From: Armatimonadota bacterium
Lineage (GTDB): Bacteria > Armatimonadota > SYMT01
Direction of reading: 5' to 3'
DNA length: 64,000 bases
NCBI GenBank assembly: GCA_046292385.1
Contig: JBKBRF010000006.1
Coordinates: 128,001 to 192,000, forward strand
The stretch's first letter is position 1. Each line of letters begins with the position of its first letter. Under the pieces are notes generated by a model. It did not search any database. It had not been told where the DNA came from and saw only the letters and a program-made list of their open reading frames with translations. Shown piece after piece: positions 1-64,000 of the stretch. The position numbers were made by a program, and so were the translations under genes.

Positions 1-65
1 GGGAGCGTGCCTGCAGACGCCGGCCCGGGCGAGGTAGACTGCTACTGTCTCCCGGAGGGCCTTAC

Positions 66-2636
66 TTGTCTCAGATCGTCGCGCGCTTCCCGCTTTTCCT
101 GATCGTTCTGCTCCTCATCACCGTCTGGTCCGCGCGACCGGGCCATGCAGTAGACCCTCCCGCCCCGCAGGGGGAGGCCAACGCGGCGGAGGTCCGGGCC
201 GGAGCCCGGGGGCTCTTCGTGCTGGTAGGGAGCATCGGGGCGCAGTCGGCGCGCGAGAGGGCGCAGGACGCGAACGAGCGGATCGCGCAGATCCTGAGCG
301 ACCCCGCGCTCGATCCGCAGCAGATCCAGGCGACCACGCTCCCGGACGGCAGCCCCGGCGTGGCGCTCGGCTCCATGCCGATCGTGGAGGTCACCTACGC
401 CGACGCCCAATCCGCGGGAGAGCCGCCGGAGCGCGTGGCGGAGGAATGGGCGCAGATCCTGCGCTCCAACGTGACCCAGCTCCAGCCGCTCTTCGTGCGG
501 GAGCGCGCGACGGTCAGCGTCAAGACCCTGAGCGAGCACCACGTCCTGCTCCTGATCCTGCAGGTGGCGATGCTGCTGGCGGTGGCGCGCATCTGCGGAG
601 AGATCGCCCTGCGCCTGGGGCAGCCGCCCGTGATCGGGCAGCTCGCGGCGGGGATCCTGCTCGGCCACTCCGTGCTCGGCGCGCTGCTGCCGGAGCTGAA
701 GGCGCTCGTCTTTCCGGTCGAGGCGACCCAGTCGTACCTGCTGGAAGTCGTCTCCTGGATCGGGGTGCTCTTTCTCCTGATGCTCACCGGCCTGGAGACC
801 GACATCGCGCTGATCCGGCAGCAGGGCCGCCCGGCCCTCTACACCTCCATCACCGGCATCCTGCTCCCGTTCCTGCTCGGCGCCGGGGTAGGCTACCTGC
901 TCCCGGACTCGCTCCTCACCACGCCTGAGTCGCGGCTGGTCCTGGCGCTCTTCCTGGGAACGGTGCTCTCGGTCTCCTCCGTGCCGGTCATCGCCAAGAT
1001 CCTGCTCGACATGCGGCTGCTCCGGCGCAACGTTGGGCAGTTGATCCTGGCCGCCGCCCTGGCGCACGATACGGTCGGCTGGATCATCCTGGCGGTCGTC
1101 GCCAGCCTCGCCGCGAGCGGGCGCGTCGAGCTGCTGGCGATCGGGAAGACGGTCCTCGGCACGGTGTTGTTCGGCCTCTTCTCCGCCACGCTCGGCCGCG
1201 TGCTGGTGCGGCGCTCGATGCGCTGGGTGAACGACCACATGCGGACCGAGTACGCGCTGCTCTCCGCGGTGGTCGTGCTCATGATGCTCAGCGCCGCCGT
1301 CACCCAGTTCATCGGGGTGCACGCCGTGCTCGGCGCCTTCGTGGTCGGCATTCTCCTCCGCGAGACGGCCGTGGTGAACGAGCGGGTGCTGCATCCGCTG
1401 GAGACGGTGACCACCGCGATCTTCGCGCCGATCTTCTTCGCCGCCGCCGGGCTGCACGTGAACCTGGGCGTGCTCCTGCAGCCGGCGCTGCTCGGGTTCG
1501 CCGTCCTCATCACCGCAGCGGCGTGCATCGGCAAGATCGTCGGCTGCTTCTTCGGTGCCTGGTGGGGAGGGGCTCCGTTCTGGAACGCGGTGAGCGTGGG
1601 GGTCGGCACCAACGCCCGCGGGGCGATGGGGCTCATCGTCGGCATCCTCGGCTTCTCGCTCGGGATCCTGACGGTCGACACCTTCTCGCTGATCATCGTG
1701 ATGGCGGTAGTGACGACGGCGATCTCGCCGCCGCTGCTGCGGTGGTCGCTGCGGAAGGTGCAGCCCGACCCGGCGGAGGAAGCGCGGCTCCAGCGGGAGG
1801 CACTGCGGGAGCGGAGCTTCCTGGGACGGATCCAGCGCGTGCTGCTCCCCACGCGCGGCGGCGACGATGCCCAGCTCGCGACGGTGCTGGTCAACTCGAT
1901 CGCGGAGCAGCAGCCGGTAGAGGTGACCAGCCTCTACGTACAGGCGAGTCCGAGCGACAACGATACCGCGGCGCATCGCTCGATCAAGGCGCGTCTGAAG
2001 GCGGAGCAGGCCTCGTTCGATTCCACTACGCTCCCTCCGGCGCCGCCCGCCGAGGCGATCGTCCAACAGGTTCGGCGGGGCTACGACCTGCTCGCGATGG
2101 GCTGCGGCCTGGACGCCGGCACCGACGGAGTGGTGTTCGGGCGGCTGGTCGACGAGGTGGCAGCCCAGGCGGCGGTCCCGCTGCTGGTAGTGCGGGCGCC
2201 GCGCGGCGAGCAGCTCCACTGGATCCGCCGCATCCTGGTGCCGACCTCCAGCGGCGCCACCGCCGTGCAGGCCGCGGAGCTGGCGGTGGCGGTGGCGCGT
2301 CACACCGGCGCGGAGGTGATCGCGCTGCACGTCTACGAGATGACCGGCGGCTCGCTCTTCTGGACCACCGACTACGAAGAGCGCGCGCGGGAGGCCGGCC
2401 AGGACGTGGTGGAGCAGGTCCGCAGTCTGGGCGACGCCAGCGAGGTGCGGGTCGACACGCTGATGGTGCAGGGGGAGCGGGCGGGGCCGGAGATCGCCCG
2501 GGTGGCGCGGGAGCGAGAGGTTGACCTGATCATCCTCGGCGGCAGCATCCGCCCCTCGCGCCGGCTCTTCCTCGGCCCCACGATCGGGACCGTGCTCCGG
2601 GAGACCGACTGCGCGGTCGCCGTGCTCAGCGCCTAG
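66..2636 (+). CDS. Cation:proton antiporter (CPA2/Kef-type) with N-terminal soluble domain and two C-terminal universal stress protein (USP) domains
   Basis: Signal-like N-terminus; multi-TM core with LGQPPVIGQLAAGILLG, GLETD and HAVLGAFVVG; two USP-like domains (RVLLPTRGG; RRILVPTS...DLIILGG...FLGPT). TTG start uncertain. Confidence 0.85.
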   Translation: MSQIVARFPLFLIVLLLITVWSARPGHAVDPPAPQGEANAAEVRAGARGLFVLVGSIGAQSARERAQDANERIAQILSDPALDPQQIQATTLPDGSPGVALGSMPIVEVTYADAQSAGEPPERVAEEWAQILRSNVTQLQPLFVRERATVSVKTLSEHHVLLLILQVAMLLAVARICGEIALRLGQPPVIGQLAAGILLGHSVLGALLPELKALVFPVEATQSYLLEVVSWIGVLFLLMLTGLETDIALIRQQGRPALYTSITGILLPFLLGAGVGYLLPDSLLTTPESRLVLALFLGTVLSVSSVPVIAKILLDMRLLRRNVGQLILAAALAHDTVGWIILAVVASLAASGRVELLAIGKTVLGTVLFGLFSATLGRVLVRRSMRWVNDHMRTEYALLSAVVVLMMLSAAVTQFIGVHAVLGAFVVGILLRETAVVNERVLHPLETVTTAIFAPIFFAAAGLHVNLGVLLQPALLGFAVLITAAACIGKIVGCFFGAWWGGAPFWNAVSVGVGTNARGAMGLIVGILGFSLGILTVDTFSLIIVMAVVTTAISPPLLRWSLRKVQPDPAEEARLQREALRERSFLGRIQRVLLPTRGGDDAQLATVLVNSIAEQQPVEVTSLYVQASPSDNDTAAHRSIKARLKAEQASFDSTTLPPAPPAEAIVQQVRRGYDLLAMGCGLDAGTDGVVFGRLVDEVAAQAAVPLLVVRAPRGEQLHWIRRILVPTSSGATAVQAAELAVAVARHTGAEVIALHVYEMTGGSLFWTTDYEERAREAGQDVVEQVRSLGDASEVRVDTLMVQGERAGPEIARVAREREVDLIILGGSIRPSRRLFLGPTIGTVLRETDCAVAVLSA

Positions 2637-2664
2637 CACGGCGACCGCGGAGCCAGGGCCGCGG

Positions 2665-4131
2665 CTACTCGGCGAGGAGGGTCTTGATCTGCGCCGTCAC
2701 GGCGTCCTCGTCGAAGCCGGACTGCAGGTACCGGAGCACGCCCTTCTTATCGATGAGGGCGATCGTCGGGAAGGCCGAAACCTCGTAGGTGGCCGAGAGC
2801 TTGCCGTCGACGTCCATCAGGGTGGGGTAGGTGACGCCGTGCTCCTTCACGAACTCGCGCGCCATCTTGTGCGGGTCCTCGCGCTCACCCGAGTTGACGC
2901 CGAAGACGGCCAGGCCCTGTCCCTTGAGCTTCTGCCACAGTTCTTTCTCTACGCGCGGAGCCTCCGCGCGACAGGCGCCTCACCAGCTGGCGAACCAGGT
3001 GAGAAAGATCACCTTACCGAGGTAGTCCTTCGCGTTCACGGAGCCGCCGTCCAGCGTCTTCAGGCTCCAGTCGGGCGCCGGCTTCCCCACGCCGACCCGC
3101 TTCGCCTCCTGCTCCGCCTGCTTCCGCGACAGCTCGGCCATAGAGAGCTCAGTCCCCGTGTAGACATACTCGACCGGCGGATCGACGCGCTGGTCCACCA
3201 CGGGAGTTCCGGCCGGGATACGGAGGGCGAACTCGCTCGAGGCGGGCTTGACGTTCACCTCGCTCTTCTGCACGGCCAGCCGGGTCTCGGCGGCGGCGTT
3301 GATGCTGCCGCGGATGTAGAGGAACTCTTCCACCAGCTTCGGGACGAGCGAGTCCCCTCCGTAGGTGAGCTGAACCTCGAAGACGCGCGTGGCGGGGCCC
3401 TGCGGCGTGGAGCCTTCTTCCTGGCGCTCGATCTTGCGGACCCGGAGCGGATTGCCCCCGACCGTGGCGGCCACCCTGGAGCTGCCCATGGTGCCGGTGA
3501 GGACGGTGCCCTCGCTGGTCTCCTCGGCGCCCGTCCAGACCGTCTCGCGGAAGTAGTCGCTGGCTCGCCCGAGCGTGAGCTGTAGGGCCGGGTCCGGGAC
3601 CGGCATGTCCCCGATCACCGCGACCCGCTCCTTGCCTTCCTCGTTGAGGAACCGGGGCAGCTTGCCGTCGGTCACCCCCGTGCCCTTGCGGCGGACCTTC
3701 CCGTCCGGCGCCAGCTGGGTCGTCTCGCGGAAGAGCCGCTCCCCGTCGTAGACGATCCGCTCCCGGCGCTGCTCCGGCTGGAGCGCCTTCAGCATCACCC
3801 GCGCCGACTCGACCGCCTCCGGAGATCCCGGCGTCCCGCCGGCAGGCGGCAGGCGGGTGGAGCGCTGCTCCACGTCGATCAGGATGCGGCCGGAGGTCAG
3901 CTTCTCCTCGGCCCGCGCCAGACGCTCGTAGATTTCTTTCGCCTTCGGATCGCTGGCCGACGCCGGCGCACCCTGTGTGGCGCCGGCGTCGGCCGCGGCC
4001 GGCGAGGTCTGCCCCGCCGGCGCTTCCGGCCTGGACGCGGTCTTACCCCCGCGGAGCAGCAGCCCCGCGACCGCCATCCCCCCGATTCCCGCCGCGACTC
4101 CGAGCGTCGCGAGCATCAACTGCCTCTTCAT
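2665..4131 (-). CDS. Selenocysteine-containing TlpA/redoxin-domain protein (UxxC), 488 aa, with N-terminal anchor and beta-rich domain
   Basis: ORFs 2980..4131 and 2665..2865 are in frame and joined through TGA at 2980-2982, reading FLTWFASW-U-GACRAEAP...; downstream Trx-fold motifs (VFGVN, YPTLMD, AFPTIALIDKKG). Confidence 0.85.
2952..2970 (-). promoter_or_regulatory. Putative bacterial SECIS hairpin
   Basis: Minus strand: UGA, 9 nt, then CGCGCGGA-GGC-UCCGCGCG; G-containing loop starts 17 nt after the UGA. Confidence 0.65.
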
Positions 4132-5480
4132 CGCTTCTCCTGCGCCGCATCCGGCGCGGCGGGTAGATCTTCAACCATCCGGCGGAGCACGGCGTCCGAT
4201 AGCCCGGTCTGAATCCGCCGGATCGTGCCGGCGCGGTCCACCAGCACCGCCTTGGGGGCGGCCACCGGGCCGGAGAGCCGCTCCAGCAGCCGCGCGTCGC
4301 GGTCCAGCAGCACCGGCGCGCCGACCAGCTTCCGGAGCCGCTCCAGTTCGCCGGGATCGTCGGCGCCGGCGACCGGCGAGAGCGCCACGATCCGGAGCCC
4401 CTGCTTGCGCCCCTCGCGAGAAAGCTTCTTCACCGTGCCGGCAAGCTGCTCCAGCCCCGGCGATTCGGGCAGCAGCCACACCATCAGCAGTGGGCCACCC
4501 AGGTGCGAGGAGGACTGGACGCGGCCGCCGCGGTCGTCCGGCAGCGACCACTCCACCATACGCTCGCCCTCGCCCAGCGTCATCCGCGAGACGTCGAGCG
4601 CGCGGAGCAGCTCATACGCCGCCGGCTCGGCGCCGCGGAGGTCGGTGACCGCCGTGCCCCCCGGCAGCGGCAGCGCCAGGGAGGGGGTGCCGGAAGTGAG
4701 GGGGCGGCGCTCCCGAATCTCGGTGGTCCGGTAGACCACGCTGTTGACCGGCGCCTCGCTGAGCATCCACTCTTCGATCTCGGCGGGGCTCCCTTCCGCG
4801 GCAGGACGATAGGTTAGATCATAGCGCTGCTGGAAGGGGCGTCCGTCGGCGGTGCGGAGCGAGCGGCGGATGCGCCAGCCCCGCAGCTCCGGGCGTCCGT
4901 CTCGCACCAGGCGCAGCTCGTGCTCCTCGCCTTCGCGGGTTCCGGTCAGCACCAGGTTCCGGTCGAGCTCGGTGACGCGGGTCCAGCGGAGACCTTCCAG
5001 CACGGCCGCCGTGCCCCGTCCCAGCAAGGCGTCGCCGGGGGAGGCGGAGCGGGCCGGCGCCACCAGGGCGGAGCGATCGTCCATGCCGTCTTCCGAGAAC
5101 TCCAGCAGCCGCCGCAGCTCGCCGCCGCGGCTCGCGATCCGGGAGCGCATCGGGATCGCGTTCACGCCGGCAGGGAGGATGCGCGCGTCCTTCAACCAGC
5201 CTTCCGGCGCGGCGAGCACGGTGCCCTCGGAGATGAGCGGCAGCTCGCCGGCGACTCGGGCGCGCAGCTCCGCGTCCGACTCCTTCGCCTTCAGCGCGCC
5301 GCGGCGTTCTACACTGCGGAAAGCGATCCGCTCCGGAGCCTGGGACCGCTCCGCCGCGTGCAGCTCCGAGATCCAGCGGGAAGCGGCGGCGCCGTCATCC
5401 TGCGCCCACGCGAGGCGGGGGCCTACACTCGCCAGCCCGGCCAGAACCGCGAGAGCCGCAGCCGCGCACGCGGCGCTCAC
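4128..5480 (-). CDS. Exported protein with C-terminal redoxin-like domain lacking CxxC; paralog-like to the downstream selenoprotein
   Basis: GTG overlaps the larC stop; signal peptide (...LAWA-QDD); C-terminus EWSLPDDRGG...PLLMVW...PVLLD...PKAVLVDRAG. This is the 3' part of the 873-aa ORF. Confidence 0.7.
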   Translation of the reverse strand: MSAACAAAALAVLAGLASVGPRLAWAQDDGAAASRWISELHAAERSQAPERIAFRSVERRGALKAKESDAELRARVAGELPLISEGTVLAAPEGWLKDARILPAGVNAIPMRSRIASRGGELRRLLEFSEDGMDDRSALVAPARSASPGDALLGRGTAAVLEGLRWTRVTELDRNLVLTGTREGEEHELRLVRDGRPELRGWRIRRSLRTADGRPFQQRYDLTYRPAAEGSPAEIEEWMLSEAPVNSVVYRTTEIRERRPLTSGTPSLALPLPGGTAVTDLRGAEPAAYELLRALDVSRMTLGEGERMVEWSLPDDRGGRVQSSSHLGGPLLMVWLLPESPGLEQLAGTVKKLSREGRKQGLRIVALSPVAGADDPGELERLRKLVGAPVLLDRDARLLERLSGPVAAPKAVLVDRAGTIRRIQTGLSDAVLRRMVEDLPAAPDAAQEKR

Positions 5481-6874
5481 GCGGCGCCGCCGAACAGGCG
5501 CTGCCACGCCGCGGCCGCGGCCGCCGCATGCACCAGTTTCACCGCTACCCCCGCCTCTTCGGCTCGTTTCCGGCAATCTTCGTACTCCGGATGGGCGTTG
5601 CGCACCGCGCCACGCTCCTTGCCGACCTTTACGCGCACGGAGCCGAACGCGGTTTCTACCTCGACCCACTCCCGCTCCAGGCATTCCCGCTGCCACTCGC
5701 TGCGCCGTACCCCCAGCGTGGAGGTCTCCCGAAACAGCACCTGGGTAACCGATTCTACCCGGTCCGGCGGCGCGAGTACGCTGAGCAGGTGGGCGGGACG
5801 CCCCTTCTTCATCACGATCGGCGTGATCCAGGCATCGATCGCACCGGCCTGAAAGAGCGACTGCAGCGCGCCCTCGAAGAGCTGGGGAGACTGATCGTCG
5901 ATGTTCGTCTCCAGCAGCGTGACCGCCAGCGCCTCCCGGGGGGCCGACTCGGTTTCCCCCACCAGCACCCGCAGCAGGTTCGGGAACGGGAAGTCCTTGG
6001 TCCCCGCGCCGTATCCCACTTCGCGGATCGTAAACGCGGGGAGCGGCCCGAACTCGTCGGCCAGCGCCGCGGCCAGCGCCGCGCCGGTAGGAGTCACCAG
6101 CTCCGCCTGGATATCGACCGCCCGCAGCGGGCATCCTTTCAGCAGCTCCGCCGTGGCGGGCGGTGGAATCGGCATCTGCCCGTGCGCGCAGCGGACGAAG
6201 CCGTGCCCGTTCGGAAGGGGGGAGCAGACGACGCGCTCCACTCCGAGCAAGTGCAGGGCGTAAATGGCGCCGACGACGTCGACGATGCTGTCGACCGCGC
6301 CGACTTCGTGGAAGTGGACCGTCTCCAGCGTGCTGCCGTGGACCTTCGCCTCCGCCTCCGCCAGTCGCCGGTAGACCGCTTCCGCGCGCTCCTTCACCGC
6401 CGCCGGCAGGCCGCTCTCCCGGATCAGCCGCGCCACGTCGCCGAAGGTGCGGGTAACGTCCTCTCCGGCCGCCCCGCCGTGGGAATGCCCGTGGTGGCGG
6501 TGCGAGTGGGTGTGGGCGTGCGCGGCGGCGTGCTCGTGCGTGTGCTCGTGAGCGTGAGAATGCTCGTGCGTGTGAGCGTGCGCGTGCCCCACGGTGTGCG
6601 TGTGCCCGGCAGCCGGGGCCGAGAGTGGGGCGTCGGACGGCGGCACGCGCATCAGCGGCGCGTCGCCCGCCGCTTCCCCGCGCACGAGCACCTCCACGTG
6701 CGTCGCCGCGATCCCGGACTTGCTGACCCGGCTGATCTCCAGCTCCCACGGCGGCAGCGCCAGCGTCCGCAAGCCGGCGACCAGCGCCTCGGCATCGGCC
6801 CCGGCGTCGAGCAACGCGCCGAGGGTCATGTCGCCGCTGATCCCGCCCACGCAGTCAAAATAGGCAGTCGTCAT
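5477..6874 (-). CDS. larC: Nickel pincer cofactor biosynthesis protein LarC
   Basis: YFDCVGGISGDM, His-rich tract, VHFHEVGAVDSIVD, ELVTPTGAA, ETNIDD, ETSTLGVR, PEYEDC. Confidence 0.95.
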   Translation of the reverse strand: MTTAYFDCVGGISGDMTLGALLDAGADAEALVAGLRTLALPPWELEISRVSKSGIAATHVEVLVRGEAAGDAPLMRVPPSDAPLSAPAAGHTHTVGHAHAHTHEHSHAHEHTHEHAAAHAHTHSHRHHGHSHGGAAGEDVTRTFGDVARLIRESGLPAAVKERAEAVYRRLAEAEAKVHGSTLETVHFHEVGAVDSIVDVVGAIYALHLLGVERVVCSPLPNGHGFVRCAHGQMPIPPPATAELLKGCPLRAVDIQAELVTPTGAALAAALADEFGPLPAFTIREVGYGAGTKDFPFPNLLRVLVGETESAPREALAVTLLETNIDDQSPQLFEGALQSLFQAGAIDAWITPIVMKKGRPAHLLSVLAPPDRVESVTQVLFRETSTLGVRRSEWQRECLEREWVEVETAFGSVRVKVGKERGAVRNAHPEYEDCRKRAEEAGVAVKLVHAAAAAAAWQRLFGGAA

Positions 6875-7305
6875 AACGACCAGTCCTTCAGCAACACCAC
6901 CTCATCTTGAGATGGTCCGAAGACGTTCACGAGCCGTTCGTCGGCGGTGACGAGGGTCCCGCCCAGCCGCTGAGCCAGCGCGATGAAAAGAGCGTCGTAC
7001 ACGGAAATCTGGTGGGTCAACGCGAGGGGAACCGCGTCGTCCAAAAGCTCACGGTTTGCGACGGAGGGAATGGACAGCGCGGAGAAGGCGGCGACTGCCG
7101 CCAGCGCGTCTGCGGCAGATAATCCGTGGAACCGAGACCGCTTCCAGAGAATGTTACCGACTTCGGCAAAGGCGAGATCTGGAACCGTGAGCTCGAGCTC
7201 GCCGCGAGTATAAGCTTCCAGAAGCTCTCGGGCTTGCTGTGAGTCCGGCTCCGGCAGGACCCACTTCACCGCGACACTGCTGTCTGGGATCACCTGGGGC
7301 GTCAT
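6871..7305 (-). CDS. vapC: PIN-domain VapC toxin
   Basis: DSSVAVKW, EVGNILWK, YDALFIALA, LVTAD; start and stop overlap neighbours. Confidence 0.9.
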   Translation of the reverse strand: MTPQVIPDSSVAVKWVLPEPDSQQARELLEAYTRGELELTVPDLAFAEVGNILWKRSRFHGLSAADALAAVAAFSALSIPSVANRELLDDAVPLALTHQISVYDALFIALAQRLGGTLVTADERLVNVFGPSQDEVVLLKDWSL

Positions 7306-7541
7306 CGGACGCGATCTTCGCGGAGGCTGGTGACACTATCCGGGAACTCACCGTAGGTGTTCCGGATCTCCTCACGCACCCGATCAAGGCGTTCCACGGC
7401 TTCGAACCGTTCTTCCAGAGCCTGGTCGCGCGCCTGCCACTGGGCCAGAAGCTCTTCGACACTCGCTAACCCGCGACGGCGAGCCGCCAGTTCTAGACGC
7501 TGAAAAAGCTCATCGGAGATGGTCACGCTCTGGCTCATCAT
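7302..7541 (-). CDS. Putative antitoxin (79 aa)
   Basis: MMSQSVTISDELFQRLELAARRRG... (RHH-like N-terminus), ends LREDR; GAGGA RBS; overlaps vapC start. Confidence 0.75.
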   Translation of the reverse strand: MMSQSVTISDELFQRLELAARRRGLASVEELLAQWQARDQALEERFEAVERLDRVREEIRNTYGEFPDSVTSLREDRVR

Positions 7542-7567
7542 CGTCCTCGAAAACCGAATCGCATCGC

Positions 7568-8356
7568 CTACCCAGAGGATTCTACCGTGCTCCCTGCTTC
7601 CGGAACGCCGATCTGGTTCACCAGGTGGGCGAAGTAGCCGGCGCCGAAGCCGTTGTCGATGTTCACCACCGTCACGCCGGTGGCGCAGGAGTTGAGCATC
7701 CCCAGCAGGGCGGCGAGGCCCTGGAAGGCAGCGCCGTAGCCGACGCTGGTGGGGACGGCGATGACCGGCTGCTCCACCAGGCCGCCGACGACGCTCGGCA
7801 GGGCGCCTTCCATGCCGGCGACGACGATGATTACGCGGGCGCGGTCGAGCGTCTCCCGGGCACTCAGCAGGCGGTGCAGGCCCGCCACCCCGCAGTCGTA
7901 GAGGCGCTCCACCCGACTGCCGAGCGCGGCGGCAGTCACCGCGGCTTCTTCCGCGACCGGCAGGTCCGAGGTGCCGGCGCTGATCACCAGGACGTACGGC
8001 GTCTCCTCGGAGTGCTCCGGCTGCGGCTCGTTGCGGATCTCCAGCACGCGGGCGAGGTCGTGCGAGACCGTCTCCGGAAAGCGCTGCAGCACCGCTTCCC
8101 GCTGCTCCGGCGTGACGCGGGTCGCCAGTACGAAGGCGTGGCGCGCCCGCAGCGCCTCCACGATCGCCACCACCTGGTCCACCGTCTTGCCGGCACAGTA
8201 GACCACCTCCGGCACGCCGGTGCGAAAGCGCCGGTGGGTATCGACCCGCGCAAAGCCGAGGTCTTCGAAGGGTGCCCACTTGAGCGCGGTCAGCGCCTCG
8301 TCCACGCTCACCGAGCCGTCGCGGACGGCGTCCAGCACCTCACGGACTCGTTCCAA
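7568..8356 (-). CDS. larB: Nickel pincer cofactor biosynthesis protein LarB
   Basis: SAGTSDLPVAEEA, DCGVAGLHRL, VAGMEGALPSVVGG, PTSVGYG, VVNIDNGFGA. Confidence 0.95.
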   Translation of the reverse strand: MERVREVLDAVRDGSVSVDEALTALKWAPFEDLGFARVDTHRRFRTGVPEVVYCAGKTVDQVVAIVEALRARHAFVLATRVTPEQREAVLQRFPETVSHDLARVLEIRNEPQPEHSEETPYVLVISAGTSDLPVAEEAAVTAAALGSRVERLYDCGVAGLHRLLSARETLDRARVIIVVAGMEGALPSVVGGLVEQPVIAVPTSVGYGAAFQGLAALLGMLNSCATGVTVVNIDNGFGAGYFAHLVNQIGVPEAGSTVESSG

Positions 8357-8360
8357 ACGG

Positions 8361-9434
8361 TCAGTCTCCTCCGAGCCGGACCGGCTTGCCGGTCCGCCCG
8401 CTCTCGTAGACGGCGGTAAAGATCTCGACGGTGTGGCGGGTGGTCTCGATGCTGTTCGGCGGCTCCGCGCCGGTCGCCATCGCCTCGGCGAACTCCTCGA
8501 ACTGCATCAGGTGCCCCCGGGTGGCAAAGGCGAACGGATCCGAGGCGGTGGTGACGCTCCGGTCACCCTTCTTTCCGAACCGCGCGAGCATCTGCTCCTC
8601 TTCCTGCTGCTCCGCATCCGGCGTCTCGCCCAGCGCCCGCCAGCGCACCAGCTCGTCATCGGTCACCACGGCGCTGCCCTTGCTGCCGTGGATCATGATG
8701 GTGCGGTCGAGGCCCGGATAGGCCGCGGTGGTGGTGGTGAGGGTGCCGATCGCTCCGTTCTTGAACGTGAGCACGGCGGCGGTCTTGTCTTCCGACTCGA
8801 TGTCGTGCGCGTAGCAGCCGAACTTGCCGTAGACCTCCACCACCGGTCCCGCCAGCCACTGGAGCAGGTCGAGTGTGTGGATTCCCTGGTTCGCCAGCGA
8901 CCCGCCGCCGTCCAGCTTCCAGGTGCCCTTCCACATCCCTGGGCAAACGTAGTAGCTGGGCGCGCGCCACCAGTTGGTCGCGCCGTGCACCCCGGCGATC
9001 GTGCCGAAGCGGCCCGACTGCAGCGCCTGCCGCCACTCGCGGTAGAGAGGCTCGAAGCGGGCCTGGAAGATCACCATGAGCTGCTTCCCGCTCTCGCGCT
9101 TGGCGGCGATCATGGCATCGACCGCAGCCACAGTCACGTCCGGCGGCTTCTCGCAGATCACGTGCTTGCCGGCCTGCAGCGCCTTTATCGAAAGCTCCGC
9201 GTGCGTGCCGGAGGGCGTGCAGACGTTGACGACGTCGATCTCCGGGTCCCGGAGGAGGTCGTCGAAGTCGGTAGTGGCGCGGACCCCGTACTGCTCGCGG
9301 GCCGTCTGCAGGCGCTCGGGAGAGCGGTCGCACACCGCCACCAGCTCGCAGCCGCGCGCGTCCTGCAGGTCCTTGCCGTGCTGCATCCCCATTCCGAGGC
9401 CCAGCACTGCGAAGCGGAACGGTCTTTCACTCAT
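8361..9434 (-). CDS. Gfo/Idh/MocA family oxidoreductase
   Basis: GLGMG, AGKHVICEKP, GGGSLANQGIHTLD. Confidence 0.9.
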   Translation of the reverse strand: MSERPFRFAVLGLGMGMQHGKDLQDARGCELVAVCDRSPERLQTAREQYGVRATTDFDDLLRDPEIDVVNVCTPSGTHAELSIKALQAGKHVICEKPPDVTVAAVDAMIAAKRESGKQLMVIFQARFEPLYREWRQALQSGRFGTIAGVHGATNWWRAPSYYVCPGMWKGTWKLDGGGSLANQGIHTLDLLQWLAGPVVEVYGKFGCYAHDIESEDKTAAVLTFKNGAIGTLTTTTAAYPGLDRTIMIHGSKGSAVVTDDELVRWRALGETPDAEQQEEEQMLARFGKKGDRSVTTASDPFAFATRGHLMQFEEFAEAMATGAEPPNSIETTRHTVEIFTAVYESGRTGKPVRLGGD

Positions 9435-9492
9435 CGTTCTTTACTTGAGCCGAGCACTCTCTGCGCTGCCGAGGAGTGGCAGCCTCTCACGC

Positions 9493-9586
9493 GGCCTCAC
9501 CCCCGGCCCCTCTCCTGAGAGGAGAGGGGAGCTATGGGTGGAAAGCCTGCCTGCCCCCCCAACGGGGAAGGACCGGGGGTGAGGCC
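9493..9586. repeat. REP-like inverted repeat
   Basis: ggcctcacccccgg (9493-9506) / ccgggggtgaggcc (9573-9586); inner hairpin cccctctcc-tgaga-ggagagggg. Confidence 0.75.
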
Positions 9587-9646
9587 CCGTGAGAACGCCT
9601 TACTCTCGGACCAGCCTTTGACCTTCGTAGGTTTTCTACGCCGGTG

Positions 9647-12600
9647 TCAGCCCGCAGCGGCGAGCTGGGCGCCGGCGCAGTACTCGTCGATCGTCTTGCA
9701 GTTGGGGCGGCCGTCGCCCTCGTGCCCCTCGGCACGGGCGGTGAGGGCGTCGAGCAGCGCCGCAGCGGTGTCGAGGCTGGTGAGACACGGCACGCCGTTC
9801 TCCACCGCCGCGCGCCGCAGGAGGGCTGCTTCCCGCTCGGACCGCTTGTTGCGCGAGACGGTGTTGATCAGCAGGTTGACCTTGCCGTCCTGGATCAGCG
9901 AGATCAGCGTGCGGCCGCCCTCGTGGATCTTGTTCGCCTGCTCCGCGTCGATGCCGTTCTGCTGGAGGTAGGTCGCCGTCCCACCCGTGGCATAGATATG
10001 GTACCCCAGCGCGTGGTACCGCCGCAGCAGCGGGAGCGCCTCTTCCTTGTCCGGATCGGCGACCGTCGCGATGATCGCGCCGTGGCGCGGCACGTCGACC
10101 CCGCTCGCCACCATCGCCTTGTAGAGGGCGCGCGGGTAGTCGAGGTCGGTGCCCATGATCTCGCCGGTCGACTTCATCTCCGGCCCGAGGCTCACGTCGA
10201 CCTTCGTCAGCTTGGCGAAGCTGAAGACCGGCGCCTTCACGGAGACGTGCTCCACCGGCCGCTCGGCGCCGCCGGCGAAGAGGCCGGTCCGGTAGCCCAT
10301 GTCGCGCAGCTTCTCGCCGAGCATGCAGCGGGTCGCCACCTGCACCATCGAGACGCCGGTGATCTTGGAGAGGTAGGGGACGGTGCGGCTGGAGCGCGGG
10401 TTCACCTCCAGGATGTAGACCTCGTCGCCTTCGACCACGAACTGGATGTTCATCAGGCCGACGACCTTGAGCGCGCGGGCGACCCGGATGGCGTAGTCGA
10501 CCATCTTATCCTGAACCACGCGGGAGAGCGACTGCGGCGGGAAGACCGCCATCGAGTCGCCGCTGTGCACGCCGGCCCGCTCGATGTGCTCCATGATGCC
10601 GGGGATCAGGCAGTCCTCGCCGTCCCCGATCACGTCGACCTCGGCCTCTTTGCCGACCACGTACCGGTCGACCAGGATCGGTGCCTCGGGGCTGACGTCG
10701 ACCACGTACTTCATGTAGTTGAGCAGGTCTTCCCGGTTGTGGATGATCTCCATCGCCCGCCCGCCCAGCACGTAGGAGGGGCGCACCAGGACCGGGTAGC
10801 CGATCTCCTCCGCCACATCCAGCGCCGCCTCGGTGGAGCGCACGGCGCGGCCGGCCGGCTTGGGGATATCGAGCTCGCGGAGGAGCTGCTCGAAGCGGTC
10901 GCGGTCCTCCGCCATGTCGATCCCCTCGTAGGAGGTTCCGAACAGCTTCACGCCGGCGTCGTGGAGTGGCTTGGCGAGGTTGATCGCCGTCTGCCCGCCG
11001 AACTGGACGATCACGCCCTCCGGCTGCTCCTCGCGGATGATCGCGAGCATGTTCTCCACCGTCAGCGGCTCGAAGTAGAGCCGGTCCGAGGTGTCGAAGT
11101 CGGTGGAGACGGTCTCCGGGTTGTTGTTGACCACGATCGACTCGTAGCCGGCCTCCCGCAGTGCCCAGACGCTGTGGACCGTGCAGTAGTCGAACTCGAT
11201 CCCCTGGCCGATCCGGATCGGGCCGGAGCCGATCACGATCACCTTCTTCTTCGCCCCCTCCGGCCGGGCCGGCTCGACGAGATCGGCCCCGAGCCGGGCC
11301 TCGTCCTCGGTCTCGTAGGTGCTGTAGAAGTAGGGGGTTGCCGCCTCGAACTCCGCGGCGCAGGTATCGACCATCTTGTAGACCGGCTCGATCCCCTGCG
11401 CCCAGCGCAGCTCGCGGATCTCCGACTCGGAGACGCCGCACCGGTCCGCCAGGCTGCGGTCGCTGATCCCGCACCGCTTCGCCTCGCGCAGGTCCGCCAT
11501 GAACTCCGGATCGTCCGCGGACGGCTTCCGGCCCTCGAACCGGTCTTCCAGCCGCACCAGGTCCCGGATCTTGTAGAGGAACCACGGATCGATGTTGCTG
11601 GCCGACTGGACCTCCCGGATCTCCCAGCCGCGGCGGAACGCCTCCGCCACCGCGAAGAGCCGCTCGTCCGTGGCGGTGCGGAGCTCGCCCTCCAGCTCCA
11701 TCTCGGTCCAGAGCGGCGCGTTCTTGCTGCGGAGCCCGTGCGTGCCGACCTCCAGCGACCGCACCGCCTTCAGGAGCGCGCTCTCGAAGGTGCGGCCGAT
11801 CGCCATCACCTCGCCGGTCGCCTTCATCTGGCTGCCGATGGTGCGGTCCGCCGTGACGAACTTGTCGAACGGCCAGCGCGGGATCTTCACCACGCAGTAG
11901 TCGAGCGCCGGTTCGAAGCAGGCGAGCGTCTTGCGGGTGACGGCATTCTCGATCTCGTCGAGCCGCATGCCGATACAGATCTTGGCTGAGACGCGCGCGA
12001 TCGGGTAGCCCGTGGCCTTCGACGCCAGCGCGGAGGAGCGGCTCACGCGCGGGTTCACCTCGATCACGTAGTACTGGAAGCTCTTCGGATCGAGCGCGAG
12101 CTGCACGTTGCACCCGCCTTCGATGCCCAGCTCCCGGATGATCTTGAGCGACGCCGTCCGGAGCATCTGGTACTCCTTGTCCGACAGCGTCTGGCTCGGC
12201 GCCACCACGATGGAGTCCCCGGTGTGGATGCCCATCGGGTCGAGGTTCTCCATGTTGCAGATGGTGATGCAGGTATCCGCGCCGTCCCGCATCACCTCGT
12301 ACTCCACCTCTTTCCAGCCCTGGAGATAGCGCTCCACCAGGATCTGGTGCCGCATGGAGAGCTTCAGGCCGAGCGCCCCGATCTCCAGCATCTCCTTCAC
12401 GTCCCGCGCGATGCCGCCGCCGGTGCCGCCGAGCGTGTAGGCGGGGCGCACGATCAGCGGCCAGGGAAGGTCGGTCCGCTCCGCCAGATCCCGGAGCTGC
12501 TCCATGCTCTCGATGATCCAGCTCTCCGGCACCGGCTCCCCGATGCGCCGCATGAGGGAGCGGAACTCCTCGCGGTCTTCCGCCATGCGGATCGACTTCA

Positions 12601-12958
12601 GCGGGGTGCCGAGCAGCTCGACGTCGTACTTCTCCAGGATCCCCTGGGCGGCGAGCTTGGTCGCCAGGTTCAGCCCGGTCTGGCCGCCCAGGCCCGGCGC
12701 CAGGCCGTCCGGACGCTCCCGCGCGATCACCCGCTCCGCGAACTCCACGGTGAGCGGCTCGATGTAGACCCGGTCCGCGATCTCCGTATCGGTCATGATC
12801 GTGGCGGGGTTGGAGTTGATGAGGACGACTTCGCAGCCCTCTTCGCGGAGAGACTGGCACGCCTGGGTGCCGGCGTAGTCGAACTCCGCGGCCTGGCCGA
12901 TGATGATCGGACCGGAGCCGATCACCATCACTTTCTTGATTTCGGGTCTCTTAGGCAT
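9647..12958 (-). CDS. carB: Carbamoyl-phosphate synthase large subunit
   Basis: [17 protein letters not shown], duplicated ATP-grasp, [19 protein letters not shown]-terminal MGS domain. Confidence 0.99.
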
Positions 12959-12995
12959 CTGAATGCTTACTGCTGGTGATTGAAAAGAAAATGTC

Positions 12996-14111
12996 TTACT
13001 TGGAGCCGCCGGCCCCGCTCTGCGCTTCGAGCGCGGCGACGAAGCGGTTGAACAGGTAGGCGCTGTCCCGCGGGCCGGGGTTCGCCTCCGGGTGGTACTG
13101 GATGGTAAAGACCGGCAGCTCGCGGTGGCGCAGCCCTTCCACGGTCCCGTCGTTCAGGTTCACGTGGGTCACTTCCAGCCCGCTCTTCTCCAGGCCGGCG
13201 GGGTCGACGGCGTACCCGTGGTTCTGGCTGGTGATGTAGACGCGACCGGTCTCCAGGTCTTTCACCGGGTGGTTGCCGCCGCGGTGTCCGAACCGGAGCT
13301 TGAAGGTACCCGCCCCGAACGCCTTCCCGACGATCTGGTTGCCGAGGCAGATCCCGAAGGTCGGCTTGCCGCTGTGGATCAGCTTCCGGGCGGTCTCCAC
13401 CACGTCGGCCAGGTGCTTCGGGTCGCCCGGGCCGGGCGAGAAGGCGATGCCGTCCGGGTTGCGCTCCAGGATCTCTTCCGCGGAGGCGGTGCAGGGAAAG
13501 ACCGTGGTCCGCACCCCCTGCTCGCCGAGCGCGCGGAGGATGTTGTACTTCACGCCGCAGTCGAGCAGGCTCACGTCGAACACGCGGCCGTCGGGACGGG
13601 TGGCGGTCGGCTCCCACACGTACGGCTCCGGAGTGGTGACGCGGCGCACGAAGTCGATCGCGGTGTAGTCGGGCGAGCTCCGCAGGTGCGCGGTCGCCTC
13701 TTCCGCGTTCATCTCGGAGGTGACGACGCCCATCATCACGCCTTGCTCGCGGAGGCGGCGGGTGAGCGCGCGGGTATCGATCCCCTCGATGCCGACGACG
13801 TTGCTCCGGTGCAGGAACGACTGCAGGTCTTCGCCGGAGCGCCAGTTGCTCGGCATCTCGCAGAGCTGCTTCACGATGAAGCCGGAGACCTGCACCCCGC
13901 GGGATTCCAGGTCGAGCTCGGTCACCCCGTAGTTCCCGATGAGCGGATAGGTGAGGGTGAGGAGCTGACCCGCGTAGGAGGGGTCGGTCAGCATCTCCTG
14001 ATAGCCCGTCATCGAGGTGCTGAAGACCACCTCTCCGGTGACGGTACCTGCCGCGCCGATGCTGCGGCCCTCGAACACGGCTCCATCTTCCAGTACCAGC
14101 AAGCTTCGCAT
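12996..14111 (-). CDS. carA: Carbamoyl-phosphate synthase small subunit
   Basis: [35 protein letters not shown]. Confidence 0.99.
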
Positions 14112-14178
14112 ACTACCTGTCCCACCTGTCCGCCCGAAGGTCCGGGCGCTCTCTCATCCAGATCTTCACGCGGTGCGC

Positions 14179-15501
14179 CTACCCGACGAGCTCGCCGTCC
14201 CGCACGAGCACCTTGCCGTCGACGATCGTCGCCACGGCCGCCCCGCGAAGCTCCCAGCCGAGGAACGGGGTGTTCTTGCTGCGGCTGTGGAGCGTCTCCT
14301 CGCTCACCACGAAGTCGCGGTCGACGTCGAGGATCGTCACGTCACCGGGGGCGCCGAGCTCCAGCGTGCCGATGCGGCGATCGACCCCGGCCGGGAGGTC
14401 GTGCCCGTCTCCGATCAGCACCCGCGCGGGGTTCACGGTGAGCTTCGCGATCGCGTCGGAGAGGGAGACGATGCCGGGGCGGACCAGCCGGTCGAGCGTG
14501 AGCGGCACCACCGTCTCCAGCCCCACCATCCCCATCAGCGCGCGGTCGAACTCGCAGTCCTTCTCCTGGATCGCGTGCGGCGCGTGGTCCGTGGCGATGC
14601 AGTCGAGCGTGCCGTCCTGCAGCCCTTCCAGCACCGCGGCGACGTCGTCCGCGCTCCGGAGCGGCGGGTTGACCTTGGCCTGTGTGTTGTAGCCGAGGCA
14701 CGCCTCGTCGGTGAGGCAGAAGTGGTGCGGGCAGCCCTCCGCGGTGACCGGCAGCCCCTGCGCCTTGGCGCGGCGGACCAGGTCGACCGAGACGCGCGTG
14801 GAGACGTGGCAGATGTGCACGCGGCACCCGGTGAGGCGGCTCAGCTCGATGTTGCGGGAGACCATGATGTCTTCCGCGGCGTTCGGGATCCCCCGCAGGC
14901 CGAGCAGCGTGGAGACCGGCCCCTCGTTCATCGCGCCGTCGCCGGCGAGCGCCTTGTCCTCGCAGTGGAGCGCCACGCCGCGGTGAAGCCCGTAGGCATA
15001 CTCCATCGCGCGCCGCATCACCTCGGCGTTCTGGATCGGGAAGGCGTCGTCGGAGAAGAGCGCGGCGCCGGAGGCGGAGAGGCGGCCCATCTCCGCCAGC
15101 TCTTTTCCGGCATTCTGCTTCGTCATGGAGGCGAAGACGTGCACCTTCACGCCGATCGCCTTCTCCGCCTTCTCCTGGATCAGCTCGACCACGGAGGGGT
15201 CGTCGATCGCCGGGTCGGTGTTCGGCATGCAGCAGACGTGCGCGAAGCCGCCCGCCGCCGCCGCGCGGGTGCCGGTGGCGATCGTCTCCTTGTACTCCTG
15301 GCCGGGCTCGCGCAGGTGCACGTGCACGTCGATGAAGCCGGGGCAGACGACGCGGTCCGAGGCGTCCAGCACCTCATGCCCGCCGTCCGGTAGCCCCTTG
15401 TCGATCGCCGTGACCCGTCCGTTCTCGATCAGGAGGTCCGCCTCCGTGTCGAGCCGCTGCGCGGGATCGATCACCCGCCCGTTCTTGATCAGCAGTCCCA
15501 T
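14179..15501 (-). CDS. pyrC: Dihydroorotase (type I)
   Basis: DVHVHLREPG, CMPNT, KVNPPLR, ATDHAPH, SKNTPF. Confidence 0.97.
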   Translation of the reverse strand: MGLLIKNGRVIDPAQRLDTEADLLIENGRVTAIDKGLPDGGHEVLDASDRVVCPGFIDVHVHLREPGQEYKETIATGTRAAAAGGFAHVCCMPNTDPAIDDPSVVELIQEKAEKAIGVKVHVFASMTKQNAGKELAEMGRLSASGAALFSDDAFPIQNAEVMRRAMEYAYGLHRGVALHCEDKALAGDGAMNEGPVSTLLGLRGIPNAAEDIMVSRNIELSRLTGCRVHICHVSTRVSVDLVRRAKAQGLPVTAEGCPHHFCLTDEACLGYNTQAKVNPPLRSADDVAAVLEGLQDGTLDCIATDHAPHAIQEKDCEFDRALMGMVGLETVVPLTLDRLVRPGIVSLSDAIAKLTVNPARVLIGDGHDLPAGVDRRIGTLELGAPGDVTILDVDRDFVVSEETLHSRSKNTPFLGWELRGAAVATIVDGKVLVRDGELVG

Positions 15502-15516
15502 CGAGCTGTCTTTCTC

Positions 15517-17184
<1,668 letters not shown>

Positions 17185-17267
17185 CCCAACCGGATTTCCT
17201 AATACTCTATCATCCACCCCCGGGGCTGTCACTGCGAACATCGCTCGCCGAGGGCTTTGGGGCGGTG

Positions 17268-17343
17268 CGGGCGTATACTGTGGGTATACGCCCGGCGGTT
17301 GAAACCGCGGCAACAACCGCACGAAGTCGGCCTGCGCCGACTG
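17268..17343. repeat. Palindrome plus REP-like element
   Basis: cgggcgtatac-tgtgg-gtatacgcccg followed by gcggttgaaaccgc and agtcggc-ctgc-gccgact hairpins. Confidence 0.5.
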
Positions 17344-17551
17344 AGGTGGCACCGCGGTGATTCCTGGCCGTCTGCATCGGAGTGCATCCGGTCAGTTTAG
17401 GGGCAGGTGCCTTCCGGATCGCCGGCAGTTGACTGCCGGCGGCGCCAAGGGCGGAGTTTACTCCGCATCCCTGCGCGTAACCGGGTGATGCTGCTTCGAC
17501 TTTCCGAATGCAGTACTGGAGATCAGAGAGCGGCGTCGAGAGGACGGAGTC

Positions 17552-18145
17552 ATGTCGGAGACAGCGGTACGACTACACCGGAAGACGCGGGACGACTACC
17601 GCGCGCTGCCGGAAGGGCCTCCCTACTACGAGCTGATCGACGGAGAGCTGATCGAGATGACGCGCCCTTCCGAGCTGCACAACGAGATCGCGCTTACCCT
17701 GGCGGAGTGGTGGCGGGCACATCTTCGGACCGGGGTGGGCGGCGCGCTCTCGATCGAGCCCAACCTCTACCTGCCGAATCTCGAATCGGTTTACCACCCG
17801 GACCTGGCCTACATCGCCCCGGAGCAGCGCTCGATTCGGAAGCGGGACGGCATCTACGGCGTCCCGCAGGTGATCTGCGAGATCCTCTCCCCGTCCACCG
17901 CCAGTCTGGACCGGTCGGTCAAGCTGAACGACTATCGCCGGGCTGGGGTGCCACACGTTTGGCTCGTCGACCCGGTGCGACCCGTGCTGGTCCAGGAGTT
18001 CGTGCTTGGCGAGAGCGGCGCCTACTCCCTTCACAGCAGCCTGACCGCACCGGCCGAATGGGAGCCGGCGGCGTTTCCGGGGTGGACCATCTCCCTCGCG
18101 GAGCTGGATGCTGCCGTGGCGTCGGTGGAGGAGGCTAGCGAGTAG
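17552..18145 (+). CDS. Uma2 family endonuclease-like protein
   Basis: YELIDGEL, HPDLAY, PQVICEILSPST, KLNDY..AGVPHVWLVDP. Confidence 0.92.
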   Translation: MSETAVRLHRKTRDDYRALPEGPPYYELIDGELIEMTRPSELHNEIALTLAEWWRAHLRTGVGGALSIEPNLYLPNLESVYHPDLAYIAPEQRSIRKRDGIYGVPQVICEILSPSTASLDRSVKLNDYRRAGVPHVWLVDPVRPVLVQEFVLGESGAYSLHSSLTAPAEWEPAAFPGWTISLAELDAAVASVEEASE

Positions 18146-18779
18146 GGAGCCGCAGGCGGTAGAGGTAGAGATCCGAATCCGAAGCGAGGGGCTCCACTTC
18201 CACCCGCCAGCCTTCCCGCTCCGCCAGCGCGAAGAAGTCGGCGCTCATCGGGCGGTCCGGATCGGCCAGGTAGGCGGTGCCGTCCGCCGCAAGCGAATCC
18301 GCCAGGACCCGCAGCAGCGGCGCATGCAGGGCGCGCTCGTAAGCGACGTCCGCGGCCAGGACCACCGGCCAGCGCCCGCGCAGCGGCCAGGCCCGCCAGT
18401 CGGCGGCGACGCACCGCACGCCGTTAAGACCGTTCCGCAGGGCGTTCCCTCGGGCCAGCACCGTGGCTTCCGGGAAACGGTCGGTCAGGGTGACACGGGC
18501 TCCCAGCGCCGCCGCGGCGAGGCCGACGATCCCCGTACCGCAGCCTAGCTCCAGCACGGGGAGGTGAGCCCAGCCGCCGCGAGCCAGCACCCACCTCGCC
18601 AGCGCCTCCCCGGCGGGCCAGATCACGGCCCAGTAGGGGAGGGCCTCCGCGTCCCGGACCTCGCCCATCAGCGCGTCGAGGTCCGGCGCTGCGTGCAACT
18701 CCAGCCGCACCTCCACTCCGGGGGAGGTGTAAGAAAGGAGATAAGGGGATGAGTTGAGGATGGGGGGATGGCCAGCCAC
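18135..18779 (-). CDS. Class I SAM-dependent methyltransferase (METTL21/Methyltransf_16-like)
   Basis: LPYWAVIWPAG, VLELGCGTG, LAADVAYE, ADPDR; start uncertain. Confidence 0.85.
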   Translation of the reverse strand: MAGHPPILNSSPYLLSYTSPGVEVRLELHAAPDLDALMGEVRDAEALPYWAVIWPAGEALARWVLARGGWAHLPVLELGCGTGIVGLAAAALGARVTLTDRFPEATVLARGNALRNGLNGVRCVAADWRAWPLRGRWPVVLAADVAYERALHAPLLRVLADSLAADGTAYLADPDRPMSADFFALAEREGWRVEVEPLASDSDLYLYRLRLPTR

Positions 18780-18891
18780 CCGAACTTAGCTCCTGCTCTT
18801 ACTCCTGCTCCTGCTCGCTGGCGACGCCCGGCGGTCCCGCATGTTGTCGCGAGCTCGCACTCTGGTTCTTGTGGCAGGACGCCGCGTTCCG

Positions 18892-19158
18892 CCGCCCCTC
18901 CAGGGCGGACACGAGGGCTTGCAGGAGTCCGGGGGCTGCGCTACGCGTTACCCCCGGCTAATCTCCTGCGCCCCTCCGGGGCGGTGAAATTCCGGATCGC
19001 CGGAGGTTGACCTCCGGCGGCACCGACGTGCGGAGCTCACTCCGCACGGTTTCCGGGTAGCCCTCCCGCCCCTCCAGGGCGGAACGTGGCGGCGGCTCCG
19101 AATCCGGGGGCTGCGCTGCGCTTGCGCCCCGGCTACCGTCTCGCGCCCCTCCGGGGCG
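18892..19158. repeat. Two direct copies of a ~92-bp palindromic REP-like unit with hairpins between
   Basis: ccgcccctccagggcgg...tccgggggctgcgct...ccccggcta...cgcccctccggggcg at 18892-18983 and 19066-19158. Confidence 0.8.
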
Positions 19159-19221
19159 CCATGCCCGACGCCCTCTGTCTCTCTGTCTCTCCGTCTCTCC
19201 GTCTCCGAAGGTCCCTACGTG

Positions 19222-20409
19222 TCAGCGACCGGCCGGCATCTCGGCAATCTTGAGGTTGCGGAACGAGAGGTCCGTGGTCGGGTCGTGGCCCTGGAGGCTC
19301 ACGACGCCGGGGGCGGCGCGGTAGCCCTGGCGGGCGTTGTTGTTCGGCGGGCGCATGTCGGTGAAGTCGCTCACCTGGATTCCGTTCACCCAGACCGCGA
19401 TGTGCGGGCCGTGCGCCACGATCGTCTTGGTGAACCACTCGCGGTCGCTCGGAATCACGCGCCGCGCCGGCTGGCGGTTGTAGACGCCGCCGGTGCCGTA
19501 GTCGACCGGCTTGGTGCGGTCGTCGCCTTCCCACTGGTTGCGGATCTGGCTCTCGTAGCCGCTCCAGAACTCACCCGGCGTGCCGCGGAAGAAGACGCCG
19601 CTGTTCAGGTGGGTGCCGTTGGAGATGATGTCGAGCTGGAAGACGAAATCGCCGAACTGCGCCTCGCTCTGGAGGTCGCCGTTCCCGTCCTTCACGTTCA
19701 GCCAGCCTTCCGGGGTGACGGAGTAGACCGACTTCCGTCCCGGAATCTCCTTCCAGCCGGTGAGGTCCTTGCCGTTGAAGAGGCTCTTCAGGCCGAGCGG
19801 CTGGAGCTTGACGTTCCGGAAGCGGACGGTGCCTTCGCCGTTGTACTGCAGGCCGATCGTGCCGCGCCGGTACTTCGAATCGCGGGTGTCGACCGTCTTC
19901 CGCCCGTTCAGCAGGACCACCAGGCGGTCACCGTCCGCGGTGATCTCGTAGCTGTTCCAGCGGCCGGTGGTGCGGGGCGCGCGGCCGGAGGCCCTGGCGA
20001 CGTCGTTGATGCTGCCGGTCGGCCACATCGGGTGCTTGTCGTAGATGTTCACCTCGTAGGCGTTCTGCTGCGTGATCTCGCCGGAGGTGGGGCAGCGGAG
20101 GAAGACGCCGCTGTTCGCGGCCTCGTCGACCCAGAACTCCGCCTTCAGGCGGTAGCTCGGAAAGACGGTGGTGGTGCTGAGGACTCCCTTACCGCTGCCG
20201 GGCACCGCCGCCAGGGTGCCGTTCTCTACGCGCCAGGTCGCGTCGCCGCGCTGCTCCCAGCCGAACGGCGTCTCTCCATCGAAGAGAAGGATCCAGCCGT
20301 CCGCGATCTCCTTCGCGGTAAGGGGGGTGGTGCCGCGCTCCTGCGCGCCCGCCGCCGCGGCGAGCAGGGTCAGCGCTGCCAGTGCTGCAAGTCGGATGAA
20401 GTGCTTCAT
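19222..20409 (-). CDS. Secreted tandem DUF1080 (3-keto-disaccharide hydrolase-like) protein
   Basis: Signal peptide; LLFDG/LFNGKDLTGW, NSGVF twice, LQGHD, FRNLKI. Confidence 0.9.
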   Translation of the reverse strand: MKHFIRLAALAALTLLAAAAGAQERGTTPLTAKEIADGWILLFDGETPFGWEQRGDATWRVENGTLAAVPGSGKGVLSTTTVFPSYRLKAEFWVDEAANSGVFLRCPTSGEITQQNAYEVNIYDKHPMWPTGSINDVARASGRAPRTTGRWNSYEITADGDRLVVLLNGRKTVDTRDSKYRRGTIGLQYNGEGTVRFRNVKLQPLGLKSLFNGKDLTGWKEIPGRKSVYSVTPEGWLNVKDGNGDLQSEAQFGDFVFQLDIISNGTHLNSGVFFRGTPGEFWSGYESQIRNQWEGDDRTKPVDYGTGGVYNRQPARRVIPSDREWFTKTIVAHGPHIAVWVNGIQVSDFTDMRPPNNNARQGYRAAPGVVSLQGHDPTTDLSFRNLKIAEMPAGR

Positions 20410-20601
20410 GGATTCTCCCGCCTGGCCGCCAGGCTCCGCGGCCACACGGGTTCAGTTTACTTCATCTCCGGAGAACGTCCGCCGGGACCGCCCTCTAGTC
20501 GGCGCGAGCAGACGCCAGAATAGGTAGAGACGACGCCGGATCGACGCATGTTCCGTTTTCCCGCAGGGGATCGGCGGCAGGGGAAAGGTGGCCGGAGAGA
20601 G

Positions 20602-21168
20602 ATGCGCTGGGGCTTCTTCAGGAAGAACCGCGAGCCGGAGGCGGGCTCGGCCGGAGCGGCCCCCGCGCCGGACCTCCCGTCGGCGGAGATCGACGACGAG
20701 CTCGCCTTCCTCCGGAGTCGTCCGGACTTCGACGAAGAGGAGATGGCTTCCGTCAGCCCGACGGCCGGGCCGGTGGTGACCGAGTCTCCCCGGGACGTGC
20801 GGGAGCCGTGGCAGCTCGCGGCGGAAGCGGTGGCGGCCCTGGGCGAGCGCACTCCGGTGGCTCCCCGGCCGTTCGCTACCGGCACCACCGCCTCGGCAGC
20901 GCCCGCGGAGGAGCTGACCGAAGAGGACCGCATGCTCGGCGCGCTGCTCGCGGAAGCGATGGGGCTGCCGGGAAGGGAGCCGGAAGTCGGATCCGCGCAG
21001 GTCGAGGCATCGCCCTCGGAGCGGGTGACCGGCGAGGTACTGGCGGCCCTGGTGCCGGAGTGGGCGGACGAGGCGCGCAGCCCGGCCGACCTGCTCGACC
21101 TGGCGTTGGAACGTGGTGAGAACGCGGGGCTTATCCCCGACCGCATCGATTCACAGGCGGGTGGCTAG
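20602..21168 (+). CDS. Hypothetical acidic low-complexity protein
   Basis: MRWGFFRK..., Glu/Ala/Pro-rich; first gene of a co-oriented cluster. Confidence 0.6.
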   Translation: MRWGFFRKNREPEAGSAGAAPAPDLPSAEIDDELAFLRSRPDFDEEEMASVSPTAGPVVTESPRDVREPWQLAAEAVAALGERTPVAPRPFATGTTASAAPAEELTEEDRMLGALLAEAMGLPGREPEVGSAQVEASPSERVTGEVLAALVPEWADEARSPADLLDLALERGENAGLIPDRIDSQAGG

Positions 21169-21186
21169 CCCGTCGTTCAGCAAGCT

Positions 21187-22296
21187 ATGCAAACGCTCGC
21201 GATCATCAGTCATAAAGGCGGCGCCGGCAAGACCAGCTCCTCCGTAATGCTGGCCGAAGAGCTGGCGGGGCGCGGCTACCGGGTAGTGCTCGTGGATGCC
21301 GACCGGCAGCGCGGCGCGGGACTCCTGCTCGGCATCGAGCAGCCGACCGGGTCGGTGCAGCAGACGCAGCACGCCCGCCTGCGCTACTTCTGCAGTGCGG
21401 GAGTGCCGCTGCGGGAGCTACCGCAGCGCGCGCAAGAGCTTTCCGGGCTCTTCGACGTGGCGGTGGTCGACACCCCGTCGCTCGACGACCCGCTGGCCCG
21501 CGGCTGGATCCAGGTGGCCTCGCACGCGCTGATGGTGATTCCGGTGGAGCCGATCAGCATGCGCACCCTCGGCGCCGCCGAGGCGACGCTGGGGAGCGTC
21601 CGGAAGCTGAACCAGGGTATCGAGGTGATCGGGCTGCTCCCGACGATGTTCGACGAGTCGGAGTCGACGCAGCGCACGCTGATGCTGGAGCTCCGCTCGC
21701 GGCAGGGCGACGTGCTGCTGCCGGTCTCGATCCCGCAGGATTCCGGCCTCGCCCACCGGGCCGAGCAGAAGGCGGAGCGGCGTACCGCGCCAGCTCCCGC
21801 TACGCTGCAGGCCTATGCCGGCGCGGCCGACTTCGCGATCCAGAAGCTGCGCCTGGAGAGCCCGGCGGCGGCTCCGGCCGCCGCGGTGCCGGCGGCGATC
21901 GGGGCGCCCGCGGCCCCGGCTTCTTCGAACGGGGCCGCCGTCCCGCCCTGGTCGGCGCGCCGCCGCCCCGAAGCTGCCCCGGCGCCGGTGGCGGCCCCGG
22001 CCGCAGCCGTGGCGGCGCAGAGCGCTGCCCAGCCGGCAGCAGCCCGCCCGGAGCCGGCAGCGGTCGCGGCTCCCGCGGCAGCCGCCCCGGCCCCGGCACC
22101 GATGCCGGCGGCCGCACCCGCGGGCGGCGCGAAGTGGACGCTGCTCCACACGGTGATCGTGGTGCTGGCGGTCGCGGTCGCGGTGCTCGCCACCGTGCTG
22201 TTCATGCGCACCCCCGACGCCGCCGTTCCGGCGCCCGGCGCCGGCGTCCAGCAGCCCCAGAACCCGGCGGGCGCCCCCGCCGGCCAGCCGAAATAG
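21187..22296 (+). CDS. ParA/MinD family ATPase with Ala/Pro linker and C-terminal TM helix
   Basis: Deviant Walker A HKGGAGKT, VLVDAD, VVDTP, LLPTMFD; hydrophobic VIVVLAVAVAVLATVLF. Confidence 0.88.
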   Translation: MQTLAIISHKGGAGKTSSSVMLAEELAGRGYRVVLVDADRQRGAGLLLGIEQPTGSVQQTQHARLRYFCSAGVPLRELPQRAQELSGLFDVAVVDTPSLDDPLARGWIQVASHALMVIPVEPISMRTLGAAEATLGSVRKLNQGIEVIGLLPTMFDESESTQRTLMLELRSRQGDVLLPVSIPQDSGLAHRAEQKAERRTAPAPATLQAYAGAADFAIQKLRLESPAAAPAAAVPAAIGAPAAPASSNGAAVPPWSARRRPEAAPAPVAAPAAAVAAQSAAQPAAARPEPAAVAAPAAAAPAPAPMPAAAPAGGAKWTLLHTVIVVLAVAVAVLATVLFMRTPDAAVPAPGAGVQQPQNPAGAPAGQPK

Positions 22297-22312
22297 ACGC
22301 GAGGAGCCACGG

Positions 22313-23143
22313 ATGGAGTATTCAGCTCAAGCTCAGGCAGCCTCCGGATATGGGACCGCGGGCATCCACGCGCCCCAGGCCTCCGGCAGGCAGCGCGCGC
22401 TCCGGCGCATCATGTTCGCCAGCCAGAAGGGCGGGGTCGGCAAGACCGCGTCGGCGGTGAACGTGGCGGCGAGCCTGGGCCTCTCCGGCTACCGCACGCT
22501 GCTGGTGGACACCGATCCGATCGGCAGCGTCGGCGCCTGCTTCGGGGCCTCGGTCGCTCCCGGGCATCCCGGCCTCTTCGGCATCGAGCAGTGGGAGCTG
22601 GCCGACCTGGTGATCCCGGAAGTCGGCACGAACCTCGACCTGCTTCCCTACGCGGAAGACCGCCGCGCCATCGACTTGAACGCGCTGCACCGCTCGCTGG
22701 TGGAGCTGGGGCGGCGCGCGGCGGGTGAATACGACTACGTGATCATCGACACGCGCCCGTCGGTGGCGGACATGACCCGGCGGCTCTGCCAGGTGGTGGA
22801 CGAGGTGGTGGTGGTGTTCCAGTGCCACCCGCTCGCCTACCGCACGCTCGGCGGTATCCTCGGGCAGCTCCGCGACGCCCGGGCCGACGGTGCCGGCGCC
22901 AACCTGCTGGGCCTGCTGCTCACGATGGTCGACCCGTCCGACCCGAACCAGGCGCAGCTCGAAACCCACATCCGCCGCAGCCTCGGCGCGGCGATGCTCC
23001 CGATCTCCATTCCCCAGGACCAGACCGTGCAGGAAGGGCTGATGGAAGACCGGCCCGCCGTGCTCTACCGGCCCGACTCGCCGTCCGCACGCGCCTATCG
23101 GCAGTTGACGGAGCACCTGGTCAGCGCGCGGACCCTGGCGTAG
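22313..23143 (+). CDS. ParA/Soj family ATPase
   Basis: SQKGGVGKT, LLVDTDP, YDYVIIDTRP, LLLTMVD, PDSPSARAYRQL. Confidence 0.92.
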   Translation: MEYSAQAQAASGYGTAGIHAPQASGRQRALRRIMFASQKGGVGKTASAVNVAASLGLSGYRTLLVDTDPIGSVGACFGASVAPGHPGLFGIEQWELADLVIPEVGTNLDLLPYAEDRRAIDLNALHRSLVELGRRAAGEYDYVIIDTRPSVADMTRRLCQVVDEVVVVFQCHPLAYRTLGGILGQLRDARADGAGANLLGLLLTMVDPSDPNQAQLETHIRRSLGAAMLPISIPQDQTVQEGLMEDRPAVLYRPDSPSARAYRQLTEHLVSARTLA

Positions 23144-23172
23144 GCCCGCGGTTTCACAACAGGTAGTAAGTG

Positions 23173-24828
23173 ATGAAAACCGTCTACTCCATAGGGATCG
23201 ACTTCGGCACCAGCAATAGCTGCGTGACGTATGCGACCTACCTCGATCGTGGCGACGGCGGCGTCGTCTCCGAGCCGCTCCACCGGCCCGAGGCGATCCC
23301 GTTCCAGCACCGCGAGACGCTGCCGACGATGCTGTTCCTGGGCGACGGCCGGGAGCAGCCGCCGCTCTTCGGCGCGCTGGCGGAGGAGAAGGCGCCGTTC
23401 TATCCGGAGCTCACCCGTTCCGGCTTCAAGCTGCGCCTGGGGCATCCCCAGCACGGCCGGGAGGCGTTCCTGCTGGCCAAGCAGTTCCTCGCCCACCTGC
23501 GGGCTCGCGCCGCGGAGGTGGTGCCGCTGGGCAAGAAAGACCCGAACGTCCGCTTCGAGACCGTGATCGGCCACCCGGTCCAATGGAGCGCGGACCAGCG
23601 CGAGGAGACCCGGCGCGCCGCCGTGGAGGCCGGCTTCCCGAACGTGCGACTGGAAGAGGAGCCGATGGCGGCGCTCTTTAGCCACCTCTGCGACGACCGC
23701 GACGGGTTCCAGCCGCGCCCCGGCAGCCGCATCCTGATGGTCGACTTGGGCGGCGGCACCACCGACTTCGCCTTCCTGCAGCTCTCGATGACGCCGGAGG
23801 AGCGCCCGGTCTCGATCCCGGTCGACCCTGCCGGCAGCGTCCCGGCGTGGGGCGACGGCCGCCGCACCTACGGCGGGCGGGACCTGGACCAGCTCCTGCT
23901 GCAGTACATGACCCGGGAGTGGGATCCGGCGATGGTGAAGCGCCACCGGCAGGCGCTGCTGCGGGAGGTCCGGCGGTTCAAGGAGGCGTTCTCCAACCGC
24001 ATGCGCGACGGCGCGCACGAGCACGAGGGCCTCTGGCTGCTGGGCGAGCAGGCGGTTTCGGTGCGCCTCACCCGCGACGAGTTCGAGACGCTCGCCGCCG
24101 AGTACATCGCCCAGTTCGAAGTGCTGCTGCGCGGCGCGCTGGAAGAGGCGCGGGTGGCACCGCGGCAGGTCGGGTACCTCGTCCTCACCGGCGGTCACTC
24201 CCGCTGGTACTTCGTCGACGAGGCGCTCCAGCGGGTCTTCCCGCATCTTTCCACCGCGAGCCGCACGATCCTGCGGCACACGAACCCGGAGCAGAGCGTG
24301 GCGCGCGGCCTGGCCTACACGCCGCTGGTGCGGAGCAATGCGTCCGGCGTGATGGCCCCGGTGCGGCGCTCCGCGCATGCCGTGTGGGTAGCGGTGCCGA
24401 ACGGGTCGCTGGCGGCGCAGGGCGCGCCGTCCGGCCAGGCGTGGGAAGAGCCGGTGCTGCTGATCCCGCGCGGGCAGCAGCTTCCGTTCCAGAGCCGCAC
24501 GCCGCTCCGCATCCGCGTGGAGCAGCTCGCCCTGGATGCCCGGGAGGCGACAGTGAACATCCGCTTCTTCAGCGGACAGCGCCGCATGCCGCTGGGCGAG
24601 CGGGTGGCGCGGTTCGAGCGGGGATTCTGGGAGCAGCTCACCAAGTCGTTCTCCCTCTGTCTCCCGTGGATGCGCAACGTGAGCGCGGACCAGTTCGAAG
24701 TGCTGGTGGCGTGCCAGGTGGATGAGAACGAGCTGATCACGGCGGAAGTGCTGGTCACCCGCTACCTGAAGGGCAAGCCCCAGGAAGTGCAGCGCCAGAA
24801 GATGCAGCTCAGCAGCGCCGCGGCGTAG
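23173..24828 (+). CDS. Atypical Hsp70 family protein
   Basis: GIDFGTSNS, EEPMAA, VDLGGGTTD, GGRDLD, LTGGHSR, PEQSVARG; C-terminus is not a canonical DnaK substrate-binding domain/lid. Confidence 0.9.
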   Translation: MKTVYSIGIDFGTSNSCVTYATYLDRGDGGVVSEPLHRPEAIPFQHRETLPTMLFLGDGREQPPLFGALAEEKAPFYPELTRSGFKLRLGHPQHGREAFLLAKQFLAHLRARAAEVVPLGKKDPNVRFETVIGHPVQWSADQREETRRAAVEAGFPNVRLEEEPMAALFSHLCDDRDGFQPRPGSRILMVDLGGGTTDFAFLQLSMTPEERPVSIPVDPAGSVPAWGDGRRTYGGRDLDQLLLQYMTREWDPAMVKRHRQALLREVRRFKEAFSNRMRDGAHEHEGLWLLGEQAVSVRLTRDEFETLAAEYIAQFEVLLRGALEEARVAPRQVGYLVLTGGHSRWYFVDEALQRVFPHLSTASRTILRHTNPEQSVARGLAYTPLVRSNASGVMAPVRRSAHAVWVAVPNGSLAAQGAPSGQAWEEPVLLIPRGQQLPFQSRTPLRIRVEQLALDAREATVNIRFFSGQRRMPLGERVARFERGFWEQLTKSFSLCLPWMRNVSADQFEVLVACQVDENELITAEVLVTRYLKGKPQEVQRQKMQLSSAAA

Positions 24829-24876
24829 ATCGCCTCCAAAAGCGATCCCGCCCCGGCGAGGTGGGGAGATTCGGAA

Positions 24877-25416
24877 ATGAGCCAGATAGAGAGTTACACG
24901 ACCGAGCGGCGCGGCTGGTGGGACCGCCTGTTCGGCTCCGTGGCAGGTCGAACGGAGGGTGAGATGCAGTATGAGTTACCCGCGGACTCGCTGTTCGCCG
25001 GCACGTGGAGCGGTGGGGGCGTCTCGTCGATCGCGGACGTTCCGGAGCAGGTGAAGCACCAGATCCGGGAAGAGGCAGTCCTGGAGACGTTCAACCGGCT
25101 GGAAGCGTCGCTGCGCTTGCTGTTGTACGCCACGACGCCGGACAAGGAGCCGCCGGACGCGGAGCAGTGCCGCCAGATCCTGAACGTCTGGCGCTACGAG
25201 CTGGAGCACCGGGTGAAGCTGACGCCGGACACCTACTGCGGGGCGGTGCAGCGCTACGAGCCGGAGATGGAGCGGGCGTACACGATCGACGCGCGCTGCC
25301 AGCCGGGCGACCTGCTGCGGATCCGGGTTCCGTGCTGGAGAATGAACGAGCGGGTGGTGGTGCGCGGCGAAGCCGAGCCGATCGACTCCCCCGTCGAGGC
25401 CCCGGCCGAGCGGTAG
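24877..25416 (+). CDS. Hypothetical protein with GrpE-like C-terminus
   Basis: GAVQRYEPEMERAY...PGDLLRIRVPCWRMNERVVVRGEA resembles the GrpE head (FDP..HEA...GY.L.DRVLRPA); follows the Hsp70 gene. Confidence 0.55.
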   Translation: MSQIESYTTERRGWWDRLFGSVAGRTEGEMQYELPADSLFAGTWSGGGVSSIADVPEQVKHQIREEAVLETFNRLEASLRLLLYATTPDKEPPDAEQCRQILNVWRYELEHRVKLTPDTYCGAVQRYEPEMERAYTIDARCQPGDLLRIRVPCWRMNERVVVRGEAEPIDSPVEAPAER

Positions 25417-25461
25417 AGACCCGATGCGCGGCCGCTGCCCCAACCCTCAGGAGAGCGCCGC

Positions 25462-25944
25462 ATGATCTCGCTGCACGACTACCTCCGCGCTCGCCACGGC
25501 GGCGCCTACCGCGCCCTGCTGCGGAGCCTGAACGGGCTCACGGAACAGCAGGCGCTCGAAGGCGCGTCTCCGCACTGGAAGCGCTACCGCCTGGGCACCG
25601 GGCTTGACGGCTCGATCGCGGGGATCGTCTGGCACGTCGCCGCCTGGAAGGCGGTGGCGGCGGACGGTCTCGACACCGGCCTCTTCCCGGACGCGGAGGC
25701 GGTACTGCCGGCCGAATCGACCTGGGCGGGGCTGCTCTCCTGGCTGGAGCTCTCCCACTCCCGCCTCACCCGCTACCTCGACGAGGCTCCACCGGAGGCG
25801 CTCTCCCACACCGTCACCGTGGAGGGGGAGGCGATGCGGGTCTACGAGCTGTTCGGCCACTGGATCGAGCACGACCAGTACCACGCTGGGCAGGTAAACC
25901 TGCTCCGCCAGCAGCGCGGCCACACGTTCCCCGGCGAGGAGTGA
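25462..25944 (+). CDS. DinB family protein
   Basis: SIAGIVWHV and HDQYHAGQV His motifs. Confidence 0.88.
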   Translation: MISLHDYLRARHGGAYRALLRSLNGLTEQQALEGASPHWKRYRLGTGLDGSIAGIVWHVAAWKAVAADGLDTGLFPDAEAVLPAESTWAGLLSWLELSHSRLTRYLDEAPPEALSHTVTVEGEAMRVYELFGHWIEHDQYHAGQVNLLRQQRGHTFPGEE

Positions 25945-26050
25945 CCCCTCTCGAGAGCTGTGCCACGGGGATGCGGGAACTGAAGAAACGGAGCAGCGAC
26001 GCCGGATGCGCAGATCGCCCGCGGGGTGGAGTGCGCGCCTTCCGAAAGGT

Positions 26051-26206
26051 GTCATCCTGAAGGCACTGAAGGATCTCGGCAGCCGTGCTGGTCCGGGATA
26101 TGCACGCGGGTGACGAGGACTCTGCTGCCGGTGCCCTTCCGCACGCTATGCCTCCCGCTCCGGCTCGAGCTGGGTGACGTAGATCCTTCGCTGCGCTCAG
26201 GATGAC
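26051..26206. repeat. 156-bp element with palindromic ends, copy 1
   Basis: GTCATCCTGA...GAAGGATCT / AGATCCTTC...TCAGGATGAC; homologous to 59452-59607. Confidence 0.85.
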
Positions 26207-26273
26207 GTGAACGGAGGCGGCGCAGTGTTGCCGCAGGGCTCGTCCGACACGGATGGGGCTCCTGACACGACCA

Positions 26274-26322
26274 AAGAGTCAAAGAGGGGAGCGAAACCGG
26301 TTGACCCGGCCGCGCTCCCCTC
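26274..26322 (-). terminator. Putative intrinsic terminator of the FKBP genes
   Basis: gaggggagcg...cgctcccctc stem followed by tttgactcttt on the minus strand. Confidence 0.55.
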
Positions 26323-26344
26323 CGTCCCACTGACGATCCGGCAG

Positions 26345-26923
26345 TTAGCTGCCTTTGATCTCCAGCAGCTCCACGTCGAAGACCAGGTCCGCGTTCGGCG
26401 GAATGGGACCGCCGGGAGTACCCTGCGCGCCGTAGCCCAGGTCCGACGGGATCACGAGCTGGCGCTTCTCGCCCACCTTCATGCCTTCCACGCCAATATC
26501 CCACCCCTGGATCACCCGACCCATGCCGAGGGGGAAATCAAAGGGTTGGCCACTGTCCCGAGAGCTGTCGAACTTGGTGCCGCCCTCACGGAGCCAGCCG
26601 GTGTAGTGCATCACCACGTTGTCACCAGCCTTGGCCTCCTGGCCGCTGCCCGGCTCGATGATCGCGTAGGTGAGCCCTTCCTTCACCTGATACTTGTCCT
26701 TGTCCAGCTTCGCCCAGGGACCCTCACCCGGGATCAGCGGCTCTCCGGCGGAGGCGGTGCCGCCTTCCGGCGCGTTACCGGTTTCCGGGGTGTTGCCCGT
26801 CGCCGGCTCGCTCGCGGTGTTGCCTGCGGGCGCGTTCCCGGTGTCGGACGGCGTCTCGGCCGGAGTGCACCCCGCGGTCAGCGCGGTGAGGGTCGCCAAC
26901 ACGGCGATTGGAATCCATCGCAT
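26345..26923 (-). CDS. FKBP-type peptidyl-prolyl isomerase, lipoprotein
   Basis: Lipobox LTAGC; HYTGWL, FDSS, VIQGWD, IPPNADLVFDVEL. Confidence 0.93.
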   Translation of the reverse strand: MRWIPIAVLATLTALTAGCTPAETPSDTGNAPAGNTASEPATGNTPETGNAPEGGTASAGEPLIPGEGPWAKLDKDKYQVKEGLTYAIIEPGSGQEAKAGDNVVMHYTGWLREGGTKFDSSRDSGQPFDFPLGMGRVIQGWDIGVEGMKVGEKRQLVIPSDLGYGAQGTPGGPIPPNADLVFDVELLEIKGS

Positions 26924-26942
26924 CACGAACTCTCCTTGGTCT

Positions 26943-27758
26943 CTACTTGCCAACACCGAGCAGCTCCACCTCGAAGACGAGGGTGGAGCCCGCCGGGATC
27001 GGGCCGATCGCCCGGTCGCCGTAAGCAAGGTCCGCGGGGATCACGAGCTGGCGCTTCTCACCGACCTTCATGCCGGCCACGCCTTCATCCCAGCCCTTGA
27101 TCACTTCCCCGCCGCCGAGCGTGAACGCAAACGGCTGCTCCCGGTCGACGGAGCTGTCGAACTTCGTGCCATTGGTGAGCCAGCCGGTGTAGTGGACCTC
27201 CACCCGGTCACCCTTCTTGGCGGCGCTCCCCTTGCCGGGTGTCATGATGGCGTACTTCAGGCCGCTCTTGGTCTTCGTGAACGCTTTCTCTTCCAGCTTC
27301 TGGGGCTTGGTGGGGGTCTCCACCACGTTGCCCAGCTTCACCAGCTCGATCTCGAAGATCAAGGTGGCGTTGCCGGGGATCGGTCCGCCCGGGGTGCCGC
27401 GCTCGCCATAGGCCAGCTTCGGCGGGATCGTGAGCTGGCGCTGCTCGCCCACCTGCATCCCGGTGATTCCCTCTTCGAAGCCGGGGATCACCATCTGCCG
27501 GCCGAGCCGGAACTCGATCGGCTCATTCCGGTCCCGGGAGGAATCGAACTTCTTCCCGTCGGTCAGCCAGCCGGTGTAGTGGACGAACACCTGCTGCCCG
27601 CTCCGGGCGGCGTCGCCCTTGCCCGGCTTCAGCACGGCGTATTTCAGGCCGCTCTCGGTGGTCTTGACCTTCTCCGGGTCGACCTTCGCCGGCTCGCTCC
27701 AGGCGGCGGTCGCCAGGGAGAGCGCCGCCAGCAGCGGCAGGCTCGCGCGTAGTGACAT
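26943..27758 (-). CDS. Tandem two-domain FKBP-type PPIase, exported
   Basis: Signal peptide; two HYTGWL..FDSS..LxFExEL domains. Confidence 0.93.
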
Positions 27759-27966
27759 GTCTAACTCCCTACTCCTCGTCGGCTCCGCCCCGCCGTCCTC
27801 TGCCTGGACGCTCCGAGCTGCGGATGCGTTAGAGAAAGATACGTGGGGCGGGGCGCCGCGTCTCTCAAAAAGAATGGGGCTCCCCTGTAAGATTACAAGG
27901 GCGGGGCCACTGCACGCGTCAGCCGGCCCGGCGCCCGCCCGTTCGAGCGAGAGAGGAGCAGCGCAA

Positions 27967-28929
27967 ATGAAGGCGATCCGAGTCCACGAGCCGGGCGCGC
28001 CGGAAGTGATGAAGCTGGAGGAGCTACCGGATCCGCAGCCGGGAGCCGGAGAGGTCCTGGTGCGCGTCCGCGCCGCCGGCGTGAATCCCGTAGACACCTA
28101 CATCCGCACCGGCACCTACGCCATCAAGCCGCCGCTCCCGTACACGCCCGGCATCGACGGTGCCGGCACCGTGGAGCAGGTGGGGGAGGGGGTAGAGCGT
28201 TTCCGTCCGGGAGACCGCGTCTACGTCTCCGGCGCGCTCACCGGCACCTACGCGGAGCTGGCGGTCTGCGCGGAGCGGGACGTCCACCCGCTGCCGGACA
28301 ACACCTCGTTCGCCGCGGGCGCGGGCCTGAACGTGCCGTACGCCACCGCCTACCGGGCTCTGTTCCAGCGGGCTCACGCCGCGGCGGGGGAGACGCTGCT
28401 GGTCCACGGCGCCAGCGGCGGAGTCGGCATCGCGGCGGTCCAGTTCGCCCGGGCCCACGGCATGACGGTGGTCGGCACCGCCGGCTCCGACCGCGGACGG
28501 GAGCTGGTGCTGGCGCAGGGCGCCCACCACGCGCTCGACCACCACGCCCCGGACTACCTGGAGCAGGCGCTGGCGCTGACCGGCGGCCGGGGCTTCGACG
28601 TGATCCTGGAGATGCTGGCGAACGTGAACCTGGGCAAAGACCTCCAGGTGCTGGCGCCCGGGGGCCGGGTCGCGGTGATCGGCTCTCGCGGGACCGTGGA
28701 AGTGAACCCGCGCGACGTCATGGCCCGCGAAGCAGCGGTGTTGGGGGTGCTGCTCTTCGGCGCCACCGACCGGGAGCGCACGGGGCTGCACGCGGCGATC
28801 TATGCGGGGCTGGAGAACGGCACCCTGTGCCCCGTGGTCGGCGAAGAGATCCCGCTGGCGGAGGCGCCCCGCGCCCACCAGGCGGTGATGGAGCCGGGAG
28901 CGTACGGAAAAGTAGTGCTGGTCCCCTGA
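27967..28929 (+). CDS. NADPH:quinone reductase (zeta-crystallin/MDR family)
   Basis: [32 protein letters not shown]. Confidence 0.93.
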
Positions 28930-29024
28930 GCCAGCGCAGCACCGCAACCCGGGGCGCGCCAGCACGTTGCTAGATAGACTAGGCTTACATCGGATTGACT
29001 TCTGATCACTCGTCAAGCTTTCCC

Positions 29025-29613
29025 GTAGTCGTTCATCTACCCGCCTGGGTGTATGAGGCTGGGCGCGGGCTGACCGTGGGCAGCCGCTTCGCAGGTACGG
29101 ATGAGATAATCCCAGACTTGGCGGCGGTGGAGCCGGAGTGTGGCGACGACGGTGAGGATCCGCTCCACGAACTGCGCTCCTACCTCCGACTGGTGGCCAA
29201 AGCTCCCTTTGCGCCATAGTACCGCGGCTCGCAGGCGGGTGGCGCGACGACGACCACCTGGTCTACGGCCTCGATAGGCAGGAACTCGCGGAACTTGCCG
29301 GAGTGGCCGGACTGCCCGCCCCACTTCTTGCCGGAAGGCGGTTTGGAGGGGCGCTGGCGCCAGGGCGGATCGCTGGATGGTGGGCGCGAGGAGTTGCGGG
29401 AGTTCCGGTACTGCGCTTCGGTGAGTGCCCGGACTTGCTCCTGGAGGGGGAGCACGACCGCGTGGAGGTCTCGCACCATCTGCTGGAGCGTAGGGATATC
29501 CGTCGGCACGTCGTCGGTGACCGGCTCGGGGGAGACCGGCTCGTGAGGAGGCTGGCTCACACTCCAATAGAATCACATCTCCGCCCCAGCGAGTCATCCC
29601 GGTGAATGATTAC
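29025..29613 (-). mobile_element. Internally deleted IS66-family element (transposase pseudogene)
   Basis: N-terminal NSRNSSRPPSSD...GGQSGHSG joined out of frame to C-terminal LRAAVLWRKGSFG..S..GA.FVERILTVVATLR; imperfect TIRs gtagtcgttca / tgaatgattac; no TSD seen. Confidence 0.85.
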
Positions 29614-30644
29614 TCCTCATCTATCTAAACTCCACTTGAGACGATAAGCGTTTTGATACGCCGCTCGCTGGCAATCGCAACCCGACAGCTGGTCCATCCA
29701 GCCGCGAGGCCAATGCGGATGCGGCCGACCCAACACCGAGAGCAGACGATGATTGCTTGCTTCATTCAGTGGTGGACGCCCGGCACCTCCGAACGCGCGC
29801 TCATTGATGACCTCCGCTAGCAGCAGGAACCCCGGAAGCGCCGAGAGGAAGGAGATACTCACCACGTCGCCTTCCGGCTCCGGCTCGAGACGTAGCTCAG
29901 AGCAAATCTCAACTCTATCTCCATCACCTAGCAGCCTCCCAGCAACGGAGCGTTCTCCGGAGCAAGCACGCCACCCGCCTCCAGCAGTCCCGTGGACAGG
30001 GTGCTCCCGAGCGCTGGAACTCCAACACCGCGGCGATAGAGCCGAGACGGGCGGAACTTCCTCGCGGGGCTGCGGGCTCTTCAGTCTCGCTCATCGGCTC
30101 GGCGTCGAGCCGGAGATCCGCAACAAGTGGCCGGTGAGTTACTCGCTAAGCCCATCCGCCAGAGGAAGCGCCCCCTCGCTCTTCATTCACGGGAACGTGT
30201 TAGCCGACAGGCGCTCGGAGCGCCTATCATCGCTGGCTCCGAGATCCCGTACTGATTAGCTTGGTGTCAGAACCAGGAAGGCCGGCGGTTCCTCGGGTCG
30301 CACCGAGGAACGCACCCATGCCAACCAGCCTCAATCGCCGCACCCGAGAGCCCAGCAGCCAAGGCTCACGGCGATAGCCACTAGCGTCGAAAGGAAACGG
30401 TGCCCAGGAAAACAAAAACTGGCGCGTGACATGCAAGGATTGCAGAGGTCTATTGCACTCGCATCCCGAAATGGGTTCTGGTGGGCATCCTAGTCGGTGC
30501 CTCGAGCGCCAACGCAGGTGTTGGCAGCGTTGATGCCCAGTCGACCCGCCGGTGAGGCTCAACCGATCCCGACGCTACCTTGTGCTCTAGTAGGAAGCTT
30601 CATTGCGCCGGCCGCCGGCTCACGTACGAAGAAGGGAGAACAAC

Positions 30645-31868
30645 GTGCGTCACGGCTCGATAGCATTCTCGTTGTGGCTAACTGCCACCTTTGCCGCAAC
30701 GCTTACTCGCGCTGGTGCGGACCCGTCCCTCCCCTTGACTGAAGCTGTCGCCCAAGCCAAGGCGCGGAACCCAGTGGCTGCGGCCGCACGCGCCGAGGCC
30801 CGAGCCGCGCGCCGCGGCTTAATAGTTGCCAGGTCCTACCCAGCAGCTCACCTCATCTATGCTCCTGCGATCACCAAAGGTGGCGCACTGGAAGAGTTAC
30901 GAATCAGCCAACCACTTGAGTTCGGGAGGACGCGAGCGTCGCGTATAGGTGTCGCTCGCGCCCATGTGGCGGAGGAAGAAGCAACCGCCATCACAGAGAT
31001 ATCTGCACTGGTTTACGACGCGAAAAGCGCATACTTCGCCCTCGGGGAATCCCGAGCTCTTGCCCAGGCACATGCTTCAGCCATCGAGGCTACCACGGGT
31101 TTTCTTGAGACCGCCCGCAAGCGCGTTCTTTCCGGCGTGGCGCGCCCCGAGGACGAGGCTCTCCTCCAGATGTACCTCGAAGATTTGCGCATGAGCGCCG
31201 AGGAATACGCTATGAGCAGTAGGAATGCGGCAGTTTGGCTCAACACTCTAATGGCACGATCCCCTCAGGACCCAATAGGCGATCTGGAGCCGCTTTCGGT
31301 TGTGCCGATGTCCATGACGCAGGAAGAGGTGATCGCCAAGGCGCTCCATCAAAGCAGTTCACTGAGAGTGGATGCAGCGCGGCGCTCCAGCTTCGAGCAG
31401 CAAGCCAAGCAAGCAAGTAGTCTCGATGACCTCAAGGTAGCATTGCATTACCGTGCGGAAGAGGTCACGCGTGACATTCGCGAACAAGGATTCGGCGTTA
31501 CGTTCGTATTGCCGCTTGGCAGTCAGAAAGGCACACGTGCCGCGGCTGACCAGAAAAGAGCGCTTGCGTTGTCGCAGCAGCATAGGGAAACAGCGACGGA
31601 AAACGCTATTCGGAACGACGTGATCACGATCATGGGCGAACTCGCGCTCCTTGAGCAGTCCCTATCAGAGCACAAAGCCCGTATCGCATCTCGACAGCAC
31701 ATACTCCAGACACTCACGCGAGACTTTGAGACGGGTTCCGGTTCTGCACCCGCACTCATTGAAGCACACAGAGCATATCTGAAAGCCAGCAACGACGCCA
31801 TCCGGTTCCGGGCAAGACATGCTCGTGCCAAGGCCCTGCTCGATCGAGCCATGTCCGAGACCGATTGA
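30645..31868 (+). CDS. TolC family outer membrane efflux protein (divergent)
   Basis: Signal peptide, LTEAVAQAKARNP, ISQPLEF, AKSAYF, duplicated helical repeat, FETGSGS; GTG with AGGGAG RBS. Confidence 0.8.
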   Translation: MRHGSIAFSLWLTATFAATLTRAGADPSLPLTEAVAQAKARNPVAAAARAEARAARRGLIVARSYPAAHLIYAPAITKGGALEELRISQPLEFGRTRASRIGVARAHVAEEEATAITEISALVYDAKSAYFALGESRALAQAHASAIEATTGFLETARKRVLSGVARPEDEALLQMYLEDLRMSAEEYAMSSRNAAVWLNTLMARSPQDPIGDLEPLSVVPMSMTQEEVIAKALHQSSSLRVDAARRSSFEQQAKQASSLDDLKVALHYRAEEVTRDIREQGFGVTFVLPLGSQKGTRAAADQKRALALSQQHRETATENAIRNDVITIMGELALLEQSLSEHKARIASRQHILQTLTRDFETGSGSAPALIEAHRAYLKASNDAIRFRARHARAKALLDRAMSETD

Positions 31869-32794
31869 CGAAAACAACCCGGTTTAGTGTCGTGTCAGGG
31901 AAGCAAATCAACATGGGCACGGAAGTTACCAAAGTATACACTGGAGCGGTCGAGTTCAACAGCTGGGCACGTGACCACACCGTGCTTATGTATTCTGACG
32001 ATCCGACCCAACTTCTTGACGTTGCACTTTCCTTCTATTCACTTCCCTCGACCCATCCATTGACCCCGAGTCAAGCATTAATCGGTGGTGAGGACTTCAG
32101 GGTTTATGCAAACAACCTCGATGTCACGACTGCCGTCCTTGCCGAGTTGCAGGACATGGTCAAAGCAGCGGATAAATCTCGTCTCCGCTCAGAGTACCTT
32201 CAGGGTGCACGCTCATACATCCGGTACTTGCAAGCACTGGGCACCCATGTGCAACAGACAGCTGGGGATCAGGCTTTCGCAGAAACCCTCGCTATGACCT
32301 CAGATTGGCCCGTGCACTTCTCACGTCTGGGAGACAGAACGTATGGATGGAGTGGCAATCTCCACCCATTTTCTTTCCTATATCGCACCATACAGATTCC
32401 GCCCATCCTCTTATCAAAAGTATGGGTGCGCTACCGATCGGCAAACCCGATGCCACTTCCTCAAACGCTCGCCGAACTGCCACTTCGAAGTATTAGCTTC
32501 TCTTGTGGCCCGGCACCTTCGTTTGAACACTTCGACCCTAGCACGTTCAACCCCGGTGGCGTACTTGTCTATGCGCTGGAGGCCGCGTACGTTAACCCAT
32601 TGGAGGAACCGCTACAGGACATCCTGAGGCAACTCGATCAACTAGCACGTGGGTTGGAGACAGTGAGAACCGAGTACTTGGAGGTGGCTCTCACCTCGAT
32701 AGAACAAATCGAGCGCGATCTAAAGGCGCTTCAATCATCCACAGTGACTCGGCTGGAGCAATTAACGCAGGCCGTGGAGCATATTGCTCCGTAA
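31865..32794 (+). CDS. Hypothetical protein with C-terminal coiled coil
   Basis: 309-aa ORF coupled to the TolC stop (TTGA); alternative ATG at 31913. Confidence 0.7.
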   Translation: MTKTTRFSVVSGKQINMGTEVTKVYTGAVEFNSWARDHTVLMYSDDPTQLLDVALSFYSLPSTHPLTPSQALIGGEDFRVYANNLDVTTAVLAELQDMVKAADKSRLRSEYLQGARSYIRYLQALGTHVQQTAGDQAFAETLAMTSDWPVHFSRLGDRTYGWSGNLHPFSFLYRTIQIPPILLSKVWVRYRSANPMPLPQTLAELPLRSISFSCGPAPSFEHFDPSTFNPGGVLVYALEAAYVNPLEEPLQDILRQLDQLARGLETVRTEYLEVALTSIEQIERDLKALQSSTVTRLEQLTQAVEHIAP

Positions 32795-32808
32795 CAGGGA
32801 CGCCATCG

Positions 32809-34044
32809 GTGCAACTCGGAAACTATCCAGACGACCCAACACCAGGCACTCTGGTGACGATAAAGAAGAGGATTGACGATGCAGTAAGCAGTGTGCTCCG
32901 CCTCACGGAATCGTCGACGAAGCTTGCGGCCAGTTCAAACCGAGTTGCCACGCAGTTCTTAGATCCAAATTCGCTCCAGGGGAGATTCTGGGGGCAATCG
33001 GCAAGGTTCTCAGTGGCGGTAGCAGAGCGAACACAAGATGTCGAACTGGCCATCCAAGAACGGCGGCTCAATGCGCTAATCGGAAGCACAACTCTCCATC
33101 CGATCTCGATCACTCAAGGTGATGTAACTGCGCACATAAGACCGTTGAGAAGTCCGACCGTGATTTGGACGGGTTTGGGTGTTCCACGCGCCTTGGCTGA
33201 TTGCCTGTTCATACGCACCGAGTGGCGTGTCACTGTATCGGGTAGTGCGCCCAGAGATGTGAGCATCCTTCACTCGGTCATGCTCAACCTCCCTAATGAG
33301 CAGCGTCAGATCACATTGGCGGAGACTAACGCCCCCCGGTACTTGGACTCCAGTGGCGAAATCATCGATCCCTTTGCATCCGTACCTCGGAAGAATAGCA
33401 CCCGAAGTTCACTTAAGAAGCAAACCTTTGATGGAATCACGAGGGAACTACGAAGAATACGCACGACGCTTCCCGCTCTCCCGCGGCTACCAGCTAACTT
33501 CCGCCCGCATCTCTTTCACCGAGATTATAACCTGGTTTTCGTGGGCAGAACTCTTCCGAAGCGCCGGCAGCGATTCCCGCTTTGGGTTGGGCCTATCTTT
33601 CATAATCAAGGCATTCGCCTGAAGAAGGAGCACCTTGTGCCGGAGATACGGAACGGAATCGAGACGCAGGGCGTAAGGCTCCAGGAAATCACTTTTAGCT
33701 ATGGTTTTATTGGCCTGAAGGTGCATAGGCATGATCGCTACCGCTTCTTATGGGTAACCATAGACACGGACGTGTGGCTAACGTTTGAGTTAAGGTTTCC
33801 ACAGGTTGCGCCAGCACTGCTCCGCAGCAGGGCGCAGCAAGTGGCTTACCATTGGAAGTATGAACTAAAGAACTGCTGGCCGATATGCGACGAAGTCGGG
33901 GAGTATGTTCAGGGGCGAATTGAATCCGAGATCAGGAGACACCGCGTCTTGACATTCCCTTTCCAAGATTTGCGTAGTTCCGCTACGGAAGCTCAAGCAG
34001 GAGTCACCCCGTACGGGGTTGCAATCACGATGGAGGTTCGCTGA
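32809..34044 (+). CDS. Hypothetical protein (411 aa)
   Basis: Long ORF in lower-GC DNA, AGGGA RBS, 14 nt after the previous stop. Confidence 0.75.
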   Translation: MQLGNYPDDPTPGTLVTIKKRIDDAVSSVLRLTESSTKLAASSNRVATQFLDPNSLQGRFWGQSARFSVAVAERTQDVELAIQERRLNALIGSTTLHPISITQGDVTAHIRPLRSPTVIWTGLGVPRALADCLFIRTEWRVTVSGSAPRDVSILHSVMLNLPNEQRQITLAETNAPRYLDSSGEIIDPFASVPRKNSTRSSLKKQTFDGITRELRRIRTTLPALPRLPANFRPHLFHRDYNLVFVGRTLPKRRQRFPLWVGPIFHNQGIRLKKEHLVPEIRNGIETQGVRLQEITFSYGFIGLKVHRHDRYRFLWVTIDTDVWLTFELRFPQVAPALLRSRAQQVAYHWKYELKNCWPICDEVGEYVQGRIESEIRRHRVLTFPFQDLRSSATEAQAGVTPYGVAITMEVR

Positions 34045-34045
34045 C

Positions 34046-34858
34046 ATGGCTGACACTTTTATTTGGCGAATGGACGGCACTGCTCATAAGTCGTCAGTCG
34101 ATCGCCTGCGACAGGAGATTATACACGCCCACACTTCCCAGACCCCCTTGGCCATCTCCATAATCCTTAACGCCCTGCCAGTAGAGTCTCCGCAGAGTGG
34201 CGCTGCTGTAAAGAGAGGTGCGTTCAAGATCACGGGGAAGCAGTTCGAGAACGTCGGTAGCAAGGAGTTGCGGATGCAGTTCAGCGACCCAGCACTAAAA
34301 GATTTCACCGTTACCATACCGAAGCGGATTAGTGGTGCAATCGACAGCACAACCCCTGCTCTCCGTATCAGCTTTGACAGTTTGCTCTTAGCGGACATAC
34401 CTCGGCTGGCCGAGTTAGGGATCAATAGGTCTCGGTTTCAGCGAGTAACGGGTTTCGAGTTGTCTGCCGCTACATCGGTAACCTTTCTCGCCGACGATCT
34501 TAATCCAGACAGGTTAACATGGATTGACGTTGCGCTGACAGATGCGGCCCACCGAGCATCCACGGCGGCGACCCTAATGGAGTTGGCGATGATGGCCCCG
34601 CAGCTCGCGCGGTGTCCCGAGGTCGGGGAGGTAATGCCTGTTGCATTGAGAGCGGATGATCCGTGCTGTGGTGATGAGGAAGAGAAGATATGGTACGTCG
34701 GGCGCCGTCACGGCACCGAAGGGCAGCGCCTTTGCGAGATTGCGTGCCATAAATTCATCGTTGGCGGGCAGGTGGCGTACGACAATGTTTGGGGCCCCGA
34801 CACCAAGAAAGGCTGCAATGACTATGAGGCCTTGAACTGTCCAGGCGGGCTGTGTTGA
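34046..34858 (+). CDS. Hypothetical protein with Cys-rich C-terminal domain
   Basis: GGAGG RBS; 8 Cys in the last ~82 aa, ends in Cys. Confidence 0.75.
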   Translation: MADTFIWRMDGTAHKSSVDRLRQEIIHAHTSQTPLAISIILNALPVESPQSGAAVKRGAFKITGKQFENVGSKELRMQFSDPALKDFTVTIPKRISGAIDSTTPALRISFDSLLLADIPRLAELGINRSRFQRVTGFELSAATSVTFLADDLNPDRLTWIDVALTDAAHRASTAATLMELAMMAPQLARCPEVGEVMPVALRADDPCCGDEEEKIWYVGRRHGTEGQRLCEIACHKFIVGGQVAYDNVWGPDTKKGCNDYEALNCPGGLC

Positions 34859-34907
34859 GCTTCTAGAGGTCGCACAACTGGTCCTGCAATGTCGGTGAAT
34901 TGATGAA

Positions 34908-35609
34908 ATGAAGCCACCGCTTTCGTTCGTATACCGGTTAGGTTTCCATTGGCAGCTACGTGTCGCTCGGTGGGCTCCCCCCGCCCTAGGGGCTGTTTCC
35001 GGTAGCTTGGTAGGTTATGGAGGCAGCGGTGGGCAGGTGCTTAGCTGGATCGCCGTATACGCGTTCGCCGCTTGGGGTGTGGGGTTCGCTTTGGGGTCCA
35101 GATGGAGAACTCTGCGGAAACTAGTACGGGGGCCAATACGCGGAGAGCCATCTTGGACAGGGGGTGCACTCGCAGCGCTTGGTGGCACCGCCATCACGTT
35201 GTGGCTCTCGCATTCAAGAATATCTTATCTAGTTTTTTTCCTAGCAGGAGTCGCGCTGAACATCGCTTACCTTGGCGCGAAGGTGCGGTGCAAAGTTTTT
35301 CGCTGCTGTGAACCGTCTCGACGACCCGTTACCAACGTTGGAAAGGTCTTCGCTGAGTCCCTCCAGGATCTCGAATTTGCTTTGAGCCTCGCCGTTGTTA
35401 CAGTGGCGTTGCTCCTATGCGACGGGGGCGTACAGCGCTACGAGTTGCCAACTCCTTATCTGGGTCACGCAGCGATTCGCTTTATGGATTGGCAGTTGCG
35501 TTTGCCACTTCGCGGATGGTGCCGCAATGCTCTGGATATCGGGACCGGAGGGTTTGCCATCATAGGGGTTGCCGGAGCGTTGTTACTTGATCGCGCATCT
35601 GGTAAGTAG
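34908..35609 (+). CDS. Membrane protein, divergent Lgt (prolipoprotein diacylglyceryl transferase)-like
   Basis: Multi-TM; PSWTGG, AKVRCKVFRCC, SLQDLE and YLGHAAIRFMDWQLR occur in the order of Lgt motifs. Confidence 0.55.
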   Translation: MKPPLSFVYRLGFHWQLRVARWAPPALGAVSGSLVGYGGSGGQVLSWIAVYAFAAWGVGFALGSRWRTLRKLVRGPIRGEPSWTGGALAALGGTAITLWLSHSRISYLVFFLAGVALNIAYLGAKVRCKVFRCCEPSRRPVTNVGKVFAESLQDLEFALSLAVVTVALLLCDGGVQRYELPTPYLGHAAIRFMDWQLRLPLRGWCRNALDIGTGGFAIIGVAGALLLDRASGK

Positions 35610-35659
35610 CGCGCAGGTTCAGGCAGCGAGGGGTCGCCGGGCGAGCCCTGGCTTCCGCC

Positions 35660-36082
35660 GGGGCCGATAGTGCTGCAACCGGTCTAGGCTCCAGCAGCCA
35701 AACGGCAGCCCGAAGGCCTGCGGATCGGTCAGGGCCGTGGCGATCACTCCCGCCACTCGCTCCGGCGTGTAGGTCGGAGGCATCCCGACCGCGGTTTCTC
35801 CTGCAGCCCCACCAGCCCGCGGGTATTGAACTGCTTGAGGCAGTGCCGCACCCGCGGTTCGGAGCGCCCCACGCGCCACGCCACCGCTGGCACCCGCTCC
35901 CCTTGGACCAGTTGCCAGATCAGCTGCGCCCGCTCGACCCCGCGGGCTGATGCCGTGCAGGGATGGGCGAGTGCGCGCACCTGCTCCCGCTCTTCTGTTG
36001 TTAGATCCTTTACTCGTAGCGCCACCCCCGGATCTTAGCCGATCGGCAGGATTCTGTTCAGCACTTCCCGGATGCACCACTA
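35660..36082 (-). mobile_element. IS630-family transposase remnant (frameshifted HTH region only)
   Basis: LTTEEREQVRAL...RAQLI...FNTRGLVGLQEKPRSG then frameshift to PPTYTPE...GLPFGCWSLDRL; TAGTGGTGCATCC end at 36082; no DDE domain. Confidence 0.8.
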
Positions 36083-36122
36083 AGGTAGGGAGTTAGATGA
36101 TGAGCAACGAGAGGAGCCGCCC

Positions 36123-36740
36123 ATGAGCCAGTATCCCGGACCGCCGCCGCCCGCCGAGCCCCAGCGGCGGGGAACCCCCGGGTGGGTGTGGGCGCTCGCC
36201 GGCTGCGGCGGCTGCGCCGTCGTGGCGCTGATCGTGGTAGTAGTGGCTTCCGTCTTCATCACCCGCACGGTGCAGCAGGCGTTCGACACCGGGCCGGTGG
36301 ACCGTGCTTCGATTCAGCAGGCATTCGGGTCCGACGTGCCGCTCTACCCCGGCAGCACGGTAGACGAGGATGCCACCCGGATCATTCGCGGATCGCTGAA
36401 GCTGGTTGGCAGCCTGGCCGGATCCGAGTTGGAAGCGGCGAGCCTGCAGACGTCCGACGCTCCGGAGGAAATCTACGCCTTCTACGACGAGCGCCTTCCG
36501 AAGCTCGGCTGGAAGCGGCTGGAGCAGGCCCCGGCGGCGGATCAGGACACGCGGGTCTACGAGAAGGGCGAGCTGCAGATCCACCTCACGGTGACGCAAG
36601 ACGAGAACAACCCGGCGTCTACCCAGATCCTGATGATGCGGGGCCCGGCGAAGCTGCTGAAGGACGTGGGGAGCAGCGACACTCCGCCGGAAGGGAACCC
36701 GGAAGAGGAAGCACCCTCCGCGAACGCGCCGGGGACGTAG
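36123..36740 (+). CDS. Hypothetical membrane-anchored protein
   Basis: WVWALAGCGGC TM segment followed by VPLYPGS soluble domain. Confidence 0.75.
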   Translation: MSQYPGPPPPAEPQRRGTPGWVWALAGCGGCAVVALIVVVVASVFITRTVQQAFDTGPVDRASIQQAFGSDVPLYPGSTVDEDATRIIRGSLKLVGSLAGSELEAASLQTSDAPEEIYAFYDERLPKLGWKRLEQAPAADQDTRVYEKGELQIHLTVTQDENNPASTQILMMRGPAKLLKDVGSSDTPPEGNPEEEAPSANAPGT

Positions 36741-36748
36741 CCGGAGGT

Positions 36749-36795
36749 CGCCGGAACGGGAGGGAGGCCAGTCCGATCTCCCTCCCGTTCCGGCG
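36749..36795. terminator. Hairpin between convergent genes
   Basis: cgccggaacgggagggag / ctccctcccgttccggcg 18-bp inverted repeat; no U-tract. Confidence 0.5.
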
Positions 36796-36808
36796 CGGTC
36801 CGACGCGA

Positions 36809-37276
36809 TCACATCGCGCGCGACCGCGGGGAGGGCTCCGAGATCTCCTCGACCGCTTCGGCCAGCTCGTCTTCGAGCGCTTCGTTACCGGCGGACGCGC
36901 GCGCCAGGTCGGCCTGGGCTACGATGCCGATCACGGTGCAGTTCTGATCCACGATCGGGATGCGGCGCACCTGATAGCTCGCCATCAGCCGGACGCACTC
37001 GTCGATCGAGGCTTCCGGTCCCAGGCTCGCGACATCCTCGGACATCGCTTGGCCGACGGTCGCCTGCTGCGGGTCGATCCGCTGCGCGACGATGCGACAG
37101 ACGATGTCTCGATCGGTGATGATGCCGGTCAGCCGCCGGTTCTGCTCGTTATCGACCACGGGGATCGCCCCGCAGTCCTCCTCCCTCATGATGCGCGCCG
37201 CCTCGACGATCGGCGTCTGAGCGGTGCAGCAGGTGGGGTCCGGGGTCATCAGGTCACGCATGGTCTGGCCTGGCAT
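36809..37276 (-). CDS. CBS domain protein
   Basis: DLMTPDP, GAIPVVD, GIITDRDI, VRRIPIVD. Confidence 0.92.
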   Translation of the reverse strand: MPGQTMRDLMTPDPTCCTAQTPIVEAARIMREEDCGAIPVVDNEQNRRLTGIITDRDIVCRIVAQRIDPQQATVGQAMSEDVASLGPEASIDECVRLMASYQVRRIPIVDQNCTVIGIVAQADLARASAGNEALEDELAEAVEEISEPSPRSRAM

Positions 37277-37397
37277 GGCTACTCCTCGCCGTTCGGGGAT
37301 GCAGGCGGACGGAATCCCGCCGTACACGCGTGCGATACCCCCGGCCGGAGCGGCGCAAACTCAAAGGTCACTGCGCTTTGCACCCCCGCAGCCCGGG

Positions 37398-37880
37398 TCA
37401 GTGCAGCGCTGCTTCCAGCCTATCGAGCGCCTGTTCGAGCGGGACTACCTCTTCCTCTTCCAGGCTCCCGTCGTCGAGCAGCTCCTTCACCGGTGCCGCC
37501 GCCGTGACCCACTCCATAAAGCCGGGCGGCGCCTGCCGGACCCGCTCGCGCATCCGCCGGAGCTGCTCTGCCAGGCGCTGGCGGACGGGCGGCGGCACCC
37601 TGGACCGCTCCACTACCTGCTGGTAATCGTTGAGGTCGCTCGCGATCCCGAGCTTCACGAAGCTTCCCCACCCGAAGTAGATGGCGAGGACGGCGATCGA
37701 GAATAGACCTGCGATGATCGCGAGAATCATCCCGTAGATCCGGCGCGGGGTAGGACGGCGCGGAACTCCGGGGCTCGCGTCGCCGGAGCCGGATCCGTGC
37801 GCCGGTGACACACTGCGCGCCACCCGGACCGAGTCGGTCGGCCGGGGCGGAGGCGGGGATGACGAGGGTGGCTGCTGCAT
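37398..37880 (-). CDS. Hypothetical membrane protein
   Basis: Pro-rich N-terminus, one TM, helical C-terminus. Confidence 0.6.
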   Translation of the reverse strand: MQQPPSSSPPPPRPTDSVRVARSVSPAHGSGSGDASPGVPRRPTPRRIYGMILAIIAGLFSIAVLAIYFGWGSFVKLGIASDLNDYQQVVERSRVPPPVRQRLAEQLRRMRERVRQAPPGFMEWVTAAAPVKELLDDGSLEEEEVVPLEQALDRLEAALH

Positions 37881-37986
37881 ACGAGGCTCCGAGTCCTCGT
37901 TCGCCGGACCAGCCCGCCTTCCTGCGGCACCGCGTAGAATGCCCTTGAGGCCGCCAGCCGTGCCGCGGCCTCAAGTGAGGAACGCC

Positions 37987-38475
37987 ATGTCACTCCCCAG
38001 GCAGATACTCGGGTTCGTCGGCTGGGTGGTCGTCAGCTTCGCTGCGGCGGCGACGGGGGGCATCGCCTCGACGCGCGCTCCGTCGTTCTACGCACAGCTC
38101 GCTCGTCCGGAGTGGGCGCCGCCGGCCTGGCTCTTCGGCCCCGTCTGGAGCGTCCTCTACCTGCTGATGGGCATCGCAGCGTGGCTCGTCTGGCGGGAGG
38201 GCGGCTTCCGCCGGCAAGCTGCCCCGCTCTCGCTCTACCTGGCCCAGCTGGTCGCCAACGCGCTTTGGACCTGGCTCTTCTTCGCCTGGCGGCAGGGAGC
38301 GCTCGCGTTTGCCGAGATCGTCCTGCTCTGGCTGCTCATCGCCGCGACCGCGGCCATGTTCTGGCGGGCAAGCAAGCCGGCCGCCCTGCTGCTCCTTCCG
38401 TACCTCGCGTGGGTCACCTATGCGGCGGCGCTCAGCTACACGCTCTGGCAGCGCAACCCCGGCGTCCTGGGCTAA
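37987..38475 (+). CDS. tspO: TspO/MBR family tryptophan-rich sensory protein
   Basis: PEWAPPAWLFGPVWSVLY, NALWTWLFF, PYLAWVTYA. Confidence 0.93.
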   Translation: MSLPRQILGFVGWVVVSFAAAATGGIASTRAPSFYAQLARPEWAPPAWLFGPVWSVLYLLMGIAAWLVWREGGFRRQAAPLSLYLAQLVANALWTWLFFAWRQGALAFAEIVLLWLLIAATAAMFWRASKPAALLLLPYLAWVTYAAALSYTLWQRNPGVLG

Positions 38476-38561
38476 GCTCGTAACCGCCGAGGGCAACGCG
38501 GGCCCCCTGTCGAACGGACGCTCGGCGCGGCTCGACAGGCGGGCCGGCAGCGGGAGCAGGC

Positions 38562-39911
38562 ATGGACTGGAAGCACATCTGGCTCTACATCAGTAACACC
38601 GACCTCGAGACCGAGCGGCGGCAGCTCGAGGAAGAGGGGAAGGAGCTCGGCCCCCTGGCGGAGGAATTCGCGCGGGTCCAGGCGCTCGACCTGGAAGACC
38701 CGGCGCACCAGCCGGCGGCGCAGTCGCTGCTCGATAAGACGATCGAGCTGCCGGTCCGCGCTGGTTTCCCCTACGAGGAGCCGTCGGACCTCGAGGGCAT
38801 CCGCGCGCTCCGGCCGGCGAGCCGCCCCCAGCTCCCGCCGCTGCGCCTCTCCGACTCCGAGCTGCTCGACCGCGCCTACGGAGCCTGGCTGGGCCGGGTG
38901 GCGGGCTGCCTCCTCGGCAAGCCGGTGGAGGGGTGGCGGCGCCCGCAGATGTGGGGTTACCTGAAGGAGACCGGGCGCTTCCCTCTCTCCGGCTACTTCA
39001 GCATGGATGCGCCCGCGGACGTGCGGGAGAAGTACGAGGTCACCGCGGAGCGGCCGTTCATCGAGACGGTCGAGTTCATGCCGGAAGACGACGACACCAA
39101 CTACACCACGACCGGCCTTGCCATCATGAAACGGCACGGCGCGGAGTTCACCCCGCGCGACGTGGCCGACTTCTGGCTCCGAGAGATCCCGATCCTCCAC
39201 ACCTGCACCGCGGAGCGGGTTGCCTACCGCAACCTCTGCCTGCTCATCCCGCCGCCCGCCTCTGCCCGCTTCCGGAACCCGTACCGGGAGTGGATCGGCG
39301 CGCAGATCCGCGCCGACTTCTGGGGCTACGCCGCGCCGGGCGATCCGCAGCGCGCCGCGGAGTACGCCTGGCGGGACGCCTGCGTCTCCCACGTGAAGAA
39401 CGGCATCTACGGTGAGATGTGGGCTGCCGCCATGATCGCCGCGGCCTTCGTGACGGACGACCTCCCCACCATCCTGGAAGCAGGCCTGGGGGAGATCCCC
39501 GCGCGCTGCCGGCTGGCGGAAGACGTCCGCGCGGTGATGGCCTGGCACCGGGAGGGCGTCTCCTACGACGACGCCTCCGAGCGGATCCACGCGAAGTGGA
39601 ACGAGACGCACGCCCACGACTGGTGCCACACGATCAGCAACGCGATGGTCGTGACCCTCGGCCTGCTCTACGGCGAGAAGCGGTTCGGCGACACGCTCAC
39701 GCGGGCGGTCCAGCCCTGCTTCGACACCGACTGCAACGGCGCCACCGCCGGCTCCGTCATCGGCATCCTCCACGGCGCGAAGGAAGTCCCCGGCGACTGG
39801 ACCGCCCCGTTCCGGGACACCCTCGCCACCGGCGTCACCGGCTACCACCGCGTCCGCCTGAAAGACATGGCGGAGGAGACGGTGCGGCTGATCCACGCCT
39901 GCGGAAGCTGA
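38562..39911 (+). CDS. ADP-ribosylglycohydrolase family protein
   Basis: GCLLGKPVEG, EDDDTNY, WIGAQIRAD, DTDCNGATAGS. Confidence 0.9.
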   Translation: MDWKHIWLYISNTDLETERRQLEEEGKELGPLAEEFARVQALDLEDPAHQPAAQSLLDKTIELPVRAGFPYEEPSDLEGIRALRPASRPQLPPLRLSDSELLDRAYGAWLGRVAGCLLGKPVEGWRRPQMWGYLKETGRFPLSGYFSMDAPADVREKYEVTAERPFIETVEFMPEDDDTNYTTTGLAIMKRHGAEFTPRDVADFWLREIPILHTCTAERVAYRNLCLLIPPPASARFRNPYREWIGAQIRADFWGYAAPGDPQRAAEYAWRDACVSHVKNGIYGEMWAAAMIAAAFVTDDLPTILEAGLGEIPARCRLAEDVRAVMAWHREGVSYDDASERIHAKWNETHAHDWCHTISNAMVVTLGLLYGEKRFGDTLTRAVQPCFDTDCNGATAGSVIGILHGAKEVPGDWTAPFRDTLATGVTGYHRVRLKDMAEETVRLIHACGS

Positions 39912-40011
39912 GGGGATGTTTCAGGTTGCAGGTTGGCAGGTTACAGGCTGGGCTCGGCCTGTCAGAGGTCGTTCGACCGGCAACGCGGTACGATAGGTTG
40001 GGAGAGCATTG

Positions 40012-40416
40012 ATGAAGACGGTTTTTCCAGACTGGATCGACCAGGTTCAGGGCGTAGACTTCACCCCGGAAAAAGGGCTGCTCAGTGAACTGGAGCAGTG
40101 GGCTGCCGAGCGCGGCTGGGAGGTATCGGACGGCAGCAGCCTGCCGTCGGAGCTGCGACAGCGGACCGACGTGCTCCTCTCCCGGCCCGGCGAAGGGCGC
40201 TACTTTCGGATTTCGGTACTGCCGAAGAGCCGCGGCAGCTCCGGTCAAATCCGGCTCGATGCCACCAGCCACGAGCCCTTCAGCCACCGGATTTTCGAGC
40301 TGATCTACCAATCGAACAAGAAGCGCTGGCGGGTGGAGGTCTCGACCGTACCGTTGGCCGATGACATTCGACAGGTTGGCTGGGACTGGCTAGAGGACCT
40401 GGCGTTTCGGCAATGA
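40012..40416 (+). CDS. Hypothetical protein
   Basis: 134-aa ORF with GGAGAG RBS; ATGA overlap with the next gene. Confidence 0.65.
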   Translation: MKTVFPDWIDQVQGVDFTPEKGLLSELEQWAAERGWEVSDGSSLPSELRQRTDVLLSRPGEGRYFRISVLPKSRGSSGQIRLDATSHEPFSHRIFELIYQSNKKRWRVEVSTVPLADDIRQVGWDWLEDLAFRQ

Positions 40417-40865
40417 GCCAACGCCATCAGGCCGCCTTCAAGGCGATCCGCCGCGAATACGATGATGTCGTGGCCGCGCTGAATAGCGCCGCACGGGAGA
40501 AGAAGCGTGGGACGCCCGGCGTGCCGCACTACGACCCCGAGCGTCTCGCGGCGGCGATCGCGACGGCCGGTGACGCCTACGCGCTGCTCCTGATCGCCAC
40601 GGCGGAAGGTTACCTGCGGGAGTATCTGCTGAGTATCGGTATTTCGCTCGGCAGTGAGCCGAAGCTGAGCACGCTCATCAGCAAGTCGTACAAGGAGATC
40701 AACCAGCGGACGAGCAGTGTCCAGCTACGCCCGAGCGAGCGGCAGGAAATGGACGACCTTCGCGTCTGCAGGAACCGCTACGCGCACGGGCATGGACGGG
40801 AGGTGTTCCCATCCGTCCCGAGAGTCGAGGGAATCGTTTCACGGTTTCTCAGGCCGTTCCAGTAA
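40413..40865 (+). CDS. Putative HEPN-domain protein
   Basis: Helical 150 aa with RNRYAH (Rx4H) near the C-terminus and upstream AEGYLRE. Confidence 0.6.
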   Translation: MSQRHQAAFKAIRREYDDVVAALNSAAREKKRGTPGVPHYDPERLAAAIATAGDAYALLLIATAEGYLREYLLSIGISLGSEPKLSTLISKSYKEINQRTSSVQLRPSERQEMDDLRVCRNRYAHGHGREVFPSVPRVEGIVSRFLRPFQ

Positions 40866-40881
40866 GCTCCACCAGAGCCGA

Positions 40882-43800
40882 TTACCGTCCCATCCGCTCA
40901 CGGAGCCAGTCCACGGCGGGGCCGAGGGGGCCGAGGTTGGGACGGAGGCGCTCCCGGTAGAAGCGCTCCATCTGGTCGCCGAAGGAGGGCGGGGCGTCGC
41001 CGGGTTTCGGGAGGATGCTGTCGATGATCTCCCGGGCGACCGGCGCGCAGATCGTCCCGCCCGTGCCACCGGAGCGGACGTCTTCCACCAGCACCGCAAA
41101 GGCGAGGGTGCGCGGCTGCAGCTCGTGGTCGCTGGTGGCGAAGCCGACGAACCAGGCGTGTCTCCCGGTGACGGTCCGGCTGCGGCCGCGGCTATCCCGG
41201 ACCTTCTTGTCGAACTCCGCCGTACCGGTCTTGCCGCCGACGGTGATCCCCGGGAGACGCGGCGCGCCGCCACGGAAGAAGGCGGCGTGCGCGGTGCCGG
41301 AGGGGCTCTCGACGACCGACACCATCATCTCGCGCAGGCGCTCCGCTACCTCGCGGGGGAACGGCTGGTAGGGCCGGCTGATCGGAGCGCCGGGGACCCC
41401 GTCCGCGGGGCGGCGGCCGTCCTTGGTCACCACCGCCTGCACCCAGTGCGGACGAGCGGCGGCGGAGTCCGAGAAGCCGGGGCGGGCGGCGCCCGCGGCG
41501 CCGGCGAGCATCGCCATCTCGAGCGGGCTAACTCGCGCGTCGATCTGCCCGAAGCCGGTGTACGGCAGGTGCTCCGCCAGCTCCTCCGGAGAGGGGAGGT
41601 GCTGCAGCTCCGCGTTCTCCATCGCCCGGTGGATGCGCTCGGGGCCAAGCCGCGCCGCCAGGTGGGCGAAGAAGACGTTGCAGGAGGTGGTGAGCGCGTA
41701 CTCCATGCTGTCGGCCAGGCCCAGGCTGCCGTGACTACCCCGGCCGTAGTCGGCGATCTTGCCGACGTCTCGCCGCCAACGCTTGCCCTCGTACTCCCAG
41801 GTCACCGGCTCCGCATTCCGGCCGTTGCGGCAGGTGACGGTGCCCTCAATCCCCTCATCCATTCCCGCGCCGGCGGTCAGGATCTTAAAGGCGGAGCCGG
41901 GGAAGTAGAGCGCGTCGCGGGAGAGCGCCTTGTTGGTGAGGATGCCGTTGCGCGGGTGCTGATCCGCGTACCGCTCCATGCGCTCGACGGTGAGCTCGTT
42001 CGGGTTGAAGGTCGGGAGCGTCACCGCGGCGAGGACGGCCCCGCTGGTGACGTCGTAGACCACGGCCGCGCCGCCGGTCCCCGGCTGGCTGCCCCAGCTC
42101 TTCACGGCGGAAGAGAGCTTCTCCGCGGCGAGCTCCTGCAGGTCGGCGCGCACGGTGAGCTGCAGGTCCTGCGGCTGCGGCGGGCGCACGACCGGGTTGT
42201 TCCGGTTCCGGAAGTACCACGGCAGCTCGTCCGGCTGGTAGCCGCGCAGCAGCGGGTCGGCGGAGGTCTCCACGCTGGCGGACTGCGCCTGGAAGCGGCC
42301 GTCGGTGGTCCAGCCGACCAACTGCGCCATGGTGTCGCCCAGCGGGTAGTAGCGCTTGCCTTCGCCGCCCTGGCGCTCCGAGCGCTCCACGCGGCGCGCG
42401 AACGCGGGCGACTCGTCCCGGATCGCGGCCAGGTCGTCTTCGTTCGGATTGGAGACGGCGAGCAGCTTCGCGTCGGCGCTGAAGACGCGCCCCCGGGGGA
42501 ACTGGCGCCGGTACCGCTCCAGGTACGGGTTCTGGAAGACGACCTTCTCCCGCGCCCGCCCGATGCTCTGCGCCGGCTGCAGCAGGATGCGATCTCCCAG
42601 GATCCAGGGACAGCCGTACAGGATCAGCCCGATCGCCGGCAGCGCGAAGGAGAAGGTGATCGGCCGGGAGAGCCGCGTGATGCCGCGAAGCACCTCCGGA
42701 GTCGCCTCGGTCGCGTCCGGGACGTGCCGGGTGGGGCGAGAGAGGTTCCAGATCGTCCCCAGCGCCAGGGCGGAGGCGATGAAGTTGGTCAGACCGGTGC
42801 TGATGAACGGAACGTTGATCCCGGTGAACGGGAAGACCCGGACCATCGCCCCGCAGATCCAGACCGCCTGGAACGCCAGGAGGCTGGTGAGACAGAACGC
42901 CAGCAGGCGGGTGCGGTCGGTCGGCGCGCGCCGCGCCGCCAGCATTCCCCGCCAGGTGAGCGCGGCGAAGAGCCCCAGCAGCGCGAGGCCGGTCCAGAGA
43001 CCCATCGTCGCCGCTACGCCCGCGAAGGCGGCGTCGTTCCGCGCCAGCGGGAGGTAGGTGGGCAGGTTCTGCGTGCCGACCCCCATGCCGGTCCAGCCGC
43101 CGGAGGCGATCGCCCAGAGAATACGCGCCTGGTGGTCGCCATTCGGGAAATCGGTCACCCACGGGCTCCACCACATCTCCATCCGGTTCCGCAGCGTGTG
43201 GAACGCCAGGTTCTTCCAGGTGGGGATCGCAATCACCAGCGCGAAGCCGGCGCCGAGCAGCAGCGGCGTCAGGAGGCGACCGGTCGCCGCGTAGAGCGCG
43301 GAGAGGGTGAGGACGATGATGACGGCAGCCGGGCCGAAGTCGCGGAAGGCGTAGAAGAAGAGGCAGTAGAGCAGCACCGTGGCGAGCACCACCACCAGCT
43401 CGGTCCGCCGCTCCATCTGCAGCCGGTTCAGAGGCCAGAACCCGGCCAGCGGCTCCCGGAGGCTCCGGAGAACGCGGCTGTTGCGGCCGAGGTAATCGGC
43501 CAGGAAGAAGGCGACTGCCAGCCGGATCAGCTCGCTCGGGGTGAAGCGGATGCCGCCCGGAAGCTGCACCTGGATGAGGGCGCCGTTCTCCGCGCGGACG
43601 CCGCCGATCAATAGCAGGAGCGCGAGCAACGCCATCCCGCCGAGCAGGAGCGCGTGGAACGGGATCGACTCGTAGTAGGGCCGGTCGCCCGCCAGCCGCC
43701 ACCAGACCTTCTCCTCCAGCAGCACGCTGAGCCGCCGGAAGTACTTTCCGCCCGCGGTCACCAGCGCCAGGACCGCGATCCCGGTCAACGCGCTGCGGAT

Positions 43801-44157
43801 GTACAGCTCCGGCGTCAGCCCCGGCGAGGCCGGGCCGCGGAGGTCGAGATGGTACGCTCCGCCGATCAGCAGGATCAGCGAGAGGACCGGCAGGATCACC
43901 TGGTCGCCATCGAACCGGGTCGCCGCCAGCGCTACGTGCAGCGCCAAGCACGCGCCCCAGACGGTCGCCAGCGCCAGCAGGGCCGGCATCAGCGCCTCGG
44001 ACGGGTGACGCTGCGCCAGAGACGCCCCCCACGCTGCCAGCAACAAGAGCGGCAGGTTCCAGAGCAGCAGGGTCCGCTCGAGGGAGCGTCCGTGCAGGAA
44101 GGCGGAGGTCCAGGAGACCGCCTTGACCGGGGCCGTGGTTTCGATGGCGCTTGCCAT
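40882..44157 (-). CDS. FtsW/RodA (SEDS) glycosyltransferase fused to class B PBP transpeptidase
   Basis: FTPSELIR, DFGPA, SGGWTGMG, PFTGINVPFISTG; then GSAFK, SCN, GKTGT. Confidence 0.92.
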   Translation of the reverse strand: MASAIETTAPVKAVSWTSAFLHGRSLERTLLLWNLPLLLLAAWGASLAQRHPSEALMPALLALATVWGACLALHVALAATRFDGDQVILPVLSLILLIGGAYHLDLRGPASPGLTPELYIRSALTGIAVLALVTAGGKYFRRLSVLLEEKVWWRLAGDRPYYESIPFHALLLGGMALLALLLLIGGVRAENGALIQVQLPGGIRFTPSELIRLAVAFFLADYLGRNSRVLRSLREPLAGFWPLNRLQMERRTELVVVLATVLLYCLFFYAFRDFGPAAVIIVLTLSALYAATGRLLTPLLLGAGFALVIAIPTWKNLAFHTLRNRMEMWWSPWVTDFPNGDHQARILWAIASGGWTGMGVGTQNLPTYLPLARNDAAFAGVAATMGLWTGLALLGLFAALTWRGMLAARRAPTDRTRLLAFCLTSLLAFQAVWICGAMVRVFPFTGINVPFISTGLTNFIASALALGTIWNLSRPTRHVPDATEATPEVLRGITRLSRPITFSFALPAIGLILYGCPWILGDRILLQPAQSIGRAREKVVFQNPYLERYRRQFPRGRVFSADAKLLAVSNPNEDDLAAIRDESPAFARRVERSERQGGEGKRYYPLGDTMAQLVGWTTDGRFQAQSASVETSADPLLRGYQPDELPWYFRNRNNPVVRPPQPQDLQLTVRADLQELAAEKLSSAVKSWGSQPGTGGAAVVYDVTSGAVLAAVTLPTFNPNELTVERMERYADQHPRNGILTNKALSRDALYFPGSAFKILTAGAGMDEGIEGTVTCRNGRNAEPVTWEYEGKRWRRDVGKIADYGRGSHGSLGLADSMEYALTTSCNVFFAHLAARLGPERIHRAMENAELQHLPSPEELAEHLPYTGFGQIDARVSPLEMAMLAGAAGAARPGFSDSAAARPHWVQAVVTKDGRRPADGVPGAPISRPYQPFPREVAERLREMMVSVVESPSGTAHAAFFRGGAPRLPGITVGGKTGTAEFDKKVRDSRGRSRTVTGRHAWFVGFATSDHELQPRTLAFAVLVEDVRSGGTGGTICAPVAREIIDSILPKPGDAPPSFGDQMERFYRERLRPNLGPLGPAVDWLRERMGR

Positions 44158-44538
44158 GCTTGAGGGGAGATGAAAGCCGGAAAGATGAAAGATCGGGCCG
44201 CACGGTGCCGGCGGCCCTCGCACGTACTACGGTATCAGGCTCGACGTCGTTCGCGTGGCCGTGCGGCGGCGTCGCCTATAGGAACGGCTCTGCGTGCGAG
44301 AGCGTTACTCTCGTCCGCCGGAGTGCCGACGCTACCAAAGAGACAGAGCACCGGGCCGGGGATAGGGGCGACCACGGCTTCCGCGCTCCGCGCTCTCCAC
44401 GACTCCGTATCCCCATTCTTTGAAAACAATCATTGCGTCGGTAGAGGTGCAAGCGGACGGCAGGTTGAAGTATTGTTTGGCGCCTTTCAATAATCGCGCC
44501 GCTCCATCATCCCGCTGAGCTTCTCCCGAGGTCCGTCC

Positions 44539-47500
44539 ATGCGCCGCCTCTATTCCTCTCGCCTCCCGCTCACCCTGGGGATCGTCCTGCTTGCCTCCGC
44601 GGCGGGCGGCTGGTCCGCAGAAGACTACCGCGGCGCCGGGGCCGTGCTCCGGCAGCTCGAGATGCGCCGGACCGCGCCGCCGGAGGCGGCGGAGCCGGAC
44701 CATCCCGGCGGTATCCTGCGGAAGGACCTGGCCGCCTTCCGGGAAAAGTCGGCCGCCCTGCCGCCGCAGGAGGCGGCACGTGAGTGGCTGCGGCTCGTCG
44801 ACCGGTACCAGAGCCTGGACGCCGAGGCGATCGCCCGGACCCACGAAGGCGGGATGCCGCTGGGCTTCGACAGCGTCGTCGCCGCCCTGCCGCCGCCACC
44901 GGCGTGGAACGCCCTTGCAGCCGCCATACAGGCGCGCCAGCCGGGTCCGGCGAACCGCCGGATCGCCAACCTTTCGCTGCTGCTCCTGGCGCACACGCTC
45001 ACCGGCGACAACGCCGCCCAGTGGCGCGACCTCGCCGCGCTGGAGGCGCTCGCCGCTAAGGGAGCTCCGGAGGAGCGGCTCCAGTTCGCCTATCCGGTTC
45101 TGCAGCTCAACCAGACGCTGGCGGAGCAGTCGGCCGATCCCCAGCGGATCCTGAAGGGGATCGAGGCGCGGCTGTCTCTGATGAAGGTGCAGGGGGCGCA
45201 CGTGCCGGGCAGGACGACTCTGGAGCTGCCGGACCTCGTGTCGCTGGTCGGCCCGGCGAAGGCGGAGGCGCTCCTGCGCCGCTACCTGCTGGAGCCGCGC
45301 GTGGAGATCTCGATCAGCAGCGGCCGGGCGACCCTGCAGCTGGCCCGCCAGCTCACGCTGGAGCTGCTCCCGAAGCTGAAGACGCCGCAGTGGACCCTCG
45401 CCCACTCGACGGATGCGGTCCGTCTCTACGAAGCGCTGGCGAAGCGGTTCCCCGAGCCGAAGGCGCCCGCCCCGCGCCCGGCGGCCCCGCCAATCGAGGC
45501 GCTGATGGAGTCCCGCAGCGACGGCGGCCACTCCACCCGGGATACGGCCCGCGTCTACTACATGCTCGGCCTCATCGCCGCCGGCCGCACCAAGGAAGCC
45601 GCCGCCCTGCTCCCGAAGGTCCGGAGCCAGGCGAGCGTGTACGGACTTTCCGAGGCGGGAATGGTGAGCCTCGAAAAGGCCGGCTTCGCTCGCGCCCTGA
45701 CCGAGTTCCTGCAGGCGGCGCTGATGAAAGATCCCTCGCTGCCGCTCTGGTCGCTCTACATCTCCACCGCCGCGGCCGCGAACCGGACCGGGGAGCTGCT
45801 CGGCACGCTGCGCGCCGCGCTGGCGCGACCTCAGCTTCCCGCGGAGCGCCGGCAGGAGCTGCAGGAGTACCTGTACCGGGCGCTGCTGGCCGCGGACCAG
45901 GTGGACGAAGGGGCCGCGCTGCTGCGGAAGCTGCTGGCGCAGGAAGGCGGCGAAGAGCGCGTGGAGCGCGTCGGTCACGCGGTGACCCTCGCGAATCTGG
46001 GCCACTTGCTGAAGAAGCCCGAGTGGGTGGAAGAAGGGGTGAAGGTCGCGCGGGAGACGCTGGCCGGCAACCCGGACGGGCGCTACTTCGTGGGGTCGTT
46101 CGTCGACCTGATGCTCGATCTCGGCCGCGGCCCGGAGGCGGAGCAGCTGCTCATCGACCTGCTCGGCCGCGCCCAGCCGGAGGGCTTCGGCGGCGACGAA
46201 GCGGAGGACCGGGAGATCCTGATCACGCTCGCCGGTCTCTATCACCGCGCCGGGCGGCACGCGGACGTCCTGACCCTGCTGGACCGCGCTCCGAGCTGGG
46301 GCGCGACCGATCTCTCCGCAGTCCTGCTGGCGGCCGACGAGCGGGACAACGTCCTCGGCTACCTTGCCGCCGCGGCACTCGCTAAAGCCGGCTCGAACGA
46401 GATGGCGGAGCGGATCCTGCAGACGGTGCTGCGGGTGCGGAACAACTACGACCCGGCCTACGCGCTGCTGGTGGAGCTGAAGGGGCAGGAAGCGCTGCCG
46501 CTGCTGGACGACCTGGCGGCGCGCGACCGTTTCGAAGAGCGCCCGCTGATCTGGAAGGCCTACCTGCTCCTCAAGGCGGGCCGCCTGGAAGAAGCGGAGA
46601 AGGCGGCGCGAGAGGCGGTCTCGATCGACCCGTCCGACGGCGAGCAGAAGTTCGGGCGGCGGATGCGCGTCTACGCCATCCTGGCCGACATCCGCGAAGC
46701 CCGCGGCGACCAGAAGGAAGCGGCGCTCTTCCGCGGCGCGGTGCGTGCCATCCGGATGAGTGAAGAGGCCGACCAGCTCTATGCGGCCGGGCTGCTGGAT
46801 CGCGGGATCCGGCTCTACAAAGAGGCGCTCACCCACTTCGCGGACGCCTACTGCATCCAGTCGCGCCTGGCGGTCCAGCTCGCGCAGCAGGGCAAGCACG
46901 AGGAGGCGGCGCTCCACTACCGCCGTGCCTTCGAGCTGATGCCGGACAGCTTCGGCCGGATGGAGACGCACTGCTTCGGCTGCGAGGGCGTCTTCTCCGG
47001 GTCGCAGGCGCAGGGCATCGCGGAACGCGTCTTCCAGGAGCTGGTGCAGAAGACCCCGGAGAAGCCGCAGGTGCACTACCTCCTCGGCTACCTCCGCGAA
47101 AGCCAGGAGCGCTACAAGGAAGCGCTGGCCCACTTCAAGACCGCCGTGGCGAAGGACCCGGACTACATCAACGCCTGGCAGCATATCCAGTCGCTCGACA
47201 GCTACATCTACGTCACGCCCGCGGACCGGAATGCGGCCGCGCTGAACCTGCTGCGGCTCGACCCGCTGCGCCGGCACGTGGAGCCGGATCTCGGAACCGT
47301 CTCCGACCTCCGCGCGCTCTGGCAGGCCGTCGACGCAGCCCGCAAGGAGCTTCCGCCGACGCTGCCGGAGACGATCTACCCGCTCGCGGCAAGCAAAGAG
47401 CTGATCGAGAAGCGCGAGGCGCTCAACCCGGAGCTGGCGGCACAGCGGAACCAGATACACGCCTTCAGCATGATGCGCAGCCGGTTCGGCGGCGGCTATC

Positions 47501-47637
47501 CCGGGACGGGAGACCGCCAGCCGCAGCCGCTCCCACCTCCGGCGGAAGTGCTCTCCGAACACAACATCCTATCCCAGGTGGGGCAGTTGATCGACTCGTC
47601 CCGGGAGTCCGGAGTGAGAGTGTTCTTCGATCAGTGA
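44539..47637 (+). CDS. Large exported TPR-containing protein
   Basis: Signal peptide; C-terminal TPR-like repeats; HCFGCE motif. Confidence 0.8.
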   Translation: MRRLYSSRLPLTLGIVLLASAAGGWSAEDYRGAGAVLRQLEMRRTAPPEAAEPDHPGGILRKDLAAFREKSAALPPQEAAREWLRLVDRYQSLDAEAIARTHEGGMPLGFDSVVAALPPPPAWNALAAAIQARQPGPANRRIANLSLLLLAHTLTGDNAAQWRDLAALEALAAKGAPEERLQFAYPVLQLNQTLAEQSADPQRILKGIEARLSLMKVQGAHVPGRTTLELPDLVSLVGPAKAEALLRRYLLEPRVEISISSGRATLQLARQLTLELLPKLKTPQWTLAHSTDAVRLYEALAKRFPEPKAPAPRPAAPPIEALMESRSDGGHSTRDTARVYYMLGLIAAGRTKEAAALLPKVRSQASVYGLSEAGMVSLEKAGFARALTEFLQAALMKDPSLPLWSLYISTAAAANRTGELLGTLRAALARPQLPAERRQELQEYLYRALLAADQVDEGAALLRKLLAQEGGEERVERVGHAVTLANLGHLLKKPEWVEEGVKVARETLAGNPDGRYFVGSFVDLMLDLGRGPEAEQLLIDLLGRAQPEGFGGDEAEDREILITLAGLYHRAGRHADVLTLLDRAPSWGATDLSAVLLAADERDNVLGYLAAAALAKAGSNEMAERILQTVLRVRNNYDPAYALLVELKGQEALPLLDDLAARDRFEERPLIWKAYLLLKAGRLEEAEKAAREAVSIDPSDGEQKFGRRMRVYAILADIREARGDQKEAALFRGAVRAIRMSEEADQLYAAGLLDRGIRLYKEALTHFADAYCIQSRLAVQLAQQGKHEEAALHYRRAFELMPDSFGRMETHCFGCEGVFSGSQAQGIAERVFQELVQKTPEKPQVHYLLGYLRESQERYKEALAHFKTAVAKDPDYINAWQHIQSLDSYIYVTPADRNAAALNLLRLDPLRRHVEPDLGTVSDLRALWQAVDAARKELPPTLPETIYPLAASKELIEKREALNPELAAQRNQIHAFSMMRSRFGGGYPGTGDRQPQPLPPPAEVLSEHNILSQVGQLIDSSRESGVRVFFDQ

Positions 47638-47714
47638 GGCGTCTCGCTCGCCAGCGGGCCCACGGAGCGGATCCCTGGGCGCGCTGGCGAGAAACTGTTG
47701 GCGAAACCGGGAGG

Positions 47715-47868
47715 CTCGCTTCCGCACTCCACAGACCGGACCGGAAGCGAGTCCCTCTGGTGCAAAGGGAGACTGCCTCGGTGAAGTCTGTGGAGTGCGG
47801 TGGCTCGCCACCGCTTCCCCGCCAGGGGAATCTCGCCGGAGCGCTCGGCCGTCGGTCATCATCCTGCC
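47715..47868. repeat. REP-containing repeat, uninterrupted copy
   Basis: ccgcactccacagac...gtctgtggagtgcgg and gcggtgg-ctcg-ccaccgc hairpin; homologous to 59273-59366 plus 59715-59780. Confidence 0.8.
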
Positions 47869-47937
47869 CAGGCTGGTTTCGCCAACGGGAGACGACGTGT
47901 CGGCTGCATCCCGCGTGAAGTGGGAAACCCCTGCGGG

Positions 47938-49278
47938 TCAGACCGCTTCCACGATCAACAGCGTATCTCCCACCGCGATCACGTCTCCGGGCAGGAGCCC
48001 GGACCGGACCACCCGCACGCCGTTGACGCGCGTGCCGTTGCGGCTCCCGAGGTCCCGCAGGACCCAGGCGCCGCTCCGCGGCTCGATGCGGGCGTGGTGG
48101 CGGCTCACCTTGGCGTCGGCCAGGCGGATGCGGTTGTCCTCTTCCCGCCCGATCGTCACCGTCCCCCCGAGGGGGATCAGCGACTGTTCCACGCGCAGGG
48201 CCAGGCCGGAGACGGGTGGCATGGCGATCGTTCGGTCCTCCGGGTCGGGTAGGGGCTGGGCCAGCTCGCCCGGCGACGCGTGTCCCGCGGCGGCCGGCGC
48301 GCCGATGACGGTGGTCTCGCTCTCCAGGATCTGCTGCACGTGCGCCGCGAGAGGGGAGGGGGTGCCCGCCACGCCGCCGGGAAACCGCGGATGGCGGAAC
48401 CGGAAGCAGTGCTTGCCGATCTCCACCAGCGCGCCGTCCCAGAGGGCAGCCTGCCGGACCGGCTCCCCATTCACGTGCAGCATCGGGATCGCGGATACCT
48501 CCCGGATCACCGGGGTGGGGGTGAGGGTCAGGACTGCCTGTTCGGCGGCGAGCGAGCGGTCGCCAAACAGCGGCACTTCCGCCGAGTCGCTGCGCCCGAT
48601 TCGCGTGGGGCTGCGATAGATCGGGACGATCTGCCCTTCCCGGGGCTCCGAGAGGAAAGCGAGCCAGCAGGCGCGGCAGACCTGATCGCCGAGGGCCAGG
48701 CCCAGCGCGGCGGCGGCTCCGAAGACGACCATCACCGGCAGCGGCGCGAGCTCGGGTCCCAGGAGAGCGCCGATCGGGAGCGCGAGCAAGCCGCCGACGA
48801 GGCCGCCCAGGCTGCCGCCGCCCGCCGCCGCCGCGGCACGCCGGCTCGAGCGGGAGAGCAGCCCGAGCGAGGCGCCCGCCGTCGCACCGGTCACGAGCCC
48901 GGCGGGAACGAGCGGAACCGGTGCCGCCGCGAGCACGCCGGAGATCAGGATCCCGGCGGCGAGCCCCAGCGCCGCGCCGATTCCCCCGGCCAGGGCGCCG
49001 CGGCGGGCGAGGCGGGTCGCGCTGCCGCTCCGGAGCTCGTCCGCGGCGGCGAGGGCCGCGCTGAGCGTGCTGGTGGTGACGAGACTGAAGGCGAGCAGCG
49101 GAGGAGCGATCCACTCCGAGTCCGGCATACTCGAGGCGAGCCAGCGGCTGGCGGGCGCGGTGAGGTGGAACGCCACGAAGCCCGCCGCCGCGCCGGCCAG
49201 GCACTGCGTCCGGACCGCCTGCGCCGCGCCGGGGTCGAGCAGCCGGGAGAAGACCGTGCGCCGCGCGATCAGGTTCAC
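47938..49278 (-). CDS. Membrane protein with two FHA domains
   Basis: Gly/Ala-rich TM bundle; degenerate FHA (IGRS...) and canonical FHA (IGR, VSRHHA, DLGSRNGT). Confidence 0.85.
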   Translation of the reverse strand: MNLIARRTVFSRLLDPGAAQAVRTQCLAGAAAGFVAFHLTAPASRWLASSMPDSEWIAPPLLAFSLVTTSTLSAALAAADELRSGSATRLARRGALAGGIGAALGLAAGILISGVLAAAPVPLVPAGLVTGATAGASLGLLSRSSRRAAAAAGGGSLGGLVGGLLALPIGALLGPELAPLPVMVVFGAAAALGLALGDQVCRACWLAFLSEPREGQIVPIYRSPTRIGRSDSAEVPLFGDRSLAAEQAVLTLTPTPVIREVSAIPMLHVNGEPVRQAALWDGALVEIGKHCFRFRHPRFPGGVAGTPSPLAAHVQQILESETTVIGAPAAAGHASPGELAQPLPDPEDRTIAMPPVSGLALRVEQSLIPLGGTVTIGREEDNRIRLADAKVSRHHARIEPRSGAWVLRDLGSRNGTRVNGVRVVRSGLLPGDVIAVGDTLLIVEAV

Positions 49279-49361
49279 GGCGCGGCCCCGGCCGGCGCCC
49301 CTATCCCGCGACTTCGACTACGCGGGGCGGCAGAGTGGGGGCGGGGGAGGCTCCGCATGGC

Positions 49362-52265
49362 TCATTTCTGCGACGAGGAGCGGGTCTGCAGCTTCTCGCG
49401 GCTGCGCGCGGCCCACGTGCTTTCTCCATAGAGATCAACTACTCGCTGCCAGGTCTCCTGCGCCGCCTTCGGATCGCCGAGCTTCTCGTAGCACTCGCCG
49501 GCGCGGTAGCTCGCCTCCGCCGCCACCTCCGGGAAGCGGCCGAAGAGGGTGGCGCTCCGCAGATACTCCGGCAGCGCTTTCTTCGGCCCGTCCTTCAGGA
49601 AGAGCGTCTCCGCTTTAAGAAGGTGGGCCCGCGCGCCGTACCAGCCGTTCGCGGGGACGCCTACCTCTTCCGCCAGGGCGCGGGCGCGGTCGAGCTCCCC
49701 CTGCATCAGGTAGGCGAGCGCAGCGCCGACTTTCGCCTGCATCACCAGCTCGACGGCGGGGGTCTCGCCCGTGCTTCCCTTCAGCAGCGGCTCGAGCTGC
49801 TCCAGCGCGTGCCGGTCCTTCTCCAACTGCAGGAACGCCTCCGCCGCGCGGACCCGGCTCTCGACGGCGAGTGGGTGCTTCGGAAAGCGGAAGGCGAGCG
49901 CGGCGAACGTCTCCGCTGCACGCTCGTGATCGCCCAGCCGGCGCAGCGCCCAGCCCAGCTTGTAAGCGGCAGCCGGAGCCGCCGCTCCCGCCGCCCCCGC
50001 GGCGCGACGGTAGTGCTCCGCAGCTTCGGCGAACCGCCCCGCCGCGTACTCTAGCTCGCCGAGGCGGAAGCTGGCGTCCGCGGCCAGGGGATGAGACGTG
50101 AGCTCCGAGACGAGCCGCTCGAACGAAGGGCGCGCCGCCTCCGCGCGGCCCTGGTCCAGTGCCGCCCACCCGAGGGCGTAGAGCAGCGCCCCGGTCTGGG
50201 CGGGGGAGGGCTTGCTCTCCAGAGCCTGCTTCAGCAGCGTCTCCGCCTCGGCGGCCTTTCCCTGGGCGGAGAGCAGGCGGGCTGCGCCGAGCGCAGCGTC
50301 GACCCGGATGGCGGCCCCGGCCTCCGGGCTAAGGGCGCGGCGATACGCCGCCAGCGCGGCGGTACGGTCGGCCGCCTTCTCGTAGACGGTCCCCAGGCGG
50401 AGCTGGAGCGCCGCGTCAAACGCGGGAGAGGGCGCGTCGGCCGCAATCTGTTTCAACTGGTCCTCGAGCTCGGCCGGGCGGCGGGTGACGACGGCGAGCT
50501 CCGCCAGCCCGGCGCGGGCGCGGAGCCGCGCGGCGCGGTCCGGCTTCTGCGCCAGGGCCTGGTTGAAGAGTGCGGCTGCCTCCGCCGGCTTGCCGTCCCG
50601 CAGGAGCTTCTCGCCCTGCTCCAGCACCCCATCCGCGAGCGTCACCGTGCCCTTGAAACGCGTGGCGATCAGCTCCTCCACCGCCTCCGCTTTCGCCGAC
50701 TGGCGGGTGTCGCGGTAGTGGTTCAGCAGCACGCGGGCCGCCTCGGGCGCGTCCGGGCTGCCCGGGTGCTTCTCCAGAAGCTCGGAGAGGCTGGCCACTG
50801 CTTCCTCTGGGCGGTCGAGCCGAAGCTGTGCCCGTCCCCGGATCGCCAGCATGGCGGCGCGGTGCGGCGGCTCCAGCTCGTCCTTCAGCAGCGCGTCGGC
50901 GCGCTCGAGCGCGCCGCGGGCATCCCCCTGCTCCAGACTCGCCCGGGCCAGCAGCGCTCCCGCCGCTCTCCCCGCTGCGCCGCCGCGGCCGGCGAGGGGG
51001 GCGACCGCCGCCGCGGCTTCCTTCCACTCTTCCCGACGAAGGTGCAGGTCGGCCAGCTGCAGCGCGGCCTGGTCCCGCAGCTCGGGCTCCCCCTTGCCTC
51101 CCGCCACCGGCTTGAGCAGGGCGATGGCGGCGGGAAGGTCTCCGGAGCCGATCCGGATCTCCGCCAGCCGCAGCGCGCCGAGGTCGCTCCAGCTGCCGGC
51201 GGCGCGGTCGGCGGCGAGCGCGGCGTAATGCTCCGCGGCGGCCGGCAGCTTACGGTCTTCCATCTCCAGCCGGGCGAGGGTGAAGCGGGCCTCGCCGGCC
51301 ACCACGCGGTCTTTGTCGTCGAGCAGCGCCTGGTAGCGCTTCCGCGCCTCGGCCGCGTTCTTCTCCGCCAGGTAGCTGTCCGCGATCCGGAGCTGCGCCT
51401 CCGGCCCGATCCCCGCGCGGGCGAAGATGACGCCCGCCGCCTCGAACGCCGCCCGGGCCACTTCGTAGTCGCCGCGCGCCAGGGCGACCCGTCCCAGTCC
51501 GAGCTGCGCCCGCGGCGCCTGGGCCTCATCCGTATAGAGCCGCAGGATGCGCCGGAACTCCGCCTCCGCTTCGGAGGGCTTCTCTAGGACGAGGTAGGCT
51601 TCCCCCGCGGCGAGCGCCGCCTTCGGCGCCAGCGGGTCTCGCCAGTAGCGCTCCGCCAGCGTGCGGTAGGCGACCGCGGCCTCCCCGGTGCTGCCCGCCA
51701 GACGGTGCGACTCGGCAAGCTGGAAGAAGGCGCGCGGCGCCTCCGGGAAGTCGACCCACCGGGTCACGCGGTAGTAGGCCCTGGCCGCGTCGGCGTAGCG
51801 CTCCGCCGCGAAGTGCAGCTCGCCCAGGAGCAGCGCCACGCGCGGTCCGAGCCGGTCATCGTACTCGGTCAGGCCGAACGCCTCGTCGAGCGCCTTCACC
51901 GCAGCCGCGCTCTCGTCCCGCGCCGCGTGCACCCGCGCCAGCCCGAAGAGCGCCCCGGCCCGGACGGGGTCGGCCGGCTTCCCCTCGAGCACCGCCGCGA
52001 ACTGCTTCTCCGCCTCGGCCGGCTTCTTCAGCTCCAGCAGGGCGTCGCCCAGCCGGAGCCGGGCCTCCGGCGCCTTTGCATGCCGCGGGTTGACGGAGAG
52101 GAACTTCTCCAGCGCCGGTACCGCCTCCGCCCACTTGCCGGACTGTACCAGCGCGGCGGCCGTGGTATAGGCGGCGTCTCCCGGCATCTCCTCCGCGAGC
52201 ACCGGCATCGTGACGGCACACAGCCCCATCCACAGCGCCAGCACCCGGCGGCCCTTAAATAGCAT
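49362..52265 (-). CDS. Large exported TPR protein (YbgF/BamD-like repeats)
   Basis: Signal peptide; many TPRs (HAKAPEARLRLG, HPLAADASFRLGE, AAEASYRAGECYEKLG). Confidence 0.85.
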   Translation of the reverse strand: MLFKGRRVLALWMGLCAVTMPVLAEEMPGDAAYTTAAALVQSGKWAEAVPALEKFLSVNPRHAKAPEARLRLGDALLELKKPAEAEKQFAAVLEGKPADPVRAGALFGLARVHAARDESAAAVKALDEAFGLTEYDDRLGPRVALLLGELHFAAERYADAARAYYRVTRWVDFPEAPRAFFQLAESHRLAGSTGEAAVAYRTLAERYWRDPLAPKAALAAGEAYLVLEKPSEAEAEFRRILRLYTDEAQAPRAQLGLGRVALARGDYEVARAAFEAAGVIFARAGIGPEAQLRIADSYLAEKNAAEARKRYQALLDDKDRVVAGEARFTLARLEMEDRKLPAAAEHYAALAADRAAGSWSDLGALRLAEIRIGSGDLPAAIALLKPVAGGKGEPELRDQAALQLADLHLRREEWKEAAAAVAPLAGRGGAAGRAAGALLARASLEQGDARGALERADALLKDELEPPHRAAMLAIRGRAQLRLDRPEEAVASLSELLEKHPGSPDAPEAARVLLNHYRDTRQSAKAEAVEELIATRFKGTVTLADGVLEQGEKLLRDGKPAEAAALFNQALAQKPDRAARLRARAGLAELAVVTRRPAELEDQLKQIAADAPSPAFDAALQLRLGTVYEKAADRTAALAAYRRALSPEAGAAIRVDAALGAARLLSAQGKAAEAETLLKQALESKPSPAQTGALLYALGWAALDQGRAEAARPSFERLVSELTSHPLAADASFRLGELEYAAGRFAEAAEHYRRAAGAAGAAAPAAAYKLGWALRRLGDHERAAETFAALAFRFPKHPLAVESRVRAAEAFLQLEKDRHALEQLEPLLKGSTGETPAVELVMQAKVGAALAYLMQGELDRARALAEEVGVPANGWYGARAHLLKAETLFLKDGPKKALPEYLRSATLFGRFPEVAAEASYRAGECYEKLGDPKAAQETWQRVVDLYGESTWAARSREKLQTRSSSQK

Positions 52266-52450
52266 CGATCCGATCCCCCGCCGCACGCGGCAACTCGTCA
52301 GGCACCCAGTTTAGAGTTTCGGGCGCCGTGAGCCGGAAGCCTCCGCGGAAGAGGCGTGTCGTCGCTCCCGCTGCGAAAAGCCAATTGCTCCAGGCACGCG
52401 GAGCCCGGGTCCAAGTCTACCATCGCCCCGGTTCGGGGAAGAGTCGCAGT

Positions 52451-52675
52451 ATGAAGATCGCCCTCGGAGTGCTGCTCGCCTTCCTGATCGGCGCCGGATG
52501 CCGCTGGCTCGACCTCCCGGTTCCCGCGCCGAACCGCCTGCTCGGCGCCCTGCTGATCGTCTGCGTGACGCTCGGCTACCTGGGGGCCGACTACTACCTC
52601 ACCCGGCGGGAGGGTCCGCCCACCGCCGTCTCTCAGGCTCCGGAGAACCCAAGACAGCGAGGGCTCGCTCCATGA
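52451..52675 (+). CDS. DUF1427/XapX-domain small membrane protein
   Basis: IGAGCRWLDLPVPAPNRLLGALLIVCVTLGY. Confidence 0.8.
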   Translation: MKIALGVLLAFLIGAGCRWLDLPVPAPNRLLGALLIVCVTLGYLGADYYLTRREGPPTAVSQAPENPRQRGLAP

Positions 52676-52742
52676 AGGAAGCGCCCCCGGCCGTGTGAGA
52701 CCTCTGCTTAGGCGGCAGAGCGGAAGAGGCGGGGGTACTTGC

Positions 52743-54539
52743 GTGGGAGAGAGGCCGGGGAACAGACAGGCACTGCAGCTTCGTGCCGGACCGCTCACCC
52801 TGCTCTTCGAGCCGGAGCTGGCCTTCCTCCGATACGTCCGCCTCGGCTCCACCGAAGTGCTGCGCGGGATCTACGCGGCGGTACGAGACCAAAACTGGGG
52901 CACCGTGCCGCCACGCGTAACGCACCTGCAGGTGGAGCAGGCGGCGGAAAGCTTCCGGCTCTCGTTCGACGTCGAGTGCATCCAGGAGGAGATCGACTTC
53001 GCCTGGCGCGGCACCCTCACCGGGGACGCCAGCGGCAGCGTGACCTATCGCATGGAGGGTGTGGCTCGCTCCCGCTTCCGCCGCAACCGGATCGGCTTCT
53101 GCGTGCTGCATCCGGCGTCGGTAGCCGGGCTCGACTGCCGGGTGGAGCACGTCGACGGCTCGCTGGAGGAGGGCCGCTTCCCCGACCGTATCGCGCCGCA
53201 CCAGCCGTTCTTCCGGATCCGCGCGCTCACGCACCCCGTGGGGAGCGGCGTGGAGGCGGAGGTGCGGCTCGACGGCGACACGTTCGAGATGGAGGACCAG
53301 CGGAACTGGACCGACGCCTCGTTCAAGACCTACTGCACGCCGCTGGGCCTACCCTTCCCGGTCGAGGTAGAGGCCGGAACCCGGATGAGCCAGTCGGTCA
53401 CCCTGCGCCTGCGCGGATCGGCGCCGCCGGCCATCGCCGCGCCCGAGGCGCCGGTGGAGATCTCGCTGGATGACGCACGCCGGCACCCGCTGCCGGAGAT
53501 CGGCCTCGCGCTTGGTCCCGGACCGATGACCGAGCAGCAGCTCGAGCGTCTGAAGCGCCTCCATTTAGGGCACCTGCGCGTGGACCTCCGCCTGGACCTT
53601 GGCGACTACCCGGCACGCCTCCGGCAGGCAGTGGAGGTCTCGGCGGAGCTCAACTGCCGCCTGCACCTGGCGCTCCACGTCACCGACGACGCCGAGGCCG
53701 AGCTGCGTGCGCTGGCGTCGCTTACTAAGCTGGACGCGCTGCGGGAGGCGACCTGGCTCGTCTACCGGCACCGCGGACAGGCGGTCACCGAACCGTGGGC
53801 CGGGCTCGCGCGCCGCATCCTGGAGGAGCGGCTGGGGTCGGTCACCGTGGGCGGCGGCACCGATGCCTACTTCACGGAGTTGAACCGCGGGCGACCGCCC
53901 CTGCCGGAGGGGGCGCCGGTCAGCTTTTCACTCAATCCACAGGTCCACGCGTTCGACGACGCCTCGCTGTTGGAGACGCTGGAAGTGCAGGGCCTGACGG
54001 TGCGGGACGCACAGGCACTCTACCCCGGGCACCCGGTCTACGTCTCCCCCGTCACGCTGCGCCCCCGCTTCAACCCGGCCGCCACGGACCTGGGGGCGGA
54101 GGAGCTTTCGCCGGCGGACCCTCGGCTGAATCAAAACTTCGGCGCGGCGTGGACGCTGGGCAGTCTCTGCAGTTTGATCTCGTACAACCCCGCTTCGATC
54201 ACCTACCACGAGACGCACGGCGCCGCCGGAGTGATCGGCCGGCGGGCGCCCGAATCCGCGCTCGCGGAAGAGCATGACGTCTCGCCTCTCTACCGCATGT
54301 TCGCAGAGGTGGGCGAGCTCGGCGGAGGTGAAGCTCAAGCCAGACTGCTCGGCTCGCCGCCGTGGGCGGCGGCGCTCCTGCTTCGAAACGGCGAACGCCG
54401 GCGCGGGCTCGTAGCGAACCTCACGGGAGAGAGGCTGACTGTCCGTCTGCGGGGCCACCCGAGCAGTCCGGAGCCGGACGAGCTGGCACCGTACCGCGTT
54501 GCAATCTTTGAGGACCATGGGGTCCGCCGGGGAGAGTAG
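52743..54539 (+). CDS. apnL: Probable D-apionate lactonase
   Basis: VRDQNWGT, NRIGFCVLHP, FEMEDQRNWTDASFKTY, FTELNR, VHAFDD; operon context; start uncertain (52695 possible). Confidence 0.7.
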   Translation: MGERPGNRQALQLRAGPLTLLFEPELAFLRYVRLGSTEVLRGIYAAVRDQNWGTVPPRVTHLQVEQAAESFRLSFDVECIQEEIDFAWRGTLTGDASGSVTYRMEGVARSRFRRNRIGFCVLHPASVAGLDCRVEHVDGSLEEGRFPDRIAPHQPFFRIRALTHPVGSGVEAEVRLDGDTFEMEDQRNWTDASFKTYCTPLGLPFPVEVEAGTRMSQSVTLRLRGSAPPAIAAPEAPVEISLDDARRHPLPEIGLALGPGPMTEQQLERLKRLHLGHLRVDLRLDLGDYPARLRQAVEVSAELNCRLHLALHVTDDAEAELRALASLTKLDALREATWLVYRHRGQAVTEPWAGLARRILEERLGSVTVGGGTDAYFTELNRGRPPLPEGAPVSFSLNPQVHAFDDASLLETLEVQGLTVRDAQALYPGHPVYVSPVTLRPRFNPAATDLGAEELSPADPRLNQNFGAAWTLGSLCSLISYNPASITYHETHGAAGVIGRRAPESALAEEHDVSPLYRMFAEVGELGGGEAQARLLGSPPWAAALLLRNGERRRGLVANLTGERLTVRLRGHPSSPEPDELAPYRVAIFEDHGVRRGE

Positions 54540-55571
54540 ATGAGCAAGCTTCGAGGCGCTCTGATCGGGTGCGGATTCTTTGCGCGAAACCACTTGCACG
54601 GGTGGGCGGAGGTGGAGGCGGCAGCGATCGTCGCGACGTGCGACGTCGACCGCTCCCGCGCCGAGGCGTACGCGCGGGAATTCGGCATTGCCGCGGCCTA
54701 CGCCGATCCGGCGGAGATGCTGGTGCGGGAGCGGCTCGACTTCGTCGACATCGTCACCCAGCCCGGCACCCACCGGGAGCTGACGGAGCTGGCTGCGTCC
54801 CGCGGGGTGCACGTGATCTGCCAGAAGCCGATGGCGCCGAGCCTGGAAGAGGCGCGGTCAATGGTCGCCGCCTGCCGGGCCGCGGGCGTGCGGTTCATGG
54901 TCCACGAGAACTTCCGCTGGCAGCGGCCGATGCGAGAGCTGAAGCAGGCGAGCGAGGAGCTGGGAGAGCTCTTCTTCGGACGGATCACCTGGCGCACGCC
55001 GTTCGACATCTACCACTACCAGCCGTACCTGGCGGAGGACCCGCGCTTCATCATCGCGGACCTGGGGGTGCACCTGCTCGATCTCGCCCGGTTCTTCCTG
55101 GGGGAGGTGGAGCAGCTCTACTGCGTCACCCGGCGCGTGAACCCGCGGATCCAGGGAGAGGACGTGGCGACGATACTCTTGAAGATGCGGAGCGGCGCGG
55201 CGTGCGTGGTGGAGGCGAGCTACGCTTCTCCGCTGGAGGACGACCCGTTCCCGCAGACGCTGGTTTACCTGGAGGGCTCTGAAAAGACCGCGATCCTCTC
55301 GCCGGGGTTCGAGCTCACCGTCACCCGGCCCGGGGAGACGGTCCGGCGCGACGTCTCCCCGCCCCTGCTCTCCTGGGCCAGCCCCCCGGCACACGCAATT
55401 CAGGAGAGCATCCCGTCGCTGCAGCGACACTGGGTGGAGTGCCTGCGGGAAGGGCGGGAGCCGGAGACCTCCGGAGTCGACAACCTGCGGACGCTGGAGC
55501 TGGTCTACGGCGCCTACGAGTCGGCGGAGACCGCGAGGGCGGTGAATCCGCACGGGGAGCAAACTCGATGA
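54540..55571 (+). CDS. apsD: Gfo/Idh/MocA oxidoreductase, probable D-apiose dehydrogenase
   Basis: IGCGFFARNHLHGW, ICQKP, MVHENFRWQ, QPYL, DLGVHLLD; context. Confidence 0.75.
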   Translation: MSKLRGALIGCGFFARNHLHGWAEVEAAAIVATCDVDRSRAEAYAREFGIAAAYADPAEMLVRERLDFVDIVTQPGTHRELTELAASRGVHVICQKPMAPSLEEARSMVAACRAAGVRFMVHENFRWQRPMRELKQASEELGELFFGRITWRTPFDIYHYQPYLAEDPRFIIADLGVHLLDLARFFLGEVEQLYCVTRRVNPRIQGEDVATILLKMRSGAACVVEASYASPLEDDPFPQTLVYLEGSEKTAILSPGFELTVTRPGETVRRDVSPPLLSWASPPAHAIQESIPSLQRHWVECLREGREPETSGVDNLRTLELVYGAYESAETARAVNPHGEQTR

Positions 55572-56824
55572 GCGACCGCATCCTGGCACGCTACCGGATC
55601 GAGACGCCGCACCCGGTGGAGCGGGCGGCGGAGATGCTGGCGGGGGAGCAGTCGAGCGGCACCTTCGTCCAGGTCCCGGGAGAGACCGAGGCGCTGCGGG
55701 CCCGGCACCGGGCGCGGGTCGAGGAGATCGTCCGCTTACCCGACGCGGAAGCCCCCGGACTGCCCGGCTCCCGCCCGCCGAAGGGGCACGCCGGGCCGGT
55801 CTCCTACCACCGCGCGGAGCTGCTCGTCTCGTTCCCGCTGGAAAACGTGGGCGTCAACTTGCCGACCCTGCTCTCCACCGTCGCCGGCAACCTGTTTGAG
55901 CTAAGCGAATTCTCCGGCCTGAAACTGCTCGACCTCGAGGTTCCCGCCGCCTACACCGAGCGGTACCCCGGACCGCAATTCGGAATCGAGGGCACGCGGC
56001 GGCTCTGCGGGGTCTACGACCGCCCCATCCTCGGGACGATCGTGAAGCCGAGCGTCGGGCTCACCCCGGCACAGACGGCGGAGCTGGTGCGGGAGCTGGC
56101 GGAGGCAGGGATCGACTTCATCAAAGACGATGAGCTGATGGCCGACCCGCCGCACTCGCCACTCGCGGAGCGGGTGGCCGCGGTGACGCGGGTGATCCAC
56201 GATCACGCGGACCGCACCGGCAAGCGGGTGATGTACGCCTTCAACATCAGCGACGAGCTGGACGCGATGCTCCGGCACCACGACACGGTCCTGCGGGCGG
56301 GAGGCACCTGCGTGATGGTGAGCCTCAACAGCATCGGCCTCTCCGCCCTCTCGCACCTGCGCCGCCACTGCGCGCTGCCGATCCACGGCCACCGGAACGG
56401 GTGGGGGATCTACGCGCGCTCGCCGCACCTCGGCATCGAGTTCACCGCGTTCCAGAAGCTGTGGCGCCTGGCGGGGGCCGACCACCTTCACGTAAACGGC
56501 ATCGCGAACAAATTCTGGGAGCCGGACGATTCGGTCGTCCGCTCCGTACAGTCGGTCCTCACCCCGCTCTTCGGCGGCTACCCGGCGATGCCGGTCCTTT
56601 CCTCCGGCCAGTGGGGCGGCCAGGCGCCGGAGACCTACCGGCTGACCGGGACCACCGACGTGATGTACCTGGCCGGCGGCGGCATCATGGCTCACCCGGA
56701 CGGCCCCGGCGCGGGACTGATCGCAATCCGGCAGGCGTGGGCGGCCGCGGTCGAGGGCGTGCCGCTGGAAGAGTACACGCGGGAACGTCCGGAGCTGCGC
56801 CGCCAGTTGGAGAAGTTCGCGTGA
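55568..56824 (+). CDS. RuBisCO-like protein (form IV), probable 3-oxo-isoapionate-4-phosphate transcarboxylase/hydrolase or decarboxylase
   Basis: AGEQSSGTF, GTIVKPSVGL, DFIKDDE, HGHRNG, SSG, GGGIMAHPDG. Confidence 0.9.
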   Translation: MSDRILARYRIETPHPVERAAEMLAGEQSSGTFVQVPGETEALRARHRARVEEIVRLPDAEAPGLPGSRPPKGHAGPVSYHRAELLVSFPLENVGVNLPTLLSTVAGNLFELSEFSGLKLLDLEVPAAYTERYPGPQFGIEGTRRLCGVYDRPILGTIVKPSVGLTPAQTAELVRELAEAGIDFIKDDELMADPPHSPLAERVAAVTRVIHDHADRTGKRVMYAFNISDELDAMLRHHDTVLRAGGTCVMVSLNSIGLSALSHLRRHCALPIHGHRNGWGIYARSPHLGIEFTAFQKLWRLAGADHLHVNGIANKFWEPDDSVVRSVQSVLTPLFGGYPAMPVLSSGQWGGQAPETYRLTGTTDVMYLAGGGIMAHPDGPGAGLIAIRQAWAAAVEGVPLEEYTRERPELRRQLEKFA

Positions 56825-58182
56825 GCCTTCCGGACCGGCTGCTGTTGGCTTACTACGGCGACGACTTCACCGGCTCGACCGACGTGATGGAAGCGCTCAC
56901 GTCGGCCGGCCTCCGGACTGTGCTGTTCCTGCAGCCGCCCACCGCGGCAGAGCTGACACGGTTTCCCGGGGTGCGCGCGGTGGGGGTGGCGGGGACGAGT
57001 CGCGCCATGTCGCCGGAAGAGATGGACCGAGAGCTGCCGCCGGCTTTCCGATCGCTGGCCGCGCTGGACGCGCCGCTGGTGCACTACAAGACCTGCTCCA
57101 CCTTCGACTCTTCCCCATGGATCGGGAGCATCGGACGCGCGCTGGAGTTGGGGCAGGACGTCCTCGGCTCGCCGTGGGTGCCGATGGTGGTCGGCGCGCC
57201 GGTGCTGGGCCGCTACTGCGCCTTCGGGAACCTCTTCGCGCGCTCGGGATGGGAGAGCGAGGTCTACCGTCTCGACCGCCATCCGACGATGCGCTACCAC
57301 CCGACGACGCCGATGGACGAGAGCGATCTCCGCCTCGTCCTGGCACGCCAGACCGACCGGCGGGTCGCGCTCTTCGACCTTCCGGCGCTCCAGCAGGGTG
57401 CGGCACACCGGGAGGCCCGCCTTCAGGCGGTGCTCGGGGAGGGTCCGTCCGGCGTGCTTTTCGACACCGTTTCCGATGCCGACCTGAAAGCGATTGGGGA
57501 GCTCGTCTGGGAGGAGGCGCGGGAGCGGCCGCTCTACGCGGTCGGCTCCTCCGGCGTGGAGTACGCCCTCACCGCCCACTGGCGCGCCCGGGGCCGGCTT
57601 CCGGAGCCACCGAAGCTAGCCGTCGAGGCGGTGGAGCAGCTCGTTGTCGTCTCCGGAAGCTGCTCTCCGGTCACCGCCCGCCAGATCGCCTGCGCGCTGG
57701 AGCACGGCTTCGAGGAAGTGCCCCTCTCCGGAGAGCGGCTGGTCGACCCCGCCGAAGCGGAAGCCGAGCGCGCGCGGGCCGTCGCGCGGGCGGTAGAGGC
57801 GGCGCGTCGCGGCCGAAGCGTGATTCTCCATACCAGCCGCGGCCCGGACGATCCCCGCGTAGCGGCGACCCTGCAGCGGTTGGAGGGGGAGAGCGGCCGT
57901 ACCGCGGCGATCCTGGGGGATGCGCTGGGTCGCATTCTGGCCGAGGTGCTCCGAGCGACCGGCCTCCGCCGCGCGGCCACCACCGGCGGCGACTCCTCCA
58001 GTTACATCGCGCGGGCGCTCGGCGCCCAGGCGCTGGAGATGGCCGCCCCTTGCGCCCCCGGCTCTCCGCTCTGCCGCGTCACCGCGCCGGGCGAGCCGTA
58101 CGACGGCTGCGAGATCGTCTTCAAAGGGGGGCAGGTGGGGACGAGCGACTTCTTCTTGAGAGCGATGAGTGGGAGTCGTTAG
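56821..58182 (+). CDS. oiaK: Four-carbon acid sugar kinase (DUF1537), probable 3-oxo-isoapionate kinase
   Basis: YYGDDFTGSTD, HYKTCSTFDSS, SGSCS, GGDSS, FKGGQVG. Confidence 0.85.
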   Translation: MSLPDRLLLAYYGDDFTGSTDVMEALTSAGLRTVLFLQPPTAAELTRFPGVRAVGVAGTSRAMSPEEMDRELPPAFRSLAALDAPLVHYKTCSTFDSSPWIGSIGRALELGQDVLGSPWVPMVVGAPVLGRYCAFGNLFARSGWESEVYRLDRHPTMRYHPTTPMDESDLRLVLARQTDRRVALFDLPALQQGAAHREARLQAVLGEGPSGVLFDTVSDADLKAIGELVWEEARERPLYAVGSSGVEYALTAHWRARGRLPEPPKLAVEAVEQLVVVSGSCSPVTARQIACALEHGFEEVPLSGERLVDPAEAEAERARAVARAVEAARRGRSVILHTSRGPDDPRVAATLQRLEGESGRTAAILGDALGRILAEVLRATGLRRAATTGGDSSSYIARALGAQALEMAAPCAPGSPLCRVTAPGEPYDGCEIVFKGGQVGTSDFFLRAMSGSR

Positions 58183-58361
58183 GCGACAGGTCTTTATTGC
58201 GTATCGCGTATTGCGTAGCGGCAAGTGAGTCCTGCTTTGCGGTAGACCCTGCCGAGCGGCAGGCTCCTCAGGCGATTCGCCCGGCAGGATCTACCGGAAC
58301 GACAGAGGAGCATTCCGCCACGCGATACGCGATACGTCGGAATACGCACGGAGACATCACG

Positions 58362-59195
58362 ATGACCACGATTGCGCTGATCGGGGCGGGCGGAAACATG
58401 GGCACCCGGCTCTCTCGGAGCCTGGCGGGGGATGCGGAGTACGCAGTGCTGCACGTCGAGTCGGGCGAGCGGGGTCTCGCGCGGCTGCGGGAGCGGGGGA
58501 TCGAAGCGGTGCCGGCGGAGGAGGCGGTGCCGCGGGCGGACGTGGTGATCCTGGCGGTGCCGGACCACCTGATCGGACCGGTGGCCGCGGGCGTGGTGCC
58601 CCACATGCGGAGCGGCGCGCTGGCCATGTGTCTCGATCCCGCCGCGCCGCACGCCGGGCGACTGCCGCAGCGGGATGACGTCTCCTACTTCGTCTGCCAC
58701 CCCGCGCATCCGCCGGTGTTCAACGACGAGACCGACCCCGAGGCGCGCCGGGACTTCTTTGGCAGCGGCAAAGCGAAGCAGTCGGTCGTCTGCGCCTTGA
58801 TGCAGGGACCGGAGGAGGCCTACGCCCTCGGCGAGGCGATTGCCTGCCGCATCTTCCGCCCGATCCTGCGCTCGCACCGGGTCACCGTGGAGCAGATGGC
58901 GATCCTCGAGCCGGCGCTCTCCGAGACGGTGACGGCGACCTGCATTACGATCATCCGCGAGGCGATGGACGAGGCGGTCCGGCGCGGCGTGCCCGAGGCA
59001 GCGGCGCGCGACTTCCTGCTGGGCCACATCAACATCCCGCTTGCTATCGTCTTCAACGAGATCGAGTGGCAGTTCTCCGCCGGCGCGCAGCGCGCGATCG
59101 AAGAGGGCAAACGGAAGCTGTTCCGGGACGATTGGAAGCGCGTCTTCGAACCGGAAGAAGTCCGCGCCAGCGTGGAGCGGATCGCCAACGGATGA
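58362..59195 (+). CDS. apnO: Probable D-apionate oxidoisomerase
   Basis: IGAGGNMG, LAVPD, LDPAAP, HPAHP, CALMQGPE, MAILEP, DFLLGH. Confidence 0.8.
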   Translation: MTTIALIGAGGNMGTRLSRSLAGDAEYAVLHVESGERGLARLRERGIEAVPAEEAVPRADVVILAVPDHLIGPVAAGVVPHMRSGALAMCLDPAAPHAGRLPQRDDVSYFVCHPAHPPVFNDETDPEARRDFFGSGKAKQSVVCALMQGPEEAYALGEAIACRIFRPILRSHRVTVEQMAILEPALSETVTATCITIIREAMDEAVRRGVPEAAARDFLLGHINIPLAIVFNEIEWQFSAGAQRAIEEGKRKLFRDDWKRVFEPEEVRASVERIANG

Positions 59196-59366
59196 ATACT
59201 GTTGTCGAAATCGGGAAGCTGCCTCGGCGCCCCTCTAGCGCGGGTCGCGAAAGCAAGCGCCAGTTACTGGGAGCAAGCATTCGCACTGCATAGGCCGGAC
59301 CGTGACAGATCTCCTCTGGTCAAAAGGGAGACTTCCACGGTGCAGTTTGTGGAGTGCGGTGGCTCG

Positions 59367-59714
59367 TGTCCACCCACTGAAAAGTTGGTGCGCCCGGAGC
59401 GCAGCGTAGGGTTTGCCAGTGAGAACGAGTGGCCCTACCGTCCTCCACCCAGTCATCCTGAACGGGGTGAAGGATCTCGGCAGCCGTGCTGGTCGGAAGT
59501 ACGCAGGCGGGTGACGCGGACTCCGCTGCCGAGGCTCTTCCGCACGCCAGGCCTGTCGCTCCGATGCAAAGGTGGCGACGTAGATCCTTCATTTCATTCA
59601 GGATGACTGGCATGGTAAATCGAAGGCGGCCGGGCTTTTCCCGCCCCTCCCGAGCGCGGGACGGTGGCAAATCTCACCTGCGCCGACAGCGGCGTAACTT
59701 TACAGCGCGCAACA
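59367..59714. mobile_element. 348-bp non-autonomous element (TGT...ACA ends) flanked by a CTCG duplication
   Basis: Interrupts a copy of the 47.7-kb repeat; ends TGTCCCACCCACTGAAAAGTT / AACTTTACAGCGCGCAACA. Confidence 0.7.
59452..59607. repeat. 156-bp element with palindromic ends, copy 2
   Basis: Same ends, length and similar interior as 26051-26206. Confidence 0.85.
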
Positions 59715-59821
59715 CTCGCCACCGCTTCCCCGCTAAGGAAATCCCGCCGGAGGGCTCGGCCGTCGGTGACCCAGCTGCCCCGCTGATGTCGCCAACAGTA
59801 TCCGAATAGGGGTGTTCCTTT

Positions 59822-60730
59822 ATGCCCGAGATTCCGGACCTGGAAGCTTACCGTCACGCGCTCCGCTCCCGGATGGAGGGGGAGACCTTACTCCGGGTGC
59901 GGCTGGGCAGTCCGTTCCTGCTCCGGTCCGTAGAGCCGCCGGTCTCCGCCTGTGAGGGCCGGGTGGTGCGGGAGGTCCGCCGGCTCGGGAAGAAGCTGGT
60001 GCTGGCGCTGGCGGGCGACTACTTCCTGGTGCTGCACCTGATGATCGCGGGACGGCTGCAGTGGAAGGTCTCCGGGGCGAGGGTGCCGGCGAAGGTGGGG
60101 CTGGCGGCGTTCGACTTCCCCACCGGCACGCTCACCCTCACCGAGGCCGGCACGAAGCGGCGGGCGGCGCTCTACGCCGTGGCGGGGGAGGAAGCGCTGC
60201 GGGAGCACGACCGCGGCGGCCTGGAGGTGCAGTCCGCCACGCTGGAGCAGTTCCTCGCCGTGCTGCACAGCGAGAGTCACACGCTGAAGCGGACGCTGAC
60301 CGACCCCCGCCTCTTCGCCGGCATCGGAAACGCCTACTCCGACGAGATCCTCCACCGCGCCCGTCTCTCTCCGCTGAAGCTGACCGGACGCGTGAGCGAC
60401 GCGGAAGCCGCACGACTCTATCTTGCCGCGCGCGAGGTGCTCGATTCCTGGACCGCCGCCCTGATCGCCGAAGCGGGCGACGGCTTTCCGGGGAAGGTCA
60501 CCGCCTTCCGAGAGGAGATGGCGGTGCACGGCCGCTTCGGCCGGCCGTGCCCGGACTGCGGCTCTCCGGTGCAGCGAATCGTCTATGCGGAGAACGAGTG
60601 CAATTACTGCGCCACCTGCCAGAACGAGGGGCGGATACTTGCCGACCGTGCCTTCTCCCGGCTCTTACGGGAGGACTGGCCGCGGACCTTCGAGGAGTTG
60701 GAGGACCGGCGCGAGCGGCTGCAGCCCTAA
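59822..60730 (+). CDS. Fpg/Nei family DNA glycosylase/AP lyase
   Basis: N-terminal PE, RLGK, HLMIAG, AGIGNAYSDEIL, CPDC...CATCQ zinc finger. Confidence 0.93.
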   Translation: MPEIPDLEAYRHALRSRMEGETLLRVRLGSPFLLRSVEPPVSACEGRVVREVRRLGKKLVLALAGDYFLVLHLMIAGRLQWKVSGARVPAKVGLAAFDFPTGTLTLTEAGTKRRAALYAVAGEEALREHDRGGLEVQSATLEQFLAVLHSESHTLKRTLTDPRLFAGIGNAYSDEILHRARLSPLKLTGRVSDAEAARLYLAAREVLDSWTAALIAEAGDGFPGKVTAFREEMAVHGRFGRPCPDCGSPVQRIVYAENECNYCATCQNEGRILADRAFSRLLREDWPRTFEELEDRRERLQP

Positions 60731-60861
60731 CCCTGCCTGGACTCCAACTTTCGGAGTACTGCCAGCCCATTCGCTCCAACTTTCGGCGGATAGTCCCGCC
60801 CGCGGCGGCTGCCGATACAAAGCTCGGCGTGGATGCCCGGTCCGGACCCTCGAGGTGGAGC

Positions 60862-61362
60862 ATGAGACGAGCGAGAACGCGCAGGGGCATGAGCTTCCTG
60901 GAGATCATGGCGGGGCTCTTCGTTCTGGCGCTGACGATGGTCACGGCGACGGCGCTCTTTCCGCTTAGCTCCCTGCTGCGGGACAAGTCCGGCGGCTACT
61001 CCCGGGCCGCTTCGGTGGTGCAGCACAAGCTGGAGCAGCTCCGCGAGCTGGAAGCGGATCAGCTGACCGCCGCCAACCTGCTGTCGCTCGGGATGATCGA
61101 CGCGGAGAACGATACGGCCGTCCAGACGGTAGTCGATGAGGCGGGCATCTCCAGGCTCTCCTCGCTCCCCCTCACGTTCAACACTGTGGACGAGCTGGCG
61201 GACGAGCTGGAGAATGCCTCCGGCACGGTCCAGCTCACCGACGTCGGCTCCGACCTGGTGCAGGCGGAAGTGGTGCTGACCTGGACCGGGTACCGGGGCA
61301 CCAGCAACCGCATCGAGGCGACGACCTACGTCGCGGACATTTCCGCCTGGAGGGAGCCATGA
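60862..61362 (+). CDS. Type IV minor pilin/pseudopilin (PilV-like)
   Basis: Class III signal RRG|MSFLE plus hydrophobic helix; GAGG RBS. Confidence 0.85.
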   Translation: MRRARTRRGMSFLEIMAGLFVLALTMVTATALFPLSSLLRDKSGGYSRAASVVQHKLEQLRELEADQLTAANLLSLGMIDAENDTAVQTVVDEAGISRLSSLPLTFNTVDELADELENASGTVQLTDVGSDLVQAEVVLTWTGYRGTSNRIEATTYVADISAWREP

Positions 61363-61868
61363 TCCGCTGCCGCTCCCGCCGGGGCATCACCCTGCCCGAA
61401 ACCGTCATTGTGGCGATCGCGTTCGTGCTGCTGCTCGGGGGGATCATCACCCTCGGCTCTACCGCGGCGTCCGAATGGTCGCAGGGCAGCTCCAAGGTGA
61501 TGGCGGACGATAATGCCAGCCTGACCATGCAGCTCCTGCGACAGGACATCCGCCAGGGGATCCGCGCCTCTCTGGGCGCCACTAGCTCGGAGCTGTACGT
61601 GGTTCGTCCCGCGGTGAACGCACAGGGCGACTACAACCGCTACGAGGAAGGCGAGACGGTGCGCTACTACCTGCAGAGCAACAAGGTCTACATGCGGGTA
61701 GGCACCGGCAATCCCCGGGAGCTGGGCAGCGGCATCAGCGCGCTCGAGTTCACGGTCGACGGCCACACCGTGTTCATCGACCTGACCGCGTCCCAGAAGA
61801 ACGCGATCCACCGCAAGGAGACGGAGCTGCGGTCCGAAGTGACGCTCCGCAACGGCATCGACCCGTAA
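61359..61868 (+). CDS. Type IV minor pilin/pseudopilin (PilW-like)
   Basis: RRG|ITLPE; LRQDIRQG; ends VTLRN. Confidence 0.85.
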   Translation: MIRCRSRRGITLPETVIVAIAFVLLLGGIITLGSTAASEWSQGSSKVMADDNASLTMQLLRQDIRQGIRASLGATSSELYVVRPAVNAQGDYNRYEEGETVRYYLQSNKVYMRVGTGNPRELGSGISALEFTVDGHTVFIDLTASQKNAIHRKETELRSEVTLRNGIDP

Positions 61869-61894
61869 CGCTTTCCCCTCGCTGGAGCCCTGAC

Positions 61895-63562
61895 ATGGCA
61901 CGCAGAACCCGGCGCGGCAGCGCCCTAATCCTTGCGCTCTCGGTGCTGATGGTCGTTTTCCTGGCCGGCTCCGCCGTGCTCTCGCTGAGCCTGCAGGCGA
62001 TGCGGCGCGGCCGCCTGGACGCCCTCCGCGTGAGGGCGATGGCGTTCGCGGAAGCGGGTGGGGAGAAGGCACTCGACTACCTCCGCCGCACCGCGCCGGA
62101 CGGCACCACCACCGGCATCTGGCGCACTGCCGGCCATACCGAAGCCGTCGACGCCGGAGGCGACTACACGATCTCGGTGGCGGACGGCACCGGCGACAAC
62201 GCGGGCAAGCTGGTGATCACCTCCACCGGCCGCGCCACCGACGGCACGCTGACCGCGCGCCGCTCGATCCGGGTCACGATCAAGCTGGAGCGGGAGGACG
62301 TCTCCGTTTGGAACAACGCCATCTTCGGCGGCGTGGGGCAGGCCGGGCGGAGCATCAACGGCAACGTGCAGATCCGGGGCAGCGTGCACCTGCTCGGGGA
62401 TGGGGAAGAGTTCACCGATCTCGACGGCGACCAGCGCTGGGATGCCGGCGAGCCTTACCTGGACACCAACCGGAACGGCGCCTGGGACCCGGGCGAGCCC
62501 TATACCGACATCGACGGGGACGGCCGTCGGGATCCCCGAGAGCCGTTCCTCGATGTGAACGGCAACGGCACCCGCGACCCCGCTCTAACGGTGACCGACC
62601 TGAGCAGCGAGTTCTCCGGCGACGCGAAGATCGGCAACAACTACGCCGGCATGCCAAGCTCGCTCCGGAGCCTGATTCCCGCGCTCCCCACCACCAGCTT
62701 CGAAGGGGAGACGGTAGAGACCCTGAACGCCAAGCTGCGCGTGAAACACGGCCGGGTGAACATCTCCGGCTCCGCGACGGCGGGCGATCCGCAGGCGCCC
62801 GGCGGCTCCCCGATGGTGAAGGAGACGCTGAACGGCACCTATGTAAACGACGGCTGGGGCGGCAACAAGGGCGCCAGCCAGGTCTACTCGGACAACGGCA
62901 CCAGTACGAAGTACAACCTGGGGAATATGGTCCGGTTCCCCACGCTGATCGAGCCGGTGACCAAGAACGGCGTCTCGTATGCCAGCTACATGGACTACCT
63001 GCGCGACGCCGGGATGGTGCTGAGCGGCAGCCTGACCATCAAGAAGGGGACCGCCTACGGCCCCATCTCGGACGGTCGCGGCAACAGCCTTTCGGTCGAT
63101 ACCGCCGGCAACATCGACATCCGCGGCATCGTCTACGTGAACGGCGACATCAAGCTCGAGCGGAACGGCGGCGATCAGTCGATGCGCTACACCGGCCGCG
63201 GCACCCTGGTGAGCACCGGCAGCATCTCGATCAGCACGCACCTGGTCCCGGCCACGGCGTTCTTCCCGCAGCAGAACGTCATCGGGATGATTGCGCGGCG
63301 CGACCTGAACCTGGCTACCGGCAGCGGCGACGCGCAACTTTACCTCTCCGGCGCGTTCTACGCGCAGCAGAAGATCACCAGCGTGAAGCAGAACGAGCTG
63401 GTGGGGACCTTCGTCAGCAGCTACTTCGCGATGCAGAACGTGCCCCACATGTACCAGGTGCCCACCCTGCCGGACAACCTGCCGCCGGGGATGCCGGGCT
63501 CCGAGCGGATCTGGGTGAAGACGATCCGCGTCGACGGCTGGCGCGAGGTGGCGAGCTCGTAG
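61895..63562 (+). CDS. PilX-like minor pilin with Ca-binding-type repeats
   Basis: RRG|SALIL lacking E+5, AFAEAG, ITSTGR; four Dx[DN]x[DN]..D..EP repeats. Confidence 0.85.
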   Translation: MARRTRRGSALILALSVLMVVFLAGSAVLSLSLQAMRRGRLDALRVRAMAFAEAGGEKALDYLRRTAPDGTTTGIWRTAGHTEAVDAGGDYTISVADGTGDNAGKLVITSTGRATDGTLTARRSIRVTIKLEREDVSVWNNAIFGGVGQAGRSINGNVQIRGSVHLLGDGEEFTDLDGDQRWDAGEPYLDTNRNGAWDPGEPYTDIDGDGRRDPREPFLDVNGNGTRDPALTVTDLSSEFSGDAKIGNNYAGMPSSLRSLIPALPTTSFEGETVETLNAKLRVKHGRVNISGSATAGDPQAPGGSPMVKETLNGTYVNDGWGGNKGASQVYSDNGTSTKYNLGNMVRFPTLIEPVTKNGVSYASYMDYLRDAGMVLSGSLTIKKGTAYGPISDGRGNSLSVDTAGNIDIRGIVYVNGDIKLERNGGDQSMRYTGRGTLVSTGSISISTHLVPATAFFPQQNVIGMIARRDLNLATGSGDAQLYLSGAFYAQQKITSVKQNELVGTFVSSYFAMQNVPHMYQVPTLPDNLPPGMPGSERIWVKTIRVDGWREVASS

Positions 63563-63592
63563 CCCGCTCCGCCGCTCCTGGAGTGGCTCCGG

Positions 63593-63622
63593 CCGGCCGG
63601 CGAGGGTACCCTCGCCGGCCGG
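63593..63622 (+). terminator. Perfect 30-bp palindrome after the pilin genes
   Basis: ccggccggcgagggtaccctcgccggccgg followed by ttt. Confidence 0.55.
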
Positions 63623-63697
63623 TTTGCGTCTGCGGAGAGAAACCGCGGCAGGGGAGTTGGGCCTCCGGGGGGAACGCAGTCCCGGCGCAGTGCCGCT

Positions 63698-63727
63698 TTG
63701 ACACTCGCGATGCCCGAGTGCTAACAT
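63698..63727 (+). promoter_or_regulatory. CIRCE operator overlapping a sigma70-type promoter
   Basis: TTGACACTC-N9-GAGTGCTAA; TTGACA -35, 18 nt, TAACAT -10 with TG extension. Confidence 0.88.
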
Positions 63728-63808
63728 TCGGGTACCGTCAGGCACGAATTCAGCCGACGAGACGTACAGTGCTTGCCTGGGGTACAGGGCAGATCGACGA
63801 CGCTTCCT

Positions 63809-64000
63809 ATGGAGCTTGATCGCAGAAAAGAGAGCATACTGCGGGCGATCGTCGTGAACTACGTCCAACGGGCGGAGCCCGTCGGCTCGCACTTCCTCGC
63901 CAGCCAGGAACACCTGGGAGTCCGCTCCGCGACGATCCGGAACGAGCTGGCGGAGATGACCGATCTCGGCTACCTGCGCCAGCCCCACACCTCCGCCGGC
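63809..64000 (+). CDS. hrcA: Heat-inducible transcription repressor HrcA (5' partial; missing from the ORF track)
   Basis: Translated by hand: MELDRRKESILRAIVVNYVQRAEPVGS...SATIRNELAEMTDLGYLRQPHTSAG. Confidence 0.97.
   Translation, partial: MELDRRKESILRAIVVNYVQRAEPVGSHFLASQEHLGVRSATIRNELAEMTDLGYLRQPHTSAG

Follow-up and report, generated by a model that had tools for sequence, protein, structure and literature searches.

The eukaryotic lipid carriers BPI, LBP and CETP are double-TULIP proteins, secreted with signal peptides, whose tube accommodates LPS, phospholipid or neutral lipid as ligand. To our knowledge, few bacterial TULIP proteins have been characterized, namely YceB, P47/OrfX and, recently, TipA; how they contribute to lipid traffic and toxin delivery is only beginning to be understood. 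P47 and OrfX proteins are not known to carry signal peptides. The orfX-p47 clusters described in one survey are small and move between taxa, including Gram-negatives, where those reported are devoid of orfX1 and located beside toxin genes; OrfX2, OrfX3 and P47 are presented there as paralogues (PMC7020563). Bdellovibrio TipA is described in a preprint as a double TULIP of about 570 residues or more with a signal peptide, encoded beside a small binding partner, TipB, by which it is opened; bacterial TULIPs can thus need an operon-encoded adaptor, and the legend to figure EV2 of the preprint mentions structural homologues to which helical or beta-rich domains are fused (bioRxiv 10.1101/2025.09.09.675085). 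YceB (DUF1439) and DUF4403 proteins are periplasmic lipoproteins or exported proteins (PMC6791001). Here these systems are compared with an inserted block (Table 1) in the window, that is, the whole 64,000-nucleotide stretch of DNA that was analyzed.

Table 1. Features of the inserted block (positions in the window).
Feature	Position	Strand	Description
Inserted foreign block	28923..36098	.	7,176 bp; two transposase remnants and five genes
IS66-family transposase remnant	29037..29597	-	N-terminal DUF6444 region and far C-terminal end, in two different frames; no DDE core
Stretch without recognizable gene or RNA	29598..30644	.	About 1 kb; intermediate GC (0.61-0.63)
ORF1	30645..31868	+	Divergent TolC-like outer-membrane factor (Pfam OEP)
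ORF2	31913..32794	+	293 aa; acidic, pI 5.1; probable partner of ORF3
ORF3	32809..34044	+	411 aa; basic, pI 10.2; predicted helical hairpin and two TULIP domains
ORF4	34046..34858	+	270 aa orphan; pI 5.7; 8 Cys in last 81 residues
ORF5	34908..35609	+	233 aa orphan membrane protein; basic; at least four strong hydrophobic segments
Transposase N-terminal HTH remnant	35622..36034	-	Presumably IS630-type; frameshifted; DDE domain missing

The block is a recent insertion of foreign composition

A first-pass annotation had placed a horizontally acquired island of lower GC at 28950-36082, within about 30 bp of the limits at which we find an insertion. The block has no counterpart in a related low-abundance strain of the same metagenome, in which position 28922 is joined to 36099. 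This empty site is found on an 853-bp contig (run X1, depth 4.1) with 83.7% identity to 28714-28922 and 82.5% identity to 36099-36406, and with 116 other letters in place of the 7,176 bases skipped. The occupied site is spanned by a bridging contig of 10,817 bp (depth 63), which covers 27000-37275, including both junctions, with 0 differences. The drop in GC was also borne out: GC is 0.558 in the block but averages 0.690 over the genome (z -6.2). Of the 6,641 genomic 5-kb windows behind this comparison, no more than 5 reach so low a value. Along the window, 500-bp steps with a GC of 0.66-0.74 give way to values of 0.52-0.58 in the interval 31000-35500, while the five genes have a GC of 0.53-0.59 and a GC3 of 0.56-0.63, compared with a GC3 of 0.80-0.96 in the native genes of the window. 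Searches of a further 400 genomes from the host phylum with profiles of ORF2 and ORF3 and with ORF4 and ORF5 did not find these genes, weak partial hits aside. Together, the empty site, the composition and the absence of ORF2-5 from these genomes strongly support horizontal acquisition. The block is a well-delimited recent insertion whose empty site is visible within the same community.

Transposase remnants flank the block on both sides, as had been annotated. The left remnant matched NCBIfam transpos_IS66 only over positions 337-385 of the 387 in the profile (E 1.6e-9, below the cut-off) and, in a second frame, DUF6444 (1.8e-10); its DNA is 82% identical to C15:35309-35518, which adjoins an intact IS66 transposase gene on C15, and no DDE domain was found in it. 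The right remnant is likewise a frameshifted transposase fragment without a DDE domain, in which 35747-36034 (minus strand) matched only HTH_29, HTH_23, HTH_28 and HTH_32; it is presumably of the IS630 type, judged by the N-terminus of that family. Intact IS66 or IS630 elements were considered and rejected, as only end fragments and HTH parts are present and no convincing terminal repeats were detected. For the stretch between the left remnant and ORF1, none of eight ORFs had a Pfam match, no Rfam match was found at E ≤ 1, and no frame stood out under a codon model; it may represent decayed cargo or a leader region.

The five genes and the TolC-like ORF1

The five genes are encoded on one strand with all frames intact, lie 1 to 49 bp apart and have SD-like motifs before their starts; spacing and strand suggest a single operon. 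ORF2-5 had no match in Pfam, NCBIfam, PADLOC or PHROGs. ORF1 starts at GTG 30645 (407 aa, GGGAG upstream) or TTG 30603 (421 aa) and is TolC-like, as had been proposed: it matched Pfam OEP (PF02321) at 1.7e-16 in two stretches, and its N-terminus looks like a signal peptide. In these two respects ORF1 resembles the TolC/OEP factors of tripartite systems, whereas it differs from them in being very divergent and in having no MFP gene. No PDB match was found for its sequence at 0.01, and none in plasmids; among 300 other genomes of the phylum, 89 had a match, the best at 33% identity. In all five of the closest homologues examined, an HlyD-type MFP gene lies directly downstream of the TolC-like gene, and this partner is missing from the block. 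We know of no way in which a TolC protein works alone, without an MFP or ABC/RND partner. The export function suggested by the first-pass annotation had rested on this gene, which here has no such partner.

The TolC-like gene, and ORF5 as a multi-pass membrane protein, would fit an ordinary operon for type I secretion, tripartite efflux or Lgt-type modification of lipoproteins; we regard such an operon as highly improbable, since the family scans largely refute it. Pfam and NCBIfam scans of the block detected no ABC, RND, MFS or MFP domain, in agreement with the annotated absence of ABC, RND and MFP genes, such that an OEP gene is present but the MFP and inner-membrane pump are not. ORF5, of 233 aa and without an ATPase domain, falls short of the size expected for an ABC or RND pump. 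It had been described as Lgt-like, but no Lgt or other Pfam or NCBIfam family matched at E ≤ 0.1 except PID (0.031), which is spurious and below the cut-off; the idea of lipid modification, which depended on this likeness, falls with it.

The missing MFP gene would also fit a mosaic of unrelated passengers, in which insertion sequences brought a TolC gene of efflux- or secretion-operon origin together with a foreign fragment carrying ORF2-ORF5, with genes that do not cooperate and are maybe idle in the host. Consistent with such an origin, the two transposase genes have decayed, the block shows neither clean terminal repeats nor a target duplication, about 1 kb lacks a recognizable gene, ORF4 and ORF5 are orphans, and the GC of ORF1 (0.59) is slightly above that of ORF2-3 (0.53-0.54). 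However, the intact, closely spaced frames on one strand with their SD-like motifs, the similar GC3 across all five genes and an ORF2-ORF3 pair that seems to recur elsewhere (see below) argue against it, and we consider the mosaic unlikely, if still worth weighing.

ORF3 belongs to a rare family with a predicted double-TULIP fold

ORF3 had no Pfam hit. Out of 1.8 billion searched, 43 other cluster representatives matched it at E ≤ 0.001, and for 33 the value was ≤ 1e-10; those with names are all 'hypothetical' and from Pseudomonadota MAGs, and four NCBI accessions of these relatives were not found in any paper. The family is rare and unannotated, and its members are about 410 residues long. 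It is thinly scattered over Pseudomonadota MAGs and one hot-spring bacterium, where it lies on a mobile block. In the family tree, ORF3 groups with P0005, P0006 and P0009 (SH-aLRT 97), and the family has an invariant C356-x3-C360. Signal peptides were absent from 30 of 30 aligned members as judged by hydropathy of the first 50 residues (maximum 15-residue KD 1.55); a Sec signal peptide like that of TipA was thus not found on ORF3. Hydropathy scans, on which this point relies, are also consistent with the annotated absence of signal peptides from ORF2 and ORF4. Because these 30 family members are without a signal peptide, the family is maybe cytoplasmic, which would be at odds with a role in the envelope unless export is non-classical.

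An AF2 model of ORF3 built from 30 sequences (pLDDT 90.9, pTM 0.81) has a helical hairpin at residues 11-75 followed by TULIP domains at about 77-247 and 273-411. This predicted model shows the tandem architecture of the BPI/LBP/CETP/P47 double TULIPs, each of the two domains consisting of a long helix with an antiparallel sheet of strong curvature around it. A Foldseek search, a check that the first-pass annotation had recommended, matched the model to P47 first (2e-8) and to LBP, BPI, OrfX2, OrfX3 and CETP (E 2e-8 to 2e-5). By VIA-align, the best match was clostridial P47 (PDB 6ekt and 5wix, Z 16.1 and 15.7, about 305 residues, 7-8% identity; 305 aligned with rmsd 5.1 for the former score), followed by CETP (14.8), BPI (13.8-14.0), OrfX3 (13.2-13.3), LBP (12.8) and OrfX2 (10.8). 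YceB aligned with the N-terminal domain alone (residues 74-247, Z 9.8-10.5), and the next unrelated rows scored about 5. The top 13 structural matches were all TULIP proteins, 12 double TULIPs and YceB (Z 8.0-16.1). A weak language-model neighbour was DUF4403 (score 0.86).

The first-pass annotation had not foreseen this known fold, the double TULIP of BPI, CETP and P47. Its view of the genes as apparently undescribed holds at the level of sequence, where ORF2-5 match no family, but does not extend to the fold of ORF3.

When compared with the known systems, ORF3 resembles each in part. P47 and ORF3 have two TULIP domains each and are of equal length class (409-419 aa vs 411 aa). With BPI, LBP and CETP, ORF3 shares the overall architecture over 303-319 aligned residues (8-9% identity, Z 12.8-14.8), whereas these secreted carriers have no helical hairpin and, unlike the ORF3 family, have signal peptides. 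TipA is longer than ORF3 and was not among the PDB matches listed for it. Unlike YceB and DUF4403 proteins, ORF3 has no lipobox, signal peptide or Pfam match. The predicted fold points to lipid binding, although likeness to BPI or P47 by itself would be no proof of a shared function.

ORF2 and a candidate lipid-binding module

The gene upstream of ORF3 had been sized at 309 aa, while the 411 and 270 aa given for ORF3 and ORF4 stand; ATG 31913 is the likelier start of ORF2, in agreement with the only relative found and with the gene call of the database itself. That relative, P0003, is 47% identical over the full length and was recovered by a word-limited search from a JGI contig of 3,061 bp; no PDB match was found for ORF2, and its Atlas model is poor (pLDDT 0.39). 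The ORF3-like P0006 (36%) is likewise a JGI protein from a contig of exactly 3,061 bp, so the two are apparently encoded on one contig and the ORF2-ORF3 pair seems to recur elsewhere. The pairing may not be general, with one relative found for ORF2 vs 43 for ORF3. The C-terminus of ORF2 forms a coiled-coil-like helix of about 60 residues, a long helix by which it differs from TipB.

Building on what the data show, namely an insertion with its gene models and, for ORF3, a family and a predicted fold, we tentatively favor a reading of the block, at a likelihood a little short of even, as a mobile, lipid-binding module that is new at the sequence level, and propose ligand, partners, location and a part for ORF1 as follows. 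In an uncultured diderm hot-spring bacterium, the block is a mobile insertion of recent acquisition, and its working core would be the gene pair ORF2-ORF3. ORF3 would hold a lipid or other large hydrophobic molecule in its tube, and the acidic ORF2 would dock on the basic ORF3, perhaps by its C-terminal helix on the hairpin, for which TipA-TipB offers a precedent. The site of action would be either the cell envelope or the membrane of another cell, ORF4 and ORF5 would be cargo or anchor, and ORF1 may be the exit channel or a mere passenger. A further TULIP family that is detectable by fold only, without a signal peptide and with an invariant C-x3-C and a helical hairpin, would widen the picture of bacterial TULIPs and provide a compact experimental system, about 5 kb in size.

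A bolder extension, which we think improbable, would make ORF3 and its 43 relatives a new, Sec-independent class of bacterial double TULIPs whose helical hairpin serves for docking, forming with ORF2, ORF4 and ORF5 a mobile system for lipid extraction or membrane attack that leaves via its own TolC-like channel without MFP or ABC proteins, as a horizontally traded counterpart of BPI.

ORF4 and a possible likeness to toxin-helper clusters

ORF4 is Cys-rich, as had been noted, with all 8 Cys within residues 190-270; no relative of it was found at all, and its single-sequence model failed (pLDDT 32.6). The first-pass annotation had also raised a multi-component toxin, a possible reading, yet scans of the block with Pfam, NCBIfam, PADLOC and PHROGs revealed neither a toxin nor an NTNH, RHS or other toxin domain. 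In its specific form, the block would be an OrfX/P47-like toxin-helper cassette, with ORF3, perhaps together with ORF2, as the non-toxic TULIP helper, ORF4 as the released toxic or binding component, and ORF5 for self-protection or release. P47 is the top structural match to ORF3, of equal length and likewise without a signal peptide; the clustered Cys of ORF4 suggest an extracellular disulfide-rich domain, the invariant Cys pair of the ORF3 family fits an exported protein, and the island is mobile. By sequence, however, membership of ORF3 in Clostridium_P47 (PF06597) was rejected: no match was found in ORF3 at E ≤ 0.1, nor at E ≤ 0.01 in any of the 30 aligned members of its family, and the ORF3 family profile retrieved no P47 or OrfX chain from the PDB at E ≤ 1. 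PF06597 was not found in this genome, but control genomes gave none either. The fold does not single out P47, since CETP and BPI score almost as high, and the ORF3 model has the extra N-terminal hairpin. The clusters of Gram-negatives reported in the survey lie beside toxin genes, and OrfX2, OrfX3 and P47 are paralogues (PMC7020563), whereas the block has no recognizable toxin or NTNH gene nearby but a TolC-like gene and a membrane protein, and paralogy of ORF2 or ORF4 with ORF3 was not detected when the ORF3 profile was compared with them by hhalign (probability 0.8% and 0.15%, respectively). With ORF4 also lacking any relative found, we judge the toxin-helper cassette distinctly unlikely.

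With respect to the gene models, the ATG of ORF4 is located one base after the stop codon of ORF3 with GGAGG upstream, and a codon model trained on ORF1-3 preferred the annotated frames of ORF4 and ORF5 among all six.

Insertion of a low-GC block in the host genome

The block at 28923-36098, which carries five intact genes (ORF1 to ORF5), is a recent insertion. Logan contigs from four coded metagenome runs were compared with 27000-38000. In the hot-spring run X1, from which the assembly probably derives, a 10,817-bp contig (depth 63) covers 27000-37275 with no differences and thus bridges both junctions of the block. Another X1 contig, of 853 bp and depth 4.1, aligns to 28714-28922 (83.7%) and 36099-36406 (82.5% identity), omitting the 7,176 bases of the block and carrying 116 other letters instead. 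The block is therefore absent from a related strain or species of low abundance, in which the oxidoreductase gene (end at 28929) almost adjoins the gene starting at 36123. The limits of 28950-36082 proposed in the first-pass annotation fall within about 30 bp of those of the insertion. In X2, a soil metagenome, a 242-bp contig of depth 2.3 was identical to 33821-34062, at the ORF3/ORF4 junction; this contig is too small for naming a second habitat and could reflect carry-over or the same organism. Outside the block, many contigs of other organisms aligned to 27040-27600 in all runs, which marks this as a conserved or repeated stretch.

The composition of the block was found to differ from that of its surroundings, as had been noticed from the sequence. 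In 500-bp windows the GC content drops from flanking values of 0.66-0.74 to 0.52-0.58 at 31000-35500, and ORF1 to ORF5 have a GC of 0.53-0.59 and a GC3 of 0.56-0.63, compared with a GC3 of 0.80-0.96 for native genes of the window. When 6,641 overlapping 5-kb windows of the whole 7.04-Mb assembly were used as background, the island (GC 0.558) was 6.2 SD under the genome mean of 0.690 (sd 0.021), and only 5 of these windows had a GC as low or lower.

Both ends of the block hold decayed transposase sequences. The IS66 remnant called on the left is borne out by matches to the C-terminal positions of transpos_IS66 and to DUF6444; no DDE core was found in it, and the DNA of 29025-29235 is 82% identical to C15:35309-35518 on another contig of the host genome, inside an intact IS66 transposase gene (DDE_Tnp_IS66 2e-31). 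On the right, where an IS630 remnant had been proposed, the helix-turn-helix part of a decayed transposase is present, with a frame shift past the matching segment, a stop at about 35622 and no DDE domain; we take its N-terminus to be of the IS630 type. A repeat search of the block found no terminal inverted repeats or target duplication. The stretch of about 1 kb at 29598-30644 is of intermediate GC, and it yielded no Pfam match for 8 of its ORFs that were searched, no Rfam match and no preferred frame. Rfam and promoter/terminator scans gave nothing over chance level.

Genes and transposase remnants of the inserted block, in window coordinates
Feature	Position	Strand	Basis
IS66 remnant, frame	29037-29597	-	final 49 profile positions (NCBIfam transpos_IS66), E 1.6e-9, far below cut-off
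Second left frame	29180-29560	-	DUF6444, 1.8e-10
ORF1	30603/30645-31868	+	ORF table
ORF2	31865/31913-32794	+	ORF table
ORF3	32809-34044	+	ORF table
ORF4	34046-34858	+	ORF table
ORF5	34908-35609	+	ORF table
Right remnant	35747-36034	-	HTH_29 (9.7e-9), HTH_23, HTH_28, HTH_32

A TolC-like gene without its usual partner

The tight packing of the genes described earlier is seen in the ORF table as five co-directional, closely spaced frames, with SD-like motifs upstream of GTG 30645, ATG 31913, GTG 32809 and ATG 34046. ORF1 encodes the expected TolC-like outer-membrane factor, matching Pfam OEP in two stretches (1.7e-16) and having a signal-peptide-like N-terminus. Judged by its sequence, ORF1 is very divergent: it had no match in the PDB at 0.01, and a search of 300 further genomes of the phylum found it matched in 89 (E <= 1e-5), with an identity of 33% at best. 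No second copies of ORF1 to ORF5 were detected in the host genome by tblastn at 1e-3, while a more sensitive search found a 27% match to ORF1 on contig C2. A plasmid tblastn with ORF1, ORF3 and P0048 gave no match.

In all five of the best loci (L029-L033), the TolC-like gene is directly followed by an HlyD-family membrane-fusion gene (HlyD_D23 3e-8 to 4e-37), a position occupied in the window by ORF2. Searches with Pfam and NCBIfam found no MFP, ABC, RND or MFS domain in the block, in agreement with the missing ABC, RND or MFP partner of the first-pass annotation; ORF1 thus lacks the component that usually accompanies a TolC-like gene. For want of such domains, the reading as a type I secretion or efflux operon of the classical kind was dropped. 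The Lgt-like label of ORF5 was also abandoned, since this protein, which has at least 4 strong hydrophobic segments, shows no family likeness to Lgt and no Pfam or NCBIfam match. Classical secretion, efflux or Lgt activity is accordingly a highly improbable account of the block.

ORF2, ORF3, ORF4 and ORF5 had no match in Pfam, NCBIfam, PADLOC or PHROGs. ORF4 is the Cys-rich gene of 270 aa recognized earlier, with all 8 cysteines inside its last 81 residues; a word-based protein search returned only ORF4 itself, and its single-sequence AF2 model, with a pLDDT of 32.6, was too poor for use. The genes look foreign to the host lineage. Across 400 other genomes sampled from the phylum, neither ORF4 nor the ORF2 profile had a match, while ORF5 had one 69-residue match with an in-frame stop (E 1.4e-4). 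The ORF3 profile gave only five weak partial matches in this sample, all inside the helical N-terminal positions 3-137 and two of them with in-frame stops; in 40 closer relatives, ORF3 had one 80-residue match (E 0.005).

ORF3 family and predicted fold

A word-based protein search with ORF3 returned ORF3 alone, and Atlas look-ups with ORF3 and ORF2 yielded nothing of use. By exhaustive HMMER search of 1.84 billion representatives, 44 proteins were found at E <= 0.001, including 34 at <= 1e-10 and 15 at <= 1e-30; among those counted are ORF3 itself and a repetitive protein of 650 aa, probably a spurious match. The relatives are mostly of 389-419 aa. Cluster tables were consulted for 30 proteins (29 ORF3 relatives and the ORF2 relative P0003), and nearly all are metagenome singletons. 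The few with NCBI records (MEW8047657.1, WP_339758110.1, MEM6410164.1 and MDO8770865.1) are all named "hypothetical protein", with MAG labels of Candidatus Thiodiazotropha, uncultured Hoeflea, Pseudomonadota and Burkholderiaceae. These four accessions are not mentioned in any of the papers searched.

An alignment of 30 full-length members revealed the invariant columns D77, P193, C356 and C360, the two cysteines belonging to a conserved stretch, C-W-P-x-C-G. The N-terminus is not hydrophobic in any of the 30 and always starts with an acidic amphipathic helix. In a quick tree with very long branches (median 1.12 changes per column), ORF3 clusters with its relatives P0005, P0006 and P0009 (SH-aLRT 97).

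The AlphaFold2 model of ORF3 based on this alignment is confident (mean pLDDT 90.9, pTM 0.81) and shows a helical hairpin at residues 11-75 ahead of two domains of the helix-in-sheet type. In the PDB, Foldseek matched the model to C. botulinum P47 (E 2e-8), LBP (4.4e-8), OrfX2 (1.3e-7), BPI (1.6e-7), OrfX3 (4.9e-7) and CETP (1.1e-6), with noise below. A second, Foldseek-independent aligner run on 48,161 representative chains ranked P47 (Z 16.1, 305 residues, rmsd 5.1), CETP (14.8), BPI (13.8), OrfX3 (13.2), OrfX2 (10.8) and, on residues 77-247 alone, YceB (9.8); unrelated chains lay near Z 5, and a repeat run gave the same order. By these two sets of matches, ORF3 has a predicted double-TULIP fold (the tubular lipid-binding fold). 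Its family is real and lacks a signal peptide.

The likeness is one of predicted structure. Searching the PDB with the ORF3 profile gave no P47, OrfX or BPI chain at E <= 1, and PDB sequence searches with ORF3, its profile, ORF1, ORF4 and the ORF2 profile gave coiled-coil or chance matches only. Membership in Pfam Clostridium_P47 was dropped, as ORF3 has no sequence match to that model. An OrfX/P47-like toxin-helper role, to which the structural matches to P47, OrfX2 and OrfX3 are relevant and which is more specific than lipid handling in general, is regarded as unlikely.

No loci were confirmed in metagenome contigs for the ORF2 alignment (A1) or P0003, and none were found in genome contigs for A1 or the ORF3 relative P0022, which lies on a 2.45-Mb contig. 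Of 15 loci picked out in viral contigs by a back-translated motif scan, none encodes the ORF3 family by hmmsearch, and a fold search of BFVD gave no credible viral match. One ORF3-family member, P0020 (582 aa), carries about 160 additional residues at its C-terminus, which look beta-rich and have no Pfam match and no likeness to ORF2 or ORF4; they are reminiscent of the beta-sandwich double-TULIP fusions noted in the TipA preprint (10.1101/2025.09.09.675085).

ORF2 as a candidate partner of ORF3

Among 5.8 billion clustered proteins, a word-based search found a single relative of ORF2, P0003 (293 aa, 47% identity over its whole length). This full-length likeness places the start of ORF2 at ATG 31913; the gene first described as encoding 309 aa is thus real, with a corrected start. 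The JGI contig that carries P0003 is 3,061 bp long, as is that of P0006 (411 aa, 36% identical to ORF3). Since the two lengths agree and leave room for genes of 882 and 1,236 bp, P0003 and P0006 are taken to adjoin each other. ORF2 is acidic (pI 5.1) and has a long helix at its end, and ORF3 is basic (pI 10.2) with its helical hairpin at the start; hhalign of the two showed coiled-coil likeness only.

Proposed function and novelty

We tentatively favor a lipid-handling module, a plausible reading that stops short of being probable. ORF3 would hold a lipid or other hydrophobic ligand, as do BPI, LBP, CETP and P47; lipid binding by P47/OrfX is described in PMC7020563 and PMC13030710. ORF2 may serve as the partner of ORF3, a role with a precedent in Bdellovibrio, where TipB, encoded in the same operon, opens the double-TULIP protein TipA (bioRxiv 10.1101/2025.09.09.675085). 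The module would be completed by Cys-rich ORF4 and by ORF5, a membrane protein. That the block is instead a mosaic of non-cooperating genes appears rather doubtful.

The main puzzle is the absence of signal peptides, which could mean either cytoplasmic action or a non-classical exit. The invariant Cys pair of ORF3 and the Cys-rich tail of ORF4 hint weakly at an oxidizing, extracytoplasmic destination.

The TULIP fold class and the presence of TULIP proteins in mobile clusters are already known. New features are a sequence family of predicted double TULIPs that have a helical hairpin but lack a signal peptide, the partner that appears to be dedicated to it, and the location of an ORF3-family gene on a sharply bounded mobile block beside an orphaned TolC-like gene.

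Other features of the genome and window

A further low-GC island (L034:7451-12353, within C15:33900-46400; 0.52-0.58 in 1-kb windows) is separated by about 6 kb from an IS66 transposase gene that is intact (DDE_Tnp_IS66 2e-31). In this island, the gene of a GNAT-like protein lies between those of two radical-SAM proteins (730 and 612 aa), the second of which also has a B12-binding domain. Among 5-kb stretches of the genome, GC is lowest in L035 (0.53; C14:64700-69200), which encodes a DNA methylase together with PRTase-CE (3.6e-53) and ORC-CDC6-like (3.7e-120) proteins and looks like a foreign conflict or defense cassette. Within the window, a 1,113-aa frame at 40882-44223 (-) fuses FtsW/RodA/SpoVE (1.6e-36) and penicillin-binding transpeptidase (4.7e-32) domains; at 21187-24828 (+), two tandem ParA/MinD-type ATPase genes precede the gene of a 552-aa protein that has part of an Hsp70-like ATPase domain; and two FKBP-type isomerase frames, one with two domains, overlap at 26345-28097 (-).
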